Source: Candidatus Poseidoniaceae archaeon
Lineage (GTDB): Archaea > Thermoplasmatota > Poseidoniia > Poseidoniales > Poseidoniaceae
NCBI GenBank assembly: GCA_965662895.1
Contig: CBFIJH010000004.1
Location: 32,001 to 96,000 of the forward strand
Direction: 5' to 3'
Length of the DNA stretch: 64,000 nt
The notes beneath the pieces are model-generated. The model made no database searches and had not been told where the DNA came from. It saw nothing but the letters and a program-made list of their open reading frames with translations. The position numbers were made by a program, and so were the translations under genes. Shown piece by piece: positions 1 to 64,000 of the stretch. Within the stretch, counting starts at the first letter, position 1; every line of letters begins with the position of its first letter.

Positions 1-33
1 CAGGTTGAAAAGCCATTTCTGCTTGTTCAACAC

Positions 34-546
34 ATGGACCTAAAACCGTTGGTTTACAACGGGCGTGATGAAGGGATTGAGGTCACGCTGCGTACCGAAG
101 TCAGACCTGGTGACGACGCAACGAACATCACCATCGCCATTCACTCACTTTTTCCTGATGCAACCGTTGAAGAATTTCAGGCCGAGGTGTTTCCATCTTT
201 ACGACGAAAGGAGATTGTTTGCAATCATTTGTGCTTCGATGTTTTTCTTGAACAGTTACGAAAACAAGCCATCCTTGATACGGCGATGGATGCCATGGGC
301 CAGAACTTGAACGGAAACCAAACGCAGTTTGAAATTTCCCGACTTGCGGCTTTCGCAGGAAAAATAGCGTTCGTGTACGATGATGCTCCACTAGGAGGCA
401 GTATTGCAATCCAATTGAAGGGAATTGGCTTACGTGACTGGATCGAAGCCAGCACATGGCACTCTGGTCGGCAAAATGTTCCGAGACAATTGCATGATGA
501 GGATGCTATGGATAGGTCAGGGGAAGCATCGACTTGGCATCAATAG
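34..546 (+). CDS. UPF0201 / archaeal RNA-binding-domain family protein (putative)
   Basis: 170 aa. Segments 'EVRPGDD..IAIHSLFP', 'LRKQAILDTA', 'ISRLAAFAGKIAF' and 'PLGGSIAI' resemble the archaeal UPF0201 (DUF54) family. Confidence 0.65.
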   Translation: MDLKPLVYNGRDEGIEVTLRTEVRPGDDATNITIAIHSLFPDATVEEFQAEVFPSLRRKEIVCNHLCFDVFLEQLRKQAILDTAMDAMGQNLNGNQTQFEISRLAAFAGKIAFVYDDAPLGGSIAIQLKGIGLRDWIEASTWHSGRQNVPRQLHDEDAMDRSGEASTWHQ

Positions 547-1523
547 AATTTGTTGAGAAGTTCTTCAACAATTGGTACATCGGCTTCCAACCAATCAAGT
601 TTGAGCCCTTCGATTGATGATATCCACTTTTTTTCACTGTGCACAGTTAATTGAAGGGCATCGATCTCAGGCGAGTCGACAAAAAATCCGTGAATTTCCA
701 CATGAAGAAATGGATAAGTGTGATGCCAAACCCCCGCTTTCCCGAGAATTGATGCAGTTATCGACAATTCTTCACGAAGTTCACGCTGAAGAGCATCTTC
801 TGGGGATTCATTATCCTCAATTTTTCCTCCAGGAAACTCCCACTTTCCTGGTTTCGGTTCGTCTTCACCTCTTCGCATTGCGAGAATTCCTTTTTCGGAT
901 TGAAACACACCTGCTGCAACTCGGATGGAAGGTTTGTAGAGCATGTGTGAAAGGACGTTTCGGACAAGACTCTTTGCATCCATCACCGAGAATTTGTCAA
1001 TTGTAGGCACATGCAAAAACAAGCAAGGTATCGCAAATTTATGAGCATCGAGCGCTTCAAGCGTTCGGAAATAGGTCTCATTGCAGATGTACTGCCCTGC
1101 ATCGTTTGACAGTTCAACATCGACAGCCCACTCCGAAGTGTTCCATCTTTTGACGGGGACTGGGGTTTGCAAATCACCCGTCCCGCTTAATTGTCCCTTC
1201 TGTACCTGTCGTCCAGAGTTGTCAGAAATTCGCATCTCAAGTCGATCTTGTGCCCTTAATTCGATACGGGGTACCGTACAATCACCACAGAGGCCAAGGT
1301 GGAGTATAGCGTCCCATTCTCTTTGATTCAATTCATCTGCAGTCCAATTGGAGCCTGATTCATCAACGGATAAGACCCGTTTTTCAATCGACACTTCACT
1401 TGAACCTCTTCCAAACGGATTTTTCACCGGAATCAATGACGGGAAAGTATTGACAATGTCTTCCGTTGGATTGGTTTCATGAAAACCAAACGGGCCAAAC
1501 CCCGTCAGGAGAATCCTTGGCAT
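540..1523 (-). CDS. Pyroglutamyl-peptidase I (C15) fused to a C-terminal MutT/NudG-like Nudix hydrolase
   Basis: N-terminus 'ILLTGFGPFG..NPT' with catalytic E (RIELRA), C (AGQYICNE) and H (FLHVP). C-terminal Nudix box 'WEFPGGKIEDNESPEDALQRELREELSI'. Start moved to ATG 1523 (ORF track 1571). Confidence 0.88.
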   Translation of the reverse strand: MPRILLTGFGPFGFHETNPTEDIVNTFPSLIPVKNPFGRGSSEVSIEKRVLSVDESGSNWTADELNQREWDAILHLGLCGDCTVPRIELRAQDRLEMRISDNSGRQVQKGQLSGTGDLQTPVPVKRWNTSEWAVDVELSNDAGQYICNETYFRTLEALDAHKFAIPCLFLHVPTIDKFSVMDAKSLVRNVLSHMLYKPSIRVAAGVFQSEKGILAMRRGEDEPKPGKWEFPGGKIEDNESPEDALQRELREELSITASILGKAGVWHHTYPFLHVEIHGFFVDSPEIDALQLTVHSEKKWISSIEGLKLDWLEADVPIVEELLNKFY

Positions 1524-1612
1524 GACGTTGCCTGGAGTCCAATGTTCTTCATTCTGCTGACAAATTGGCAACAGATTGACAAACCAATAGATGAACCGGA
1601 GTTTGAGGGCGT

Positions 1613-1918
1613 ATGGCTACAACAGGTCAATCCCAATTGAAACCAATTCGTCTCCTCTCTGAAATTTGGAGAGAGATTTTTCTCGGCGTTGGCATGTGGG
1701 GGGCCTTCCGACCAATCTTTGCAGCCCTTTTGGCTGCAATTCCTGGCTTATTTCTCGGTCAACATTTCAACCGGAAACATCGACGTGCATTCGATTGGAC
1801 GTTGCTCCAACTTCCATTAGCACTCACGATTGTCTTGTACATCCCTCTCTGGTTGTGGTCAATTTACGATGCGTGGAGAGATGCAACAATCATTGTTTCA
1901 GAGGCTCGAAAGAACTAG
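1613..1918 (+). CDS. Small membrane protein, unknown function
   Basis: 101 aa with two hydrophobic segments ('AALLAAIPGLFLGQ', 'LALTIVLYIPLWLWSIYDAW'); fills the gap between flanking genes. Confidence 0.65.
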   Translation: MATTGQSQLKPIRLLSEIWREIFLGVGMWGAFRPIFAALLAAIPGLFLGQHFNRKHRRAFDWTLLQLPLALTIVLYIPLWLWSIYDAWRDATIIVSEARKN

Positions 1919-2703
1919 GGTCGCCACAATTGGTCAGACGTTTCAAGCTCACCACTCTTCATTCCTTCCATATCATCGAGGTCGTCTTGATCAAATTCTG
2001 TTGGTAAATCGCCACTGAGCCACGCATCGACCGTTAAGGATTCTATGGCCCAGTACATGACAGAGTCTTCATTGTTTGAGTGGCCTGGATGCTCGGAATC
2101 CTCGTGATCTGCGGGAGACGTGTAAACGAGATTCACAAGACCAAGAAGGTGTCCAAATTCGTGGACCATGACGCTGTTTTCGATATCTTCTGCAGAAATT
2201 CGAGGATTAAAGATGGAAGTTGCATCGTTGATTGAATCTGAAAACAAGGCAATGGTTGAAGCGTCAACTGCGACGCCTAAGACACTCTCATCGGAATACT
2301 TTCCTTCTGGCATGATGACATGCCATCGAAGAACAGATGTTTGTGGAGGAGCATCCATGGTTTCGTGGCCAACATCTCGAACTTTACTTGCTGTCCATGA
2401 TGAGGACTCGGAAAATTCAACTTCGGTCAATTCGATTTGGATGCCATTGGGTTTGTCACATACCTGGTCAAGTCGTTGTTTCAACAAACTTACCGTTGAC
2501 GATTCAGGACTGTACCCAGGAGCATGATCAATTTCAACGACCAATTCTTTGTATTCATCACTACGTAAGCAAGCAAGAGCGAGTCCTCCTGGTACGCCCC
2601 AAGACTCACCAAGTATGGTCTCAATGTCGGATGTGCATCCCGCCATAGGAATTGAAAGCATAAGGCAGGAGAGTAACACACCCATCAATCGTCGCCTTCG
2701 CAT
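1915..2703 (-). CDS. Lipoprotein zinc metalloprotease (metzincin-like)
   Basis: Basic N-terminus, hydrophobic stretch and lipobox 'MAGC'; 'HEFGHLLGL', later 'HPGHS' and Met-turn-like 'SVMYW'. Confidence 0.8.
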   Translation of the reverse strand: MRRRRLMGVLLSCLMLSIPMAGCTSDIETILGESWGVPGGLALACLRSDEYKELVVEIDHAPGYSPESSTVSLLKQRLDQVCDKPNGIQIELTEVEFSESSSWTASKVRDVGHETMDAPPQTSVLRWHVIMPEGKYSDESVLGVAVDASTIALFSDSINDATSIFNPRISAEDIENSVMVHEFGHLLGLVNLVYTSPADHEDSEHPGHSNNEDSVMYWAIESLTVDAWLSGDLPTEFDQDDLDDMEGMKSGELETSDQLWRP

Positions 2704-2742
2704 GTATCCTCCACACCCTAACGCTTCTAAAATCTCACCAAT

Positions 2743-3183
2743 TTACCACTCTTCTGGTAGTTCGAGCGGGGAGAACAGTTGCCCAGGACCAGTCGCCTCA
2801 GAAAGTTGCTGTCGGACCAATTGCTCCCATGCGCGCAAAGCTAAGATTCCTTCAATGAGGTCCATTTCTGTTTCAACAAGCGTAACTCGAATAAGCGTCG
2901 AGAGAATATCCATGCGATCCTGGTCGACAATCTTCAGCACCTTTTCAACATCAAACACGCCAGCGCTTTGGCTATCACCACTCGGTGATTTGATTTCCCA
3001 CGGATGAGCAACCCGGTCACTAATTTCAGCACCTGTTTTGGAAGCATACTCAGTAAGCGAACCGAGGAGGCCCTGGATATGATGCTGCAATACAAGAGCG
3101 ACTTCAGAGACTGGCATAGTCAATTGACCAATGAGATTCACCATCCGCTCCTGCAACAATACCATTGAATCCGTTGCTGACAA
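2743..3183 (-). CDS. Hypothetical cytoplasmic helical protein
   Basis: 146 aa; TTG start preceded by AAGGAG; co-oriented within a minus-strand gene run. Confidence 0.7.
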   Translation of the reverse strand: MSATDSMVLLQERMVNLIGQLTMPVSEVALVLQHHIQGLLGSLTEYASKTGAEISDRVAHPWEIKSPSGDSQSAGVFDVEKVLKIVDQDRMDILSTLIRVTLVETEMDLIEGILALRAWEQLVRQQLSEATGPGQLFSPLELPEEW

Positions 3184-3197
3184 GTTGTCAACTCCTT

Positions 3198-6100
3198 CTA
3201 TTTCTTTGAAAATCCTTCAATGTATTTCCAGCCAAAATGGTTCCACTGTTCTTGTGTCCAGCCCTCAGGTAATCCCGTTGGAGGGAGAGGAGCAATACCC
3301 CGAGGGTCTGGTTGTGCGGGCGGTGCTGTTGCCGCTGGTTGAGGAGACGGAGCCTGCACCGGCGCAGGTACAGGGAGAGGTTGGTTGAGATTCAACTCTG
3401 GAACGGTTTTGGCTTCCATTTCCTCTGTGACAACATCGGTTTGGTCTGCTTCAAATTCATCGTCTCCATATTTCATCTTCCGATACATGACCAACATCCA
3501 CAAGAATGCAGAGAGCGATACAACTGCAACAAGGTACATGAAGATGGCAAACTGATCGTCACTCGCTTGCTGTGCAAGGGCATCTCCATCCCGGACCGTC
3601 TCCTTTTTGACAATGAGCGGGTCGACGTTGTATCGGTCCATTTCAACTCCGTCGATTAGTACCAGAAGCCGATACGTTTGTGATTGGCCAGGTTCGACAG
3701 ACGCCACCACAGGCATCGATGCGAAAGCAGCCATTCCAGCGGATACTGGGATGGTGGTATTGGATTCTTCATTCCAGTTGCCACCATCAACCAAACGTTG
3801 TAGGACAAAACGAACATCGCCTTTTCCACCTAGATTTGCAACGTTTATCTCAAGTTCAGACGTTTCACCGAGCGTTGGACTCGGATTGCTCCAACCAATG
3901 TCTGTGTCTTCGTTAGCAAAGGAAATACTCGGTCCAAGGAGTGCCAATGGCCATGTGGCAAAAGGCTGGTCGATGTTGTTGTTTTGCGTCTCAAACGGAT
4001 TACCGGTAGAATCCGAACCAGAGACCCAGATGTCGACCACATAGGATGGGAGAAGTGTGGTTGCACCCATGTCCGTCAAATCAATTGCACCCGTCCAGAA
4101 GAACTGTTCCCCGAACGGAAGAGTTTCCGGTAAGGCCGTCGCACCTCGCGAAATTTCAGCCTCACCAGCACGGATTCGATAGTGCAGAACGGCTGGGTTG
4201 TTCAAATCAAACCCATTGTCATCAACCGTTTCAAGCATAACCTGCAACGAATTCGCATCACCGATTGAGAGCGGTAACCCGACAGGGACTTCATTGAGCA
4301 TGACCGTTTTGATGGTTGGATTGGAACTATCGACGGTAAATCGCACCCTTGGGAGCGGACTTGTCTCATCTTGCGCAAGTCCAGGAAGGTCATCGAGTCG
4401 AAGACGCAGGTCAAGTTTGCCGGAATTCACCGACGGAACCAAAAGGTCGAGACTGAATTCTCCATTGTCTCTCGGTGAAGTTCTCCAGACGTGATCAAAG
4501 TCTCCAAACACGACATCAAACGCACCAGCAGGTGCTGGAGTTTCATCTTCACTAAACAGGACACGACCAGTGACTCGGAGTGCTTGGCCGCTACCGATTA
4601 AGGATTCATCTCCTTCATCATTGTAGTGATTTGTACCATCTCGCAATTCGACTGCCTTGATGTGACCGGGTTCGGTGTAGAACCTGAAATCGTTATCCAA
4701 ACTCCAAGCGTTCGAACCAAGGCCGCTGATCTTTGAGAAACAAGGCACTTCCTCGCCTTCGTTGCACGGCTTATCGGTCACCTTCAAAATCGGTATGAAA
4801 TGTTCAACCCCATTTGTATCGTATATCTCTGGGAACGACCATGTGAGTTGGAAGCGGGCCCGAATCAACAACTGGTTCGCGTCTTCTCCAAACGTCGAAA
4901 CTTGAGAGTACAGGTTCGATACTGCAATGTATTCGCCACCGGAATTGAGTTTTGCTTTCGGCATACCATTCTCATCTTCTTCGAGCTCGATGAAAATGGA
5001 TGTTTCATCATCGTTGACATCCTCTCCAAGTGCGAATTGTACAAATTCAATATCTTGCCAGCCGTTCCGATCGGAAAGAACCACTTGCGCAGTATACATG
5101 ACGCCAGGATGCAGCGGTTGTTGATCCTCATGGCCAATGATGCTCGAATTTGTTAAATCAACAACAGGTTCGAATTCTTGGCGTATTCTGTATGTCGAGG
5201 CATCAGCATCCCAGTTCGGCATAACTTGGCCTGGTGCGTATCCACAGACCTGTGGCGTAGGCGGACATACGGGACCACCTCCCATTGCAACCTGATTGTC
5301 TTGTCCGTCTTTTCCTGAAACGTATATCGAAACGACCTGACCATGCAAAAGCATTGAGTCATCGATAAGCCCATTGAATATGTTTAATCCTCCTGGTATA
5401 GTCTCTGGGGAGGACAATGTCTTCTCTGCATACTCATCTTCTTGGGGTAACCCATCGAAATTGAAGTCATGACATCCAATGGCGACTGTCGATTTGCATC
5501 CTACCCAATAATGGAGAGTGATTTGCGTCGGTGGATCAACGCTGTCTTGAATGTTGATTGCCACTGCTTGCCCACCCGGTGAAGGCGGTCCAACGTGGCG
5601 TTCTTGCCCATCAAATGGCGTGACACCAAGAACAAGAGGGGAGTTTCCGTCGAGAACAAGCCGCATCGTGTTGTAACCAGGATTGGTAAACGTCGAACCG
5701 TTTGGTAGATTGACCGCTTCGACATAAAATACCATCCCTCCAGGACTTGATTCGATTGGCGAAGTGAAGGATAGATTGTAGGCTCCGAAACTTGGATTGG
5801 ATTCTTCTGCAAGCAACACAGGTTGGCCAATCGGGTCGCCATCATATGTGACATTCTGACCGAGAACACGCAAGTCAAATTCGCCTGAAAGTGGAGACAA
5901 CTGCGAGGATTCAAAGTGGATTTTTCCGAGGAATGAAAGGTTTTGTCCCCCTCTTACCCAATCTTGTGGGTAGAGTTGACGTCCGGACTCATCAAAGACT
6001 TGCAATCCATCGAGCTGTATGTCATTTTCAACTCGAAGTTTCATGTTCTCCGTTTGCCAATTTGCTACCGCAGTGCCGAGAGAGTCCTTGACGGTGAGTA

Positions 6101-8585
6101 ACGCCTCAGTTGCTGCTTCATCATCCCAACTCCAATCGACCGTGACCGGAATCCGAATTGTTCGGACATTGCTAGCATCAATGGAGGATGAACAGTTTGC
6201 GGTATCAAAGACGACGATTCCATTTGCATCACTAAGGGTGCTGCAGGAATCTCCCTGTGTCCACTTGAAGGTCGGGTTCTCTCCATCAGAATTGTTCAGA
6301 GATGCTGTTACCTCTGTGACGAAATTTACCTCATCGCCGTGGGCGACTTTGATGATGAAATTCCGTGCAATTCCGTCTGGTGCAGCCATACCGCCCTCAA
6401 AAGTAGCACCAATTGCATGGGTATTCATTTTGTATGAAATATCGAGATCATTGATTTTTACACGGCCCGATGTCTGAGCCTTGATAGCAAGTGGAACCTC
6501 AACCATACCCTCGCCATTGTCTGGAATGAATTCGTTGAAAGCGTCGACCAAGGTTGGTTGGAACTCCACTTCTTCACCAACGACAGAATCATCGTTGACA
6601 TCAATGCTAGATTCGTTAAGGAAAAGGATACTTTCCCAATCGAAATTGCCATCGCCTCCTACGTCGATTCTCGGCCGGTCAGGGTAGCCTTCTTCATAGA
6701 ACAACTCCAAACTGTCCAACATCGGTGTTTTGTACCGATCGGTTGAAGTCATTGTGACTGCGTAACGTAGGAGGTTTCCGGCCCCGTCCGTTGAGAAACT
6801 TGTCTCGACAAGGTTCTCAGCAGGTTGCCACGTCGTTCCGTCATCATTTGAAACTTGAACGGAAATGTCCGTTGCTGGATCCATGGTCGCCATCCAAACG
6901 GGACGCACTTTACCGACTTTGGTTCCAGTTGGTTGGGCAGGTGAAACCCAAGTTCCACTCGTCTCATATTCGGTTGCATATTCAATGTCAACCCACCAAG
7001 AAACTGCAGTTGAACCGATTAACGTTGCTTTCCAAACCAACTCCTTGCCGGGATGCTGGAAATGAACGGTTGTGTTGGATTCAACTGCAACCCAGTGCGT
7101 ACCGTTGTCTGCAGATACCCAATAATCGACTCGATCACCGATTGAAGCAGCAGACCAAAGTGTTTCGATGTTCGCAACAAGTACATCTTCGGTTGTTTCA
7201 ATGACTGGACCAAACCACGTTGTCGTGCCAGGGGCTGGCGTTGTTTTGTATTGCCAACCCGTACCGAATTCATGATACGATGGTGAACTTGACCATGTCG
7301 AGTAACCTGAATCGACGGTGATGAATCGCTGGCCGTCAAAGAACAGACCGTAACCAAGCGATGAGATGCTGCGAACCGTGTTTTCTGGAATCAAAGCCGT
7401 TGCACTACCAGATCGACCCCAAGATTCGAGTTGGTCTCGGTCGTTGTAATAGTTACCGTCTTGGCAACGCATGAAGAAATGGGTTTGGTTCATTTCAAGC
7501 CCCCGTGCTTGTTGGTTGCTTACACCACATTGCCAAATTGAGGAAGTTGAGGTTTGGAACGTAAAGTAGGCATCGCCTCGTTCAAGATCGCCGGTTGAAC
7601 TAACGGTATAGGACTGTATCCGTCGATTTTGGTTGTGCAATACCCAAATCGTATCGTCGACAGGATCGTAGGTAATCCCGGTATAATCACCGTTTCCTTG
7701 AGGTTCGAAAGAGTTCGTACAAATCCATTCATTTTCATTGGAAATATCAAATTCCAGAATTCGATGGTACACGGCATTTGCCGATGAAGTGTAGAAGTAT
7801 TTGTAACCAGAGAGAATGGCATAAAGGCGTTCGTCATCGGTTACAACCCAGTCACGGAACCCCCACTGCCCGTAGTAGGACGAGGAATGTTTTGTTGGCA
7901 GCGTGCAACCGTTTTGGTCGAGTGTGATGATGCTTTCCCGAGTTGCATTGTTTGGATACAAACGATGGACAATGTTGTGGAATGTGGTTGACGACCAGGT
8001 TGAGAGATACAACCAATCGTGGTGGCGTAGAATCGCTCCTTGGCCCTGCGCGTTGATGTTGTTTGGACTCAGTTTGAGTTGTTGTGAAAAGAGAGCGTCC
8101 GTCCGGTTGGAGGTATGTGGTTGACGAACGGCATATGTACCGTTGTCAAGCCATGCAGTACTTGATGGATTGACTTCTTCATCCAATCCGTGCGTGTTAA
8201 ACTCCTGGCTGGAGTTGGCCATTGCGAGGGTAAGATCTGCGCTTTGGTTGTCCGTGTCGGAAGCAACACCCCCGGCCCAGTGGTCGCGAGTTGTCGTGGG
8301 AATAGAAGACCAACCAGTCGCAGAAGCACCTGACAGAGTCATTTGAACATCCGTAACTTGGGCACCTTTTGGCAAAGCAATCTTGGCCCCACTGTCTGCG
8401 TTACCGCCCTGGTAAAGTGCGATGTATTCAGAGGTTCCATCACTGAACTCATAGGTGTGACGAGCGACTTCTGAAGCTTCTGCTTCTTCAATCCAAAGTT
8501 CACCAAGGGGAGAAAAGCTCATTCCTAGAAAAAGGGCAAGAAGCAGGAAAGCAAGGGAGCGTTGAGAGACAGCGTTCACACTCAT
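3198..8585 (-). CDS. Giant secreted surface protein (beta-rich, probable propeller plus Ig-like domains) with C-terminal TM and Pro/Trp-rich cytoplasmic tail
   Basis: 1795 aa; N-terminal signal; TM 'FAIFMYLVAVVSLSAFLWMLVMY'; tail ends 'PLPPTGLPEGWTQEQWNHFGWKYIE'. Confidence 0.85.
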   Translation of the reverse strand: MSVNAVSQRSLAFLLLALFLGMSFSPLGELWIEEAEASEVARHTYEFSDGTSEYIALYQGGNADSGAKIALPKGAQVTDVQMTLSGASATGWSSIPTTTRDHWAGGVASDTDNQSADLTLAMANSSQEFNTHGLDEEVNPSSTAWLDNGTYAVRQPHTSNRTDALFSQQLKLSPNNINAQGQGAILRHHDWLYLSTWSSTTFHNIVHRLYPNNATRESIITLDQNGCTLPTKHSSSYYGQWGFRDWVVTDDERLYAILSGYKYFYTSSANAVYHRILEFDISNENEWICTNSFEPQGNGDYTGITYDPVDDTIWVLHNQNRRIQSYTVSSTGDLERGDAYFTFQTSTSSIWQCGVSNQQARGLEMNQTHFFMRCQDGNYYNDRDQLESWGRSGSATALIPENTVRSISSLGYGLFFDGQRFITVDSGYSTWSSSPSYHEFGTGWQYKTTPAPGTTTWFGPVIETTEDVLVANIETLWSAASIGDRVDYWVSADNGTHWVAVESNTTVHFQHPGKELVWKATLIGSTAVSWWVDIEYATEYETSGTWVSPAQPTGTKVGKVRPVWMATMDPATDISVQVSNDDGTTWQPAENLVETSFSTDGAGNLLRYAVTMTSTDRYKTPMLDSLELFYEEGYPDRPRIDVGGDGNFDWESILFLNESSIDVNDDSVVGEEVEFQPTLVDAFNEFIPDNGEGMVEVPLAIKAQTSGRVKINDLDISYKMNTHAIGATFEGGMAAPDGIARNFIIKVAHGDEVNFVTEVTASLNNSDGENPTFKWTQGDSCSTLSDANGIVVFDTANCSSSIDASNVRTIRIPVTVDWSWDDEAATEALLTVKDSLGTAVANWQTENMKLRVENDIQLDGLQVFDESGRQLYPQDWVRGGQNLSFLGKIHFESSQLSPLSGEFDLRVLGQNVTYDGDPIGQPVLLAEESNPSFGAYNLSFTSPIESSPGGMVFYVEAVNLPNGSTFTNPGYNTMRLVLDGNSPLVLGVTPFDGQERHVGPPSPGGQAVAINIQDSVDPPTQITLHYWVGCKSTVAIGCHDFNFDGLPQEDEYAEKTLSSPETIPGGLNIFNGLIDDSMLLHGQVVSIYVSGKDGQDNQVAMGGGPVCPPTPQVCGYAPGQVMPNWDADASTYRIRQEFEPVVDLTNSSIIGHEDQQPLHPGVMYTAQVVLSDRNGWQDIEFVQFALGEDVNDDETSIFIELEEDENGMPKAKLNSGGEYIAVSNLYSQVSTFGEDANQLLIRARFQLTWSFPEIYDTNGVEHFIPILKVTDKPCNEGEEVPCFSKISGLGSNAWSLDNDFRFYTEPGHIKAVELRDGTNHYNDEGDESLIGSGQALRVTGRVLFSEDETPAPAGAFDVVFGDFDHVWRTSPRDNGEFSLDLLVPSVNSGKLDLRLRLDDLPGLAQDETSPLPRVRFTVDSSNPTIKTVMLNEVPVGLPLSIGDANSLQVMLETVDDNGFDLNNPAVLHYRIRAGEAEISRGATALPETLPFGEQFFWTGAIDLTDMGATTLLPSYVVDIWVSGSDSTGNPFETQNNNIDQPFATWPLALLGPSISFANEDTDIGWSNPSPTLGETSELEINVANLGGKGDVRFVLQRLVDGGNWNEESNTTIPVSAGMAAFASMPVVASVEPGQSQTYRLLVLIDGVEMDRYNVDPLIVKKETVRDGDALAQQASDDQFAIFMYLVAVVSLSAFLWMLVMYRKMKYGDDEFEADQTDVVTEEMEAKTVPELNLNQPLPVPAPVQAPSPQPAATAPPAQPDPRGIAPLPPTGLPEGWTQEQWNHFGWKYIEGFSKK

Positions 8586-8634
8586 GTTGTCAATGCAGTC
8601 CTTGAAGGATTATCAAGCGTTTGGATAATGGTCA

Positions 8635-11600
8635 CTACGTTGTTTGACGCGAATCGTACCGGATTGGGGAAGTTTCACCCCGACTTCCGTCCTGTTCATC
8701 ATCATTGACTTCAAACCAATCAACCATCCAATCACCGTCCGTATCCCAATTCGTCGGGTCGGTTCCTTCAGCGACATGATCATCGTTGTAGTCGAGTAAG
8801 AACCATCCGAATTCGTGTTCACCAACCGAACGAACGGGGGATGTATTCGGCGCACCTGTGTAGTAAATCTCCCATGGGTCGGTCAGGTTACCACCACAAA
8901 GTACCTCGTGATTTGAAGCATCCTGGACCAAGAAATCATTGTCATTGTCGTTCACGATGTAGGCGTATCGGAAATCATTCCTCTGTGATTTGTCCATCTT
9001 GAGATAATTTTTCACACCCTCGTCCCATTGCCCAATACCGAGCAGATAGGAACGCAGTTGCCATCCTTCAAGAATGACCTCTCCTTCGAACGTCAATCCA
9101 GACAGACGTACTGCATTTGGACTCGAAAGCTGTTCTTCGGTAATGGCGAAATATTCCTGGAAATTCGTGTAGGGTTCATAGACACAACCGACTCCAGAAC
9201 AATCCCAGTTCCCGTCCTGATCGGCATCCTCGTTTGCATCAACAGCATCTCTTGGGTCCATTGTAAACCACGCATACGATAATTCAGGTCGCCCGAGTGT
9301 TCCTGCATTCAGTGAAAGTGGAAGGCACGAGTTGGTCGATGTATCGCAAGTCGCTCCTGTTGCAGGGTCAATCCAGTTCACTTGAATTTTCAAGAAGGAG
9401 GAGTAGTTATCGTTGGATTCATTCCACGCTTTCGCATACTCGTACCAATCGGGAATCATGTCACCATCTGTATCGTTGTCCATCGGGTTCGTTCCGTATT
9501 TGAACACTTCACGACCATCGGTCAAATTGAAATCTTGATAGTGTGCAGTCACCACTCCGTTCAAAGTCTCTGTGATGAACGACTCGGAGTCACCATCGCT
9601 GTCATTGCTGTCCGGACGTGTATCGTTATCGTACTCCATCCAATTGGTGAATGGTAGATCACCAATACCAGCCTGAACAACCTGATTTGATGGTGTAAAA
9701 ATGCGCGATTCCCACTCGCCTTGTAAAGCAGGAACATCGAAGGCAGTTCGGTCGTACCATCCATCTGAATCACCGTCATAATTGACATCCCATGGATTCA
9801 ATGGATTCGCCGCCCAATGATTGACAGTGGTTGGATTGTCCATGCCATACAACGCATAACAATACTCCCAACCATCTGGAATTCCATCCGAATCAGAATC
9901 CGGATGTGTCGGGTCAGAAACTCCAACAAGCGTTCGATTGAAATTGTTTTCATTCAGTGAATTGATGGTATTCATTCGATTGACGGAATCTGGTCCTTTT
10001 GCCATGAAATCATCGATGAGGGCTTGTCGCGCTTGCAAAATGGTCATGCCGGTTTCTTCCATGTAGGCATTCATCGCATCTTCACCGAAATCAACGATAC
10101 CAATCGATGCAGGAACGGATGTACGATTGAGGTATTTCCCCCAAGTTCGCGCCTCCCACTCACGCAAGTTGGAATAGCGTTCATCCAAATCGATGGTTCC
10201 ATCTCGGTTGCAGTCGTAACTATCTCCATCCGAATCAAGATTCACATCGGTTTCAATCAATGGGTTGAGCCCCCATCGGTTCTCGTTCAAGTCCCAAGAT
10301 GTGAACCAGTACTCAAAGCCGTCGTACATACCATCATCGTCGGTATCCGGATTGGTTGGATCGGTCATACCGAGGAGCAAGGAAATGAACACATTTGGAG
10401 GTTCACCCGACTGCCAGGCGTTGAAGTCATCCAACAACCGTTTTCCACGCGAATCCTTTGAAATCAAAATTTGGAACACACGTTGTGCTTTCTTGGTCGG
10501 CTGTTGGACATCTCCATCCTCGTGAAGAAGTGGCGCATCTGCAGGAGCGGCAATCCCGTTATCGGGATTCGCAGTTGCCAATGCGAATTCTTGCACATCA
10601 GCCAAACCATCGTCATCGCTGTCAAACGTTCCATCCCCTGCAACGACGGGATTCAATGTCCATGTTTCCGCAGAGATATTCCATGCAGTGAAAAGCAACT
10701 CCATTCCATCAATGATTCCATCGCCGTCTGTGTCAACGTTGTTTGGGTCTCCAGTTGGACCTGTGAGGTTGTATTGATCCTCTGTCAAGAACGTTCCAAA
10801 CGAGTAGGTGGTTGACGCTGACGGCCATTGCTGGAAGGCGTAAGCAGATCCAAGTGTTGTCACGAACCACTGGGGAGACGAGCGGTTCGAATTGGTTTCA
10901 GATCGCTCGGCGTCAATGAGATTGTATTCTTCCCAATTGGTCATCCCATCGTTGTCAGCATCGAGCCACCGATCGCTTGGTTGAAGTGGATTCAATGTCC
11001 ACTCATCGTCCAAGACATTCCATCGGGCAAACCAAATCTCCCAACCATCCGGCATTCCATCATCATCTGAATCAGCACTGAATGGATCGGTTGAGCCAGT
11101 TTCGATGGGAAGTTGAGCAGCAAGGATTGCCCCACTCGCACGGGAAGCAAAATCAGCCTCAGGTGTACCAAAATCAGAAACATTGTCGAACAGATCGGTC
11201 GTAAACTCACCGGGAAGTTCAACACCATCGAGCGTCTGATTGTTCAAAAACAGACCAAAGCGTACGTGATATTCGAGATAATTCACATACATCTCATTCG
11301 GTGTGAGAACACCATCCTTGTTCACATCGTATCCATCACCATCTGGATTTTCAAACAAATCCGAACCGTTCAATGGGTTAACACCAACACGTTGAGGCGA
11401 CCAAGTGCACTGGCGGTCTGCTTCCCAACCATCGGGTAAGCTGTCTCCATCCGAATCGACAAGGTTCGGGTCAGGAATCGACCATGTCGCAACTGAGTCA
11501 GGGGATTCACCATAATCCTCGAAAAGGTCCCCATTGAGTCCTGCCTCTCGAACCAAAGACCATTGGTACTCGCAAAGATTTGCAAGTCCGTCTTGATCGG

Positions 11601-14376
11601 CATCCCAAGCAGCATCTTCCGCTCGTGTTGGGTCAAGCGACCAATTGTTTCCACCGTTGAAGGTGGTTCCAATCCACCGGCGATGTTGGATTTCCCAACC
11701 ATCGGGCATTCCATCACCATCCGTATCGAGTACTGTTGGATCTGTGCCGACATCGATTGAATTCAGACTGCTGTAGGTCGTTCTTGCTTGCTCACCGAGT
11801 GCCTCATCGCAAACATAGACCAATTGTGGCGTGTAATGGCAATCAAAGTTCGTCTCGGCTAAGTAATAGCCAAAGAATTCGGAACCATCGAGAAGACCGT
11901 CCATATCGGAATCGCTTTGATTTGGAAGGGTTGAGTTGTATCCTTCTTCCGTTCTCGCAATGTATCGGTACTCCTCAAGGTTGGTCCACCAACGGTCCAA
12001 ATCACTTCCGCCGTCCAATCGCAGGCCATCCACGTCCCCATCCAAGAGCGCATCCCATGGATCGGTTGGATCAAGACCGTAGGTTATTTCCCATCCGTCA
12101 GGCATACCATCGCTATCGGAATCGTTTGCTCCTGGATCCATGAGTTCAAGGTTAGCGAAACGACCAGGGGCCGATGCGCCAAGGATGTAGGTTTCGTCTT
12201 GTCGCTCAATCGTGGCAAGCGATGCGATTTCACCGGGCATTTGAGAATTTGATTGCAGGCCATACACGTCGAGATAATTTCCAGCCAGAACCCAAAGCCC
12301 TGCTGATGAGCCAACCAAAATTTCATCCCCTGTCGGATGAATCGAGTGAATGTTGTTCGAGCGTGAGAGTTCATCGGCATCGCTACCCGGATGTTCAAAT
12401 AGTCCACCAAACGACATATCGTTCAATTCAAGATTCAACTTGTGCAATCCTGAGGGCGTACCAATCCACAACGCAGTTGGGTTTTCCTCGTTCGGTCCGT
12501 CCAAAACCATTGCTTGCACTTCGGCAGGATTTCCAGTTGCTCCGAGGTTGAGTGTACGCAAATCGTCGATCTTGTTCGAGATATTCGATGCTGAAGCATC
12601 GAAGAAGAATCTCCACGAAGGGATGGCTTCATCTCGACCGGTCGCTGTTTCAAGCGTCATCATTCCTCGCTCGGTGCCAACATAAAGGACAAGACCTCCA
12701 CCTGGTACGCTTCCGTGTTCGATCTCTGTTACGACGACTTCGTCATTCATTAACGCTGATTTGAAGTTCGCTCCGAGATCAAAGGTTTGTGTGATGAGTC
12801 CACCTGCGTTAACTTCGAGAACCATTCCGTCCCCGTGCGCTCCGAGTGCGATGATTTGTTGACTTGAGCCTTCAATTGCGAGTTGTTCAAGGGCATAGAG
12901 TTCAATGGATTCACTCGATGACCAGGATTCGATTGGTTCAATGAATCCGTCGACTTGGAGTGCTGCAACATGAACACCATGGGATGTCGCTATCGCAATG
13001 GAGTGGGGTCCAGACTCAGATTCAACGAAGATTGCTTCGTAACCGATGACCCCCTGCGGGAACCACTGGTCGGTGGTCGTTTCAGTATCGTAATCCATTG
13101 TTGTCATACCATATCTCGTAAGATAGTAGGCCGTCGAGTCTTGAACCAGAATCGAACGAACATCATGGTGCATGACCGAGAGATGGCCGGGAATTGCGTT
13201 GAATGTCAGGGGGTATTCTCTGAACGTGGAGTCATTGACACCGAGTTGAACTTCTTTTAGTCCTGAGCGCACCGTATTGCCTTCGTCGTTATGGATGTAG
13301 AATTCTTCTAAGTTCGAGAGCGCTTCACCCAACGCTAAAGCGGAGTCGGTACGACTAACATCCGCAGATACAAGCCCATCCCTATTGACATCCCACCCAT
13401 CGCTGTCATCGTCAAGCAACGCATTGGAACGGTTGAGGGGGTCGAGGCCAAAATGAACCTCCCAGCCGTCTGGCATACCGTCTCCAAAAGATGGATAAAG
13501 TGGGCGAACTGCGAACCCATCCCAACTGTAACGGTCTGAATCATCCAAAAGTGGGTCTGTTCCTAGCCACAAGTCTTCACCAACCACGTCGGTTGTGTTG
13601 GTCGTACATGCGGAGAGAATGTTCTGGAACGAGGCATTTAACCCGTTGGTGATAAACGGCCACTGCCCTACGGCTGAGCCTTGTGGGAGGGTCGCAGAAC
13701 ACCACAATCCATCAAGTTCGGTCGTGAAATTACCAGGCATGCCGTATCGATACTCTTCTGGAGAGGTAAATTGTTCAGCAATCGAAAGAAAACCATCACG
13801 ATTGACGTCAAATCCATCGCCATCTGGATCGTCCGTTGCATCGCTTCCATTCAGTGGATCGAAGTACGGGCAAACGTACCGTTGTGTCGCATCATCAAAT
13901 CCCCCGGCACGTGCACACATCCATGCTTCGAACCCATCTGGCATACCGTCCCCATCCGTATCGGAAACCCTTGGGTCAAGATAGATACGGTCTCCGTTTT
14001 CATCGAGAGTTCCGGTCAAACCCCGAGAAAATCCGGGGTCGTTGCAATAATCAGGATAAGGCCAACAGTATTCTTCGGTGTTGTTTAATCCGTCAAGGTC
14101 CGTGTCGACATCTGCATCCGATGCATCACTTTTGTCCAAACCTTTCATCATCACCATCCTGGCATCGACCGATGAGAAGTTAATCCATTCTTCGAAGATG
14201 TTTTCATGAACATCGGGTATTCCATCACCGTCTGTATCTGTTGTCGGTGGCTCCTCACCGAAGGTTTGGTCTGGATGTGTATTGGAGACAGGAGAAATCA
14301 CTGGGAACTGCGACATGAAAAGTAGACCAGCAATAACTGCGAGCGAGGTGAGTAAAGTGGTCTGGCTCCTACGCAA
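8635..14376 (-). CDS. Giant secreted Ca2+-binding repeat protein (thrombospondin type 3-like DxDxDG repeats) with an inserted probable beta-propeller
   Basis: 1913 aa; TTG start with AGGTGA SD; signal/anchor; about 13-14 units of 'D[ST]DxDG[MI]PDGWE...DxDxDG..N.EEY'; non-repeat beta-rich block around aa 380-745. Confidence 0.85.
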   Translation of the reverse strand: MRRSQTTLLTSLAVIAGLLFMSQFPVISPVSNTHPDQTFGEEPPTTDTDGDGIPDVHENIFEEWINFSSVDARMVMMKGLDKSDASDADVDTDLDGLNNTEEYCWPYPDYCNDPGFSRGLTGTLDENGDRIYLDPRVSDTDGDGMPDGFEAWMCARAGGFDDATQRYVCPYFDPLNGSDATDDPDGDGFDVNRDGFLSIAEQFTSPEEYRYGMPGNFTTELDGLWCSATLPQGSAVGQWPFITNGLNASFQNILSACTTNTTDVVGEDLWLGTDPLLDDSDRYSWDGFAVRPLYPSFGDGMPDGWEVHFGLDPLNRSNALLDDDSDGWDVNRDGLVSADVSRTDSALALGEALSNLEEFYIHNDEGNTVRSGLKEVQLGVNDSTFREYPLTFNAIPGHLSVMHHDVRSILVQDSTAYYLTRYGMTTMDYDTETTTDQWFPQGVIGYEAIFVESESGPHSIAIATSHGVHVAALQVDGFIEPIESWSSSESIELYALEQLAIEGSSQQIIALGAHGDGMVLEVNAGGLITQTFDLGANFKSALMNDEVVVTEIEHGSVPGGGLVLYVGTERGMMTLETATGRDEAIPSWRFFFDASASNISNKIDDLRTLNLGATGNPAEVQAMVLDGPNEENPTALWIGTPSGLHKLNLELNDMSFGGLFEHPGSDADELSRSNNIHSIHPTGDEILVGSSAGLWVLAGNYLDVYGLQSNSQMPGEIASLATIERQDETYILGASAPGRFANLELMDPGANDSDSDGMPDGWEITYGLDPTDPWDALLDGDVDGLRLDGGSDLDRWWTNLEEYRYIARTEEGYNSTLPNQSDSDMDGLLDGSEFFGYYLAETNFDCHYTPQLVYVCDEALGEQARTTYSSLNSIDVGTDPTVLDTDGDGMPDGWEIQHRRWIGTTFNGGNNWSLDPTRAEDAAWDADQDGLANLCEYQWSLVREAGLNGDLFEDYGESPDSVATWSIPDPNLVDSDGDSLPDGWEADRQCTWSPQRVGVNPLNGSDLFENPDGDGYDVNKDGVLTPNEMYVNYLEYHVRFGLFLNNQTLDGVELPGEFTTDLFDNVSDFGTPEADFASRASGAILAAQLPIETGSTDPFSADSDDDGMPDGWEIWFARWNVLDDEWTLNPLQPSDRWLDADNDGMTNWEEYNLIDAERSETNSNRSSPQWFVTTLGSAYAFQQWPSASTTYSFGTFLTEDQYNLTGPTGDPNNVDTDGDGIIDGMELLFTAWNISAETWTLNPVVAGDGTFDSDDDGLADVQEFALATANPDNGIAAPADAPLLHEDGDVQQPTKKAQRVFQILISKDSRGKRLLDDFNAWQSGEPPNVFISLLLGMTDPTNPDTDDDGMYDGFEYWFTSWDLNENRWGLNPLIETDVNLDSDGDSYDCNRDGTIDLDERYSNLREWEARTWGKYLNRTSVPASIGIVDFGEDAMNAYMEETGMTILQARQALIDDFMAKGPDSVNRMNTINSLNENNFNRTLVGVSDPTHPDSDSDGIPDGWEYCYALYGMDNPTTVNHWAANPLNPWDVNYDGDSDGWYDRTAFDVPALQGEWESRIFTPSNQVVQAGIGDLPFTNWMEYDNDTRPDSNDSDGDSESFITETLNGVVTAHYQDFNLTDGREVFKYGTNPMDNDTDGDMIPDWYEYAKAWNESNDNYSSFLKIQVNWIDPATGATCDTSTNSCLPLSLNAGTLGRPELSYAWFTMDPRDAVDANEDADQDGNWDCSGVGCVYEPYTNFQEYFAITEEQLSSPNAVRLSGLTFEGEVILEGWQLRSYLLGIGQWDEGVKNYLKMDKSQRNDFRYAYIVNDNDNDFLVQDASNHEVLCGGNLTDPWEIYYTGAPNTSPVRSVGEHEFGWFLLDYNDDHVAEGTDPTNWDTDGDWMVDWFEVNDDEQDGSRGETSPIRYDSRQTT

Positions 14377-14549
14377 TGAAAATCACCTACGGACCAACGC
14401 CCTAACAAATCTGCTCTTCTCCATGCTTATAGGAATGATGGAGCGTTGTTCATACACGGTTTGGTTTGCGAGTGTCGAAATTGAACAAGAATCATCAATT
14501 TGAAGCGGTGTATTCAATATCCGTCTGCTCTCGGCTAACCACGATTGCA

Positions 14550-15380
14550 ATGGGCATGTCGATCACGCACCTCGGAACAGGTAGTCGTGGGAATGCTACG
14601 TTGCTTAGTTCGGGTTCATCGCACATCCTTGTCGATCAGGGATTCAGTGGGGTACAACTTGAGAAACGATTGAACATGCTCGACGTGTCACCAAGTGATC
14701 TGCAAGCAATTGTCGTCACGCATCACCATGGAGATCATGGAGGGGGTGCACTCATTGCTCAAAAACGGTGGAAAGTACCGGTTTATGCAAACCATCGAAC
14801 GATTGCTGAACTTGGCCTGCTACCGGAATTCACGCATCAATTTGAAGCCCTTGATGTCTTACAGTTCGACCAAGGCATTTCGCTTCTTCCTGTACCAGTG
14901 CCTCATTCAGGTGCGGACAATGTTGCTTTCGTAGCCAGTCATGGGGGTGAACGTTCAGCCATCATCACGGACTTGGGGAGCTGGACCGATGAACTTGTCC
15001 ATCACGTGCGAGGTTGCCAACACATTGCAGTTGAAGCGAATTACGATAAAAATCGATTGATGAGAGGACCCTATCCTGCATCATTGAAGGATAGGATTTC
15101 TGGTCGTGGCGGCCACCTGTCAAACACCCAAACCGGCGAATTTCTTCATCAGGTGTGCACCGATGCAACCCGAAGCATTACGTTAACACACCTTTCGGAA
15201 ATGAACAACGCACCACACCTCGCAGAATCGACCGTTTTGTTTGAAATTGATGAAGTGTTTGAAGGAGACATCAACATCTCTATGCAAGATGGCCCACATT
15301 TTTCTCATTTCATTGGCCGTCGAGATGGAGATGGATTCGCAACAAACGCCATTCAACGCATACAGCGAGAATTGCCTTGA
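14550..15380 (+). CDS. MBL-fold metallo-hydrolase, YycJ/WalJ-like
   Basis: 'LGTGSRGN', 'THHHGDH', 'TDLG', 'EANYD', 'GHLSN' and 'HLSEMNN'. Start moved to ATG 14550 (or 14556). Confidence 0.88.
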   Translation: MGMSITHLGTGSRGNATLLSSGSSHILVDQGFSGVQLEKRLNMLDVSPSDLQAIVVTHHHGDHGGGALIAQKRWKVPVYANHRTIAELGLLPEFTHQFEALDVLQFDQGISLLPVPVPHSGADNVAFVASHGGERSAIITDLGSWTDELVHHVRGCQHIAVEANYDKNRLMRGPYPASLKDRISGRGGHLSNTQTGEFLHQVCTDATRSITLTHLSEMNNAPHLAESTVLFEIDEVFEGDINISMQDGPHFSHFIGRRDGDGFATNAIQRIQRELP

Positions 15381-15446
15381 ATCAGCGACGTTCAGGTCAA
15401 TACCTAAATGCAGCCGAATGGCTACCGTGGTTGAGGGGAGGTCAGG

Positions 15447-16487
15447 ATGCATCGCCAAGGCAGAGATGAAACTGACGATGCTGTGAGTGAAATCCTCGGC
15501 GTCATCATGATGCTTGCCATGGTGATCACCATCATGGGAGGGGTCTGGGTCTTCCTCAATCCATATCTTGTTGCATTTCATGACAACACCAATTGGAACA
15601 GTGCAAGCAACATCGCAGACCGGGTCGAAGACCGCATCGATGTCGTAGGAGATGCACCTTATGGGACTGGAACACGACAAGCACTCTCGCTCAAATCATC
15701 ATCCATCAATCCTGCCAATCTAGTTGAAGAATGGGTCATTGCCTCAGATCTAACGCCGCTCGAGGTCGTATCGGTGAATGAATTAAACGCGACCTCGTTT
15801 GAATTTTATGCGCTTAATGAAAGTGTGACCGAAGTGAAAGTACAAAATTCCGACAATGCATCGACGTTCGCAGTTCAGTCGGACCTTGATTGGCAAATTA
15901 TTGATCACAACCTCGAGAGTGAATCATTCCTCATCATTGATTTCTACAATGCAGGGGGACAACACGTCCACCGCTGGTCTCGGTTTGTCCTTTCAGGAAT
16001 GAGTATAAGCACGGCCATCGATGGAGGGCTGAATCAAATCACGCTCATCAACGATGCTCGAATTACAAAAGACCCAACGACGCCGTGGACCATCGAAGAG
16101 GCACCACGATTTCGTCTTGACACGCTTGTCGATGGTTCAACACGCCTTTCCATTGTCTTGACCGATGTGCGACTTGAACAAGCCCTTGGGAACGGACCAA
16201 ATGTGGGGTTCAAGATCGAGTCTCTCGGCCCAGTTCAACTCTTCACGGGAGATTCGTACAACCTGCGGATCAAAGTCACAAACACGCTCCATCCTGTCGT
16301 TGACCCACAATACAACGACATATGGTTGAATGACTACACCATCAATCGTGCAGCTGGTACGCTTGGTGAATTTGTTGGAATCAGCCCTTACCAAAGAGCG
16401 AGTGGTAGCGATGGATTAACTGTTGAAACCCACGGTCAAGCGCTCGCATTAGAAATCGATGTTCGAAGGTTGGTGGTGAACGGATGA
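15447..16487 (+). CDS. Archaeal type IV pilin-like protein (class III signal peptide)
   Basis: 'DDA|VSEILGVIMMLAMVITIMGGVWVFLNP': a short charged leader, then an AVS.. hydrophobic helix typical of euryarchaeal pilins. Confidence 0.75.
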   Translation: MHRQGRDETDDAVSEILGVIMMLAMVITIMGGVWVFLNPYLVAFHDNTNWNSASNIADRVEDRIDVVGDAPYGTGTRQALSLKSSSINPANLVEEWVIASDLTPLEVVSVNELNATSFEFYALNESVTEVKVQNSDNASTFAVQSDLDWQIIDHNLESESFLIIDFYNAGGQHVHRWSRFVLSGMSISTAIDGGLNQITLINDARITKDPTTPWTIEEAPRFRLDTLVDGSTRLSIVLTDVRLEQALGNGPNVGFKIESLGPVQLFTGDSYNLRIKVTNTLHPVVDPQYNDIWLNDYTINRAAGTLGEFVGISPYQRASGSDGLTVETHGQALALEIDVRRLVVNG

Positions 16488-18670
16488 TGGAGATGAACCG
16501 TGATGAAGAAGCGGTATCTGCAGCCATAGCCACGGTTTTGCTTTTCGGTGGAGTCATTTCCATTATTAGTTTGATGATGATCACAATGATTCCTGTCATC
16601 GAAGAATTGGAAGGAAGCGTTGAACGTCATGATATGTCTGCACAAATGATCCAATTTAATCTTCAAACATCAACCCTCAGCGAGCAAGGAATGCCCGGCG
16701 ATGTTGTTACACAAGAGTTCGTACCTGTGGATGGCGAACTCAAATGGGACATGATGCGCAGTGGCATGTGGTATTCATCGACATGGCAAGAGGACCATTC
16801 GTTTCGTATTCGTGATGTTTTGGACTACGATGATGTGTTGAAAATACGACATGCTGAATCGAGAACCTCTACTGCGTGTTTCTCTGATTTGCGACTTGGT
16901 CCCGACCGACCGTATCACTACACAGCACCGGCATGGGCGGACAGTGTCATTCTCACAACAAAACCAGGACTCACCTTCCCGCTTGGACCAGTGCAAGTCG
17001 AGCTGCTTCGCAACGGTGTCACCAATGAGACGGCTGAGTTCTTTGTGGATGATATCCAACAATGGACAATTGATGATGCGAATTGGAAGATTGAAGCTTC
17101 ACAGGAACTTGTTGTCTACTGGATGCGAGGTGGTCAAGGAACAACGGAAGTTCGTGCTACGGATGCCAACGCAAACGGATTGGGCCGATCATGGGCGCTG
17201 CCATTACCAGCAGGAACAATTCAATTGAACATCGTCTCGGACGACTTGATGATGATTCACGGTAATGGAGCGTTTGGAGACTTTACTGAAGTTGCAATTG
17301 CATCGGAGTTGTTGAACGTCGGAACAAGTTGGTCGAAAACCCTCAACTTGGACAAACCACAAGTGGTTCACATCACAACAACAACGGATGCGCAATTGAA
17401 GGTTTCAACATCGACAGAAGGAGCAACGACATGGAAGAGTCGAACGGGTTCAATACACGGAACGTTGTTTATTCCTCCTGCAACAGAGGGATCTCTTTTC
17501 CTCTCAAATCCGAACAGTGAGCCAGCAACGGTTGCATGGAGAGGTTCTGGAGTCACCATCGAAGGATTCGGTAGTTACATCACACAATGGCCTCCAGAAG
17601 GCCTTGATGGAGCCAGTCAATTGCAAAGCGATTTGCCAATATCAGTTGTTTGGGCAAGAGATGCGATACCCTCAGGTGTCTACGAGCTTGGAGCGATCGA
17701 TACTGGTATGGAATCAGGATTGACCATGCACTCAAACAGTTCAGGAAGTTTCAATTTGGAACTGCGCAGCAATGGTGAACAATCAACCATCAATGTTTCA
17801 GTATCAGCGGACAACGAAACAGTCCTGAACATGGGTCAAGCATTGACGATACCGGTCAATGGCGGCCCAGTTTATGTCAACACCACGCAAGGACATGGCA
17901 TCTATGCTCTCATTGAACGTGGCACCATTGGATTGTATGAAGGCGTCCATGACGGTGCAAGGCGTTGTGTTGCGATTGGTGTGACAGCCTCTGGCTGGAT
18001 TGAGTTAAGCATCCCATGGCCGAGTATGGGTGGACGTAGTATCGTTGACCTGCAACAAGCCTGGACATCTGGAGACTATCCTGCAAGCATGCAGATTGAC
18101 CTCTACGGCCAGATTGTCGAAGAACCATACACACCGATTGGTTCTGCTTGGGTCATGCAAGTTTCTCGATTTGTATATGGATTTGAATCCTCAGTCACTG
18201 GAATGGAAGTGGCCATGAGTGGAGGGGCCGTTCTTACGAATCACCCAGAATACAATCCGACTGTTCTTGCTGCACCGCTTGATCGTGGAGGACCAGGTCC
18301 TCGATTTGCTGCGACCATTCCAGCACTCCATCCCACGAGCGACTCAGCGAGTGGAGGCGGAACGCTCTCCGCCGAAGTGACGCTAACTAAGCGCACCTCA
18401 CTTGCAAGTGATGTCGCTTACGAAGTTCGTCGCGGATGGGCTGAGCCTTATGGCGGTGCAATTGCACAGTCGTCGACTCAAGGCTTGGAAGCCAGTGAAG
18501 ATTGGACCATCTATCCTGGACGGTTGGATTTGCTGACAGACTATATCGGCTGGGTTCCAGATCCTGGATTCGGGACCATGGAGTCCGTTTGGCATACTGG
18601 AGGCCAACCGATTCAATTGTCGTTGCAGGTTTCATCATTGGATGCTCATGTTTCTGAGGTGATTGCATGA
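16484..18670 (+). CDS. Large pilin-like protein (possible minor pilin or adhesin)
   Basis: 'RDEEA|VSAAIATVLLFGGVISIISLMM..P'; 728 aa, beta-rich; ATGA overlap with the upstream gene. Confidence 0.72.
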   Translation: MMEMNRDEEAVSAAIATVLLFGGVISIISLMMITMIPVIEELEGSVERHDMSAQMIQFNLQTSTLSEQGMPGDVVTQEFVPVDGELKWDMMRSGMWYSSTWQEDHSFRIRDVLDYDDVLKIRHAESRTSTACFSDLRLGPDRPYHYTAPAWADSVILTTKPGLTFPLGPVQVELLRNGVTNETAEFFVDDIQQWTIDDANWKIEASQELVVYWMRGGQGTTEVRATDANANGLGRSWALPLPAGTIQLNIVSDDLMMIHGNGAFGDFTEVAIASELLNVGTSWSKTLNLDKPQVVHITTTTDAQLKVSTSTEGATTWKSRTGSIHGTLFIPPATEGSLFLSNPNSEPATVAWRGSGVTIEGFGSYITQWPPEGLDGASQLQSDLPISVVWARDAIPSGVYELGAIDTGMESGLTMHSNSSGSFNLELRSNGEQSTINVSVSADNETVLNMGQALTIPVNGGPVYVNTTQGHGIYALIERGTIGLYEGVHDGARRCVAIGVTASGWIELSIPWPSMGGRSIVDLQQAWTSGDYPASMQIDLYGQIVEEPYTPIGSAWVMQVSRFVYGFESSVTGMEVAMSGGAVLTNHPEYNPTVLAAPLDRGGPGPRFAATIPALHPTSDSASGGGTLSAEVTLTKRTSLASDVAYEVRRGWAEPYGGAIAQSSTQGLEASEDWTIYPGRLDLLTDYIGWVPDPGFGTMESVWHTGGQPIQLSLQVSSLDAHVSEVIA

Positions 18671-19137
18671 ACACTACACTTTTGCAACGCAACCGGGAAG
18701 GTGCTGCTACTGAACTTGGATACGTCTTCACCTTCCTGCTTGGAGTTCTCCTTTTGACTGCATTCAGTTTGTGGATTTATGACATTGAAACTGCAACACG
18801 AGAGCGTTGGAATGTTGAAGCAATCGATGCAAACATGAACGATTTGTCCGCTGCAATTGAACGAACTGACATCGCAAGTCGTATCGACAACTCATCGTAC
18901 GCAGAACAGGTTTACTGGAGAGCAACAGAGGCAGATGAATCTCAGTTCACACTCGAGTTAACCGATACGTCCCTCATTTTGTACGATGATCAAGGAGAAC
19001 TGGATGCTCAACGTCCCTTGTCAGGTACTGCGTCCGCTCCTCATTCAGGCGTCATTAATCTTGCAGGTGTTGAGTCCATATGGGTGGTCTATCAAGATGG
19101 AAGCATTTCCCTTGAACTCGACCGACCAATGTTTTAG
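18667..19137 (+). CDS. Small pilin-like protein
   Basis: 'RNREGA|ATELGYVFTFLLGVLLL'; GAGGTGA SD and ATGA overlap with the upstream gene. Confidence 0.68.
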   Translation: MNTTLLQRNREGAATELGYVFTFLLGVLLLTAFSLWIYDIETATRERWNVEAIDANMNDLSAAIERTDIASRIDNSSYAEQVYWRATEADESQFTLELTDTSLILYDDQGELDAQRPLSGTASAPHSGVINLAGVESIWVVYQDGSISLELDRPMF

Positions 19138-21647
19138 CGACCCATAATCGCTGAATGAACTTGAGATTGAACTTCACGCATCCGTGTACGGGCTCCTAAT
19201 TCTCTAAAGACTGCAAGAGCTCGTTGTAAGTATTCCATTCGACGTTGTCGGTCTGGAGCAACTCCCCCGAGTTTTGACAAAAGTTCACCGATTTGCATAC
19301 GCAAGTCGTTTGCCTCGGCAATAATGAGTGCCTCTCGATATCGCACCAGAGCTTCATCCGAGCGACCACTGTCTTCGAGAACTTCACCCAAGAGAATCAT
19401 TAGTTCGACCATGGACACTGGATCACCAGCATCAGACATGATGTTGAGCGATTCGGTATAATGATGCATCGAAGTTTCTGCATCGCTCATTTTCGCATGG
19501 TATCGGCCAAGAAGAGCTTGTGCTCGTGCATGTGCAAGTTGATCGCCTGCGTTTTCAGTCCGTTCAAAGGCTTCGAATGCATGCTTTCGAGCTCGTTTAA
19601 CTTCCCCCAAATCAAGTAGAGCACGCCCGAGAAGAATTTGAGCATCCAACAAGGAATCATCGCTTGCAATGATGGCCTCAACTTCGGAATACGCCTCAAG
19701 TGCCTTGCTCTTGTTGTTCTTCCTTCGGTACAAGTATCCCATGTTGTTGTAGGTTCGTGCAGCACCCCGGGCATCCCCAAGTTCAACTTGGACCTGCAAT
19801 GCCTCTTTATGGGCTGAAAGTGCTTTATCAGTTTGACCTTGTTTCATAGCGATGTCTGCTTGCGAACCAAGAATTTCTGAATAAATGACTGGTAGGTTCG
19901 CATCTTTTGCTGCTTTACTTGCATCATCCAATACGGTCGAAGCCTGTTCAAATCTTCCAAGCATGAGAAGAATATCCCCTTGCAATTGCATCATTGGTGC
20001 CAACAGTGAGGCTTGGAGGCGTTCCAAATTTACGCTTTCAATAAGGCTCAGCAACTCGAGATGTCCTTGTGATACGAGTTGCCGACCGAATTCAACAATC
20101 TTTTCAATAGCCTCCTGCTCATGTTCCGATGCGAGTTCATGGTAGATTTGTTCAAGCGTCGTCTCCGATGATTTGCTTAATTTGCTGTAATAAACAGCAC
20201 AATTGCTGTGTACGCTTTGTTTGGTTTGATCGTCAATGCTTCGCACAAGGAATTCTCGAATTAAGTCATGCACATCGTAAACATCTGTGTCCACTTGTCG
20301 AGCGAGACCTTGCTCAACAAGGCTGTCAAGAACATCAACATCCAATTCGTGCGCAAGTAATGCATCCAAGGGGACTGCCTCTCGAAAAACAGACAACACA
20401 GTTAGAACACGCTTCTGTTCTGCTGAAAGTTTTGAGAAAATTTCCTTGGTCACATAATGCTCAAGCGTGTCGTGGAATGCGCCAGCTGAAGCACCCCGAT
20501 TGATCAGTTCAAGAACCAATGGATGGCCACGGGATAAACCGTGAATGTGCAACCATTGTTCCGTTGAGAGTTCTTCAAATCCAGTTAAGAGTTGACGTGC
20601 TGATTCAGAATCCAGTCCATCGAGTGGAAGGACAAGACTTGTGATACGGCCTTCTGCATCCTTTGTCGGGACGACTGGCTTGAACGAACGTGAAAAGATG
20701 ACCAAACCAATCGGCTCCTCACTTCCAAGCAAACCAAGCGTCATGGACTGAATGGTTTGAAAGAGAATCGGATCTGAAACCTTGTGAAAGTCATCGATGA
20801 CAATGAGGGTCGGTGTGTTTTCGAGCGAATCAATGAGAATCCTTGCAGCAGCATCTGGCTTAGGCACTGGCGTTGCTGCAAGGTAATCAGCAAACGACGA
20901 GTCACCTATACTAAGCAACCATTCAGCAATTGACTCAAACAGCGCACGTGAGCCCTCCCAATCTTGGCAACGATGATACAACAGGTTTCGCCTATGCATG
21001 AATCGCTCAATGAGTTTCGCAGCGATGGTCGTTTTCCCAATTCCAGCAATCCCGGGAACCAGCAAGGTTGTCGCACGGGCATCGAGGAGGCCAACCATGT
21101 TGTCCAACTCTTTTTCTCGACCATAGAAATGGCGCAAACGAGGCAAATCACCAAGCGAGGTTACGAGTTGTTTCTCGACTTGTTTGGATAAATCGCGTTC
21201 GATAAGATCCTCCGAGAGCGATCGGGCATCGAGAATGAGATTATCGTCCAAATAGCGGATGATATCGACTGGACGCATGGTAAACGGAAGTACCTCATGC
21301 GCTGCGCCGAGCGATGTCGAAACCGTTTCTCCATCAACATTGATGCATCGGAATTGGAATTCACGAAGTCGACCCCATGTTTCTTCCGCTGCAAGGATTC
21401 CTGAATCGGTGAGAAAGTATGCCTTTCGTTTTCGACTGACACCGTGTACGTGAGCCTGCCGCTCGACGAGAAGCCCTTGGTCTCTCAATCCAGATATTGC
21501 CCGAGGTACATTGGATCGAGCAATTGCAACAGCATTGGCAATTCCCATTTGTGAGAGGGCGAAGGGTACCTCGACCTTTTCTTTGAAATCAGCATAATCG
21601 AGAAGGTGAAGCAGTACCTTCTCTTGAACGCCAGGTTTGGGAATCAT
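19134..21647 (-). CDS. Winged-HTH + STAND-class P-loop NTPase + TPR regulator
   Basis: N-terminal wHTH ('SQMGIANAVAIARSNVPRAISGLRDQGLL..RKAYFLT'); 'FYGREKEL'; Walker A 'GIAGIGKT'; Walker B 'LIVIDD'; GxP 'GHPLVL'; C-terminal TPR-like repeats. Confidence 0.88.
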   Translation of the reverse strand: MIPKPGVQEKVLLHLLDYADFKEKVEVPFALSQMGIANAVAIARSNVPRAISGLRDQGLLVERQAHVHGVSRKRKAYFLTDSGILAAEETWGRLREFQFRCINVDGETVSTSLGAAHEVLPFTMRPVDIIRYLDDNLILDARSLSEDLIERDLSKQVEKQLVTSLGDLPRLRHFYGREKELDNMVGLLDARATTLLVPGIAGIGKTTIAAKLIERFMHRRNLLYHRCQDWEGSRALFESIAEWLLSIGDSSFADYLAATPVPKPDAAARILIDSLENTPTLIVIDDFHKVSDPILFQTIQSMTLGLLGSEEPIGLVIFSRSFKPVVPTKDAEGRITSLVLPLDGLDSESARQLLTGFEELSTEQWLHIHGLSRGHPLVLELINRGASAGAFHDTLEHYVTKEIFSKLSAEQKRVLTVLSVFREAVPLDALLAHELDVDVLDSLVEQGLARQVDTDVYDVHDLIREFLVRSIDDQTKQSVHSNCAVYYSKLSKSSETTLEQIYHELASEHEQEAIEKIVEFGRQLVSQGHLELLSLIESVNLERLQASLLAPMMQLQGDILLMLGRFEQASTVLDDASKAAKDANLPVIYSEILGSQADIAMKQGQTDKALSAHKEALQVQVELGDARGAARTYNNMGYLYRRKNNKSKALEAYSEVEAIIASDDSLLDAQILLGRALLDLGEVKRARKHAFEAFERTENAGDQLAHARAQALLGRYHAKMSDAETSMHHYTESLNIMSDAGDPVSMVELMILLGEVLEDSGRSDEALVRYREALIIAEANDLRMQIGELLSKLGGVAPDRQRRMEYLQRALAVFRELGARTRMREVQSQVHSAIMGR

Positions 21648-21662
21648 TCAATCACAACCGCA

Positions 21663-24600
21663 TCATTGGTTGGGAGGTTGATAATTCGGATCTGGCACCC
21701 ATTGATTGCTTTCCTGATCCCACAACCATCCAGGGTGTTGAGCGGATTGCTGGACAGGTTCCGGTTGAACAACAGGTGCTGCGGCAACGGGTTGTTGAGG
21801 CACTGCAGGGACGTTTTTCTTACCCCAAGCGTATGGATCTTCTTCCTGTACGACCTCTTGTGTACCATCAAATTCTTCATCAGCGAGTTCCTCAAACTCG
21901 AGGAAGAAGTAGCCAACACCCGCAAGCAAGAGTAGTGCTGCAACAACGATTCCAATGATGAGCAACAATTTTGAACCCTCTTCCGATTCACCCACTTCTA
22001 CCTTGAAGGATGATGGCTCTGAACTTCCTCCAAATGTTTGGCCGTCCATCAAGAACATCAAATCATTTGATGCATCGTTCATATCTTGAAGACTCAAATT
22101 CATGGTCCAAGCACCGGTATCTCCAACAATCACGGTCTTGATGAGCGACTCTGAGGCGATGGAACGAGCTTCGATCCTTGCACCAGGCAATCCTGTCCCG
22201 CTAAATTCAGCAGGGTCGGTGGCAGTCACCGATTCACTCGGATCATCACGAATCACATTGAATTCAATAGCTTGCACAAAGAACGTCACGCTGCGAGAAA
22301 CCGCAGACTCATCAAAGGCATCCCGAACAACGAATCGTACATTTTCAATGGTCCAACTTGCAATGTCTTCATTGTTTTGTTTGATTGCAGGGTCATACAT
22401 TGCGACACCACTGCTGTCGATATCGATGAGGAACGGATGGTTGTCATCCATTGGATCGATTGCATCATCCATGAAGTCGATGATGAGGTCATCGGAATCA
22501 GGGTCGTTGAAATATTGCGTTAAGTCAAGGGTTGCTCCGCCACCACATTGGTTCTCGGATGAAGAACCGACAACACAGAAAATTGTGATTTGATTCGGCC
22601 AGTTTGTAGAGTTGAACTGAGGAGGGATATTGTTCGCATCCGTCGGTTTTGAAATTGTAATTCGCACCACATCTGCAACCGAGTAATCTTCTCCATCATA
22701 CGCCTTCACTCGAATTTCGTATTGACCCTCGTGCTTGAGCTTACTCGTGTCCCAATTTGCAGACCATGAGTAACCAGGACCTGTTTTTGTGAATGAGGTT
22801 ACGGGGCCTGGTCCGTCGTTGAGGATAAGACCGCTCGCCAAGTCAAGAATCTCAATTTCAACTCTTGTAATCGTTCCATCAGCACCGTCGCTTGCAAAAC
22901 CGATCAATTGTGTATCGCTCTCTGCACGAACTGCTTGCGTGCCATCCGGTTCAAGTAAATCGACGATAGGAATGATGTTGTCATTGAGTACGGTCACGGT
23001 TCGGGTTGAAATGACACAAGTCCCTTGGACGTCATCACAGAAATCGCTGTCACTTGCCCAAACCTCGAACGTGTATTCTCCAGATTCGAGCTCTTCGAAA
23101 TTCCAATCGTATGCCCAAGCGACGGATCCATCGATAGCAAAATGAGATGTGTACCCATTGGGACCTGTTACATCAAACCAAATGTCCTGAATGTCGGAAC
23201 CCCATGTTCCCGAATAAGGATCGCTGGCAGTACCTGTAAAGAGAATCTTACCGTTGGAATGTGTTGATCCATCCAATGGTTCATTGAGGTACAGCGTTGG
23301 AGGCACCAGATTCAATTTGAACTTGCGCACTTCAATCGGTGAGTAATCCAGACCGTCATACGAACGGATTCGGAACGTTACATCACTTTCACCGTCAGGG
23401 TGAGCAGACAAATCCCATTCGAAAGACCATGACTTGAATGGATGATTCTCCTTGGTCAATTCACCATTCGCACCGGAGGTATCGACGGCATAGTACCAAT
23501 CGGTACTTCCCGGCGGCTGTATTTCTACTCGCTCGACAAGGCCGAATTGGCGATCATAGGCAATGATGTCGAGGGGGTAAGGTCCAGATTGACCATCCCA
23601 AGCGGTGCCAGTGATAACAGCGTTAATGGCGAATGAAGTTCCATCGTTTTGCTCAACTGTCACGCTCGGTCGTACGTTATCCAGGCTAATGACATCATCA
23701 ATTTGGCCATTAAGGACGAAATCAAATTCTTTCTTTCCTTTGCCAAATTTGTAGGCTTCGACGATGTAGAAAGGAAGCTCCCGGCCATTTGCACAGTCAG
23801 GGTCGGCATCATCGACGAACGTATCACCATCGTTATCGTATCCATCCGAGCACGTGTCTTCATCGAGAACGACTGGGTTGCTTGGGTCTGTACCCGGTAC
23901 CGTGACCCCGGTTTCTCCCACGATGTGATTCCAGTTGCGATCGAGCAAGAAATCCGAAGGAAGGGAAACTTGTTGCGTCATACCGAAACTATCGGTTGTT
24001 AGTTCATACAACGGAAGACCTGTTGCATCTTTGATGACCACGGTTGCACCCGCAACGTTGCTGTTCTTGGCCTTGACTTGGTAACGTACAAGTTCACCTT
24101 GCCGTACTTGCGACCCCCAAGCAGTGTTCTGATTCTGAACATGAATCTTTGAAGCATCAAAGTTCTGTAAATCTGCAAACGAAAAGACGGTTGAGTTGTT
24201 CACAAGTTCGATTGCGAGTGGCATATCTCTTGGAGGAACTGCAGCAGTGTCCGGTAGCAGCAGACATTCATCGAGAACGTAAGGACATTCAGCACTAAGC
24301 CACGAAAGCATGACGGGGAAGGTGTAATCGCCACCAGCATCGGGTATGTATTCAGATTGTACCGTAACGCGTGACTCGGTAATGTTGTAGACTTGCGTTG
24401 CGTTGGTCCATGTGTTACCTGAGAAGTAACCAATCGAACCATACTTCGGCCCGGTTATCTCGTCGTAATGACTGATGTTGACGGCGAACTGACCTGCTTC
24501 AACGGTGTTTCGTTGAACGTTGACAATCGACCCCTTGATTCGTAGTCCATCACCTGCGTTGTTGGTAACCGTGTTGTCGACAATGGTTGCTGATGAGGTG

Positions 24601-25985
24601 AAAACGTGGATAGCGGGACAGTTGAAGTCTCCATCGTACATGAATTGAGAGTTGCAAGTACCCGTATTGTTGGAAATGATGTTGTTTGCGATGTAGGCTC
24701 GGTTTGGCGACGGACCGGGATAATTTCCACCGTCCTTGTAGTGATACTCGCCAATTTGTATGGGCTCTTTTGCAGTATCTTGGATGGTATTGTTTTCAAT
24801 CTCAACTTCCGATTCTCCATAAACCCAGAACCCGTTGAACCCTTCGATTGGCCCAACTGTGTTTCCATGCGCTGAAACAGTTGAATCACGGATACCAAAT
24901 CCAGAACCGCCTGAGGCACCGGAGATCGTGTTTGAGGTTGCTGTTACAATCGCTCCATCGTAAGCGGTAATACCTGCACCTTCTTCTGTTGTGATGACGT
25001 TGTTATCGAGGTAGAGCGTGTGAGCAAAGTTTCCTGTTGCTTTGTAGGCGTTGGTGTCAATGGCGTTACATTTCGTATCGATTGTGCTGTTTCCAAATGA
25101 TCCTGAAGATTGTTTCAAAAATACACCATACCCATTCTCCTTCAATTCGAGGTTATCGAGTGTAACATAGGACGATTCTGCGTAGATGAGACCAATCCCT
25201 CCTCCTTGTCCACACTGTGCTTCCGTGTCTCCCGTGAAGGTGGAACCAGTGATGGTTAGGGTTGACAAAATCCCCGCACCTGCATCGTATGCACGAACAG
25301 CAGAAGCATCGTAACCTCGGCCATCATCACCAAGCGTGAATGTTGAATCACGAATTGTTGGGGCGGCAAAATCGAGGGCGATAATGTTCGAAGTGTTGAT
25401 GTTTGAGAATGCAAGATTGTCTAGGTTCGTTGAAGAACCTTCGAAAATCAACGTTCCGTATTGGATGTTTTGAAGCGATTGAACGTAGGTTGGATGACCG
25501 TATGCATTGTTGAATGAGACGAACGACATTCCAGTTGAAGCCTGATTGATTGTGCTTCTGATAACAATACCAGATCCGCAAGCAGCATCTGGGTTCGTAA
25601 ACAGCTGGCTACCTTGTTGGTAACACCATCCAAGAACATCGTAGTCTGAAGGAGTTGCCCATTCAAATCGGACTGGAGATGAGGCACTGCCTTGAGATGC
25701 ACCACACGAAGCAGAACCGGCACATATTGCACCCTCGACGTCAATGTATGCACCAGCAGGGATGTTGACGGTTGTTCCAGCATTGATGACAAGTTTCGCA
25801 CCTTCAGCAACAGTGACATTGCCGGTAAGTGTATGTGTACCGCTCCATGTTTCCGTTGTTGTGATTGATCCAGAGGATGTTTCATTTATTGCGCTTGCAG
25901 TTGGTACGGTAACCAACCCGATCATTAGTGACGTTAGGAGCAATCCTACCAATCCAACACTTTTTCCAACATTTGCAATTCGCAT
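21663..25985 (-). CDS. Surface protein with right-handed parallel beta-helix repeats, Ig-like domains and a C-terminal TM
   Basis: Signal peptide; repeats such as 'IENNTIQDT', 'IANNIISNN' and 'IVDNTVTNNAGDG'; Ig-like 'GTASD...Y.FEVWA'; TM followed by an acidic/Pro/Trp tail. Start set to ATG 25985 (AGAGGG SD; 25991 also possible). Confidence 0.85.
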   Translation of the reverse strand: MRIANVGKSVGLVGLLLTSLMIGLVTVPTASAINETSSGSITTTETWSGTHTLTGNVTVAEGAKLVINAGTTVNIPAGAYIDVEGAICAGSASCGASQGSASSPVRFEWATPSDYDVLGWCYQQGSQLFTNPDAACGSGIVIRSTINQASTGMSFVSFNNAYGHPTYVQSLQNIQYGTLIFEGSSTNLDNLAFSNINTSNIIALDFAAPTIRDSTFTLGDDGRGYDASAVRAYDAGAGILSTLTITGSTFTGDTEAQCGQGGGIGLIYAESSYVTLDNLELKENGYGVFLKQSSGSFGNSTIDTKCNAIDTNAYKATGNFAHTLYLDNNVITTEEGAGITAYDGAIVTATSNTISGASGGSGFGIRDSTVSAHGNTVGPIEGFNGFWVYGESEVEIENNTIQDTAKEPIQIGEYHYKDGGNYPGPSPNRAYIANNIISNNTGTCNSQFMYDGDFNCPAIHVFTSSATIVDNTVTNNAGDGLRIKGSIVNVQRNTVEAGQFAVNISHYDEITGPKYGSIGYFSGNTWTNATQVYNITESRVTVQSEYIPDAGGDYTFPVMLSWLSAECPYVLDECLLLPDTAAVPPRDMPLAIELVNNSTVFSFADLQNFDASKIHVQNQNTAWGSQVRQGELVRYQVKAKNSNVAGATVVIKDATGLPLYELTTDSFGMTQQVSLPSDFLLDRNWNHIVGETGVTVPGTDPSNPVVLDEDTCSDGYDNDGDTFVDDADPDCANGRELPFYIVEAYKFGKGKKEFDFVLNGQIDDVISLDNVRPSVTVEQNDGTSFAINAVITGTAWDGQSGPYPLDIIAYDRQFGLVERVEIQPPGSTDWYYAVDTSGANGELTKENHPFKSWSFEWDLSAHPDGESDVTFRIRSYDGLDYSPIEVRKFKLNLVPPTLYLNEPLDGSTHSNGKILFTGTASDPYSGTWGSDIQDIWFDVTGPNGYTSHFAIDGSVAWAYDWNFEELESGEYTFEVWASDSDFCDDVQGTCVISTRTVTVLNDNIIPIVDLLEPDGTQAVRAESDTQLIGFASDGADGTITRVEIEILDLASGLILNDGPGPVTSFTKTGPGYSWSANWDTSKLKHEGQYEIRVKAYDGEDYSVADVVRITISKPTDANNIPPQFNSTNWPNQITIFCVVGSSSENQCGGGATLDLTQYFNDPDSDDLIIDFMDDAIDPMDDNHPFLIDIDSSGVAMYDPAIKQNNEDIASWTIENVRFVVRDAFDESAVSRSVTFFVQAIEFNVIRDDPSESVTATDPAEFSGTGLPGARIEARSIASESLIKTVIVGDTGAWTMNLSLQDMNDASNDLMFLMDGQTFGGSSEPSSFKVEVGESEEGSKLLLIIGIVVAALLLLAGVGYFFLEFEELADEEFDGTQEVVQEEDPYAWGKKNVPAVPQQPVAAAPVVQPEPVQQSAQHPGWLWDQESNQWVPDPNYQPPNQ

Positions 25986-26020
25986 GCTCATCCCTCTTTT
26001 AGAACCTAAATCGTGAACGA

Positions 26021-26130
26021 ATATAATACTGCGCCCCAATTGACAGTCATTATAATATCAAATCTAATCAATAATATCGCAATTTGAACAATAATTGTAT
26101 CATTAATATGGATAAATATCATATTGAACT
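26021..26130 (-). promoter_or_regulatory. AT-rich upstream region with periodic ATAATATC-like motifs
   Basis: ATAATATC at 26052 and 26071, ATAATTGT at 26091, ATAAATATC at 26112; much more AT-rich than the flanking coding DNA; lies upstream of the beta-helix/STAND genes. Confidence 0.45.
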
Positions 26131-26139
26131 GAAGAAAAA

Positions 26140-27345
26140 TCAACAATCCGTGTTCCCAGTGAGTTGATTTTTCCAATCTTTTGCATTGAGTTGGCCGTAT
26201 CCAGCGATTGGATCATGGCCCGAATCCGAGCGCATTGAATCAGCGAGTGCACGCTTGACGAGTTCAATACAGGATGTTGTCGATGTTTCATCTGGTTTTA
26301 GCTCGGGATGTGCTTCGAGAATCAAGGCCAACGCACCGGTAACAAAGACCGTCGCATCGGATGTACCACTGGAAGTGTACCATTGATTGTCCATCCCCGT
26401 TGAAAGAATATTAACTCCAGGGGCTGTAAGTTCTGGCTTCTGGTGAGGATATTCTCTCGTATTCCCGTCCGAATCAACCAACTCACCTTGCGAGGATTTT
26501 TTCCAAGTGTTCCCATCAATGTCCGATGCACCCACAGTAATCGCCAAGTTGACGTTTCCTGGTGCACTTACATAGCCATCATCGCCATTGCCACCATCGT
26601 TACCTGCCGCTACCACAACATAGATGCCCGCATCGATTGCTTGACGTGTGGCTGAAGCTGCAGGGCCTTCTCGTGATGCGGACTGATCTTGTTCACCACC
26701 CAATGAGAGCGATATGATATCGGCCTTGAAATCAAAAATACACCACCGAATCGCATCCGCTACCCTTGATTCCGAACCCGTGTTGTTCTGGCCATCAGCG
26801 CTCAAGGCAGCAGCCATTCCAAGCGTCACGTTTGGCGCAACACCCTGCTGCAAGCCTGTAGAGAGAAGAATTCCTGCCATGAGCGTTCCATGCGCAATCG
26901 AACCATAATCCGTAGGTTCGATGGAATTTCCAACGAAGTCTTCGAACACGATCGTGGCATCTTTCAGCGAAGTGTGACTTAACGATACACCGGTATCAAC
27001 CATGCAGACTTTCACTCCATCTCCCGTCAAGCCTTCATCTTGCAATGTTCGGATATCTGTATCTTCAAATGCCCACTCAGAAGTTGGCGGTGGTAACTGC
27101 AAAAGCAAGAGATTGGATTGCCACAACAACACAATTCCTCCAAGGAAAATTGCCAAAATGAATCCAGAAGCGAGCGAAGAAAATCTTCTGCTTCGATACG
27201 GTATGGTATTAGGGACGACTGGAGCCCAACCCGTCACTTCTGCTCTCCATTGGCTTTCATGCTCACCAGTTGAAGGGTCAACTGCAGAGAGTATTTTTGG
27301 CTCACCTGGCTCAGGAAGCAACTCGACTCCACGCAATTCCTCCAT
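26140..27345 (-). CDS. Membrane-anchored S8 (subtilisin-like) serine peptidase
   Basis: Triad 'VDTG', 'HGT' and 'SGTSDA'; oxyanion 'AAGN'; 'KPELTAPG'; N-proximal TM. Confidence 0.9.
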   Translation of the reverse strand: MEELRGVELLPEPGEPKILSAVDPSTGEHESQWRAEVTGWAPVVPNTIPYRSRRFSSLASGFILAIFLGGIVLLWQSNLLLLQLPPPTSEWAFEDTDIRTLQDEGLTGDGVKVCMVDTGVSLSHTSLKDATIVFEDFVGNSIEPTDYGSIAHGTLMAGILLSTGLQQGVAPNVTLGMAAALSADGQNNTGSESRVADAIRWCIFDFKADIISLSLGGEQDQSASREGPAASATRQAIDAGIYVVVAAGNDGGNGDDGYVSAPGNVNLAITVGASDIDGNTWKKSSQGELVDSDGNTREYPHQKPELTAPGVNILSTGMDNQWYTSSGTSDATVFVTGALALILEAHPELKPDETSTTSCIELVKRALADSMRSDSGHDPIAGYGQLNAKDWKNQLTGNTDC

Positions 27346-27400
27346 AGCCTTCCCACTCCCATGGGCAAGTTCGGCGTATCAACTCTTGTCTGATTTCTCA

Positions 27401-30400
27401 TCAGAAACGGCTGCCTGAACTGCGGGCTCTCGAAGACGCCTTGAATCCGAAATAGAGGATAATGAAGATCAACGCAATAATCGTCACGATCACAATCGGG
27501 TTGGAGGAATCTTCAGATCCTTGCACCAAGTATTCGATACTGAAATCATCACCAACGGTCGTCGTCGAGAAATTCACTTCATCGTCTGACACAACAGCTC
27601 GTACATCGTAGCGCGTGATTCCTTGACTGGACTTCGGTAGAACGAACTCAAAGTCGGTCGAACCTTCAGCAGGTACACTCAACGTCATGTTCCTTTCAGT
27701 GAGACCATCTGAACTTACGAAGACTGTAACTGCTTGGGCTTGTCGAAGACCATCGTTTTCAATGACAATGACAAGGATGTTCGGATCAACATCAGCGAAG
27801 TTATTGCTGCGTGATTTCGAGAGGTCTTGGTTCCAGTTGAGTGCAATACGTGCGGATTCAACGACAATCTCTGCTTTGTCTTCTGTTGTACCATCTTCGC
27901 TCGTAACTCGTACTTCAATCGTGATGGAACTATCTGTGAAGTCTGCTGGAGCCGTTACGGTGAAAGCAAGGTCACGCAAGTTGTCCTTAGCGATTGTTGT
28001 GACACCGTTCATTGGGCTTACCGTCCATCCGTCAGGAATGTTGTCCAATACTTCGTAGGTGAAGGAGTCGTCTCCGTTTCCATTGTTGTTAATGGTGAGT
28101 GATGCGGTCGTTGTTCCCCCTGGTGTGACACCAATTGTTGAGGAAACATCTGTCATGTTGAACGCATACGTTTGAGGAACTTCGACGTTAACAGAAACTT
28201 CCGTCATATCACCGCTGTCTGCTGAGAAACGGATGTTCACATCGTGTCCGTCTTCGAGCCACCAAGCTGCTTCAACTGTGGGCAGAACAATTCGTGCACG
28301 AATCGTTGCCTCCAAAGTGGCATTCTCCGTAACATCCCCAATACCGAGGAGAACGTCAGTACTGCTAATCCAGTCCGTACCGTTGTAGAATTCAACAGCC
28401 CAATCACCTTGGTCCGGTGAAACAGATACGGTTCCAGTAACATCAAATGGATCCGAAATCTCAGTACCCTCATACTGTGCGAGGACATCAAACTCGATGG
28501 CGGTGTAGTTCGCTGCGTCATCAGGGTCGACAATTGCGAGCAGATCTCGGTTTTCATCACCCAAGACCGTTGCACCCTCAACACCACCAACGGTGAGAGT
28601 AAGGTCACTGTTCGCCTTTCGGTTGTAGGAAAGCATGAGTGCAGTTCGACCCTCGCCGGCGTTCTCAATCGTAACTCCAGCGGTGTAGTTCATGACAAGG
28701 TCTCGTTGGACCGTAGAGAACTCAGAGTTGAAGGAAACTGAGTTGGCTGGTAGGAGAACCTCAAGGGTTCCGTTCGATAGCAGAGGTATTTCCCATGTCT
28801 TTCCGTCACCAAGGTCCACTTCGACCTCGACAACATCACTGACTGGAGAAGACTCGTTGTCTGTACCAGCATTGAATGTTTGCAGACCGAAGGATGTAAA
28901 TTCAGTGGAAAGGTCAACCCATCCACCCTTGCTCATCACCAATTCGATGCTTCCACCGTTTTGTACTTCTGCATCAAGTAGGCCGACTGCAACGCCTCCA
29001 CCATTGAATGGAGCCTCATCTTCGTAGACGACAACAACCCACTGACCTGGTTCAACAACTGCGCTGAACGAGAGGACTTCGGATTCGAGTGTACCCACGA
29101 CATCAACAGAAGCTTGTTGGTTCTCAGAAGTACCATACAATGTGATGGAAGCGCCATCAAGTCGTGATGCATCAAGAACATCGGTGATGGTTCCAGTTAC
29201 AGTAACTTCTGCTGCCGACATTTCGATGTCCTGTGAGACAGGCTCGTTTTCGACAACATAAGTTCCAGTGTCGTTGTCGTCGTAGGAGACGGATCCAAAT
29301 CCGTCTTTCGAAACAGTGATGGCGTAATTCTCCAAGATTGGCACGTACATTCGCCAAACTCCAGCAGGGTCTGTCGAGACCGTTGTGTCAACAGTTCCGC
29401 CTTGAATGACAACATTGGCACCTTCAACACCTTCGTCGATGTCAGGAACGTCATCCTCATCCGTATCCCAGTAGACCTTACCACCAATTTCGACTTCGAG
29501 GGCAGCATAGACATCTCCGAGAGAAGTGTTGGAATCCATCAGAACAGGCGACTCAAATGTATCGATGTTCCAATATCGCTGAGCTCCTGATTCGTTCATG
29601 TAGAGGCTCCAGGTTCCCGGCATGACAAGTTGGGACGAATTTCCTTCAGAATCGGAAGGATTCATGGTGATGTTGCCAAACCCATCATGGCTCACGAGGA
29701 CGACTTTCTTGTCTGCAAGCGTGTTCTCAGTGCCGGTTTCCTTGAGCGTTAAGGTTACTTCAACCGCTTCAACAAGTGCGAGGGATAAATCCGTTCGCAC
29801 GCTCGAGTCAGCTCCGATTGTGATCGGCATTCGCAAGGATTCCGTCACACCCTCTTCGTTTTCGAGTGGCGATACGACGACGATGTAGTCTCCGCTTTGC
29901 ACGTACGTAGCAAACGAGCCGTTATCATCAACCGCAATTGGCACATAATCGGTTCCATCTGGTGTGGAAAGCAAGAAGTTGTCACTCATCGCTGATCCAT
30001 TGGCCCACGTAATGGTACCGTTCATTCGCCATTCGTCGACGATTGGAACGAGTACTGCTTCATCTGGCCCATTCAAACCGATTTCGATTGGGTTCAGCAG
30101 GCCGTTGATTTCGAGGCTTGAATCCGTAGCGTTTTCATCAGAGGCATCGACATAATTGGTCGAGATTGAATAGACACCAGGACTGAGTACAACTTCAACA
30201 ATTCCATCTTCCAAATAGTCATCAGAGGTTACATTCACTTGTTTACCAACCGATGTGATTGGAACCAATTGGAGATCAGGTCGAACGGCTGTTCCGTTTT
30301 CAAAGACACCATCACCCAAATCAGTGAAGACATTGAGAACGACCGTGGTGTTGCTTGGGTTCGCAACAAGTACAAGCTCGTCCATGCTTTCTGAATTATT

Positions 30401-33400
30401 GACGTCGACAATGTAATCGGTAACAGGTTCAGCGTTGTATTCTGGTGCGGGAATTGCAAAGGACCATGTCCCATTCATGAGTTGGAAGTTGAAAATTCCA
30501 CCAGCATCCGTTGCACTGGTCCAAACAATGCCGTCCTCATTCGTAGCATGAACCTCTACAGGTTCGTAACCAGGTATGTTCTGGTTCCAGTCACTTTCAT
30601 TGTCAAACAAGAATATCGATCCTGTCACATCGTTCGTTGATTCAACTCGAATAACTCCAAGTTCATCCATCCCCTCGGTAACGGCAATCGAAGCACCAGC
30701 AGCATACCCGATGGTGCTTATCGCGTTCATGTTGAACGTCATGCCTGCAGGAAGTCGTTGTTGGAAAGCGCCTGAGATGTCCGTTACGGAGTTGAACTCA
30801 AGACCGTTTCCATGGAACCGGATTTGGACATTGCTCGCATTTGCATATGGCCTCTCACTCTCAGGAAGTTGGGACCACTCTTCCGGACTGAATCCTTGGA
30901 AACTCGGGGCTTCAATGGTACCATTTACCCACACTGAGATGGCATATGTGAAGTCAAGGAGCATGTCACTATCCTCAACAAGTATGTCCTCGACAAGGAT
31001 GTAATCCTCATCACTGTCGTCGCTCATTGTCCACTCCCCAGATGGAAGTTCGACAACGATCGTACCAGTCTCGTCAGAGACAACATCGATTGTTTCGAGA
31101 CCGAGTGAATCCGTGAAGGTGATGTTTCGCTCTGCAACATCAAAGCCATCTGGACCATCCAATGCAATTGTGAGGTCATACATGTCCGGTACAGGGCCAT
31201 CAAAAGTGAAGTTCATTGGATCGTCAAACACTTGGATGGTTTGATTGACCTCGTAGAAACCATCGCCATCCATGTCAACACGGACATAGTAGTCTCCGGA
31301 TGTGATTGGGCCGTAGGTTACGTTACCAACCTCATCGGTGTTGAAGGTCACAACTGAATCTTCGCCGAGTTCTACATCCATCAATTGAATCTCTTGGTCT
31401 GCGATTGGCTCATCAGTAATCGATTTCAACGTTCCTTCAAACACAGAAGCTGGCAAGGTCATTTCTAGGTCATAACTTGGTTCGATACCAACCTCGACTG
31501 GGTCAGGCAGCAAGATCTCTCTGCCATTTGGCATTTGAGCAATCATGTTGTAAACGCCTGGAACGAGCCCTGTCTGATAGAATGAACCGGGGTCGACAAT
31601 GTCACCACTGAAACTACCAGGTCCAACGAAGAGACCTGTTCCGTTCAGCGTTCCAATTCCTTCAAAGATACCGGTTCCTTCAAACGTTTCGCCATCAAGT
31701 TCCTTTGTCAAGGTACTGATTCCATCGGATGTTAAACGGCCACTTGCAAGGACCTCGCCATCGAGCAGATATGTAGAGTAATCGGCTCCTGCTGAAATCA
31801 AACAGAGTGTAGCATTCTCTGGCATTGTGGAATTTTCTGCACAATCGAGAGAGGCATTGTCATGTTCAATCCAAGTGGCTTCGATGGTACCTTTACCAAC
31901 CCAAGTTCCGTTACCGGAAAAGACTCGATTATCAGAAATCTCTCGAGTAAAGTTGCCTGTAAAGTCGTAGGCTAGTGCTACACCTTCGCTGGTGAACGTA
32001 CCAACGTCGGAGAATGTTACTTCTCCCGTACCCTGAAGCACACGAGATTCTTCTGAATCAAACGAACCGTTCGTCGTTGTGAGCGTGTAGTTTTGCGTCA
32101 TTGACCAAATGTTTCGCAGAACGAAATCTGTCTCGATAAGTGGTTCCCCATCGAAATCTCCGTAACCTGACCACGTGACTGTACCGGAAACACCCGAACT
32201 CTGTACTTCAATGTCCATCGATTCTAGCGCAGGTGCATTCACATCACGGTCAGCTTGCGCACCCGTTACATTCAGTGTTGTTTCGCCAAGCCATGTCATG
32301 TTTGCAACTTGACCAAGCACTGCCGTGATGGCATAGACTTCTCGGTCATCGTTGACATCTGTTAGAACGTCGCCAAATCCTTGGGCAAATTCACCGCTCT
32401 GGATCTCTTGAATCGCTAATGTGTCATCGAAGACTCCAGCGAATGCAGAGACTCGAATTCGGCCTGCTGGTGCAAGGAAACTCCAATCTCCATTTTCATC
32501 TGCGTCGGTCATCCCGATAGGAATCCAATACGTATCTTCGTCCAAATCCTCGGAATCTTCGCCTGAGAATGCGTCACGTTCGATGAGGATGCGAGCATTT
32601 GGCAACCCGAGTTTATCATCTTCGGTCATGACAGTTCCTGAGATTTCCGCCCCAGAGTAGTATTTCATGACCTTCACGTTCGCATTAGCTAGGATTGCAG
32701 GCGTGTCCGGGTCGTACCAGTTGGCGATGACAAAGTGATTCATCATCGCACCAGGTAGTGGATATGCCTGCTGCAGGAACGAAGTCCCTCGTGCGCTTTC
32801 ACCCAACTGTTGACGTGGTTGAGGATTCGTCGAACCTGAATCAGCACCAAGCGTAGAAGCTCCGTAACCGACATAGGAACGAGCCAACATTGTATCGAAG
32901 AATTCAGGGAGATGATCAATTCGAATGTCCTGGACGGTGAGTGGTTCAATTTCAGCACCGGATTGTTGGTCGAGTACGTCCTTTAACATGGCCTCATCGA
33001 CGGCTTCTCGGTCCATCTCGCGGACAGGCTGGTCGCCGCGCTTGGTTTCGTAGACTTCGTTTGTGAAGGTATTGAAATCTTGACCAGAGAGAATGGTTGG
33101 AGCACCGAAGATACCAAGTGGCCTTCCTCCGTTGTATCCTGATTCTGCTGTGTAACGACCCGCACGTGGATACAGTTTGTCATCGATGGCAAAGTATCGA
33201 ATTTCGTGATCTCGCTCAAGAGTTTCACCTGGAGCACCGTTGTAATCTTGCACTTCGTAAATGTCCTCCAATTCAATGATTGCATGATAGAGATCAACAA
33301 TTTCATCGTCAGAGAGAGCGTTGCTAAGGAATTGGACAACGAGCGCGATGTTGGCATTTGAACGGTGGATGTTGGTCGATACGGAACTGTATTCTTCAAC

Positions 33401-36400
33401 CATGTCCGCCGTGTACCAGTATTCACCAAAGGTGTAATGCGTTATCTCGGAGATTTCGGATGAACTTACGTCCGCATTGTTGCGGAATGTGCTGTTCGCT
33501 GCTTGCTCTGAAACATAATCACCGTTTGAACAAATGTCCTCACTTGGATTGTCACAGGGTATCATTTCTCCATCCGCCCAAACTCGGTAATGGAGACCAA
33601 GCGATTCATCAGGTATACCATTCGAATCGAGAGGATATCCTCTGGACATGAATGTGTCACCTTTGTTCTTGAAAACTTCAAAGGAGTGGTCGACGACCAT
33701 ATCCCGCATATCATCCAAGGCCATACCCTCTCGGATAACGAGGCGTTCGAGTTCAGCGTATTGCTCAGGATTGTTCAAGCCATTCTTCATAGCAGTTTCA
33801 AATTGAGGTGTGAACGACAATTCACCGGTTTTTTCCACGTTGTACGTCAAGTCTCCGATGATAAGGAGTTGCGTAAACATGGCCACCAAATCGGTCTGAC
33901 TGCGCGCAAGCAGCATGTTTCCTGAGGCAGGAATTCCACTTTGGAAGTTGTCTGCTACGGACGGGTGCTCACCTGTGTTGAGTGCTTGGAATCCGTAATC
34001 CCACCAGGATACGAAGGCGGGTTTGTCACCAAATTTCATTTCACACAGACCTGAGCCGGATAACCAAATACCGTTTTCTTGATCGCAACCAGATTCATCG
34101 GTCACACCTTCGTGGTACCTGTCTTGTTCCGCTAACCATTGATGCGCATCGTTCCAATGTTGACCGTTAAATCCACTTCCGAACGAACCCATGTAAGCTC
34201 GGCCGCCAAAAGCCTCGTAATCTCGGCTGTCAAGAATAGACACGCCAAGTCCATCCCAACGCATAATGTCAGGGACAGTGTAGTAAAACGATTCGTCCAA
34301 GTCACTCTCGGCTGGTGAATTGCTTGGGATTGCTGAATCGAGACCGTAGGTGAGTTGTTGTCCCGAGAGCATGATCAGAACAAGAACAACTGCGGAAAAG
34401 GATGGTGTTCTCCAAACTGCACGACGTGCTCCTGCAATTCGCTCCGACGGCGTTCGAATTCCTGCACGACGCCAGGTTCGTACAAGATTGTTCCAATCAG
34501 CCCACTTCCAGAATCCAACAACACCTGCTGCACCCATCACGGCAACAACTGGTGTTGCGTTGAATAGGAATCGAGCAGCTGTCCACGACATGTAGGAAGC
34601 GGTAAAAATCCATACAGCAAAGACCAATGAGATTTGACTACGCTGGCTGAAAGCCCTCCACAGAGATGTCAAACCGACAACGAGCGCGAACACGAAGACG
34701 ATCGGTCCGAAACTTGCGAACATGTATCCACGGTCGGGAGCGTTCGCTTCCGCAACGGTTCCAAAAATCTTGGTCTTGGTGAAATAACCGCTACCTGTGA
34801 ACAAGACATCCCAAGCGTTGCTCAGATCCGTCAATTTCAGGACGTACAAGGTGGCCAAAAAGACCGTTGCACCTACGCCCAGTGTTCCTAGGACGAGCAA
34901 CCAAGGCTTGTCTCGGAATCCTGTGGTAATGTACATGATTACCACTGTAAACAGCAGAATGAACAAAAATGGTTGAAGACCAGTTCCATCGAGCACCAAA
35001 TTCATTTGTGGGTGAGCGTAGAATGGAAGTGCAATCAAAAGGTTCGTCAAAAGCATTGTCAGGAATAGTGTGCTGAGAATCGTTGAATCACGACGTCGGA
35101 ACATGTTCAGTGCAACTTGTGCTGCATAGGCCAAGAAGAGAATTGCCGGCCCAACAACGAACCCTTTCCAACCGAGGCTTGCAGTAGCGAATGCTACACC
35201 TGCCAAAACTGCGTTTGCCATGGCGTATTGTCGCTGCTGCGCTACAGCACCCATCGCTCGAAGCATATCGAGTGGACGAATCGATGTTGTGCGAACCAGT
35301 CGTTCCGAACCTGCGTATCGGACGGCACGAAGGTAAAACATGAAACCGAGCGAGATGAACAACATCACGAAGGAATCGTGGTCTGCGAGTCCCCACGTCG
35401 AGTGCGTGACGTGAGCTGGCATGAATGCGATTAACCACGCAGCGATGACACCAGCGGCCTTGCCAAAGTGGTCGCGTGCGATTGCAGCGACTGGCAAGAT
35501 TGTCAATGCCCCGAAGATTGCTGGAAGAGCAAGCATGCTCCACCACACTGCATCATCACCAAGGACGGGTTCCATAATCATCGCACCAATTGCGAGACAC
35601 CAGGTGAACAAAGGAGGACGTGGATTGATTCCGCCGAGCGGGTAGGCTCGATCGGCATCGAGAACCAAGTGCGCATTTTGAGCGAGGATGTAATCGACAA
35701 CGCGCTTCATGTACCATGGGTCAGAACCACCTGTGAGGTCAAAACCATCCGTCCCCAATGCGTGCATTGAAGGAACAGCATACCATTGAATTCGAATGAC
35801 GAAGCCGACAATAAACGCAACGGCTGTCAAGAGTCCTGCCCAATGGGCATTCCAAAATTGTCGAGCACCGCTTGGTCGATGTTCTTCGCGATTTGACCAA
35901 CCACCGTATTTTTCATGATTCCCGATGATCGAAATTGCTACACCGAGGAAGAACGTGATGGCGAGCCAAATCAGTGGAGCCCATGATTCTGCAAACGTTT
36001 CGTTGGTCCAGAATCCTTCTTCGTACCATGAGCCGATGAGATACAGACCCCAGAGTGATGAAAGCGTCATTGCACGTGTCAACCAGCGTTCAGCGACCAT
36101 ACCAGAAACGATGATGGCCACAATTCCTGTCAGAAGTGCGGAGTAATAGCCGACGAAGCCGTTTGCTTCAACGCCGCCGAGACCGCCCAAGCGTAGTCGA
36201 TCTGCAATCGTGCCTTGGTCGAAGTGCCAGATTGTGGCGAGATGGGCTGCTGCCCAAACAAAGAGTGCAATTTGCAGAGGAAGAGCTTGGCGATTCCAGC
36301 CTTCTTCGACTTTGTTGAATGAGAACCATCCCTTTTCTCCAGCAGGGTTCAGAAGACCACGGCCAGCGACACCGGCAAGCAGACCGAGAATGACGAAGAC

Positions 36401-36949
36401 TGTGAACCACGTAAAGAAGACAAACCCAATGGCTGTTTCTTGGAACGTCGAGACATCGAAGGATTGTCCTTCAGAAAACTCGTATACGGTTGGCAAATAT
36501 CCATCGACGGCAGCTGCGGCTGCAATATCAAACGCTGCATGAACGCCAACACCTGCAAACACAAGCATCGTCATCCATTCATATCGTTCCCGGGAATCAA
36601 GCAGATAGCCACCGAAAAGGATGATGAAGAATGTAAAGCCCACGAAACCATCGGTTTGGCCTTCAACCAATCCAGAACCTACGAGTGCGAGGACAAACAT
36701 TGCGAGGGAGATTTGTGTTTGTGATACGGACTCTGGAAGGCTACCGAGCTGGTCGAGAATGCGGGGAGTGACGGCCAAGAGACCGGCAATTCCTGTAACG
36801 ATGAATGGCGTCATCGTATCGCTGTTCAATTCGACATCGATCGACATCAGTCCATCGACGTAGTTTGCTAGTACTGCAATGAGAACCGCAAGTGGGGCGA
36901 TAAGCCAGCCAAAAACGGGTCGTTGCGAGGTCGTAGTTACCTTTTCCAT
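27401..36949 (-). CDS. aglB: Giant oligosaccharyltransferase AglB/STT3 with an extra N-terminal multi-TM domain and a long C-terminal beta-sandwich repeat stalk plus TM
   Basis: 3182 aa; 'GSDPWY', 'ADHD', 'GTVAE' (TIXE-like), 'SWWDYG' (nt 33992-34006) and 'ADNFQ'. Confidence 0.88.
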   Translation of the reverse strand: MEKVTTTSQRPVFGWLIAPLAVLIAVLANYVDGLMSIDVELNSDTMTPFIVTGIAGLLAVTPRILDQLGSLPESVSQTQISLAMFVLALVGSGLVEGQTDGFVGFTFFIILFGGYLLDSRERYEWMTMLVFAGVGVHAAFDIAAAAAVDGYLPTVYEFSEGQSFDVSTFQETAIGFVFFTWFTVFVILGLLAGVAGRGLLNPAGEKGWFSFNKVEEGWNRQALPLQIALFVWAAAHLATIWHFDQGTIADRLRLGGLGGVEANGFVGYYSALLTGIVAIIVSGMVAERWLTRAMTLSSLWGLYLIGSWYEEGFWTNETFAESWAPLIWLAITFFLGVAISIIGNHEKYGGWSNREEHRPSGARQFWNAHWAGLLTAVAFIVGFVIRIQWYAVPSMHALGTDGFDLTGGSDPWYMKRVVDYILAQNAHLVLDADRAYPLGGINPRPPLFTWCLAIGAMIMEPVLGDDAVWWSMLALPAIFGALTILPVAAIARDHFGKAAGVIAAWLIAFMPAHVTHSTWGLADHDSFVMLFISLGFMFYLRAVRYAGSERLVRTTSIRPLDMLRAMGAVAQQRQYAMANAVLAGVAFATASLGWKGFVVGPAILFLAYAAQVALNMFRRRDSTILSTLFLTMLLTNLLIALPFYAHPQMNLVLDGTGLQPFLFILLFTVVIMYITTGFRDKPWLLVLGTLGVGATVFLATLYVLKLTDLSNAWDVLFTGSGYFTKTKIFGTVAEANAPDRGYMFASFGPIVFVFALVVGLTSLWRAFSQRSQISLVFAVWIFTASYMSWTAARFLFNATPVVAVMGAAGVVGFWKWADWNNLVRTWRRAGIRTPSERIAGARRAVWRTPSFSAVVLVLIMLSGQQLTYGLDSAIPSNSPAESDLDESFYYTVPDIMRWDGLGVSILDSRDYEAFGGRAYMGSFGSGFNGQHWNDAHQWLAEQDRYHEGVTDESGCDQENGIWLSGSGLCEMKFGDKPAFVSWWDYGFQALNTGEHPSVADNFQSGIPASGNMLLARSQTDLVAMFTQLLIIGDLTYNVEKTGELSFTPQFETAMKNGLNNPEQYAELERLVIREGMALDDMRDMVVDHSFEVFKNKGDTFMSRGYPLDSNGIPDESLGLHYRVWADGEMIPCDNPSEDICSNGDYVSEQAANSTFRNNADVSSSEISEITHYTFGEYWYTADMVEEYSSVSTNIHRSNANIALVVQFLSNALSDDEIVDLYHAIIELEDIYEVQDYNGAPGETLERDHEIRYFAIDDKLYPRAGRYTAESGYNGGRPLGIFGAPTILSGQDFNTFTNEVYETKRGDQPVREMDREAVDEAMLKDVLDQQSGAEIEPLTVQDIRIDHLPEFFDTMLARSYVGYGASTLGADSGSTNPQPRQQLGESARGTSFLQQAYPLPGAMMNHFVIANWYDPDTPAILANANVKVMKYYSGAEISGTVMTEDDKLGLPNARILIERDAFSGEDSEDLDEDTYWIPIGMTDADENGDWSFLAPAGRIRVSAFAGVFDDTLAIQEIQSGEFAQGFGDVLTDVNDDREVYAITAVLGQVANMTWLGETTLNVTGAQADRDVNAPALESMDIEVQSSGVSGTVTWSGYGDFDGEPLIETDFVLRNIWSMTQNYTLTTTNGSFDSEESRVLQGTGEVTFSDVGTFTSEGVALAYDFTGNFTREISDNRVFSGNGTWVGKGTIEATWIEHDNASLDCAENSTMPENATLCLISAGADYSTYLLDGEVLASGRLTSDGISTLTKELDGETFEGTGIFEGIGTLNGTGLFVGPGSFSGDIVDPGSFYQTGLVPGVYNMIAQMPNGREILLPDPVEVGIEPSYDLEMTLPASVFEGTLKSITDEPIADQEIQLMDVELGEDSVVTFNTDEVGNVTYGPITSGDYYVRVDMDGDGFYEVNQTIQVFDDPMNFTFDGPVPDMYDLTIALDGPDGFDVAERNITFTDSLGLETIDVVSDETGTIVVELPSGEWTMSDDSDEDYILVEDILVEDSDMLLDFTYAISVWVNGTIEAPSFQGFSPEEWSQLPESERPYANASNVQIRFHGNGLEFNSVTDISGAFQQRLPAGMTFNMNAISTIGYAAGASIAVTEGMDELGVIRVESTNDVTGSIFLFDNESDWNQNIPGYEPVEVHATNEDGIVWTSATDAGGIFNFQLMNGTWSFAIPAPEYNAEPVTDYIVDVNNSESMDELVLVANPSNTTVVLNVFTDLGDGVFENGTAVRPDLQLVPITSVGKQVNVTSDDYLEDGIVEVVLSPGVYSISTNYVDASDENATDSSLEINGLLNPIEIGLNGPDEAVLVPIVDEWRMNGTITWANGSAMSDNFLLSTPDGTDYVPIAVDDNGSFATYVQSGDYIVVVSPLENEEGVTESLRMPITIGADSSVRTDLSLALVEAVEVTLTLKETGTENTLADKKVVLVSHDGFGNITMNPSDSEGNSSQLVMPGTWSLYMNESGAQRYWNIDTFESPVLMDSNTSLGDVYAALEVEIGGKVYWDTDEDDVPDIDEGVEGANVVIQGGTVDTTVSTDPAGVWRMYVPILENYAITVSKDGFGSVSYDDNDTGTYVVENEPVSQDIEMSAAEVTVTGTITDVLDASRLDGASITLYGTSENQQASVDVVGTLESEVLSFSAVVEPGQWVVVVYEDEAPFNGGGVAVGLLDAEVQNGGSIELVMSKGGWVDLSTEFTSFGLQTFNAGTDNESSPVSDVVEVEVDLGDGKTWEIPLLSNGTLEVLLPANSVSFNSEFSTVQRDLVMNYTAGVTIENAGEGRTALMLSYNRKANSDLTLTVGGVEGATVLGDENRDLLAIVDPDDAANYTAIEFDVLAQYEGTEISDPFDVTGTVSVSPDQGDWAVEFYNGTDWISSTDVLLGIGDVTENATLEATIRARIVLPTVEAAWWLEDGHDVNIRFSADSGDMTEVSVNVEVPQTYAFNMTDVSSTIGVTPGGTTTASLTINNNGNGDDSFTYEVLDNIPDGWTVSPMNGVTTIAKDNLRDLAFTVTAPADFTDSSITIEVRVTSEDGTTEDKAEIVVESARIALNWNQDLSKSRSNNFADVDPNILVIVIENDGLRQAQAVTVFVSSDGLTERNMTLSVPAEGSTDFEFVLPKSSQGITRYDVRAVVSDDEVNFSTTTVGDDFSIEYLVQGSEDSSNPIVIVTIIALIFIILYFGFKASSRARSSGSRF

Positions 36950-37046
36950 TTTGTTCCCTCAGAGGATTGCTCGACAGCAGCAGGGCTGGAGCGTTTTGCC
37001 CACTTTCGACCTTCTTTTAACAATGACGATGCGGGGGGAGAGTGAA

Positions 37047-37070
37047 TCGGTGTACGTCACCGAATTTTTT
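37047..37070. terminator. Short hairpin with adjacent A/T tract just downstream of purD (possible terminator)
   Basis: TCGGTG-TACGT-CACCGA followed by ATTTTTT on the + strand. Confidence 0.25.
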
Positions 37071-37072
37071 GT

Positions 37073-38335
37073 TCACAAAGCTCGATGTCCGATGTCCGTC
37101 CGATGGTGGGAGCCTTCGAGCTCAATTTGATGCAATCTCTGATAGGATTGTTCTCGTGCTTCAAGAAGAGAATCGGCAACCGAGGTCACCGATAAGACAC
37201 GGCCTCCGGAAGAGAGCAATGTACCGTTTTCATCTTTGGTTGTACCAGCATGATTCACCCAGGTTTTCGTTGTGTCCAACGAACGGTCTATTCCATGAAT
37301 TGGGCGACCTTTGACTGCTGCTTGTGGATATCCTTCGGAAGCAAGAACGACAGTCAGCGCATGTTTCTGTTTTGATATAACATCCATGCTTTCCAAGCAA
37401 TCGGTCGCGGCATTGAACAAGAGGTCGCCGACATCCGCATCGATAAGGGGCAATGTTACTTGGCATTCAGGATCGCCGAATCGTACGTTAAATTCGACGA
37501 CAGATGGATCTCCATTTGCATCAATCATGAGGCCAACATAGAGAACACCACGGTATGGAATGTGCATCGATGAGAGATAGGAAAACATGGGTTCAACGAT
37601 GCGTTCAACGATTTTTCGATGAATTTCCTCGGTCACGACTGGGGCTGGGCAGTATGCGCCCATGCCGCCAGTGTTGGGCCCGTTGTCCCCATCGAAAGCA
37701 CGCTTGTGGTCTTGACTCGCCGGTAAGCAAACATAACCGGATTTATCCATAACGACCAGCATACTTGCCTCCTCACCAGGGAGAAATTTCTCAAGTAAAA
37801 CGTGTCCATCGGACTTGATGGATTGGTGGATGAACTCTTTCGCTTCACGAAGATCTGAGGTCACGACAACCCCTTTTCCTCCAGCTAGGACATCGCGTTT
37901 GATGACCCATGGTTCATCGGAGTACCGTTCCAGACAAGCATCAATGTCCGTTGTGTCGTCAAGAAGATCGTATTCAGCGGTCGGAACTCCTGCGGATTTC
38001 ATTGCTTGCTTGGCAAAGAGCTTCGAGCCTTCAAGCTCTGCGTGAATTTGTTGTGGCCCAAAGCACGGAATTCCGTTTTCTATGAGCATGTCTGCAAGTC
38101 CATCGCACAACGGCGCTTCAGGACCAACGACCACAAAATCAACGTTCAATCGGTTTGAGAGTTCGACCAAACCGTCAATGTTCGACGCACTGATGTCATG
38201 ATTTGAGCCAAAGGATTCTGTCCCAGCATTCCCTGGTGCCACATGTATCCCCTGAATCGATGGGGATTTTGACAAAGCGAGGCACAATGCATGTTCCCGG
38301 CCACCTCCACCCACGACAAGTACCGTCCGACCCAT
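37073..38335 (-). CDS. purD: Phosphoribosylamine--glycine ligase
   Basis: 'VVGGGGREHAL', 'VGPEAPL', 'LEGSKLFAK', 'QDHKRAFDGDNGPNTGGMGAY', 'EFNVRFGDPE' and 'GGRVL'. Start moved to ATG 38335. Confidence 0.97.
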   Translation of the reverse strand: MGRTVLVVGGGGREHALCLALSKSPSIQGIHVAPGNAGTESFGSNHDISASNIDGLVELSNRLNVDFVVVGPEAPLCDGLADMLIENGIPCFGPQQIHAELEGSKLFAKQAMKSAGVPTAEYDLLDDTTDIDACLERYSDEPWVIKRDVLAGGKGVVVTSDLREAKEFIHQSIKSDGHVLLEKFLPGEEASMLVVMDKSGYVCLPASQDHKRAFDGDNGPNTGGMGAYCPAPVVTEEIHRKIVERIVEPMFSYLSSMHIPYRGVLYVGLMIDANGDPSVVEFNVRFGDPECQVTLPLIDADVGDLLFNAATDCLESMDVISKQKHALTVVLASEGYPQAAVKGRPIHGIDRSLDTTKTWVNHAGTTKDENGTLLSSGGRVLSVTSVADSLLEAREQSYQRLHQIELEGSHHRTDIGHRAL

Positions 38336-38426
38336 ACACGTGGCTACAGCATTGGGCTGATAATTCAACCGCTTTGGTCTTCAGTGGACAACAGTCTTCA
38401 TGTGCTTCGTGTGCTTCGTGAGACGC

Positions 38427-39089
38427 ATGAGCAACGTTGCAGAAGCGACGGACATGGGCCTGTTTCTACTCGCATTGATGACATTGTGGCTCTATCTTCC
38501 TGGTTTCATCGCCAATACATTCGCAATGATGTGGGGCAAGTGGCTGCCAAAGACAGGATATGGCCCTTGGCCGATAGATGGAGGACGAGTTCTCAGTGAT
38601 GGCAATCGTATGCTTGGAGATGGGAAGACTTGGAATGGCTTGATTGGTGGGTCGCTTACGGCGGGATTCCTGTGCATGCTCCAGGTTGCAATTGTTGGAA
38701 CGGCGTTCGAAGAAGCATCGGTTTTCGTCACACCACTAACAGGTTCGGAAGGCGCGTGGTTCTCGGTTGGTGGACCCTGGCTTACGGCTTACATCCTTGG
38801 ATCGTTTCTTGGGTTTGCGTGCCTGATTGGTGACATGACGGGTTCCTTTTTCAAGCGACGACGTGGATTGAAGCGCGAAGGTGATGTTTCGTCAAAAGCC
38901 CCACTTCTCGATACGTTGCCTTTCGCCATCATGGTGTTTCTTTGGGGCCAGTTGTTCCTTGGCCCATCGCTGCTGTCTTCAACCGATTTGATGCTTCCTA
39001 TGGTCATCATCATCGCCATCACTCCAATCTTGCACCGTTCATTCAATCTGATTGGATATGCAATCGGTTGGAAGGATGTTCCGTACTAA
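38427..39089 (+). CDS. carS: CDP-2,3-bis-(O-geranylgeranyl)-sn-glycerol (CDP-archaeol) synthase
   Basis: 'PIDGG..DGNRMLGDGKTWNG', 'GDMTGSFFKRR', 'PLLD' and C-terminal 'LHRSFNLIGYAIGWKDVPY'. Confidence 0.92.
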   Translation: MSNVAEATDMGLFLLALMTLWLYLPGFIANTFAMMWGKWLPKTGYGPWPIDGGRVLSDGNRMLGDGKTWNGLIGGSLTAGFLCMLQVAIVGTAFEEASVFVTPLTGSEGAWFSVGGPWLTAYILGSFLGFACLIGDMTGSFFKRRRGLKREGDVSSKAPLLDTLPFAIMVFLWGQLFLGPSLLSSTDLMLPMVIIIAITPILHRSFNLIGYAIGWKDVPY

Positions 39090-39129
39090 AGAGAGAAGGA
39101 TTGATTTTCTTTAGCGTACTGGAACGACC

Positions 39130-40878
39130 ATGCGAACCGCATCCTTCCTAGCCTTCATTCTGATTACATCGATTGCAGTAACGGTCCCAGTTACTGCATC
39201 GCCTCCCGCTCAAGGAGGTAGCGAAACCATTACCGACACTGTCTCATGGACCGAAGATGGAGATTTTGATGGAGAAGTCATTGTAAAAAGCGGGGGTGAA
39301 CTTCACTGGTCGGGGGACATCTCAGTCAAGCAAAATTCTCACGTTCGCATCGAGGAGGGTGGAACCTTGCACCTTGATTCGGCGATGCTTGTTGGTGAAA
39401 ATGCGGCATCAACGCTGCTCATCTATGATGGGAGTGAGATTGTAATCGACGAAAACATAGCAGACTCGTCAGCAACAATGACCTTGTTCTTCAACATTGA
39501 CGTCCCAGAAACGGCATTCCTTAATCTCACAATCGACGATGTTACAACTGGAGAGATTACTGGAGACAGTGCATCATTCACAGTCGATTTGTCACAAGCG
39601 GTCGATATTGTTGTCGAGCATTATTACCCACTGTATTTGGGGATTACACACGTCGAACTTTTCCATTCCAACGCTGAATTACGAACCATCAATGCGGATG
39701 AGCTTCAACAAACCGGAGGCAACCTCATTTGGAACCAAGCGTCGTTCAAAATCGAAAACCATGGCACGCTCATTATCGATGCCTCGACAATTCTTGGTGC
39801 GAACATCACGTGTGACGGTGCATGCTCAGTCCTCAACTCAGATCTGCACGGTAGTGGACCCATTCATGTCACCAATGGAAATCACATCGATGTCATTGAA
39901 TCAACAATGCTTGGTTCCCGCACCGATGAGGACATTATTTTGCATGATCAGGCAACCATTGAGTACACGAATTCATCGGGGACTGGTGGATACACGGATG
40001 CATGGATTCGACTTCTCTCAAAGCGAGAATTGTCCATCAATGCTCCAACTGCTACAGTTGTTGCTACCGGAATTGGTTACGGAGGAAACACGATTAACAC
40101 CATCATCAATGGTGACCCGAACGATTCCAGCACGTGGGTGGTTGACATCGGAACAAACGAACATAAGCGAATTGTTGAATGGCTCGATGGCAGTGGAGTC
40201 TACGGAGAGGAATCTGGCACCATCAAAGTCACCGTTGAAACCAACTGGGGGAATTTTGTTGCCGATACCACAGCACCACGCTTGTCAAGCGCAGCGATTG
40301 ATATTGAATATCCGACATTGAACATCGACAAAATCGAACCTGAAGCTGTTACTGCAGACACTGGACGGTCCCATGGAGTGATGGTTACCGTCTCCAATAC
40401 TGGAACGATTGCAGTTGATCCGAACGTTCGCTGCTATGTTGATGACGTGGAAGCAGATACCACGGCGAGTACTGCGAATTGGGCGGTCGAACCAGGTCAA
40501 ACAAAGGATGTTCCAATCACGTGGTATCATAATTCCGATGGAGCTGTTCAATTGACCTGCAAGTTCCTTTACCCGGATGTTCTTGAACCAGTTCAAAGCC
40601 TCATCGCAAACGAACAAGGAACAACATCAGGCGAGGTGTCATGGACGACGGCAGAAGAGGTTGAGGAATTACCAATCGTGCTTTATGGAGCCATCATCCT
40701 ATTGGTGGTCGTTCTTGCAGCAGCGATTGGTCTACGCGCAAGCAAGGAAATTTCGAAAGATTACATTGCTGAAGAGACGCATGTTGAACAAGAGGATCGC
40801 ATCGAAGAGGATGTCACCGACGAGCCTACAGAAGAATGGCTCGATGCTGAAGGCAACCCGATTATTTCAAACGAATAG
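39130..40878 (+). CDS. Secreted beta-rich surface protein with a CARDB-like domain and C-terminal TM
   Basis: Signal peptide; 'VMVTVSNTG...VEPGQTKDV'; TM then an acidic tail ending 'EEWLDAEGNP'. Confidence 0.75.
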   Translation: MRTASFLAFILITSIAVTVPVTASPPAQGGSETITDTVSWTEDGDFDGEVIVKSGGELHWSGDISVKQNSHVRIEEGGTLHLDSAMLVGENAASTLLIYDGSEIVIDENIADSSATMTLFFNIDVPETAFLNLTIDDVTTGEITGDSASFTVDLSQAVDIVVEHYYPLYLGITHVELFHSNAELRTINADELQQTGGNLIWNQASFKIENHGTLIIDASTILGANITCDGACSVLNSDLHGSGPIHVTNGNHIDVIESTMLGSRTDEDIILHDQATIEYTNSSGTGGYTDAWIRLLSKRELSINAPTATVVATGIGYGGNTINTIINGDPNDSSTWVVDIGTNEHKRIVEWLDGSGVYGEESGTIKVTVETNWGNFVADTTAPRLSSAAIDIEYPTLNIDKIEPEAVTADTGRSHGVMVTVSNTGTIAVDPNVRCYVDDVEADTTASTANWAVEPGQTKDVPITWYHNSDGAVQLTCKFLYPDVLEPVQSLIANEQGTTSGEVSWTTAEEVEELPIVLYGAIILLVVVLAAAIGLRASKEISKDYIAEETHVEQEDRIEEDVTDEPTEEWLDAEGNPIISNE

Positions 40879-40884
40879 TTGTGC

Positions 40885-42123
40885 CTAGCAGGTGTTCATA
40901 TCCCACGGGCCCTCTTTGTTTGCTTCAAAGTCAAGATCCCAGGAAACATCGTCTTGGATGAGAACCAAATCATCACCAGAACTCAATGAATTTGTGATGG
41001 TTACTTGGAAGGTATAACAATCATCTCCATCGTAGAATGTATCCAAGTCAAGGTACTCGGTTCCAACTTGATCCGTCGCAGGACCAGGCATCAAAAACCA
41101 GCCGTTCACGCTAACACTTGAATCGCCTCGACAGGATGTCGCAGTCGTTCCTGAAACTTCGATGTATGGGAATCCATTTTGGGCAGAGGGACAACCTTGT
41201 GAACTGGATTGCCCATAAACGACGGTGTTGCCTCGCTTGATGACCATCTCAAGCGTGTAATCACCTTCCACCCAAATCCCATTTGCGTCGGTGTGTCCTC
41301 CGCCATTTTCGTGCGTGTGTGAAGTTGGTAGCAAACCAGCCATCATTTCAACAACAATTCCATCGATTTCGGTAGAAGTATCACCGTTGCTGGTCTCTGT
41401 TTTTGTTTTGGGCGTAATCTTCACTCCTGAATCAAGAACTTCTCTTGTCATGAATTCAGGATTAATATCGATGGTCTGTGTGGTATCCCCACTGGTAACT
41501 GAAATCTGATACTCGATTGCAGGAGTGGTTGGGCAACTTCCCGAGTTGCATTGCCAAGCATTACCAACAAAAATTTCCGATATAGCAACCGTAAATCGAG
41601 CTGATTCAGCGTTGAGTTCTTTGCTCTGTGACCATTTCTCAACGCCATCAGCGGTGATGACTGCATCAACAGAACTGGCAGAACCGATAACACGGAAGGA
41701 AATCTCATCGGAGTCTTCTTTTAATTCGAGATCACGAATACCAAAGGATCCACTATCAGGCATAATCATTGAAACACCATATGGGCCTGCAGCAAGAAGG
41801 ACTGCAAGTACCGCTGCGCCACCCATCCGCACCGGATTAACGCCTTCTTCAGACATGTTTTGGCCGGCATAGAGTGCACCGATTCCGATTACCAGCACGC
41901 TTAGAACAACAATCAGGCCCCAAGAGCCTCCCTGTAGGGAGAGTAGACCGCCAACAACGATGATTGCCCAACCTATCGAAGTGAGGATTGTTGGGATGTC
42001 CGGTCCATCGTTTGGTTGAACGTTGGATAGTCCGCCGGCAGCTTCTGGCTTGACTTCATGTTCCACAGATTTGGATTGGGCTGTTTCTTCTGCTGCTGTA
42101 GCCTTGCTCAAGAGTCCACTCAT
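40885..42123 (-). CDS. Membrane protein (3 N-terminal TMs) with an extracellular Cys-containing domain
   Basis: 412 aa; hydrophobic segments at about aa 45-120, then an acidic beta-rich domain. Confidence 0.72.
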   Translation of the reverse strand: MSGLLSKATAAEETAQSKSVEHEVKPEAAGGLSNVQPNDGPDIPTILTSIGWAIIVVGGLLSLQGGSWGLIVVLSVLVIGIGALYAGQNMSEEGVNPVRMGGAAVLAVLLAAGPYGVSMIMPDSGSFGIRDLELKEDSDEISFRVIGSASSVDAVITADGVEKWSQSKELNAESARFTVAISEIFVGNAWQCNSGSCPTTPAIEYQISVTSGDTTQTIDINPEFMTREVLDSGVKITPKTKTETSNGDTSTEIDGIVVEMMAGLLPTSHTHENGGGHTDANGIWVEGDYTLEMVIKRGNTVVYGQSSSQGCPSAQNGFPYIEVSGTTATSCRGDSSVSVNGWFLMPGPATDQVGTEYLDLDTFYDGDDCYTFQVTITNSLSSGDDLVLIQDDVSWDLDFEANKEGPWDMNTC

Positions 42124-42205
42124 CTTCTCAACTCATAAGTATCCTCGCATGGATAGGTTATGAACCCAACCCCAACAAGAGCGAGCATTTGTGAGAATTC
42201 ACAGG

Positions 42206-43153
42206 TTACAGGCCAGGAGCGGCTTCACGCCATTCCTCTTCCTCGTCATCGGCATTGATGAAACGTCGACCGGCGACAGCAGCAGCCAAAGCCACCATGG
42301 AAAGTGCAGGAATGATTTCAAAGCCCGGAAGATAGACTCCACGAACATAGATTGTGATCATTTGTGATTCACGGTCACAGCCACCGTTCTTACAGGAGAA
42401 ATCCGACTCTGCGTAGAAGTCAAGCGTGTGGTACGCATCGCTCCAACCTTGTGTCTTTGGCGTGCGGACTTGAATTCGAACCTTCGCAGGAGCAACCATC
42501 GGCTCAACGTTGACCTTGCTGATTGGGATGTTGATGTTGAATCCTGCATCCTGAAGAGATTCACGGGAGTTTTCAGAGATTCCGACCTTCATGAAATCGA
42601 ATTGGTTTCCGAGGTTGTAAACTTTGAATTCAAAATCCTTGTCGGTCTTTGGCATCAGCTGAACGAACGGTTCGACCGCTTCGACTTGCAAAAGAGCGTA
42701 TTGTGTGATTGATACAATCATGTTTGCACCCGATGTTGCTTGGTTTGCAGGAGGAAGACCTTGTATTTCTTGGACACTGCCTTGGACGACAAGACTACGT
42801 GCTTGCATGGTCATGAATTGTTGTGCACGGACAACGACTTGGAAGTCTTCCTCACTGTTTGCCCCGACGTAAAGATCACCGGGCGCAGCGGCGGCAAGCC
42901 CGTCAGATGTAACAGAAAGGGCAACTTTTTCGATGTACGCCGTCGGGTTTGACGCCGTACAAGTCGTAAAGCCGACCAGTGTTGAACCAGGCTTAACATC
43001 GACCTTTATTTCTGCGGGCTGACACGTAATCGAAATCGCAGCAGTTGGTACTTGTGCCTGTGCAGGAACCGCAACGAGTAGCAAAGAAGCAAGGTAAATC
43101 ACAAGGACTGTAAAGGTACTCTTTCGTGTGGACATCGTGCTCACTAACTTCAT
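42206..43153 (-). CDS. Secreted Ig-like protein with a PGF-CTERM-like sorting signal (choice-of-anchor T-like)
   Basis: Signal peptide; C-terminal 'LPGFEIIPALSMVALAAAVAGRR'. Confidence 0.72.
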   Translation of the reverse strand: MKLVSTMSTRKSTFTVLVIYLASLLLVAVPAQAQVPTAAISITCQPAEIKVDVKPGSTLVGFTTCTASNPTAYIEKVALSVTSDGLAAAAPGDLYVGANSEEDFQVVVRAQQFMTMQARSLVVQGSVQEIQGLPPANQATSGANMIVSITQYALLQVEAVEPFVQLMPKTDKDFEFKVYNLGNQFDFMKVGISENSRESLQDAGFNINIPISKVNVEPMVAPAKVRIQVRTPKTQGWSDAYHTLDFYAESDFSCKNGGCDRESQMITIYVRGVYLPGFEIIPALSMVALAAAVAGRRFINADDEEEEWREAAPGL

Positions 43154-43213
43154 CCAGCCAATCGACCCTCATAACCATTGTGTCAGAAAGTGCCGTTACA
43201 CTTGGCGAAAGAA

Positions 43214-43287
43214 TGGGCCTGAAGGGATTTGAACCCTTGACCGCCCGGTTATGAGCCGGGTGCTCTAACCAACTAAGCTACAGGCCC
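43214..43287 (-). tRNA. tRNA with CAT anticodon, most likely tRNA-Ile2 (AUA-decoding) rather than Met
   Basis: GGGCCTG TAGCTTAGTTGGTTAGAGCA CCCGG-CTCATAA-CCGGG CGGTC AAGGG-TTCAAAT-CCCTT CAGGCCC A; Ile-like GGGCC acceptor; no encoded CCA. Confidence 0.93.
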
Positions 43288-43311
43288 TTGACCGTCCGGT
43301 GTAGAGGTCCT

Positions 43312-44619
43312 TCATGAGTTTGCCGAATCAAACATTGCCAGAGAGGATTGGGAAGGTTTGGTTTTGGAACGTACCAATGCTTCGCATGCATCGCGAATTT
43401 GTTCGGGGACGAAAACAAGAATGCGTTCATCCGTTTGTGTTAGTGATCGGATGAGTGGAGAATGCTCTGCAGCATCACGGCCATCTTCGAGAATGATGCC
43501 TTGTTCATAAGGCATGTATCCACGCTTACGTATCGATGCCGTGATGAGGTCATGTTCCGCATCGAAGCCTTCCTTGCGAAGAACTTCAGCAACTTCATAT
43601 TTCACGACTTGAAACATCTCAGAGGTCAAGGATGAAATGCGCAGAGATTTGTGATAATCTCTTCGGGCTAGTAAGCGGGAAGCAAAACCGGACAACACTT
43701 GATCTTCATGGTTAGCAAAGCGTCCGATTGCAACTTTGATGTGCGAATCATGCAACGAGGCGTATTGCTCTGGAGTCAGCGATTGATTAGTTAGCATGTG
43801 CTGTATTTCTTCCTCGACCTCAAGTTGCCCAAGGGACACGAGTTCTTTTGCCCGAGAAAGCATCCGAACAAGGTAGGATTGCGTCAGCATGTTGACTTTG
43901 TGAAAGTAGACTTGATTGTACATGTGGTATCGGGTAACCAGGTAGGCCTCAATGGCCGGTAAGCCCCATGATTTAACGTACAGTCGGCCATCGTCGTTGA
44001 CGCGCAATGCCCTGATGACTCGGGCACTGTCAAACCCACCTATTTGTGCACCGGTATTGGCTTGGTCACGAATCATGTAATCCATGCGATCCACATCGAG
44101 CTGACTGCTAATAATTTCTTTGAGAAATGGAGCGATGGGTTCACCGTTGCATTCCAGTTGACCATCGAGAAGAGCAAAAAGACGTTGTTTACGTTCGACG
44201 CCGAGGACATCCTTGAGAACTTTCCCGATTTCGGAATCCTCGCTTTCAAGAAGAATCCTACCCCAGTGTTCATGAGAATGAAACGTCGCAAAAACCTCTG
44301 GTGTTTCCAAGAGGTGAGAATAGGGAGGGTGACCAATGTCGTGGAGAAGAGCACCAAGTTGTACAAGTTCTGCATCTGCATTGGATAAAAGACCCGGTTG
44401 GACTTCTTGAATCGAGGAAGTTAACTCACATGCGAGATGATATGCACCCAATGAGTGTGCGAAACGGGTGTGCGTAGCTGACGGGAAGACGAATTCGCAG
44501 GTCGAAAGTTGTTGGATGTTTCTTAATCGTTGAAACTCTTGGGTGTCAATGATGCGTGCGTGATGGGCCGGGACCAAGATGTCCCGATGAATTTCATCGC
44601 GAATCACACGGTCTCGCAT
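43312..44619 (-). CDS. HD-domain phosphohydrolase, SAMHD1/YwfO-like dNTP triphosphohydrolase family
   Basis: 'IRDEIH', 'FQRLRNIQQL', 'HTRFAHSLG', 'LLHDIGHPPYSH', 'LDVDRMDY' and 'MYNQVYFHK'. Start moved to ATG 44619. Confidence 0.9.
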   Translation of the reverse strand: MRDRVIRDEIHRDILVPAHHARIIDTQEFQRLRNIQQLSTCEFVFPSATHTRFAHSLGAYHLACELTSSIQEVQPGLLSNADAELVQLGALLHDIGHPPYSHLLETPEVFATFHSHEHWGRILLESEDSEIGKVLKDVLGVERKQRLFALLDGQLECNGEPIAPFLKEIISSQLDVDRMDYMIRDQANTGAQIGGFDSARVIRALRVNDDGRLYVKSWGLPAIEAYLVTRYHMYNQVYFHKVNMLTQSYLVRMLSRAKELVSLGQLEVEEEIQHMLTNQSLTPEQYASLHDSHIKVAIGRFANHEDQVLSGFASRLLARRDYHKSLRISSLTSEMFQVVKYEVAEVLRKEGFDAEHDLITASIRKRGYMPYEQGIILEDGRDAAEHSPLIRSLTQTDERILVFVPEQIRDACEALVRSKTKPSQSSLAMFDSANS

Positions 44620-44710
44620 AGTAAATGCTGTCAATGCATCGCATTTCAAGGCATCTCCTACCAACGAGGCCGAGGAAAAGGATATTCTCTCTAGAGGTTT
44701 ACGACGAATC

Positions 44711-46453
44711 ATGGCAGAAGGTCTCAAAGGCTTCCTTGCTCGACTGTCGACCGATGATCCCGAAACCAACGGTCCAAGATTATGGGTCATGTTTGCAATT
44801 TCCTTGTTTCTTGTTGCGACGCTCAACTGGTACGCAATGGTCCGGGAACCTTCCGTTGTCGACGTTGATGAGCTAACGGATTACGTCAATGAGGTCGTCA
44901 AGGTCGAAGGACAGCTTATCTCTTGGGTAGAAGATCCATACAATTCGGGCGACGACCGTCTCGACGCAATCATTGACGATGGCACTGGTGTCGTCGAACT
45001 TCGATGGTACCGTCCAGCGGAGCTGCCACCCATCGGCACGAATGTTACCGTCATTGGTGATGTCATCGAGTACGAAGGAAGGATGTGGCTTCAAGCGCTC
45101 GGTGCAGGAGCGATGAATTGGGACCAAGATGACATCCCAGATGCACCATTACTTTCAATTTCGGATGTTGCTCTCGAACCTGAGGCATATGCAGGTGAAG
45201 TGATTCAACTCACTGGGTTCCTTTCTGAATCAATTGCACCGGATGTGTCGTTCAACAGCGCATACCTCGGCGACCATCCTACCTACGGAAATTCAGAACA
45301 CCAGATGCACATGATCATGCATTCATCGACAGGTGAATGGATTGAATCAGGGTCGAAAGTCACCGTACAAGGAATCCTGTCTTACCAACAACGCGACCTT
45401 CGGTGGAGCATACACGTTCAAGGTCCTGAAATTCTTCTGGATCGAAATCATCCGGTTGAAATCCCATTGTTGGACTGGGCCGGCCAATCCGCATGGATGT
45501 ACCAATCTGGAAGTACCGTCGATGTCGCTGGTGTTCTTTCCATCGACGAGGGCGATTGGTGGCTAACCGGTTCTGCAGGCTCTCCGCTTTGTGTCTTGCC
45601 AAGTGACGATGATCGAGACAACGCTGAGCAATGGAGTGGACTTGCCATACAAATGCGAGGACGTTTGGTCTGGAATACGGCGATTTCTTCCTGGTGTTTG
45701 GATAAAGGTGGTTCAATGAACGAGGCATTAACTGCGACATCGAGCATCGATGACTTGTTGTTGCTTCTGAGCGCAAACCCGAGTGAAGCCCTTCAAGACT
45801 CGAACAAGCGGTATGTCGTTTCGGCCTACATGAAATACGCTCTGGAACCCAGTGTCGAAGACGAGGGCGCATACTTCGTCGATTCACCAGGCTACACACC
45901 GGGTTGGACGAGCATCGCCGTAACAATCCCGGGGCCAAGGTCTTCTTGGCTCGAAGCTGGACAGGAAATTGTCGCCAATGTTTCCGTTGCGTGGGATGAC
46001 GAAAACATGCGGGTAGAATTGCTTGTTCACGAATATTCAGAGGGACAAAAGGCCAATCCGATGAATCTTCTTTGGTCCGATGGTGCAACGAACTGGGGGT
46101 ACGACAAAAACAAGATTGTGCGAATCAATGGACTCGCTACAGAGGATAACGGAACGTGGTACCTTTCCGAGCCTGGCAGCGACAAGCGCATCCTCTTGCA
46201 GGCCGTGAACAATTGCATCGGATTGGACGAATTGCACGTTGGCACGGCGATGACATGGGAAGGTCGTCTGCGACAAGCAGAGGATGCAAATTCGTTGACA
46301 ATGGTCTACACATTAAACGACGCAGATGTCGATGATAACGACAATGATGGATTAAGCGACGCACTTGAATCAGCATTTGGTACAAGTTCCAACACGGAAG
46401 ATACGGATGGCGATGGTACGAGCGATCGTCAAGAATACATCGAACAATCCTAG
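44711..46453 (+). CDS. Membrane-anchored extracellular protein with about 5 tandem OB-fold-like repeats and C-terminal DxDxDG motifs
   Basis: TM at about aa 23-42; repeats begin 'NEVVKVEGQL', 'GEVIQLTGFL', 'GSTVDVAGVL', 'KRYVVSAYM' and 'KIVRINGLA'. Repeat 1 has the OB-like 'IIDDGTGVVEL...IGTNVTVIGDVIEYEG'. Confidence 0.7.
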   Translation: MAEGLKGFLARLSTDDPETNGPRLWVMFAISLFLVATLNWYAMVREPSVVDVDELTDYVNEVVKVEGQLISWVEDPYNSGDDRLDAIIDDGTGVVELRWYRPAELPPIGTNVTVIGDVIEYEGRMWLQALGAGAMNWDQDDIPDAPLLSISDVALEPEAYAGEVIQLTGFLSESIAPDVSFNSAYLGDHPTYGNSEHQMHMIMHSSTGEWIESGSKVTVQGILSYQQRDLRWSIHVQGPEILLDRNHPVEIPLLDWAGQSAWMYQSGSTVDVAGVLSIDEGDWWLTGSAGSPLCVLPSDDDRDNAEQWSGLAIQMRGRLVWNTAISSWCLDKGGSMNEALTATSSIDDLLLLLSANPSEALQDSNKRYVVSAYMKYALEPSVEDEGAYFVDSPGYTPGWTSIAVTIPGPRSSWLEAGQEIVANVSVAWDDENMRVELLVHEYSEGQKANPMNLLWSDGATNWGYDKNKIVRINGLATEDNGTWYLSEPGSDKRILLQAVNNCIGLDELHVGTAMTWEGRLRQAEDANSLTMVYTLNDADVDDNDNDGLSDALESAFGTSSNTEDTDGDGTSDRQEYIEQS

Positions 46454-46461
46454 GTGATTTG

Positions 46462-47964
46462 ATGATCGAAGCCTACTTCCATGAACTCTGGTGGCTCTTG
46501 GGCGCCTTGTTCTTTGGAGTCATGCTTGGTTCGCTCACAGGACTCATTCCAGGTTTTCACGTCAACAATGTTGCATTGATTCTCCTTGCTGTTTCTCCAG
46601 GATTGCTGGAATTGGGCATACCCCTATCAGCCGTCGCAGCGATTATTGTATCAACGGGAACCGTTCACACATTTTTGAATTACATTCCCTCTGCGCTCAT
46701 CGGCGCACCTGATGGAGATACAGCGTTATCGTTACTTCCAGGGCATCGGATGTTGCTTGCTGGTAATGCTGCACGTGGTGTTGCATGGTCAGCTCGAGGA
46801 TCCCAACTTGGTCTGTTTCTATCTTTGCCCCTTATCGTTGTTGCTCGAATTGCCTTCGGCCCTGAGCTCAATTGGTACGACGGACTTCGAGACTGGTTGC
46901 CCGTTATTCTTCTCGTGATATCCCTTCTGCTTCTCGCAACCGAAACCACCCGTCTTGATTGGCCGAAATGGGTACAAAAGGTAACGGGAAAGCGTCTCGG
47001 AAAGGACAGTCGGCTTGCTGGTTTCTTTGCTGCAACCGTCTTCTTCTTGCTTGCTGGATTGTACGGATGGGCTGTGTTCGAACTCCCGGTCGATAGCCCA
47101 GTAGGTATGCCATCGCCTTCCTTGTTGCTTCCGAGTTTAGCGGGTTTGTTTGGTATCGCGAACCTTCTCGACATCTATGCGACCACCAGCCATCTCCCTC
47201 CACAAAAAGAGAACTGGGATTTGCCCCCGGTTAAACCGCTCATTGCGCCGTGTTTCTGGTCAGCCGTTGCCGGTGCAAGTATGGGTGTATTGCCCGGTAT
47301 GACCGCATCCCAAGCAACCGTTCTCGTCATGGGTGGCCGCAATGTTGCGGCAAAGGTGCAAGGAAAGGAAGGATACGGTATGGACTGGGAAACCCGACGC
47401 TTAACGGAACTCAGCGATGAGGAATTGTTGGAAATTGCCGTTGCAGAAGCAGAGGATGGATACGAAGGTCCGCAAACGAAGCAAGATTTGGAAGTCATTG
47501 CGATTCTTTCAGCCGTAAACACAGCTGTCACAGTCATGGTCCTTGGATTCTTGTACATCATTGGTCGATCTCGTTCTGGTGCAACACTTGCCTTGAAAAT
47601 GATGTACCCGATTGAAACGTGGAACTCAACGCAGCCCACTGCCGACTTTGTGCGACTTCTCGCTGTAACGCTTGCAGCCGGAATCATGGCGATGCCGATC
47701 ATGAAAATTGTTGGGAAAGGCATGCTCAGGCTCCATGCTGCTATTCCTTTGCAATCAATGGTCATGGGCGTCATCATTTTCGTCACAGCATTGGTATGGC
47801 TTTCGACAGGATTCGTCGGCATTGGCGTCCTCATTGTCGGAACCATTCTCGGACTTATGCCTCCACGTATCGGGATTCGACGAAGCCACGGAATGGGAAT
47901 TATCCTCGTTCCCATTATGATTTACACCTTCGCACAGATGGCAGACAGCTTCGGTTTCATCTGA
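46462..47964 (+). CDS. Archaeal TctA-family (DUF112) multi-pass permease
   Basis: 'GSLTGLIPGFHVN', 'HTFLNYIPSALIGAPDGDTALSLLPGHRMLLAG', 'LAGLFG' and C-terminal 'IRRSHGMG'; GGTGA SD before ATG 46462. Confidence 0.88.
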   Translation: MIEAYFHELWWLLGALFFGVMLGSLTGLIPGFHVNNVALILLAVSPGLLELGIPLSAVAAIIVSTGTVHTFLNYIPSALIGAPDGDTALSLLPGHRMLLAGNAARGVAWSARGSQLGLFLSLPLIVVARIAFGPELNWYDGLRDWLPVILLVISLLLLATETTRLDWPKWVQKVTGKRLGKDSRLAGFFAATVFFLLAGLYGWAVFELPVDSPVGMPSPSLLLPSLAGLFGIANLLDIYATTSHLPPQKENWDLPPVKPLIAPCFWSAVAGASMGVLPGMTASQATVLVMGGRNVAAKVQGKEGYGMDWETRRLTELSDEELLEIAVAEAEDGYEGPQTKQDLEVIAILSAVNTAVTVMVLGFLYIIGRSRSGATLALKMMYPIETWNSTQPTADFVRLLAVTLAAGIMAMPIMKIVGKGMLRLHAAIPLQSMVMGVIIFVTALVWLSTGFVGIGVLIVGTILGLMPPRIGIRRSHGMGIILVPIMIYTFAQMADSFGFI

Positions 47965-48031
47965 GAGAATGAGGATTCTCCGTACCAAAAGATATGAGGG
48001 GGAAGGCGCTGGATGGAATCAGTGATGCCTT

Positions 48032-51000
48032 ATGCGTTTTGAAACAATTTTTCTCATCAGCCTGATGTTGTTGGTACCACTTACCCCATTGGTGGAACCT
48101 GCAGAAGCAACCTCGGCTCGCGCTCAGCCTTGCGGTGGTTCAGTTTGCATCAACGAAGTCATGCCGAATCCGAACGGGTACGATGATGCAGCATGGCCAA
48201 ATGGTGAGTGGCTCGAATTGTACAACGGTGGAACATCGTCTGTCGATGTACGAAATTGGTATTTCTCAAACAAGGCTTCGAGAATACTGACGCTGAATTC
48301 GGCTTCCATCGTTGGTTACAATGCAAGCAATCCATCAACATACACAATCGCTCCAGGCGATTACATGATTGTAGCGCGAAACGCCTCAACCAATTTCTAT
48401 GTTGCGAACTCGAATGATTTCATGACGCTGTACGATTCATCAAACGGTTGGGTTGATGAAGCGACATGGAATTCAACTTCAAGTGGAGTAAGTTTGGAGG
48501 AAGATCCATCAAATGCCTACAACGATTGGATACCTACGTCCAATCCGACCCCCGGTTCTGTCAACACTGGAGGAGGCGGAGGTACCGGTGGACCAACGTA
48601 TGCACAAAGCGATGTCATCATCAACGAAGTCATGGCAGATCCATGGCCAAGTTATGACAATGCTACCTGGCCTAGTGGTGAATGGGTTGAATTGTACAAC
48701 AACGGAACCTCGGCCATCGACCTAGCCGGATACTGGTTGCAAGATGTTGCTGGAAATATGATCACGCTCAATGAAAATCACCTGATTGGCGCATCGACTG
48801 ATGCCTCTTCCTTCCTCATCCATCCTCAAGAGACACGAATCGTTGCGGTGAACTCCACCACGAACAGCGGCGTCTTGAACAACGGACAAGAAACGTTGCG
48901 GTTGTATTTGGCAAACGGAAGCATCGGCCATGAGGTTCTGTGGAGTTCGAATCAACCCGGATTTTCACTCGAAGCCTCATCGACTGGAACAATGTGGCAA
49001 TACTCGACCTACCCGACTCCAAACGCCACGAACGCACCGAAAATCGAACAAATCACCTCAGCAGGCGATGTCGTCTTGAACGAAATTTTTCCAGTCAGCA
49101 CAATGGATGGAACCGCTGCGCCTGATGGTGAATGGGTCGAATTCTACAATGGTGGTATTGTTGATGTTGATCTGTATGGATGGTCAATCATTGATGGTAT
49201 GGGGAACGTTACCTTCCTCGATCCCGGTTCAATCGTTGTCAACAGTTCTCAAGGGAGCACGATGATTCACGCCGATGAGCGACGACTCGTTGAATTCACA
49301 GGCGACACGCGTCTCTGGGACAATTACAACCATCTCGTGATTCGAGATTCAACTGGAGCGATTGTCGATATGGGACATTACACGACCAATTACGGACCAG
49401 ACATCTCGTTGTTGCGAGGACAAAATTACCATGACCCGTGGACGCCATCGATTACGCCTTCACCGGGACAACCTGAACCCACACCGACGCCGACCACTGG
49501 TGATGTCAAAATCACGGAAGTTCTACCTGACGCTGTGGGAAGTGATTCGGCGTCCTACCCGAACGGTGAGTGGATTGAAATTCGAAACATGGGCACTGAA
49601 GAAGTCGATGTTGCCGGTTGGAGGTTCTCAGCCGAAAATCGAAACCTGATTCTTCATCAATACAACATGCCATCAAAATCGGACACTGTCCTCCAACCCG
49701 GAGAAACCGCACTAATCGCTCTCAATGGCACCTCCCAATTCTATCTCAAACATACAACACCTGACCAAATTTTCCTTAACGATGGCAACGGAGTGGTCGT
49801 CCACAGCGCTCAGTGGACACACACGCTCGAAGGTGGCTCTCTCATCAACAACACTGAATCTCATGCGGGTGCAGGGCCCAATGGAGCCAATGCACCCTCT
49901 TCATCAACAACTTGGGGTGTAGACGATTGGATCAACAGCGCTTGGGCAACTCCGGGAGAAGAAAACCCGAAATGGCCTGAATACACTGAAAGCGAGAATG
50001 TTTTGGTAACCGAGATCGCCACATCCTGTGACCTTCCGACATTCCAGCCAGCAGCTGATTGGATTGAGGTATACAATGACGGAGAATCCGAAGTCAATCT
50101 CAGTCGCTGGATTCTCCAAACCGACTACAGTTCCAATCCTCTCATGGGGCGTCAATTCATTGATGCAAGCATGGTTTGGGATTCAACATCCACGGATGTC
50201 CTCTTGCAACCTATGGAACGAATGGTTGTCGAACTTGAACACGATATTTTCGGACCTGATTTGGACGATGTCAGCGCGATGAATCTCCTCAATCCTGACG
50301 GTGACCTCGTTCTCACGATAGCACCCCCTGTTTCGCATCTGAGTACAACTTGCGCGACGTATGGATACAACTCGACCAATGCTGAATGGCTGGAGTTCCT
50401 GTGGCCAACTCCGGGCTCGCCTGAGCCAGATGCGACAATGATGGCTTCGCTTGATGACATCAAATTTAGTTCCATTATGTGGGACGGTGTCTCCTCGATA
50501 TCAACCGAAATGGAATTTTTCGAATTAACGAACATCGGGACGGATACAGCCATTCTCAATGGTTGGTCAATACGTCGAATTGCTTCAGATGGCACATCGT
50601 TTGAATCGCAAATAACCAACCTCGAAATCGATGCTACCTCCTCTGTCAAGTTGTCAAATGACGTTACAGCCCTCGAGTTGTTTGAAGGCGGAGAGATTCT
50701 TGACATGAGTGCTGCCATGGAAAACCCAATCTATCTTCTCGACAGTGGAATGGCACTGCAACTGATTCATCCAACTGGAGTCGTTGCTGATACGATTGTC
50801 TACAAGAATGGGCCCGTCGAAAGTGAAGGTTGGAGTGGCGTGGCCCTCTCTGAACCTGTGAGTGGTATTGACAACCTCATCCTCTACCGAGGAGATGGTT
50901 GTGGGATCTTAACAGATACCAACCAATCCACCGATTGGCACCAACGGTGGGGACGGTTGGGTGCGAGCGATTTCTGTGCCGAAAGTGGATTCGATGATGC

Positions 51001-52921
51001 AACAACGGTGACGCCGCTAATCGCTCCCGAACACGGGCTGATGGACATTCTGAATTGGATTGATGGCGCACAATCCTCCCTTCACGTCCACCTTTACATC
51101 CTGCAATCGAGCGAAATCGCTCAAGCATTGGTCGATGCGAAGAATCGTGGAGTCGATGTCGTTGTTGTTCTCAATGAACCTGAGGATTGGTGGAATTCCA
51201 ACGATAAACAAGCACAGCAGGCGTATGCGCATTCGTTGAAACAATCGGGCATTGATGTTCATTGGTTTGGCGGCTCTGGTGACGACCCCTATCTCTACCT
51301 CCATTCAAAAGTCGCAGTGAGGGACGATTCTTCCGTGTGGATTGGTTCCGGGAACTGGAAACCATCCTCCTTGCCGTACGACGGAGATCGAGGCAATCGT
51401 GATTGGGGACTTCTGATTGAGAGCGTCCAACTTGCCAACATCGTTCGATCGAATATGGCGTACGACGAGACGTCCAATTACGTCCTCGATGTATCGTCCA
51501 CTGCCCCGACGAATTCCTATGTCATTCCCGAGGCACAAGAGATCAATCAAGCAACAGCGCAAGCCCTTACTGGGACGTTTAGCGGCCAGTTGCTGACGTG
51601 CCCGGATGACTGTGTTGAAGGTTTAACCGATCTGATTGTATCCGCTGATGACGAGATCTTGCTCTCATTGCAATACCTCGATTTGGATTGGAAATGGGGC
51701 TGGGGCGAGAATCCTTTGATTTCTGCCCTTGAACAAGCTGCAATCGATGGTGTTGCTATACGTCTCATCATCAACGGGGCTTATCTCGACGAGGACATTC
51801 AGGATGTTGTCGATCAAATCAACAACGATTGGAACATCACCAATGGTTGGGATGCATCAGCCGTCATCATGAGCGAAGATGACGATGTCATGAAGTTGCA
51901 CAACAAAGGAGCCATTGTTGATGGTGAGTCCGTTCTCATTTCAAGCATCAACTGGGGCGATTCAGCGATGGTTCGAAATCGTGAAATGGGCCTCATTGTT
52001 ACCTCATCCGAAGTCGCTGCTCCGTTCCTTGAATCGTGGTACGCTGATTGGAACCGTTTGGACAATGTCACGGATACGGACAACGATGGGATGCCAGACA
52101 TCTTTGAAGTGAACAATGGATTGAACCGGACTGTTTCGGTCCACAATGGTGTTTTGGAAGCGGACATGGACAACGATAACGATGGATTGTCCAATCTTGA
52201 TGAGTACATGCTCGGAGGTCATCCACTGAATCCTGATACGGACGGTGATTGTATTCCTGATGCTGTTGAAGTAAGTTGGGCACAAACAACCGCTCTTGAT
52301 CCAAGCGTTGAAGACGTTTCGCCAGAAGATGCAATCAATCGCGCAGATGCTGATGGTGACGGTACAAATGAGGCGGATGCATTGGGTTGTGATCTAGGTG
52401 GAATTGACCCTATTGATACAAACGACGACCAGACAAACGATACGAGCACAGATGATGACAACGATGGCGTGTTGGATGTGAATGATGAATGTCCAGATAC
52501 GCCTGCAAACACACCGACCGATGTGAGTGGTTGTTCTTCTGAACAACGCAATCAGAAAGCAGGTGATGCGGCTGGTGAGGCTGACGAAGGATTCGGAGAA
52601 AATTTCATGCTGATTCTAATGCTTGGAGGCCTACTCTTACTTATCGGGGCTGTGTACGGCATTGTTCAATCTCGCAAAGAAAATGAGGCAACTAAGGATT
52701 GGGTCACCGAACAACATATTGACGACGTTGTTGGTACGGAAGCTCAATGGGAGCAGCCTGTTCTTGATGGAAGAGGTGAAGAAACAGATTCAGGACTTGC
52801 GAAGGAACTTGATCGCTTCCCCGGTTGGACCGAGGAGATGCTGCAGCAATACTTGGACCATGGCTGGACGCTGGACCAGTTGGAGGAATACTACCAACAA
52901 CAGGTCGCAGAACAGGGATAA
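48032..52921 (+). CDS. Surface enzyme: six lamin-tail-like domains + phospholipase D-superfamily domain (2 HKD) + TSP3-like repeats + TM
   Basis: Six 'INEV..P....EW.ELYN'-type units; 'HSKVAVRD..WIGSGNW' and 'HNKGAIVD..ISSINW..NRE'; DxDxDG repeats; TM and Trp-rich tail. Confidence 0.88.
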   Translation: MRFETIFLISLMLLVPLTPLVEPAEATSARAQPCGGSVCINEVMPNPNGYDDAAWPNGEWLELYNGGTSSVDVRNWYFSNKASRILTLNSASIVGYNASNPSTYTIAPGDYMIVARNASTNFYVANSNDFMTLYDSSNGWVDEATWNSTSSGVSLEEDPSNAYNDWIPTSNPTPGSVNTGGGGGTGGPTYAQSDVIINEVMADPWPSYDNATWPSGEWVELYNNGTSAIDLAGYWLQDVAGNMITLNENHLIGASTDASSFLIHPQETRIVAVNSTTNSGVLNNGQETLRLYLANGSIGHEVLWSSNQPGFSLEASSTGTMWQYSTYPTPNATNAPKIEQITSAGDVVLNEIFPVSTMDGTAAPDGEWVEFYNGGIVDVDLYGWSIIDGMGNVTFLDPGSIVVNSSQGSTMIHADERRLVEFTGDTRLWDNYNHLVIRDSTGAIVDMGHYTTNYGPDISLLRGQNYHDPWTPSITPSPGQPEPTPTPTTGDVKITEVLPDAVGSDSASYPNGEWIEIRNMGTEEVDVAGWRFSAENRNLILHQYNMPSKSDTVLQPGETALIALNGTSQFYLKHTTPDQIFLNDGNGVVVHSAQWTHTLEGGSLINNTESHAGAGPNGANAPSSSTTWGVDDWINSAWATPGEENPKWPEYTESENVLVTEIATSCDLPTFQPAADWIEVYNDGESEVNLSRWILQTDYSSNPLMGRQFIDASMVWDSTSTDVLLQPMERMVVELEHDIFGPDLDDVSAMNLLNPDGDLVLTIAPPVSHLSTTCATYGYNSTNAEWLEFLWPTPGSPEPDATMMASLDDIKFSSIMWDGVSSISTEMEFFELTNIGTDTAILNGWSIRRIASDGTSFESQITNLEIDATSSVKLSNDVTALELFEGGEILDMSAAMENPIYLLDSGMALQLIHPTGVVADTIVYKNGPVESEGWSGVALSEPVSGIDNLILYRGDGCGILTDTNQSTDWHQRWGRLGASDFCAESGFDDATTVTPLIAPEHGLMDILNWIDGAQSSLHVHLYILQSSEIAQALVDAKNRGVDVVVVLNEPEDWWNSNDKQAQQAYAHSLKQSGIDVHWFGGSGDDPYLYLHSKVAVRDDSSVWIGSGNWKPSSLPYDGDRGNRDWGLLIESVQLANIVRSNMAYDETSNYVLDVSSTAPTNSYVIPEAQEINQATAQALTGTFSGQLLTCPDDCVEGLTDLIVSADDEILLSLQYLDLDWKWGWGENPLISALEQAAIDGVAIRLIINGAYLDEDIQDVVDQINNDWNITNGWDASAVIMSEDDDVMKLHNKGAIVDGESVLISSINWGDSAMVRNREMGLIVTSSEVAAPFLESWYADWNRLDNVTDTDNDGMPDIFEVNNGLNRTVSVHNGVLEADMDNDNDGLSNLDEYMLGGHPLNPDTDGDCIPDAVEVSWAQTTALDPSVEDVSPEDAINRADADGDGTNEADALGCDLGGIDPIDTNDDQTNDTSTDDDNDGVLDVNDECPDTPANTPTDVSGCSSEQRNQKAGDAAGEADEGFGENFMLILMLGGLLLLIGAVYGIVQSRKENEATKDWVTEQHIDDVVGTEAQWEQPVLDGRGEETDSGLAKELDRFPGWTEEMLQQYLDHGWTLDQLEEYYQQQVAEQG

Positions 52922-52961
52922 GTCGCGTAACCTTGACAAAGGACCACACCCTAGGTATTCC

Positions 52962-53702
52962 ATGGCCTACAACTCGTCGAACCCTGTCTTCCAACCAGCC
53001 TTTTGGAATTCGATTCAAGGCAATGACCGAATGACCCTTGAAGGGACACTGCAAAAAACCGGCATTTTGTTTGGTATGGCAACAATCAGTGCTGTCGGAT
53101 CGATTGCACTCGGATTCATCATGCCGTCCCTCCTTTATCCACTAATGATCTTGGGTATGTTTGGCACGATTGGCATGGGGGTATTCTTGATGTTTGCTCG
53201 CCCGGCTGAACCAACAGGATTTGTGCTTGCTTACGCAACGCTCGAAGGTCTGTTTATCGGACCTCTTACGCTCGTGTTCGAGGTGTTCTATCCAGGTATA
53301 GCGATTCAGGCGGGGCTTGCAACCTTCGGGGTTGTTGCTTCTATGCTCACCATCTACTCTCTAGGTATTCTACGTCCAACACCTACATTCAACAAGATTG
53401 TCTTCACCCTAACCGGTTCAATCATGCTGATGTACATGATTAACATATTCCTCTACTTCCTGACTCCCTGGACGATACCCTTCCTTCACTCCTCGGGACC
53501 GATTGGAATTGGGATTAGTGTATTCATCATTATCGTTGCGTCAATGATGTTGATTTCCAACTTCGGCATGATTCATGCTGGCGTTCGAATGGGGGCACCG
53601 AAGAAGCAAGAATGGTGGGGCGCTTTCGGAATCATGGTGACGGTAATTTGGTTGTATTTCGAAATGCTTCGCTTGATTGCCAAACTCCGCGACTCAAGGT
53701 GA
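52962..53702 (+). CDS. Bax inhibitor-1/YccA family membrane protein
   Basis: 'SSNPVF', 'MTLEGTLQKT', 'YATLEGLFIG', 'YPGIAIQA' and 'GAPKKQEWWGAFGIMVTVIWLYFEMLRL'. Start moved to ATG 52962. Confidence 0.9.
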   Translation: MAYNSSNPVFQPAFWNSIQGNDRMTLEGTLQKTGILFGMATISAVGSIALGFIMPSLLYPLMILGMFGTIGMGVFLMFARPAEPTGFVLAYATLEGLFIGPLTLVFEVFYPGIAIQAGLATFGVVASMLTIYSLGILRPTPTFNKIVFTLTGSIMLMYMINIFLYFLTPWTIPFLHSSGPIGIGISVFIIIVASMMLISNFGMIHAGVRMGAPKKQEWWGAFGIMVTVIWLYFEMLRLIAKLRDSR

Positions 53703-53706
53703 TACG

Positions 53707-54669
53707 TTGGCACGTCCTCTGCCCATCGCTGATCTCAATGATTTTCTATCCGGTGATGAACAACGAATTCAAGCGTTCATCCAAACGGTCGGAGATTCGC
53801 TTGCAGACATTGGGTTCTTTGCCCTGACCAATCACGGTATTGATCTTGAATTAATCGAGGCCACCTACGATGTGGCTGAATCATTCTTTTTGCTTGAGGA
53901 ATCTGTGAAGCATCAATATGCGAAACCAGAAATTTCTCACCAACGTGGTTACACTGCTTTTGGTGTTGAACATGCAAAAGACAATCCTGCTCCAGACCTC
54001 AAAGAATTCTGGCAGACTGGAAGAGGTCAGCAAGGAAGTGAAACAGATACAAAATATCCGATGAATGTCTGGCCGAACCGGCACATCCCCGGTTTCGAGG
54101 AAAAAGTTGACAACTTGTACAACCGAATGGAGGAAATCTCCAATCAATTGCTTTCCGCTTGCAGCATCTACCTTGGCAAAGCGTCCACTTGGCTTCCTTC
54201 AATGGCTGAAAGAGGGAACACAATCATGCGAATAATCCACTATCCGCCTCTTGATTCGAACACGCCTGAAGGTGCGGTTCGCTCAGCGGCTCACGAGGAC
54301 ATCAATTTCATCACCTTATTGATGACTGCAACTGCTGCAGGCCTTCAGGTCATGGATCATGATGGGACATGGATTGATGTTGTAGGAAATCATGAACAAA
54401 TCATTGTTGATTCTGGAGATATGATTCAGAATTTGACCAACGGTTTGTTCAAGTCGACGACGCATCGGGTTGTTAACCCTGGCGACCCAACACAACGACG
54501 TTTCTCGATGCCCATGTTTGTTCACCCACGAAACGAGATTGATCTGACGCCACTACCCGAATTTATCGACCGAACCAGTGGTTCGGCAGATTTCCCATCA
54601 ATTACTGCTGGTGAGTATCTTCATCAACGACTTGCTGAAATTGGATTGGTATCAATTGACGAGGGTTGA
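53707..54669 (+). CDS. 2-oxoglutarate/Fe(II) oxygenase, isopenicillin-N-synthase-like family
   Basis: 'GFFALTNHG', 'RGY', 'DLKE', 'RIIHYPP', HxD 'HED', distal His 'THRV' and RxS 'RFS'. TTG start at 53707 after a GGTGA SD. Confidence 0.9.
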   Translation: MARPLPIADLNDFLSGDEQRIQAFIQTVGDSLADIGFFALTNHGIDLELIEATYDVAESFFLLEESVKHQYAKPEISHQRGYTAFGVEHAKDNPAPDLKEFWQTGRGQQGSETDTKYPMNVWPNRHIPGFEEKVDNLYNRMEEISNQLLSACSIYLGKASTWLPSMAERGNTIMRIIHYPPLDSNTPEGAVRSAAHEDINFITLLMTATAAGLQVMDHDGTWIDVVGNHEQIIVDSGDMIQNLTNGLFKSTTHRVVNPGDPTQRRFSMPMFVHPRNEIDLTPLPEFIDRTSGSADFPSITAGEYLHQRLAEIGLVSIDEG

Positions 54670-54674
54670 AGTCA

Positions 54675-55946
54675 ATGCATATTCCAAATTTGCTTGCCAA
54701 AAAACGGGACGGGCATGGGCTCGAGCAACGAGAAATCGAGTGGTTTATCCAACATCTTCATGAGATTCCGAATGAACAAATTGGTGCATTTTTGATGGCC
54801 TGCCAAATCAATGGTTTGAATGCTGAGGAAACAACATACCTCACCAAGGCCATGCTCGACCAAGGAAAACGCCTTTCGAATCGAGACGGGGCTATCGACA
54901 AACACTCAACAGGTGGCGTTGGTGATAAAATGAGCCTCATCCTTGCTCCTGCATTGCGTGCCTGTGGAGCAATCGTGCCAATGTTGGCGGGAAGAGGATT
55001 GGCGCATACTGGAGGGACCATCGACAAACTGGAGGCGATTCCAGGCTTCAACACGGGACTAAGCATTGAACAAATGGAACACAATCCGTGTTTTATTTCG
55101 CGCCAAACCGATGAGATTGCTCCAACCGATTCCATCCTTTACGCAATTCGTGATGTTACAGCAACGGTTCCGTGTATTGGTTTGATCACTGCATCCATTC
55201 TTTCAAAGAAGGCTGCGGAAGGAATCCAAGCCCTCGTGCTCGATGTCAAATATGGCCGAGCTGCATTTATGCAACATTCAGATGATGCAAGAAAACTTGC
55301 AAAATCGATGATTCGTGTTGGCACTGAACTCGGAATTGAAGTTACGGCTCAACTTACAGAAATGGATCATCCAATCGGCAACATGCTTGGAAACAGTCAT
55401 GAAATTGTTGAATCGATTCAGTGTCTCAAAGGCCAAGGACCTGTTGATACCATGGAATTGGTGCATGCTCAAGCAAATGCATTGGGTTTTGAAGTTTCAG
55501 AAGTCATCGCAAACGGTTCAGCGCTTGAAGAATTCAGGCGAATGCTGGAACGTCAAGATGTTGACGCCCTTACCGCTCAGAAACTCATCGATGAGCCTTG
55601 GAGCGTGTTGGAGCGTGCACCCCAGCAATACGCAATACTCTCCGAAAAATCCGGATATGTAGCGGATATGGATGCCCTAGCAATCGGTCAAGTTCTTTGC
55701 GAAGCAGGCGCTGGTCGCTCGATGCAAGGTGATGACATCGACCATGGAGTAGGCATTGAAATTCATCATCGCATCGGTTCAAAGATCGAAGAAGATGATG
55801 TTATTCTAACGCTCGATGGCCCATTTGGCCTCGATGTTCACCTCCTTCAGCGATTGAAAGATTCGATTACAATCTCCGATTATCAAGTTGGTGTTGCTTC
55901 AAGGATTCTTGAAAGTCTAACAATTGACGATGGCTCAACGACTTGA
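54675..55946 (+). CDS. deoA: Thymidine/pyrimidine-nucleoside phosphorylase (bacterial type)
   Basis: 'KKRDG', 'DKHSTGGVGDK', 'GRGLAHTGGTIDKLE', 'RDVTATV', 'ASILSKK' and 'LDVKYG'; no archaeal AMP-phosphorylase N-terminal extension. Confidence 0.92.
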   Translation: MHIPNLLAKKRDGHGLEQREIEWFIQHLHEIPNEQIGAFLMACQINGLNAEETTYLTKAMLDQGKRLSNRDGAIDKHSTGGVGDKMSLILAPALRACGAIVPMLAGRGLAHTGGTIDKLEAIPGFNTGLSIEQMEHNPCFISRQTDEIAPTDSILYAIRDVTATVPCIGLITASILSKKAAEGIQALVLDVKYGRAAFMQHSDDARKLAKSMIRVGTELGIEVTAQLTEMDHPIGNMLGNSHEIVESIQCLKGQGPVDTMELVHAQANALGFEVSEVIANGSALEEFRRMLERQDVDALTAQKLIDEPWSVLERAPQQYAILSEKSGYVADMDALAIGQVLCEAGAGRSMQGDDIDHGVGIEIHHRIGSKIEEDDVILTLDGPFGLDVHLLQRLKDSITISDYQVGVASRILESLTIDDGSTT

Positions 55947-55989
55947 ACCGATGGAAGCCGTCATAAAGGAGATGTTGCTGGCCAAACTC

Positions 55990-56062
55990 GCCGATTTAGC
56001 TTAGTTGGTGGAGCGTGGGACTGTTAATCCCAAGGTCGTGGGTTCGAGCCCCACAATCGGCG
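55990..56062 (+). tRNA. tRNA-Asn(GTT)
   Basis: GCCGATT TAGCTTAGTTGGTGGAGCG TGGGA-CTGTTAA-TCCCA AGGTC GTGGG-TTCGAGC-CCCAC AATCGGC G; no CCA. Confidence 0.95.
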
Positions 56063-56095
56063 TAAATTGAACTCCAACCATAACGAGGTGAAAAC

Positions 56096-56245
56096 TTGGT
56101 TTCCGAAACTGTTCTCGGCGTGTTGTTCTGTTTCTTGTTTCCACTTGCCTTTGCCGTTCGATTCTGGTCGTGGTATGCGATGTTCAAGAACAATGAGCAA
56201 TTGAAACTGGCAAGACAACAAGCAGAGTATGAGAATCAACCTTGA
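56096..56245 (+). CDS. 49-aa single-pass membrane microprotein (absent from the ORF track)
   Basis: GAGGTG SD 5 nt before TTG; translates MVSETVLGVLFCFLFPLAFAVRFWSWYAMFKNNEQLKLARQQAEYENQP*. Confidence 0.6.
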   Translation: MVSETVLGVLFCFLFPLAFAVRFWSWYAMFKNNEQLKLARQQAEYENQP

Positions 56246-56367
56246 CCCCAGTTGATATCTCCACCCATTGTTGATGTGGGGGCTGCAGCGGGTTATGCAG
56301 GTTGAGGCATGACTGTAGATATCACCATGCATGTAAACACAGTTCAATGATTTTTAGGAGAGGAATA

Positions 56368-57315
56368 TTATTCCCACTCGATGGTTCCGGGTGGTTTGTG
56401 TGTAATATCGTACACGACTCGATTGACAGCACCCTTGACCGTGTTGGTAATACGCGTACTAATTTTCTGGAGAATATGATGTGGTATCTCTGAGTACCGT
56501 GCCGACATTCCATCCATACTTCGGACTGCTCGAACAACAATGGTTTCGCCATAGGCACGGACGTCACCATGAACACCAACGGATCGAACGGGTAACAGTG
56601 CAGCAAAATATTGCCATGGCAATTCCATTTCACCTGCTTCAGCTCCTGCTTCAAATTCTTCCTCAACAATGGCACATGCCTCTCGAACCACTTCAACACG
56701 TTCTGGCGTGAGATCACCCAATGTTCGGACAGCCAGACCTGGTCCAGGGAATGGTTGGCGCTCTGCTACGACAATATCGAGTTCTCGGGCAAGTTCTCGA
56801 ACTTCGTCTTTGTACAATTCACGAAGAGGTTCAACGACTTCAAGCGTCATATCTTCGGGCAATCCACCAACGTTGTGATGAGATTTTATCGTGTCGCGAA
56901 CACCACCCCCAGATTCAATCCAGTCAGGAGCAATTGTACCTTGAACGAGGTATTTTGCACCGCATTTTTTCTGTTCGTCTTCAAAGATACGAATGAACAA
57001 TTCACCAATGACTTTCCGCTTTTGCTCAGGTTCCGTAACGCCTTTCAATGCCTCAAAGTATCGATCTGCAGCCTTCACAGTGATCAGATTGATGCCCTGC
57101 TCGGAAAGCATCGCTTCAATTTCCTCAGTTTCATTTTTTCTCATGAAGCCAGTATCAACATACACACAGTGAAGGAGATCCCCGACTGCTTTACTGGCAA
57201 GAACTGCGGCAACTGTCGAGTCAACACCGCCTGAGCATGCAATGATTGCAACATCATCGATTGTTGCTTTCAATTGCTGAATCGATTCCTCGATAAATTC
57301 AGGCGCATCAAACAT
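56368..57315 (-). CDS. guaAB: GMP synthase subunit B (ATP pyrophosphatase)
   Basis: PP-loop 'SGGVDS', 'QGTIAPDWIES', 'IKSHHNVGGLP', 'RQPFPGPGL' and 'KPPGTIEWE'. Confidence 0.96.
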   Translation of the reverse strand: MFDAPEFIEESIQQLKATIDDVAIIACSGGVDSTVAAVLASKAVGDLLHCVYVDTGFMRKNETEEIEAMLSEQGINLITVKAADRYFEALKGVTEPEQKRKVIGELFIRIFEDEQKKCGAKYLVQGTIAPDWIESGGGVRDTIKSHHNVGGLPEDMTLEVVEPLRELYKDEVRELARELDIVVAERQPFPGPGLAVRTLGDLTPERVEVVREACAIVEEEFEAGAEAGEMELPWQYFAALLPVRSVGVHGDVRAYGETIVVRAVRSMDGMSARYSEIPHHILQKISTRITNTVKGAVNRVVYDITHKPPGTIEWE

Positions 57316-57316
57316 C

Positions 57317-57802
57317 TCAAGCCCTGCCGTTGACTTCTCGATCCATTTGCAGTACGCGCTCTACTTGATCGAGTTTGTCTTGAACGAGGCGTTGTGCCAT
57401 TTCGTCATCGACGAGTGCCAGCATTTGGACAGCAAGATGTCCTGCATTGTCACCACGGTCGACACCGACGGTTGCAGCCGGAACGCCAGGTGGTAGCTGG
57501 ACGATGGAAAGGAGCGAATCAAACGGTACACGGCCTCCACACGGAACACCGATAACGGGCTTGGTGGTTAAAGCAGCGACTGCTCCGGGAAGAGCGGCTG
57601 CGAGGCCTGCCATTGCGATGAAGACTTTGCATCCATCCCCCTCTGCTTTGTGGATGATTTCCTCAACGAATTTAGGAGAGCGGTGGGCAGATGCTACGCG
57701 CAGTTGGTAATTTACTCCGAATTTGTCAAGCACTTTTGTGCACTTTTCAGCAATCGGCATGTCAGACTTCGAACCCAGTAAGATAGATACATCCATGACC
57801 AT
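57317..57802 (-). CDS. purE: N5-CAIR mutase / AIR carboxylase family
   Basis: 'LGSKSD', 'SAHRSP', 'PVIGVP' and 'SIVQLPPGVP'. Confidence 0.93.
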   Translation of the reverse strand: MVMDVSILLGSKSDMPIAEKCTKVLDKFGVNYQLRVASAHRSPKFVEEIIHKAEGDGCKVFIAMAGLAAALPGAVAALTTKPVIGVPCGGRVPFDSLLSIVQLPPGVPAATVGVDRGDNAGHLAVQMLALVDDEMAQRLVQDKLDQVERVLQMDREVNGRA

Positions 57803-57834
57803 TTCCCATCGCGGGTAGTTCTTTTAGATGACCC

Positions 57835-58449
57835 TCACTCTTCTTCGAACAAAAATCTCTCAAGATCAAAGATTTTCTCGGAGAAAACATCGAGATGCAG
57901 CCAACAACCCTCTTCATCGAAAGCACAATACATGACCGCAAGTTGTTGTTTTGTTCGAGAAATCGCCATGAGGCCATTGTTTGGTTTCGCATTCAAAATG
58001 TTCCAATGGCCCAATCTTGAAGGGTTGAGTTTCAGATATCGGGAAGGATTCCACTCTCTGCGGAACTGAACGCCGCGCCCAGCCGAGGTTTGATTTGCGA
58101 CGCGATAGGTTGCAACAAAGAGACATGCGCACAAACCGAGTGGAATCCACAAAGAGACTTCAATCAGAAATGCTGAGCATAGCGACAGCAAGAGCAAGAG
58201 AACACTAAGGTGTACTCCTCGATGCAAAACAAGTACACGACGTTGGGAAAATGTTGAGAATAGTGCCAAACCGAGTAGAGCGTTGGTAACAAGAATAAAC
58301 CATTGAACGAGGAAAATGTACTTCCCAGAAACGAGCATGAGAATCGGAAAGGCCATGGTCAATAGAGATCCAGCCATGGTAAACAATGGAAGAATCATGA
58401 CGGCCCTCTCTTCAGAAGGATACCAACCGTCAACAAACAGTCCTACCAT
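57835..58449 (-). CDS. Hypothetical membrane protein (about 4 TMs)
   Basis: Hydrophobic segments followed by a soluble C-terminus; start moved to ATG 58449 to avoid overlapping the divergent gene. Confidence 0.6.
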   Translation of the reverse strand: MVGLFVDGWYPSEERAVMILPLFTMAGSLLTMAFPILMLVSGKYIFLVQWFILVTNALLGLALFSTFSQRRVLVLHRGVHLSVLLLLLSLCSAFLIEVSLWIPLGLCACLFVATYRVANQTSAGRGVQFRREWNPSRYLKLNPSRLGHWNILNAKPNNGLMAISRTKQQLAVMYCAFDEEGCWLHLDVFSEKIFDLERFLFEEE

Positions 58450-58530
58450 GACCTTTGGAAAACACTCGAGTTCTTGTTTCTGTTGGGTATCGGCGATGAA
58501 GTTAAATCGAAAAGACGATTTGTTCACACA

Positions 58531-58905
58531 ATGGAACAGGTGTACAGGTGCGACTCAGATTCGTTCTTATCTCGATTGAACGAGCATCATAATTTGCAAC
58601 TTGTTCATCGTGGACAAGAGATTCAAGTCCACCGTGGCTTGTTTCAATATGTGATACTCACATACAACGAGATTGGTGATGAGTTGGTCGTGCGTTTTCG
58701 GCCAAGCATTCCAATACTCGGATTACTTGTGTTATCTTCGATTTTGGTTGCAACTTCCTTCGTCGTTTCGTGGTTGTGGCTATTCGTTGAGTTGATGTTT
58801 ATTGGAACGGCTTTCATCGTCTATTCATCCCAACTCACGTGGGAATTGTTGCAGTTTACACAAGAACCGATTACGCTTCGTTCTCATTCATCATCGAACG
58901 GATGA
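58531..58905 (+). CDS. Hypothetical membrane protein (2 TMs)
   Basis: 124 aa from ATG 58531; overlaps the gcvPB 3' end by 22 bp (convergent). Confidence 0.5.
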   Translation: MEQVYRCDSDSFLSRLNEHHNLQLVHRGQEIQVHRGLFQYVILTYNEIGDELVVRFRPSIPILGLLVLSSILVATSFVVSWLWLFVELMFIGTAFIVYSSQLTWELLQFTQEPITLRSHSSSNG

Positions 58906-60383
58906 TGCAGACAGAGATTTCGAGCAGCATAGACCTCATCGACTCGGCGAACAGGCGTCGTCGTCGGTGCATTATGGAGCGTTTCGGCATCGAGTTGCAG
59001 CACCTTGCAGAAGTCCTTCGCAAACGTGTCGAGTGTTTCTTTGGATTCCGTTTCCGTTGGTTCAATCATCATACACTCAGGAACGACAAGCGGGAAATAA
59101 ACCGTCGGTGCCATGTAACCCATATCAAGAAGTCCTTTTGCGACATCCATTGCTGATATTCCTAACGCTTCTTTCGCTGGTCCAAGTGAGAGGGTGAATT
59201 CGTGTTTCGCGACGACTGTGTCTGCACCATCAACGAAGAGGTGATCAACGCCAGCGGCTTTGGCTTCACGATGAATTGCATGACGAAGGTAATTCGCATT
59301 GAGAACAGCGTGTTCGGACATTGTTCGAAGTTCCTTACCATAGCGTCGATAATATGCCCAGCATCGTAAGACAGCACCCGCATTTCCGTGCCACTGTTGG
59401 ACTTTTCCGATGGTATGTTCGGGTTCATGCCACGTGTACCAATGCGCATCAACAGCTTGGGCAGCCTCTTCTCCAGTTGGCTCTCGTCGTGTTACAATTG
59501 GAGATGGTAAGAAGGCTGCTAGATGCTCCTTTACGCCGATTGGTCCTGAACCTGGGCCTCCACCACCATGCGGTTGGCTGAAGGTCTTGTGCAAATTGTA
59601 GTGAACCGCATCAAAGCCCATCAATCCAGGACTTGTGCGACCGAGAATCGCATTGAAGTTTGCTCCATCATAATACATCAAACCTCCAACATTGTGAACA
59701 ATTTCAGAAGCTTCAGCGATATCTTGCTCAAAAAGACCGAGCGTGTTTGGGTTTGTAATCATCATAGCAGCAGTGTCATCGCCGACAACAGCGCGCAGGG
59801 CTGCAAGATCGATTCGGCCATCGTCCTGACTTGGAATTTCGATGATTTCAAAACCAGCCATTGCAGCACTGGCAGGATTGGTCCCATGTGCAGAATCGGG
59901 TACAATGACCTTGGTACGATGATGTTCACCACGATGGCGGAAGTATTCTTGGAAACAACGTATTGCAGTAAATTCTCCTTGCGCACCTGCGACAGGTTGC
60001 AAGGTAACTGCATCCATTCCAGCACAGATTGCGAGCATTTCTTGCATCTCGTAGTAAATCGAAAGCAAGCCTTGCAGTTGATGTTCGGGCTGATGCGGAT
60101 GAATATCAGCAATTCCAGGGAGTTGTGCAATAACTTCGTTGACGCGAGGGTTGTGTTTCATTGTGCACGAACCCAGCGGATAGAAGCCTGTATCAATTCC
60201 AAAATTCCTCTTTGATAGCCATGTGTAGTGGCGAACCATTTCGGGCTCCGAAAGGCGTGGCCAGCGTGGAAGTTTCTTTCGAACCATGTTCGAAGGGATG
60301 CTCAATTCAGAGGCTGGTCGAAGTGGAGGAGGTTGTGCGTAACCTTTCCCTTCAGCGCCATAATGGTCAAACAAGCGACTCAA
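58884..60383 (-). CDS. gcvPB: Glycine dehydrogenase subunit 2
   Basis: 'YPLGSCTMKHNP', 'AGAQGE', 'SAHGTNPAS', PLP-Lys 'NLHKTFSQPHGGGGPG' and 'MIEPTETES'. TTG start overlaps the gcvPA stop, with a GGAGGTG SD. Confidence 0.96.
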   Translation of the reverse strand: MSRLFDHYGAEGKGYAQPPPLRPASELSIPSNMVRKKLPRWPRLSEPEMVRHYTWLSKRNFGIDTGFYPLGSCTMKHNPRVNEVIAQLPGIADIHPHQPEHQLQGLLSIYYEMQEMLAICAGMDAVTLQPVAGAQGEFTAIRCFQEYFRHRGEHHRTKVIVPDSAHGTNPASAAMAGFEIIEIPSQDDGRIDLAALRAVVGDDTAAMMITNPNTLGLFEQDIAEASEIVHNVGGLMYYDGANFNAILGRTSPGLMGFDAVHYNLHKTFSQPHGGGGPGSGPIGVKEHLAAFLPSPIVTRREPTGEEAAQAVDAHWYTWHEPEHTIGKVQQWHGNAGAVLRCWAYYRRYGKELRTMSEHAVLNANYLRHAIHREAKAAGVDHLFVDGADTVVAKHEFTLSLGPAKEALGISAMDVAKGLLDMGYMAPTVYFPLVVPECMMIEPTETESKETLDTFAKDFCKVLQLDAETLHNAPTTTPVRRVDEVYAARNLCLHHPFDDE

Positions 60384-61750
60384 GCAACCACCTCCTGAAC
60401 CCAATGCTCAAGTGCATGAACCAAACGATCGATGTCACGCTGGCTTGTTTGGTCGGTAACGGTTACGAGGATTTGATTCTCTTTGTCCACGTACCAGTTG
60501 GAGAGGTCAAAGCCTCCGACAACGCCTCGTTGTTCAAGATGAGCAAGACATGCAGAACTTGTACTGGGCAATTCGACAACGAATTCATTGAAGTGCGATT
60601 GGTCGTTGTAGGGTAAATTAAGCGACGCAATTGCTCCAAGTTGCTGTTTGAGTTGTTTGCAAGCAGCCATGTTACGGACTGCGAGATGCTCAAGGCCTTC
60701 TGGCCCAAGTAAGGACATGTGCATGGCACCCATCAGTGCGATGAGCGTCTCATTGGTGCATATGTTGGATGTGGCACGATGACGTCGAATATGTTGTTCT
60801 CGAGTCGATAGCGTGAGACAATAGGCTTCCTTTCCGTCGACATCGATGCTTCTTCCAACAATTCGACCTGGCATCAATCGTAGATAGGGTTTGGTACAAC
60901 CAAAGATACCGTAGAGAGGTCCGCCTCCCGTGATTGGGCTTCCCAGAGGTTGTCCTTCGCCGACAACGATGTCTGCGCCATAGTGGCCCGGTGCTTCAAG
61001 CAATCCAAGCGAAACAGGTTGAACACCGACAATCAATGCGGTCTTTTCACCGATGATTTCCTTGAGTGCAGGGTAACCGCCGTCAATAATACCGAGCGGA
61101 TTTGGTTGCTCGACGTAAACTGCACAGGATCCGTGGGCGCGCTTGACGTCATCGAGATTAATGCACCCATTTTCATCATGACGCAATGTTTTGACTTCGA
61201 TGCCAGCACCTTGACAATAGTTGTGAATGACCGAAACGCGGTCTGGCGGTGTCAACTCGGAGATGTAGACCGTATCTTTTTGCTCAGCTTTTCGATTATG
61301 AACACGAACAGCACATGTCAATGCTTCTGCAGCAGCTGTTGAACCGTCGTACAACGAAAGATTGGTGATTGGCATAGCAATAAGCTCAGAGACCAGCGAT
61401 TGGAATTCCCACATTGCCTGAAGCATGCCTTGGGAAACTTCGGGCTGATAAGGCGTGTATGAAGTGAGAAATTCTCCCCGGGTGACAAGTTGAAAAACGC
61501 TTGATGGAACAAAATTACGGTACAGTCCTGCTCCGAGGAAGGATGGTTGATTTCCAAGAGCGAGATTTGCTCCCAGCAAACGTTTTGCATCAGCAAGTAA
61601 TTCTTCTTCACTTTGTGCTTCAGGCAACGGTAAATCGTCATTCATTCGCACGGATTCGGGTACATCAGCGAACAAGGCATCAATGGATTCAACACCCATT
61701 TCTTTGAGCATTTCTTCTTCTCTTCCAAGGTTTGGTAACTGGTCGACCAT
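60380..61750 (-). CDS. gcvPA: Glycine dehydrogenase subunit 1
   Basis: 'FLGAG', 'EFLTSYTPYQPEVSQG', 'SLYDG' and 'REQHIRRHRATSNICTN'. Confidence 0.96.
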   Translation of the reverse strand: MVDQLPNLGREEEMLKEMGVESIDALFADVPESVRMNDDLPLPEAQSEEELLADAKRLLGANLALGNQPSFLGAGLYRNFVPSSVFQLVTRGEFLTSYTPYQPEVSQGMLQAMWEFQSLVSELIAMPITNLSLYDGSTAAAEALTCAVRVHNRKAEQKDTVYISELTPPDRVSVIHNYCQGAGIEVKTLRHDENGCINLDDVKRAHGSCAVYVEQPNPLGIIDGGYPALKEIIGEKTALIVGVQPVSLGLLEAPGHYGADIVVGEGQPLGSPITGGGPLYGIFGCTKPYLRLMPGRIVGRSIDVDGKEAYCLTLSTREQHIRRHRATSNICTNETLIALMGAMHMSLLGPEGLEHLAVRNMAACKQLKQQLGAIASLNLPYNDQSHFNEFVVELPSTSSACLAHLEQRGVVGGFDLSNWYVDKENQILVTVTDQTSQRDIDRLVHALEHWVQEVVA

Positions 61751-61833
61751 AGAGAACTCCCCCGCAGGCAAGTTCAACCAATCGCGTAGCGCTCATAATG
61801 TTCGTCATTGAACCGTCAAGAAACGGGTGCCGT

Positions 61834-62949
61834 CTATACAAAAGGAGGACGAATAATAACAGCACGGACCGATGAGCGAGGACTTGCCGCAATGAGAACT
61901 TCATCGCCTTCATTAACACCTGAGATGTATCCGATTCCAATTCCAGTGTTTCCGAGCGATGGCGAAGGAGCACCAGAGGTCAGTTGGCCAATTTTTTCTC
62001 CTTCGAGGGATAAGACAGCCTTTCCGGGTCGAGGAAGTGGGCCACGTTCAAGATATTTGATTCCCCACCAGCGCTCATCGGAGTCAGAATGCGACATCAC
62101 TCGGCTTCGTCCAATAAACGCATGATTCGTATCGAGGCCGAATGGAACGTTTGTTTCCCACGAATCACGAGCAAGGAATTTGTTCGAGCCATCATCGATC
62201 TCGGGCCATAAGAAATCAACACCTGAAAGTAGGTATCCCTTCTCGAGGCGCAGCGTGTCCCGAGCACCAAGCCCAACAGGCGTTGCGCCTGCATCAATCA
62301 GCGCACGCCACACGGATGCGACAGAATCGTTGGGCACGAAGATTTCGTAACCTGCCTCACCCGTGTACCCAGTTCCTTGTATCCATCCCGTCACATCGAG
62401 ATTGTTTTGTGTTAGCTGCGACCACCGGAAGCGCCCGACATGTTGACCCTCACCGAAAGCAGCGTCGAGATAGGTTTGGCTCTTCGGACCTTGAAGCGCA
62501 AGAATAGAGTATTCAGACGAAAGATTTTCGATGGATACCCCCGAATCGGAGGGGTTGCATCCTTGGAACCAATCCCACATCACGCCGATCATCGAAGCGT
62601 TTGGTACACCAAGTATTTCTGTATCCGATACAACTGCAAAAATCATGTCATCGATAATGTAACCATCGTGATCAAGAAAATGCGTATAGGCACATCTTCC
62701 GACTGGTATGTTTGTCACGTTCTGTGTTGCAACACTTTCCAACCACTGACGCACATTCGTTCCGCGAAATCGAAACGTCCCCATGTGCGAAACGTCGAAG
62801 AGACCGGCTGATTCTCGTGTTGCTATATGCTCTGCTTTGATGTTGGTGTACCAAATCGGCAGCTCGAAGCCGTGAAAGTCGACAAGGTTTCCATTCAAGG
62901 CAACATGCTCATCGTACAGCGCAGTTCTGACTATGTCTCCATCCGTCAT
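61834..62949 (-). CDS. gcvT: Glycine cleavage aminomethyltransferase
   Basis: 'RTALYDEH', 'GLFDVSHMG', 'ALQGP', 'TGYTGEAGYE' and 'GLGARDTLRLE'. Start moved to ATG 62949. Confidence 0.95.
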   Translation of the reverse strand: MTDGDIVRTALYDEHVALNGNLVDFHGFELPIWYTNIKAEHIATRESAGLFDVSHMGTFRFRGTNVRQWLESVATQNVTNIPVGRCAYTHFLDHDGYIIDDMIFAVVSDTEILGVPNASMIGVMWDWFQGCNPSDSGVSIENLSSEYSILALQGPKSQTYLDAAFGEGQHVGRFRWSQLTQNNLDVTGWIQGTGYTGEAGYEIFVPNDSVASVWRALIDAGATPVGLGARDTLRLEKGYLLSGVDFLWPEIDDGSNKFLARDSWETNVPFGLDTNHAFIGRSRVMSHSDSDERWWGIKYLERGPLPRPGKAVLSLEGEKIGQLTSGAPSPSLGNTGIGIGYISGVNEGDEVLIAASPRSSVRAVIIRPPFV

Positions 62950-62965
62950 TGAATTCACATCCGTA

Positions 62966-64000
62966 TCATGATTGAGGCAAACCACGTTCAATATCCTTTC
63001 CGAGTGAAACGACGCAATCAAGGAAGGCATCGAGCGATTCCTCGCTGATGTTCCTGTTGGCAATAACGGAACGCAAGATGATTTTGTCCTCGATTGTACT
63101 GCGACTAACCATAAAACGTCCATCCTGAATCAAACGTTGTCGCAATTGTGCGTTGATTCGGTTGAGTTCACTGTCGTCAGAAGAACCGACGTAGCGGAAG
63201 CAGACATTGGTCCACATCCTGTCGCTCACCATTTCCAAGGAGGGGTGTTCCTGGATTCGACCCTCAAGATAATTCGCCAATTCCATGAATCGTTCAAGCA
63301 TAGAAGCCCAGCCAGCATCACCTATTTCGCGCCATGCTAACCAAAGTTTGAGGGCGTCGTTTCTTCGTCCGCATTGGAGTGAGTAGCGCCCCAAGTCGAC
63401 ATCTTCTCCAGTTTCGATGTAAAGGTAGTGCGCAGTGTTGCCGTTCGAACAAACCGTTCGTAGTATCTCTTCATCCTTCACAATGAACGCAGAACAAATC
63501 AGAGGAATACCCATCATCTTGTGCGCATCCCAGCAGAAACTGTCAGCAAGTTCGATACCATCCATCAGAGAGCGGTACTGGGAGGAAAACAAGCATGATC
63601 CACCCCATGCAGCATCAACATGCATCCAGAGTTTATGTTTGTGAGCGATTGCAGCAATTTCACGCAATGGATCGAAACTCCCTCGTACGGTTGTACCGCT
63701 TGTTGCAAGGACTGCGAAAGGAATCTGCCCATCTCGAAGGCTACGTTCAATTTCCTCTTCGAGAGCGTCTGGACGCATTTGACCGTGTTCATTGCACCGC
63801 ACTTTGATGAGATTTGACCGACCTATACCGATTACATTGGATGCTATGTTGAACGAATAATGCGACTCCTCCGACACAAAAGCAACCATCTTTGTCCCAT
63901 CAAAGCCGGATTGGCTCGAGAGTGGTAATTTGGCTTGACGGGCGCAAAGCATACCGAGCAAGTTCCCATTCGATCCGCCTGTCGTTAGCGTGCCCTGACT
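62966..64000 (-). CDS. Group II PLP-dependent decarboxylase (GAD/CSAD-like), 5' part outside the window
   Basis: The frame stays open to the window edge ('GTLTTGGSNGN'); 'SHYS', 'GTTVRGSFD', 'HVDAAWGG', PLP-Lys 'DAHKMM' and 'QCGRR'. Confidence 0.9.
   Translation of the reverse strand, partial: SQGTLTTGGSNGNLLGMLCARQAKLPLSSQSGFDGTKMVAFVSEESHYSFNIASNVIGIGRSNLIKVRCNEHGQMRPDALEEEIERSLRDGQIPFAVLATSGTTVRGSFDPLREIAAIAHKHKLWMHVDAAWGGSCLFSSQYRSLMDGIELADSFCWDAHKMMGIPLICSAFIVKDEEILRTVCSNGNTAHYLYIETGEDVDLGRYSLQCGRRNDALKLWLAWREIGDAGWASMLERFMELANYLEGRIQEHPSLEMVSDRMWTNVCFRYVGSSDDSELNRINAQLRQRLIQDGRFMVSRSTIEDKIILRSVIANRNISEESLDAFLDCVVSLGKDIERGLPQS

Follow-up and report, generated by a model that had tools for sequence, protein, structure and literature searches.

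A conserved four-gene cluster in Poseidoniales archaea as a candidate module for acquiring extracellular nucleic acid

Bacterial competence involves a surface DNA receptor (ComEA), a polytopic channel (ComEC) and a membrane nuclease (EndA). The archaeal locus described here appears to follow the same logic, although its candidate channel has no homology to ComEC (a TctA-family protein instead of a Competence domain). The nearest archaeal system is that of Methanococcus maripaludis JJ, as described in the part of PMC10133366 (Mol Genet Genomics 2023) drawn on here, which also discusses ComEC. In-frame deletions of the adjacent genes for a single-TM OB protein (MMJJ_13020) and a TctA-like protein (MMJJ_13030) abolish transformation and were complemented, and a membrane-bound thermonuclease (MMJJ_16440) is likewise reported to be required. 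According to the same portion of that paper, a TctA homologue is essential for transformation in Methanoculleus thermophilus too, the OB and TctA-like pair is proposed as an archaeal DNA transporter, and bacterial TctA is cited as a carboxylate carrier.

Fusions of lamin-tail domains (LTD) and nucleases have precedents in extracellular DNA metabolism. ExeM of Shewanella oneidensis is a secreted or membrane-bound protein with one LTD, a nuclease domain and OB-type regions, and it can degrade extracellular DNA without the LTD (PMC6085458). Hvo_1477 of Haloferax volcanii also joins an LTD to a nuclease domain (as cited in the available part of PMC5118699). Such fusions occur as well in the "DNA-degradation loci" of Ca. 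Izemoplasmatales from marine sediment, which were interpreted as DNA foraging (Nat Microbiol 2021, PMC8289736). Those loci are bacterial, use other transporter and nuclease families and are supported by SIP, whereas the MGII cluster is known from sequence and transcript data.

We analyzed a window (the whole stretch of DNA, 64,000 nt) in which a sequence-only reading, made from the letters and a list of open reading frames (ORFs), had seen a tRNA-bracketed and complete DNA salvage pathway (43312..55946). The follow-up used ARAGORN, ORFs, Pfam, NCBIfam, AlphaFold, Foldseek, PDB sequence searches and locus comparison. All seven genes and both tRNAs lie where they had been placed (Table 1), and ORFs, Pfam, NCBIfam and structure bear out the identities, positions and spacing of one divergent HD gene and six tightly spaced plus-strand genes. 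From OB through TctA, LTD-PLD, BI-1 and 2OG oxygenase to DeoA, the gaps are 5, 67, 40 and 4 bp, followed by a 4-bp overlap in which the oxygenase and DeoA genes are translationally overlapped. The conserved core is a smaller unit than had been drawn. It consists of the OB protein, TctA, LTD-PLD and DeoA, which are linked across three families of the order Poseidoniales (f1, the window's own, f2 and f3). Individual lineages have added BI-1 and the 2OG oxygenase, and the HD dNTPase is linked more loosely as a neighbor; none of the three is a required part. The tRNAs are ordinary synteny. A literature search did not find a description of the four-gene cluster. We propose, with a probability of about 0.55, that it is a module for acquiring extracellular nucleic acid.

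Table 1. Features of the locus, with positions in the window
Feature	Position	Strand	Basis and remarks
up1, choice-of-anchor T family surface protein	42206..43153	-	NF041740, 294 bits (cut-off 70)
tRNA, anticodon CAT (probably tRNA-Ile2)	43214..43287	-	ARAGORN (label: Met)
SAMHD1/EF1143-type HD-domain dNTP triphosphohydrolase	43312..44619	-	Pfam HD + HD_assoc_2; divergent from cluster
Membrane-anchored OB protein, 580 aa	44711..46453	+	AlphaFold model, Foldseek; TSP3 repeats at C-terminus
TctA-family polytopic membrane protein	46459..47964	+	PF01970, 3.4e-45
LTD-PLD, 1629 aa, candidate tethered nuclease	48032..52921	+	6 LTD + 2 PLDc_2 domains (Pfam)
BaxI_1 (BI-1/YccA-like) membrane protein	52962..53702	+	Pfam, 3.2e-61
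2OG/Fe(II) oxygenase	53707..54669	+	Pfam DIOX_N + 2OG-FeII_Oxy; optional member
Thymidine/pyrimidine-nucleoside phosphorylase (DeoA family)	54666..55946	+	NF004490, 405 bits (cut-off 269)
tRNA-Asn(GTT)	55989..56063	+	ARAGORN

The OB protein matches no Pfam family besides a weak TSP3 repeat, and every homologue is annotated as a hypothetical protein. Its model (pLDDT 79.9) has an N-terminal TM helix and about five beta-barrels. All top Foldseek matches in the PDB are tandem-OB DNA binders (HIN-200/dsDNA, RADX, RPA70, CST, and POT1), which confirms the OB-fold label given earlier from the letters. The protein is a candidate receptor for nucleic acid outside the cell and would act together with TctA. 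The protein is strongly acidic (pI 4.05; 31 K+R versus 96 D+E), as is each single OB domain (pI 4.0-5.1). Among 55 TctA-linked OB proteins of other archaea, the ectodomain pI has a median of 4.88 and exceeds 7 in only three. Such compositions argue against simple electrostatic DNA binding; contact with DNA would have to rely on aromatic stacking or on bridging by Ca/Mg. With some five OB folds and Ca-binding-type repeats, the protein differs from the short one of Methanococcus, a comparison made by description (PMC10133366, in part).

TctA is encoded once in the genome, contains about 10 hydrophobic segments and is the candidate translocator. It shares its Pfam family with the membrane protein of bacterial TctABC, but the cluster has no gene for TctB or TctC; the OB-fold protein takes the partner position, and the substrate probably differs. 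The co-directional OB gene lies directly upstream of TctA, an order that is not stated for Methanococcus in the available part of PMC10133366. A survey of TctA across many archaeal lineages covered 80 loci, and 77 of them extend far enough upstream. In 53 of these 77, the OB profile matches the ORF that directly precedes TctA; it matches none of 659 other ORFs. Pfam OB-type families match 41 of 70 upstream ORFs, mostly below cut-off; the matches above it include one Woesearchaeota and one Methanosarcinales record. Weak OB matches in the phylum's other families lie immediately upstream of TctA in all five loci examined (of eight). Many TctA-linked OB proteins also show weak matches, below the Pfam cut-off, to DUF4131, the OB module at the N-terminus of ComEC. 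The pair is ancient and linked across several archaeal phyla. Outside Poseidoniales it adjoins a nuclease in 1 of 77 loci (L117).

The LTD-PLD protein contains a signal peptide, six LTDs, two HKD (PLD) domains, TSP3-like repeats, a C-terminal TM helix and a tail of about 80 aa, and by these topology signals it is a type-I surface protein. Neither HKD motif varies among 16 orthologues. PDB sequence searches with the PLD part match only Nuc (1byr), NucT (6ehi) and MitoPLD/Zucchini (4ggj). The top Foldseek matches of its model (pLDDT 87.8) are the ssDNA exonucleases PLD3 and PLD4 (e.g., 8v07, 9vbh), which likewise carry two HKD lobes on a single polypeptide. Identity to the structural matches is only 15-18%, the fold scores (PLD3 3e-21) lie close to those of lipid-acting 7e0m (2e-20) and PLD1/2 (about 1e-18), and NCBIfam nuclease models score far below their cut-offs. 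The domain most resembles nucleases (Nuc, NucT, and PLD3/4), and we predict a candidate enzyme of this type. The HKD motifs are common to all these proteins; the six LTDs, TSP3 repeats, C-terminal anchor and optional PhoX phosphatase, inserted in four relatives (L022-L025), are unlike any of them. The catalytic domain is of the EEP type in ExeM and a thermonuclease in Hvo_1477 (PMC5118699, in part), and ExeM has a single LTD and its OB regions on the same chain, whereas in this cluster a second protein, the partner of a transporter, carries the OB folds. As far as the portion of PMC10133366 goes, Methanococcus also has a membrane-attached nuclease, a thermonuclease rather than a PLD-type giant clustered with a nucleoside phosphorylase.

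DeoA is the last gene of the core and scores just under the cut-off of TIGR02644 (399 versus 409 bits). Searches of the 92%-complete genome did not find deoB, a DeoC-type aldolase, thymidine kinase or Amidohydro_2 (isoorotate decarboxylase), and nothing for UPRTase rose above cut-off. The salvage pathway thus cannot be called complete, and deoB and deoC, which were to be looked for elsewhere in the genome, did not turn up. The HD protein (ORF 43312-44826; likely start ATG 44619) matches 2o6i (3e-45) and SAMHD1 (1e-25). It had been cast as the nucleotide-dephosphorylating step, but enzymes of this type act on dNTPs, not on the dNMPs released from DNA. Its gene adjoins the cluster in f1 and f2 (L015) only, is about 5.5 kb off in two f3 loci and was not seen by locus scan in the remaining f3 loci. 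BaxI_1 (ORF 52623-53702; real start ATG 52962) occurs in f1 genera g1, g12, g13, and g14 and in none of the 13 f2 and f3 loci; it is an insertion found in f1 and not part of the core. The 2OG oxygenase (ORF 53677-54669; likely start TTG 53707) matches uncharacterized 3oox (5.6e-54), and its best characterized match is a thymine dioxygenase (5c3p, 1.5e-31). Its gene separates PLD from DeoA in f1 and in 3 of the 13 outside loci (L019-L021, f3), and is no constant member either.

ARAGORN confirms that both tRNAs point outward from the cluster. The D and anticodon arms of tRNA-CAT are nearly identical to those of the same genome's tRNA-Ile(GAT), and by inspection the assembly's only other CAT tRNA is initiator-like (A1, GGG/CCC anticodon stem). 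The Ile2 assignment is therefore plausible; sequence alone is no proof. The tRNAs had been taken to bracket the locus. However, tRNA-CAT is found at the same place in f2, f3 and two genomes that lack the cluster (G030 and G035), tRNA-Asn is present in all eight scanned loci of the genus and only L019 of 10 scanned in other families, and GC content is flat. tRNA-CAT is a syntenic landmark and no island border. In 6 of 13 loci outside f1, up1 lies upstream of both tRNA-CAT and OB, and it is kept in both cluster-less genomes. It is a conserved upstream neighbor and probably lies outside the module.

The DeoA query matches 36 of 41 related genomes, and we compared loci from 27 of the 35 other than our own. 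Within f1 the whole neighborhood is conserved, flanks included, so weight is given only to comparisons between families. In f2 and f3, LTD-PLD adjoins DeoA in 13 of 13 loci (with the 2OG gene between in three), TctA is present in 12 and OB in 11, the misses being contig ends; related genomes are not independent samples. The downstream flank (dn1-dn3) is kept in none of these loci and up2 in one, while the four core genes keep their order and strand. Gene-neighborhood conservation thus extends across the order for these four. G030 (94% complete) and G035 (92% complete), from two genera, have no match for DeoA, OB protein, TctA or PLD. Both retain up1, tRNA-CAT and a CD36-like gene in synteny, and G035 also an acyltransferase gene. 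The CD36-like gene lies inside the cluster in sister genera, so genes were lost from both sides of it. Chance juxtaposition, which had been left as a possibility, is disfavored: no f2 or f3 locus of sufficient length lacks any of the core genes, and two genera lack the core as a whole.

In a published metatranscriptome (Supplementary file 3 of PMC9723583, part 36), normalized coverage by transcripts is non-zero for the deoA, LTD-PhoX-PLD, CD36, TctA and OB genes of a related MAG, all in one set of coastal samples. Transcription is thus seen in a relative. The expected co-expression is not distinctive, since flanking genes in that table co-vary equally, which reflects population abundance rather than co-regulation.

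The earlier idea that DNA is bound by OB, cut by PLD and imported by TctA, and that thymidine is split by DeoA, fits the four genes linked across the order, and the fold and sequence neighbors and methanogen genetics agree with it. DNA binding had also been assigned to the LTDs, for which it is putative; in ExeM, extracellular DNA is degraded without the LTD. What each protein acts on, which way transport runs and what purpose the module serves are inferred here. The giant surface-tethered LTD-PLD, with its two-lobed HKD domain, would cut DNA (perhaps also RNA) outside the cell, and in some genera PhoX on the same polypeptide may release phosphate. The membrane-anchored OB chain would hold the strand or oligonucleotides at the membrane, and its obligate partner, the TctA-like protein, may move them across, as proposed for the homologous-type Methanococcus pair. 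Inside the cell, DeoA would phosphorolyse pyrimidine (deoxy)nucleosides from the breakdown into base and pentose-1-phosphate.

A different purpose would be competence, with OB, TctA and the tethered nuclease serving gene exchange, DeoA as an old neighbor or a means of disposing of the degraded strand, and DNA no significant nutrient. The sole experimental data for such a pair, in the part of PMC10133366 used here, concern transformation and not nutrition, and the routes downstream of DeoA were not found. We consider competence alone unlikely, as DeoA follows the nuclease gene in all 13 other-family loci with overlapping or near-touching frames and is lost with the other three, the PhoX fusions in four loci point to phosphate harvest rather than preservation of incoming DNA, and a surface enzyme with exonuclease-like relatives would destroy it. 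It is similarly doubtful that PLD hydrolyzes phospholipid head groups or other phosphodiesters, PhoX frees the phosphate, TctA and OB import a small organic anion, and the nucleic-acid flavor is coincidental. PDB sequence matches of the PLD are confined to nucleases, the gene that most constantly accompanies PLD encodes a nucleoside enzyme (DeoA), and the OB and TctA pair is genetically tied to DNA uptake (PMC10133366, in part). Lipid enzymes do match the PLD fold almost as well, the OB proteins have acidic ectodomains, TctA of bacteria is a carboxylate carrier (as cited in that part), and MGII are thought to metabolize lipids and peptides (PMC9723583, in part). The f3 clusters hold a CD36-family (lipid-receptor-type) gene, followed by an acyltransferase gene, and f2 has a thiolase gene; yet the CD36-like gene stays when the core is lost and is therefore functionally separable, and the thiolase occurs in one family only.

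Less probable still is frozen synteny, in which unrelated surface, transport and nucleoside genes have yet to be separated in small, slowly rearranging genomes. The conserved f1 flanks, the kinship of the genomes and the harmless insertion of unrelated genes (BI-1, thiolase, and CD36-like) would suit it. Across families, however, flanks change around a core of constant order and strand, all four are absent at once from either side of a gene that was retained, neighboring genes lie close together or overlap, and the OB and TctA link spans several phyla. Separately, some observations count against the module reading: TctA is known to carry small organic anions, an indirect effect could underlie the methanogen phenotype, the pair is rarely beside a nuclease outside the order, routes using DeoA products were not found, the OB protein is acidic, and lipid PLDs have near-equal fold scores.

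Within the proposed acquisition module, the presence of DeoA suggests that DNA serves chiefly as food (P, N, and C), with genetic transformation as a possible by-product. If this is true, abundant archaea of the marine plankton would capture, cut, import and consume seawater DNA.

The window (G000:C4:32001-96000) comes from an assembly of 1.86 Mb that is 92% complete, and the database names of close homologues place the organism in Candidatus Poseidoniales, the uncultured Marine Group II (MGII). Seven open reading frames (ORFs) lie between two tRNA genes. With probable starts, the plus-strand genes are separated by 5, 67, 40 and 4 bp, and the last two overlap by 4 bp. The Pfam and NCBIfam family assignments agree with the gene list of a sequence-only reading, which had proposed a complete, tRNA-bracketed pathway for the scavenging and salvage of extracellular DNA.

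Genes and tRNAs of the cluster and its immediate borders (window positions)
Feature	Position	Strand	Remarks
tRNA, anticodon CAT	43214-43287	-	ARAGORN
HD + HD_assoc_2 protein	probable start ATG 44619	-	
580-aa protein without family (OB protein)		+	first of the plus-strand run
TctA		+	directly after the 580-aa OB protein
1629-aa protein (LTD-PLD)		+	six lamin-tail domains (LTD) and two PLDc_2 domains (Pfam)
BaxI_1 protein (BI-1)	probable start ATG 52962	+	Pfam
DIOX_N + 2OG-FeII_Oxy oxygenase	probable start TTG 53707	+	
Thymidine phosphorylase (DeoA)	54666-55946	+	NF004490
tRNA-Asn	55989-56063	+	ARAGORN

The D arm and anticodon arm of the tRNA with anticodon CAT match those of the genome's tRNA-Ile(GAT) almost exactly, and the sole other CAT tRNA of the assembly carries initiator features, which makes the label "Ile2" plausible. 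ARAGORN predicts 36 tRNA genes in the whole assembly, two of them with anticodon CAT (the Ile2-like one in the window and the initiator-like one on contig C6), and detects no elongator tRNA-Met in this 92%-complete assembly. As a boundary, the tRNA bracket does not hold up: GC content is 0.47-0.50 throughout, the cluster occurs order-wide, and the tRNA-CAT is syntenic and remains in place where the cluster has been lost. The same three observations rule out a tRNA-flanked genomic island, with atypical composition and patchy presence.

The wider neighborhood includes purine genes: purD upstream of the cluster (37073-38368), purE downstream (57317-57802), and a gene of the GMP-synthase C-terminal/ATP-pyrophosphatase type (56368-57315). 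The last recurs beside TctA or the cluster in unrelated Thermoplasmata loci (L108:1972-2937 and L116:790-1734). The minus strand of the window encodes four giant ORFs, two without a Pfam family (3198-8585 and 8635-14376; 1795 and 1913 aa), one of 1458 aa with beta-helix and Big_7 domains (21663-26039), and one of 3182 aa with an STT3 oligosaccharyltransferase region and a CarboxypepD_reg domain (27401-36949). An S8 subtilase gene (26140-27345) lies among them, as does, on the minus strand, an 837-aa STAND-type NTPase (AAA_16/nSTAND6) with TPR repeats (19134-21647). A further minus-strand ORF (540-1571) joins pyroglutamyl peptidase (Peptidase_C15) and NUDIX hydrolase domains.

A DeoA query matched 36 of 41 related genomes, and we fetched 27 of the 35 matches outside the window's own genome; the eight omitted (G001, G004, G010, G014, G019, G021, G023 and G032) were picked by eye and are mostly contig-end matches. 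The 14 loci from the same genus are all conserved, including their flanks, and so say little about linkage. The seven-gene arrangement is found throughout the window's family, as eight more loci show, six of them in genera g12 and g13 and the other two in g14. In the 13 loci from two other families of the order (f2 and f3), LTD-PLD adjoins DeoA in every case; 12 loci also have TctA and 11 the OB gene, the misses being contig ends. The flanks are mostly replaced: the three downstream genes occur in none of these loci, the second upstream gene in one, and the first, encoding a choice-of-anchor T surface protein, in six. The neighborhood proposed from the sequence is therefore kept across families for the OB protein, TctA, LTD-PLD and DeoA, but not for the other members: BI-1 is absent from all 13 loci and is rejected as a part of the module, the 2OG oxygenase gene stands between LTD-PLD and DeoA in three, and the HD gene is adjacent in one and lies at a distance of about 5.5 kb in two others.

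Between TctA and LTD-PLD, a thiolase gene is inserted in f2, and a gene for a CD36-family protein of about 900 aa in several f3 genera. Over a short stretch, these archaeal proteins of about 900-960 aa score above threshold against the CD36 family of eukaryotic scavenger receptors (L017:8519-11269 and L022:10169-13036, with homologues in loci L023-L026, L127 and L128). No match for DeoA, the OB profile, TctA or the PLD region was obtained in G030 and G035, f3 genomes that are 94% and 92% complete and belong to different genera. Their syntenic locus is otherwise intact and reads upstream surface protein gene, tRNA-CAT, CD36-like gene; in G035 the next gene encodes an acyltransferase that in sister genera is located after DeoA. 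The genes that flank the retained CD36-like gene on both sides are thus gone, and their joint absence is hard to explain by a single accidental deletion. This argues for mutual dependence of the four core genes and against membership of the CD36-like gene, which stays where the module is lost.

The OB protein has 472 homologue matches, every one named "hypothetical protein", and a phylum-wide search returned strong matches from Poseidoniales only. An AlphaFold model built with a 22-sequence alignment (mean pLDDT 79.9) places an N-terminal transmembrane (TM) helix at residues 17-44, with about five beta-barrels after it. Searched against the PDB with Foldseek, it has only tandem-OB nucleic-acid binders as its top matches, the best being p204 HIN with dsDNA (4.8e-11), along with RADX, RPA70, CST, POT1, TEBP and LEF-3; TM-scores are low, as expected of a flexible multi-domain chain. 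The model and these matches bear out the earlier description as an OB-fold protein. TSP3-type Ca-binding repeats are found at the C-terminus, and display on the outer side of the cell is most likely, with residues 45-542 as the ectodomain. It is strongly acidic (computed pI 4.05; individual OB domains 4.0-5.1), and so are the TctA-linked OB partners in other archaea, with a median ectodomain pI of 4.88 and values above 7 in only 3 of 55. DNA binding, if real, must therefore use aromatic stacking or cation bridging.

The TctA gene, single-copy in the genome (PF01970, 3.4e-45, 154.9 bits against a cut-off of 28.9), follows the OB gene on the same strand after a 5-bp gap, its partner having one TM helix and OB barrels. 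The OB profile gave weak partial matches in eight genomes outside the order, and in all five of those fetched the matching gene lies immediately upstream of TctA; one of these genes, whose stop codon overlaps the TctA start, codes for 212 aa comprising a TM helix and two OB folds. We then searched species-representative archaeal genomes with a TctA alignment and took the best 80 loci, none from Methanococcus. These derive from Thermoplasmatota and from records titled Methanocellales, Methanosarcinales, Alkanophaga, Methanomassiliicoccales, Woesearchaeota, Pacearchaeota and Nanoarchaeota. Enough upstream DNA was available at 77 loci, and at 70 of these a co-directional ORF ends at the TctA start. 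The OB profile matches 52 of the 70 ORFs and, read in the correct frame, a further ORF at locus L059 (53/77 loci), and none of the 659 other ORFs of at least 100 aa in the same loci; Pfam OB-type families match 41 of the 70, mostly below cut-off. The pairing of OB protein and TctA is conserved across archaea and is no local accident, and the pair is old.

Many of the short TM and OB partners of TctA (loci L040-L119, e.g., L054:2317-2997) match DUF4131 weakly and below threshold (best 29.3 bits against 31.6), a family that we take to be the N-terminal TM and OB module of bacterial ComEC. In one Thermoplasmata genome the ORF directly upstream of TctA (L117:943-2913) encodes a 656-aa protein with an endonuclease/exonuclease/phosphatase domain and no recognizable OB protein, and this is a second, independent link between a nuclease and TctA; no family was assigned to the N-terminal 420 residues of this protein.

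TctB and TctC families were not found among the cluster genes of the window or its relatives, so the cluster does not encode a tripartite TctABC transporter of the bacterial kind, and archaea are described as having no clear TctB/TctC homologues (PMC10133366). According to the same report (PMC10133366, Mol Genet Genomics 2023), neighboring genes in Methanococcus maripaludis encode an OB-fold protein with one TM helix (MMJJ_13020) and a protein resembling TctA (MMJJ_13030), both essential for natural transformation as judged by complemented in-frame deletions. A TctA homologue is likewise reported as essential in Methanoculleus thermophilus, and a membrane-bound thermonuclease as required. Its authors state that competent archaea have no known DNA transporter and that ComEC homologues were not identified in them, and they assign this role, as a proposal, to the TctA-like protein; the candidate pair of OB and TctA-like proteins rests there on phenotypes in two methanogens. 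The pair in the window resembles MMJJ_13020/13030 in TctA family, single-TM OB architecture and adjacency, and from family, architecture and gene order it is a candidate equivalent of the Methanococcus pair.

The LTD-PLD protein begins with a signal peptide and six LTDs, continues with two HKD motifs (PLD catalytic region at about residues 957-1400) and TSP3-like DxDxDG repeats, and ends in a C-terminal TM helix with some 80 residues beyond it, as predicted for an enzyme tethered to the cell surface. Each H-x-K-x4-D motif is intact, and neither varies among 16 orthologues. A sequence search of the PDB returned Nuc, NucT and MitoPLD as the only solved relatives, and the NucT and DrmC models of NCBIfam score the protein below cut-off. 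The model of the catalytic region is two-lobed (pLDDT 87.8), as expected if the two motifs make up a single active site, and its best fold match is to the lysosomal ssDNA exonucleases PLD3 and PLD4 (3e-21; TM 0.62-0.67 on target). In four f3 loci (L022-L025; genomes G039, G029, G038 and G036) a PhoX alkaline-phosphatase domain lies between the LTDs and the PLD lobes, placing diesterase-type and monoesterase-type domains on a single surface polypeptide; the window's own genome encodes PhoX as a separate gene. Fusions of LTD and nuclease have been described elsewhere, in ExeM, where the LTD is reported as dispensable for extracellular degradation, in DNA-degradation loci of Izemoplasmatales and in Haloferax Hvo_1477.

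DeoA matches NF004490 over its full length (405.2 bits, cut-off 269) with three Pfam domains in order, and scores 335.9 bits with TIGR02643 (T_phosphoryl), below 570.7, and 399.1 bits with TIGR02644 (Y_phosphoryl), just below 409.05; it may act on thymidine alone or on both uridine and thymidine. Between the window's genus and genera g12 and g13 of the same family (loci L121-L126), DeoA is 43-47% identical, as low as between families; in the same comparison TctA is 80-86% and the GMP-synthase subunit 88-94% identical. In one lineage, DeoA may have evolved unusually fast or have been replaced.

The salvage pathway, described as complete in the sequence-only reading, is not. In the 92%-complete genome we found no match to TIGR01696 (deoB), no DeoC-type aldolase (PF01791 matches two proteins, one a DhnA-type aldolase and the other of ADH-synthase type), no thymidine kinase and no uracil phosphoribosyltransferase (UPRTase) above cut-off; a PNP/UDP-family protein is present. 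With no deoB-type phosphopentomutase and no deoxyribose-phosphate aldolase found in this 92%-complete genome, a complete canonical deo pathway is not supported. Fungal-type thymidine salvage is also rejected: thymine dioxygenase (T7H) is only the third PDB match of the 2OG oxygenase (1.5e-31), behind two uncharacterized bacterial proteins, although its best characterized one, and no Amidohydro_2 (PF04909) isoorotate decarboxylase to complete the thymine-7-hydroxylase route was found in the genome. The HD protein (PF01966 and PF19276; PDB 2o6i at 3.2e-45, SAMHD1 at about 1e-25) scores below cut-off with the NCBIfam dGTPase models and is, by homology, a predicted dNTP triphosphohydrolase of the SAMHD1/EF1143 type. 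Its assignment to a nucleotide dephosphorylation step is not upheld, given this type and its loose association with the cluster.

Supplementary file 3 of PMC9723583, on coastal MGII metatranscriptomes, contains a MAG in which genes 295-299 run consecutively as deoA, LTD-PhoX-PLD, CD36 family, TctA and OB. Normalized transcript coverage is above zero for each of them in the same samples, for example, in four consecutive columns, 0.08-0.51 for deoA, 0.15-0.48 for LTD-PhoX-PLD, 0.88-1.34 for CD36, 0.09-0.34 for TctA and 0.22-0.56 for OB. The CD36-family gene has the highest coverage of the five. The genes flanking the cluster follow the same pattern across samples, so this table shows transcription of the cluster and not co-regulation. 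For the window itself, public sequencing data came to four contig-level sets from one study, with no RNA run among them.

We consider the most likely reading, at a probability of roughly 0.55, to be a module for uptake of extracellular nucleic acid by a surface nuclease and OB/TctA, coupled to nucleoside phosphorolysis. The tethered PLD-type enzyme would act as the surface nuclease, OB and TctA would carry out uptake, and DeoA would cleave the nucleosides by phosphorolysis, with gain of phosphorus and of carbon and nitrogen as the probable purpose. Competence without nutrition, in which DNA would be imported for transformation as in the methanogens, shares the OB/TctA pair with this reading and would leave the invariable neighbor DeoA to be accounted for; we regard it as unlikely. 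About equally improbable is general scavenging of phosphodiesters or lipids. Lipid-acting PLDs are close behind PLD3 and PLD4 by fold, within one or two orders of E-value, and lipid substrates may be compatible with the PLD fold alone; the solved relatives found by sequence are nucleases only. Frozen synteny, a gene order kept without a common function, would fit the same-genus loci and seems the least probable of these alternatives, considering the exchanged flanks in the other families and the joint loss of the four genes in G030 and G035.

A further proposal is more tentative. The OB and TctA-like pair may be the long-sought archaeal DNA translocator, a functional analogue of ComEA/ComEC on a secondary-transporter scaffold, that was possibly recruited in MGII into a dedicated "DNA-eating" operon, where it would be joined by a nucleoside phosphorylase and a tethered PLD-type nuclease, the latter with PhoX in certain genera.

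The MGII cluster varies on known themes, namely the archaeal OB and TctA transformation genes, LTD nucleases and bacterial DNA-degradation loci. In the openly searchable literature we found it described neither for Marine Group II nor for Poseidoniales. Searches for Poseidoniales thymidine phosphorylase and for Marine Group II lamin tail returned no literature, and, among the papers listed for Poseidoniales and nucleases, none appeared, by title and abstract, to concern the cluster. For TctA and natural transformation in archaea, the Methanococcus study and its preprint were the only relevant literature found. The Poseidoniales genome in PMC12242099 is merely used in a PLD phylogeny, and the main texts of the MGII papers PMC9723583 and PMC6461757 do not mention nucleases, nucleosides or thymidine.

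Across the order, a cluster that sets OB and TctA next to a nucleoside phosphorylase and an enzyme of nuclease type at the cell surface gives independent genomic-context support for a nucleic-acid role, and the cluster supplies a concrete, testable parts list. The PhoX fusion in some genera makes the phosphorus motive directly testable. MGII rank with the most abundant surface-ocean archaea (PMC6461757) and are thought to metabolize lipids and peptides (PMC9723583). If the proposed "DNA-eating" operon is real, these very abundant archaea would be significant consumers of dissolved DNA and its phosphorus. Harvesting of dissolved DNA by MGII would change their assumed niche and add a large sink for a major pool of organic phosphorus.

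Follow-up and report, generated by a model that had tools for sequence, protein, structure and literature searches.

A possible archaeal uptake pair next to a probable surface nuclease

The natural transformation of Methanococcus maripaludis depends on two adjacent genes, MMJJ_13020, which encodes a single-TM OB-fold protein, and MMJJ_13030, which encodes a TctA-like protein (PMC10133366). Both are essential for this process, and Fonseca et al. reported in 2023 that the in-frame deletion of either gene abolishes transformation; a TctA homolog was described as likewise essential in Methanoculleus thermophilus (PMC10133366). The second group of related systems comprises the extracellular nucleases. 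Lamin-tail domains (LTDs) are known in characterized enzymes of this kind, e.g., ExeM, whose LTD is reported to be dispensable in vivo (PMC6085458). The ExeM/NucH-type nucleases of marine bacteria are surface enzymes believed to break down extracellular DNA as a nutrient source (PMC6085458; for DNA-foraging bacteria, PMC8289736).

The locus described here lies within a 64-kb stretch of archaeal DNA (the window) and consists of two adjoining modules, A and B, rather than of one complete pathway for DNA scavenging and salvage, as the original prediction had proposed. We give an even chance to the reading in which these co-oriented modules jointly handle extracellular nucleic acid, likely for phosphorus. 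Since an uptake-type OB-TctA pair is placed beside a probable surface nuclease, free DNA may be a resource that these abundant ocean archaea harvest, and the element gained would probably be phosphorus.

Organization of the locus

The genes, domains, positions, and short gaps of the original prediction were all confirmed, as were the two flanking tRNAs, which ARAGORN places in outward orientation. The left border is formed by a tRNA(CAT/CAU) (43214-43287, minus strand), found at the same position in relatives and, in family f3, immediately upstream of the OB gene. The D arm and the anticodon arm of this tRNA show only two differences from tRNA-Ile(GAT) of the same genome, and the second CAT tRNA of the genome carries the initiator features A1-U72 and GGG/CCC; therefore, its assignment as tRNA-Ile2 is plausible. 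The right border, tRNA-Asn(GTT/GUU) (55989-56063, plus strand), is conserved in family f1. Both tRNAs are conserved pieces of the syntenic backbone and not the borders of an island, and the composition of the locus is flat (GC 0.46-0.51). After the refinement of start positions, the gaps between the plus-strand genes are 8, 67, and 40 bp, followed by two junctions at which the genes are no more than 5 bp apart or overlap.

Module A begins with a single-pass membrane protein of 580 aa with five predicted extracellular OB folds (44711-46453, plus strand) and C-terminal TSP3-type Ca-binding repeats. One hydrophobic segment is visible in its sequence, and the AF2 model (pLDDT 82) contains one TM helix (17-44) and five beta-barrel domains. 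The top Foldseek matches of the model are all tandem-OB DNA binders: HIN, RADX, CST, TEBP, RPA, POT1, and SSB. The window's protein has no Pfam match above the threshold, and its distant homologs reach PF01336 (36.3 and 27.3 bits vs. a cut-off of 27). The second gene encodes a TctA-family permease (46459/46462-47964, plus strand; PF01970, 3.4e-45), for which the genome has this one locus only; no other protein of the block is as well conserved (95-99% identity within the genus and 52-60% across the order). The permease carries an inserted hydrophilic acidic loop of about 55 aa, which is longer in f3. No TctC was found in the genome.

The OB-TctA pairing is conserved throughout the phylum, well past the order of the window. 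The two genes stand next to each other in the same direction in 36 of the 40 loci of the order. When other families of the phylum were searched with an OB profile, all six distant homologs lay directly upstream of a TctA with 33-37% identity, and an OB partner preceded TctA by a few bp in 74/80 loci of a TctA-anchored search. In a second phylum, TctA occurs in 120 of 151 genomes, but just one of 40 loci there showed an OB partner upstream. PF01970 also matches in Methanocaldococcus jannaschii. The binding of DNA by the OB protein and its import by TctA, both proposed earlier, thus agree with an archaeal pair that has experimental backing; here, the OB identity comes from the fold model and the homologs, and transport would follow from the Methanococcus genetics. 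Module A may accordingly represent the archaeal DNA-uptake pair in a local form, at the same even chance as the reading as a whole. This link to MMJJ_13020 and MMJJ_13030 is one of family and architecture.

Module B starts with an enzyme of 1629 aa (48032-52921, plus strand; Pfam LTD in six stretches, PLDc_2 in two), which carries, besides a signal peptide and six LTDs, a pair of Nuc-like PLD (HKD) domains and Ca-binding repeats, along with a C-terminal TM anchor and a short tail. By its sequence topology, the protein is surface-anchored, and in all 30 sequences examined the two HKD motifs show no variation. The last gene of the module encodes a thymidine/pyrimidine-nucleoside phosphorylase, DeoA (54666-55946, plus strand; NF004490, 405 bits vs. 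a cut-off of 269). It comes after PLD in 39/40 loci, and in three f3 loci the stop and start codons of the two genes overlap by 4 bp. As a point against the joint reading, DeoA is also found among the nucleotide-synthesis genes purD, guaA, and purE.

The BaxI_1 (BI-1-like) polytopic membrane protein (52962-53702, plus strand; PF12811, 3e-61) is present in all 29 f1 loci and in none of the 11 f2/f3 loci. The 2OG-Fe(II) oxygenase (53677-54669, plus strand; DIOX_N and 2OG-FeII_Oxy in Pfam) is an accessory gene, present in 29/29 f1 and 2/10 f3 loci. Its PDB matches are 3oox (6e-54), 3on7 (1e-40), and thymine dioxygenase 5c3p (1.5e-31), and its best characterized relative is the fungal thymine dioxygenase. 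Both genes are lineage-specific inserts and count against one complete pathway. The divergent HD gene (43312-44619, minus strand; HD and HD_assoc_2), whose frame is open as far as 44826 with a likely start at M70 (44619), is probably not a member of the system. It lies beside the block in f1 and f2 and in 0/10 f3 loci, and an HD-like gene is still kept in the genomes where the block was lost. Its PDB matches (2o6i, 3e-45; SAMHD1, 1e-25) place it in the SAMHD1/EF1143 family of dNTP triphosphohydrolases, which is no nucleotidase for nuclease products, in contrast to the dephosphorylating role suggested for it before.

The complete salvage pathway of the original prediction is likewise not borne out. 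The genes deoB and deoC, thymidine kinase, 5'-nucleotidase, and Amidohydro_2/iso-orotate decarboxylase (IDCase) were not found in the genome, which is 92% complete, nor was a downstream route for deoxyribose-1-phosphate or thymine found there.

Coupling of the modules and the nature of the substrate

The conservation of its neighborhood had been proposed as a test of the cluster. Gene order is indeed kept, but only trivially so, because macro-synteny extends over the whole window: two f3 genomes keep 21 of its 32 ORFs in colinear order, with 4/7 cluster genes retained vs. 17/25 other ORFs. The cluster is thus no better conserved than its background, and the adjacency of A and B may reflect inherited gene order. 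The modules are separable, as in genus g4, where 3.4-4.2 kb of oppositely oriented genes divide TctA from PLD, and in one locus with no OB-TctA within 7.5 kb. These observations, the absence of a nuclease or DeoA next to OB-TctA in the 12 loci outside the order with scanned neighbors, and a genome with PLD and DeoA on separate contigs (G059) favor two unrelated modules, held side by side by a gene order passed on almost unchanged across the order. OB-TctA would then serve either DNA uptake or some other transport, PLD-DeoA would be a separate unit for phosphate scavenging and nucleosides, and HD, BI-1, and 2OG would be bystanders. We consider this explanation somewhat unlikely, as the modules tend to be present and absent together. 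Of 121 genomes, 97 carry both PLD and DeoA and 19 carry neither (concordant in 116), and TctA is also missing in four of the five tested genomes that lack them; in genus g16, OB was found in 0/3 cases and PLD and DeoA in 0/7. Moreover, the junctions left after the loss of the block differ from genus to genus, and the modules independently indicate nucleic acid, one by DNA-binding-type OB folds and the other by a Nuc-like PLD.

Against PDB sequences (E <= 0.01), the surface enzyme matches only Nuc, Zucchini/mitoPLD, and NucT, four distinct sequences altogether. NucT has been connected with DNA uptake and with the salvage of purines. In NCBIfam, DrmC (3e-22) and NucT (2e-14) rank above ClsB (only 1e-6), and PADLOC returns DrmC (1e-21). 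The nearest folds are the ssDNA-bound PLD3/PLD4 exonucleases (3.6e-21), which make up nearly all of the top 20. The enzyme is therefore most likely a nuclease or phosphodiesterase, judged by its relatives, and the cutting step proposed earlier is favored, although phospholipase folds follow close behind: PLD1/2 and Streptomyces PLD match nearly as well (1e-19 to 1e-17).

Module B is also connected to phosphorus, a link absent from the original prediction. In 2 of 23 scanned homologs, a domain of the alkaline phosphatase PhoX separates the LTDs from the PLD domains, and the genome of the window encodes, elsewhere, a PhoX that is 65% identical to the fused domain. In three g4 loci, the PLD enzyme is directly preceded, on its own strand, by a PHO4-PhoU_div transporter; PhoU-type regulators and a PstS-like protein are encoded close by. 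The fusion and the upstream transporter in these relatives point to phosphorus scavenging.

Such links suit any source of organic phosphorus, and the enzyme could be a true phospholipase or a general phosphodiesterase acting on lipids and other organic phosphodiesters instead of DNA; TctA would then import a small organic anion, and the tethered OB protein would act as its binding partner. The substrates so far known for TctA-family proteins are small carboxylates, and the phospholipase folds fit this explanation, as do the genes found between TctA and PLD, i.e., one of 916-949 aa with a CD36-family match in four f3 loci and a thiolase in an f2 locus. In addition, ExeM can dispense with its LTD in vivo (PMC6085458). 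This explanation is nevertheless quite improbable, given the ranking of nucleases in all three comparisons above, the exclusively nucleic-acid-binding top matches of the OB model, the failure to find TctC, and the translational coupling of a pyrimidine nucleoside phosphorylase to PLD in f3. An anti-virus defence locus, in which a DrmC-like nuclease acts with a dNTP-depleting HD dGTPase, is hardly credible: DrmC and an anti-phage dGTPase do appear in NCBIfam and PADLOC (dGTPase, 1.8e-11), but the scores are far under the family cut-offs (79 vs. 133 and 31 vs. 400), other DISARM genes are absent, the region is a stable core and no variable island, and the extracellular PLD protein, with its signal peptide, LTDs, Ca-binding repeats, and anchor, cannot act on intracellular DNA.

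For the joint handling of nucleic acid by both modules, we infer the substrate, the direction of transport, and the coupling of A and B as follows. The membrane-tethered array of five OB folds would hold nucleic acid at the cell surface, and the adjoining TctA-type permease would carry DNA or oligonucleotides over the membrane, as the Methanococcus genetics suggest. To our knowledge, DNA transport is unproven for any TctA. Outside the cell, the anchored PLD-superfamily enzyme, most likely a nuclease, would cut DNA or RNA, and PhoX would then free phosphate; within the cell, thymidine phosphorylase would split pyrimidine nucleosides. The pay-off would likely be phosphorus, plus bases and sugars, and natural transformation may be a by-product or an alternative purpose.

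Comparison with known systems

Like the M. maripaludis pair, as it is described, module A consists of a single-TM OB "nucleic acid binding" gene followed by a TctA-family gene, with no TctB/TctC (PMC10133366). It differs in its five OB domains and Ca-binding repeats, and in the surface nuclease-like enzyme and nucleoside phosphorylase that come after it; the nuclease candidate named in that study is an unlinked thermonuclease (PMC10133366). In the bacterial ComEA/ComEC system, too, an OB domain binds DNA outside the cell, a polytopic membrane protein forms the channel, and a nuclease is associated, and the OB partners of TctA match DUF4131, the N-terminal TM+OB domain of ComEC, below the threshold. 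Unlike in that system, neither a Competence (PF03772) nor a metallo-beta-lactamase domain is present here, the channel candidate has a TctA-family secondary-transporter fold, and the parts are separate proteins. The TctABC tripartite tricarboxylate transporters share the TctA subunit family (PF01970), but here an OB-fold partner replaces the binding protein, and the acidic loop is inserted.

The position of a thymine-dioxygenase relative right before thymidine phosphorylase resembles fungal thymidine salvage by thymine 7-hydroxylase and iso-orotate decarboxylase. The likeness is reduced by the lack of an IDCase in this genome, by two uncharacterized bacterial proteins that are much closer to the 2OG oxygenase, and by the absence of its gene from most f3 loci.

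With Nuc, NucT of Helicobacter, Zucchini, and PLD3/PLD4, its nearest relatives by sequence and fold, the surface enzyme shares the HKD chemistry, but it carries two HKD domains in one chain, inside a large surface protein. In its overall plan of signal peptide, lamin-tail domains, and C-terminal hydrophobic anchor, it resembles the ExeM/NucH-type nucleases, as they are described (PMC6085458). Unlike these bacterial enzymes, which have one LTD and an EEP catalytic domain, it has six LTDs, a tandem HKD domain of the PLD superfamily, and an archaeal host. ExeM itself is also reported to contain OB folds (PMC6085458), which are here encoded as a separate protein.

Gene order and conservation of the locus

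The two tRNA genes detected by ARAGORN, a tRNA(CAT) (43214-43287, minus strand) and a tRNA-Asn (55989-56063, plus strand), both point outward, and the seven genes placed between them by the original prediction, which described a tRNA-bracketed locus resembling a complete pathway for the scavenging and salvage of extracellular DNA, are all present. According to Pfam, the minus-strand gene encodes an HD + HD_assoc_2 protein, and the plus strand carries, in order, a 580-aa ORF (the OB-fold protein), the TctA permease, a 1629-aa PLD protein, a BaxI_1 (BI-1) protein, a DIOX_N/2OG-FeII_Oxy oxygenase (2OG) and a thymidine phosphorylase (DeoA). The tight spacing of the plus-strand genes was also borne out: the OB-fold gene ends 8 bp upstream of TctA, the next gaps are 67 and 40 bp, and the last two junctions are ≤5 bp or overlapping, with refined starts picked by a heuristic rule. 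The label 'Ile2' for the tRNA(CAT) is reasonable, since it differs from the tRNA-Ile(GAT) of the same genome (G000) at two positions across the D arm and the anticodon arm, and the sole other CAT tRNA found in G000 has initiator features. A tRNA-bracketed mobile island was rejected, as the base composition is flat across the locus and the tRNAs and flanks are kept across the order.

Adjoining the tRNA(CAT) is a 'choice-of-anchor T' surface protein gene (42206-43153, minus strand) with a weak Heimdall-CTERM-type tail, kept at the same spot in the window's own family (f1), in family f2 and in 4 of the 10 loci of family f3. Elsewhere in the window lie three giant ORFs, all on the minus strand (3198-8585, 8635-14376 and 27401-36949). 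Pfam returns nothing for two of them (1795 and 1913 aa), and the third (3182 aa) carries STT3 oligosaccharyltransferase and CarboxypepD_reg domains. A 343-aa ORF (540-1571, minus strand) is a pyroglutamyl peptidase (Peptidase_C15) fused to a NUDIX hydrolase domain.

DeoA was detected in 99 of the 121 genomes sampled from the order, and about 19 kb around it were fetched in 40 genomes of the three families. In 39 of these 40 loci the PLD gene is colinear and precedes DeoA, and in 36 the OB-fold and TctA genes are present as well. Of the remaining four, contig ends truncate two, L019 shows no OB-TctA within 7.5 kb, and L037 has only DeoA. BI-1 is confined to f1 (29/29 loci), 2OG occurs in all 29 f1 loci and in 2/10 of f3, and the HD gene is present in f1 and f2 and in none of the 10 f3 loci.

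Conservation of the neighbourhood, proposed earlier as a check of the pathway, thus formally holds, but it does not discriminate. As a control, the window ORFs of 150 aa or longer, 32 in all, were set against the ~99 kb that surround the block in one f1 and two f3 genomes; 21 were colinear in each f3 genome, namely 4 of the 7 cluster genes and 17 of the 25 others. The whole window is therefore macro-syntenic, and the conserved neighbourhood was discounted as evidence. The same colinearity favors the explanation that inherited juxtaposition alone placed the OB-TctA genes (module A, 44711-47964, plus strand) beside the PLD, BI-1, 2OG and DeoA genes (module B), which we consider rather unlikely. 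The long-range synteny of the window (1-64000) with f3 is striking given protein identities of 25-70%.

Over the 121 genomes, whose kinship makes the counts non-independent, PLD and DeoA are both present in 97, both absent in 19 and discordant in five, which are mostly fragmented assemblies. TctA is missing in four of five block-negative genomes and lies at a contig end in the fifth; the OB-fold gene was found in 0/3 genomes of genus g16. Four block-negative genomes keep the left flank and differ in the sequence beyond it. The anchor protein and the tRNA(CAT) survive at one junction and an HD-like gene at two others, and the fourth has neither; these differences hint that the block was lost more than once. 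The PLD stop and the DeoA start overlap by 4 bp in three loci of f3, and the distance is ≤30 bp in the other f3 loci where the genes are direct neighbours (starts heuristic).

The OB-fold protein and TctA as a gene pair

The 580-aa OB protein has no Pfam match above threshold, and a sequence search against the PDB returned nothing meaningful. Its AlphaFold model (29 homologues, pLDDT 82) contains one N-terminal transmembrane helix (17-44), the protein having one hydrophobic segment, and five beta-barrel (OB) domains. The best Foldseek matches of this model are tandem-OB nucleic-acid binders, led by p204 HIN (6e-11) and followed by RADX, CST, TEBP, RPA, LEF-3, POT1 and SSB. The permease matches PF01970 at 3.4e-45 and is single-copy in G000. 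A hydrophilic acidic loop is inserted in TctA (46462-47964) after about residue 295, comprising ~55 aa compared with ~12 aa in the 446-aa forms; the loop is longer in f3 (L032-L041), where the TctA proteins reach 551-724 aa.

The OB profile matches 58 of the 63 sampled f1 and f3 genomes and none of eight genomes of the sister family f4, with weak matches in other families of the phylum. Six of the weak matches were fetched, and all six are OB-like ORFs (212-467 aa) directly upstream of TctA on the same strand, with TctA at 33-37% identity. A TctA profile run over species representatives gave 80 loci (78 with Thermoplasmatota-type titles and two from Ca. Alkanophaga), and in 74 of these loci, which are not independent as many of the genomes are kin, a co-directional ORF ending a few bases from TctA matches an HMM of the small partner. 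The partners share one N-terminal hydrophobic segment, and PF01336 is at or above cut-off in two cases. The neighbours of the distant pairs vary (CDC48, DUF2240, PEP synthase), with neither a nuclease nor DeoA among those scanned. OB-TctA is a genuine gene pair.

In the second phylum, to which the Ca. Alkanophaga record belongs, 120 of 151 genomes have TctA. An upstream partner, sought with an HMM built from four small partners among co-directional ORFs ending within ~250 bp of the TctA start, was matched in only 1/40 TctA loci, and the only OB Pfam match among ten more upstream ORFs was a weak DUF4131 at the one partner-positive locus. Such scarcity fits the remark, in the extracts of the methanogen study used here (PMC10133366), that Methanoculleus thermophilus has no clear homologue of MMJJ_13020, the OB-fold protein of Methanococcus maripaludis. 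One distant genome (L108:2710-7578) has a Rad51/RadB-like ATPase directly upstream of OB-TctA, and ~1 kb downstream a helix-hairpin-helix (HHH_5) protein and a metallo-beta-lactamase-fold protein, which echo ComEA and the ComEC nuclease domain.

The surface enzyme, its phosphorus links and the salvage genes

The PLD protein comprises six LTD and two PLDc_2 stretches, together with a signal peptide, two HKD motifs, Ca-binding repeats, a C-terminal membrane anchor and a short tail, an architecture from which it is predicted to be displayed on the cell surface. The pattern HxK...D...GSxN occurs twice, and each of the 30 aligned homologues retains the two HKD motifs unchanged. In the PDB, the catalytic region matches by sequence only Nuc (2.7e-9), Zucchini/mitoPLD (3e-7) and NucT (2e-6), with no lipase at E ≤ 0.01. 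NCBIfam and PADLOC return DrmC and NucT, and in NCBIfam both score above ClsB. The closest folds to its model (pLDDT 91) are the ssDNA exonucleases PLD3/PLD4 (3.6e-21); true phospholipases come next at 1e-19 to 1e-17, only 2-3 orders of magnitude weaker. The enzyme is closer to the nuclease members than to the lipid-acting members of the PLD superfamily, and from sequence and model nuclease activity is favoured, not proven.

A lipid or another phosphodiester as the substrate of PLD, combined with a small-anion TctA, must be weighed against this ranking, and we regard it as improbable. Its main hints are a thiolase neighbour in f2 and a CD36-like neighbour in f3. The latter is an extra gene of 916-949 aa between TctA and PLD (L032:8019-10772, L033:9966-12815, L038:8091-10841 and L041:6492-9266) with a short CD36-family match (~37 bits, above cut-off) and a 29%-identical homologue on contig C21 of G000; to our knowledge, such a domain is unusual in archaea. 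A defence locus is hardly credible and was rejected on topology, the PLD protein being placed at the cell surface.

Two of the 23 PLD homologues scanned, both from f3, carry an alkaline phosphatase PhoX domain (1e-28) between two LTDs and the PLD domains (L033:5263-9858, minus strand; L041:9364-13944, plus strand). Within genera g11, g13 and g14, the PLD proteins fall into size classes of ~1010-1065 aa and ~1526-1594 aa, which suggests further fusions of this kind. Three loci of genus g4 have a PHO4-PhoU_div phosphate transporter immediately upstream of PLD in the same orientation, and between TctA and PLD on the opposite strand PhoU-type (PhoU+MazE-type) regulators, TauE and, in L019, a PstS-like protein (L016:4172-7415, L017:3414-7459, L019:1050-7454). 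The fusions and the phosphate-gene neighbours tie the PLD enzyme to phosphate scavenging, and from them it is also clear that at least some genomes have modules A and B as separate units of transcription. G000 itself encodes an 819-aa PhoX on another contig (C1:194508-198500; L192:5509-9501), 65% identical to the fused domain. This PhoX has a 285-aa N-terminal region without a Pfam match, and a SelO protein adenylyltransferase gene follows 3 bp after it.

The HD protein matches 2o6i (3e-45) and SAMHD1 (1e-25) in the PDB and scores far below the cut-offs of the NCBIfam dGTPase models (39.5 vs 152); by homology it is a predicted SAMHD1/EF1143-type dNTP triphosphohydrolase. The proposed role of nucleotide dephosphorylase does not suit this type, whose substrates are dNTPs and not the monophosphates freed by a nuclease. 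The best characterised relative of 2OG is a fungal thymine dioxygenase (1.5e-31), with two uncharacterised bacterial proteins much closer. A thymine-to-uracil pathway was nevertheless rejected, as the IDCase partner of the thymine 7-hydroxylase / iso-orotate decarboxylase pathway (Amidohydro_2, PF04909) had no match in G000, which is 92% complete.

DeoA has Glycos_trans_3N, Glycos_transf_3 and PYNP_C domains and scores 405 bits with NF004490 (cut-off 269) and 399 with TIGR02644, just under the cut-off of 409; it is assigned as a probable thymidine / pyrimidine-nucleoside phosphorylase. The complete salvage pathway of the original prediction was not recovered. In G000, no match was found for deoB (phosphopentomutase TIGR01696, archaeal PGM-type mutases being outside the search), thymidine kinase or the 5'-nucleotidase C domain, and the two PF01791 matches are aldolases other than deoC (PRK06852, ADH synthase); in metagenome-assembled genomes, such results mean 'not found', not 'absent'. 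A plainer reason for the location of DeoA in f1 is given by the nucleotide-synthesis genes around it (purD, guaA-C, purE); in f3, unlike f1, guaA lies ~10 kb away. In genus g3 (L010-L015), the DeoA at the same locus falls into two classes of identity to the window, 63-66% (two genomes) and 43-50% (four), and the adjoining 2OG gene holds at 61-72%, which suggests an in-place replacement of DeoA.

Readings of the two modules and comparison with known systems

The most probable reading, to which we give an even chance, is that the locus comprises two neighbouring modules, each directed at nucleic acid outside the cell. Module A would pair an anchored array of OB folds with TctA as the importer, and module B would supply a surface nuclease, followed downstream by PhoX, uptake of phosphate and cleavage of nucleosides. 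In one order, OB-TctA directly precedes a surface enzyme from the nuclease branch of the PLD superfamily. This neighbour, the phylum-wide pair and the PhoX fusions are independent, context-based support for the handling of nucleic acid by OB-TctA. The results also yield a testable prediction for the ecology of these archaea, generally regarded as degraders of proteins and lipids: dissolved DNA may be taken up or mined by them, with phosphorus as the most plausible gain.

The OB-TctA pair itself has been known since 2023 from methanogens. In the extracts used, Fonseca et al. describe that in-frame deletion of either MMJJ_13020 or MMJJ_13030, the TctA-like partner, abolished natural transformation and complementation restored it, that the TctA homologue is likewise essential in M. 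thermophilus, and that the TctA-like protein is proposed as the missing archaeal DNA transporter (PMC10133366). From these knock-outs in two methanogens, the TctA-like protein with its OB-fold partner is, as far as the extracts go, the sole candidate for an archaeal DNA-uptake channel (PMC10133366). G000 has four T2SSE-family ATPase matches over cut-off, which may belong to a type IV-like pilus or to an archaellum. New are the near-universal presence of OB-TctA across another phylum, its five-OB form linked to a six-LTD PLD enzyme and DeoA, and the PhoX fusions of that enzyme. A literature search combining Marine Group II with thymidine phosphorylase, or TctA with Thermoplasmatota, found nothing relevant, and the main texts of two genome or transcriptome papers on the group contain no mention of nuclease, phospholipase, tricarboxyl-, lamin or thymidine. 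Word searches of the literature on the group likewise gave no account of these features.

A more ambitious reading, which we hold to be possible but doubtful, is that TctA is a real nucleic-acid importer and the order runs a complete surface-to-cytoplasm DNA-harvesting line. Such a line would comprise the five-OB tether, the TctA channel, the LTD-PLD nuclease, PhoX and the nucleoside phosphorylase. If this were true, the archaea of this order, labelled Marine Group II in the original prediction and under that name the prevailing planktonic archaea of the ocean surface, would combine DNA foraging for phosphorus with natural competence. The proposed archaeal ComEC counterpart would then gain, through the physical linkage of the pair to a nuclease, its first context evidence from beyond the methanogens.

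Among known systems, TctABC differs from that of the window by its TctC, for which no match (PF03401) was found in G000 (92% complete); TctB likewise had no Pfam match among the cluster ORFs scanned. Unlike ComEC, the permease has TctA as its only Pfam domain, with neither Competence (PF03772) nor a metallo-beta-lactamase domain, and the matches of the OB partners to DUF4131, the ComEC N-terminal domain, stay below cut-off. ExeM/NucH-type nucleases use an EEP catalytic domain, whereas the window enzyme has only LTD and PLDc_2. The MMJJ_13020/13030 pair shares its architecture and Pfam families with the window pair, which by this likeness appears to be the counterpart of the archaeal transformation pair, with a putative role in DNA uptake.
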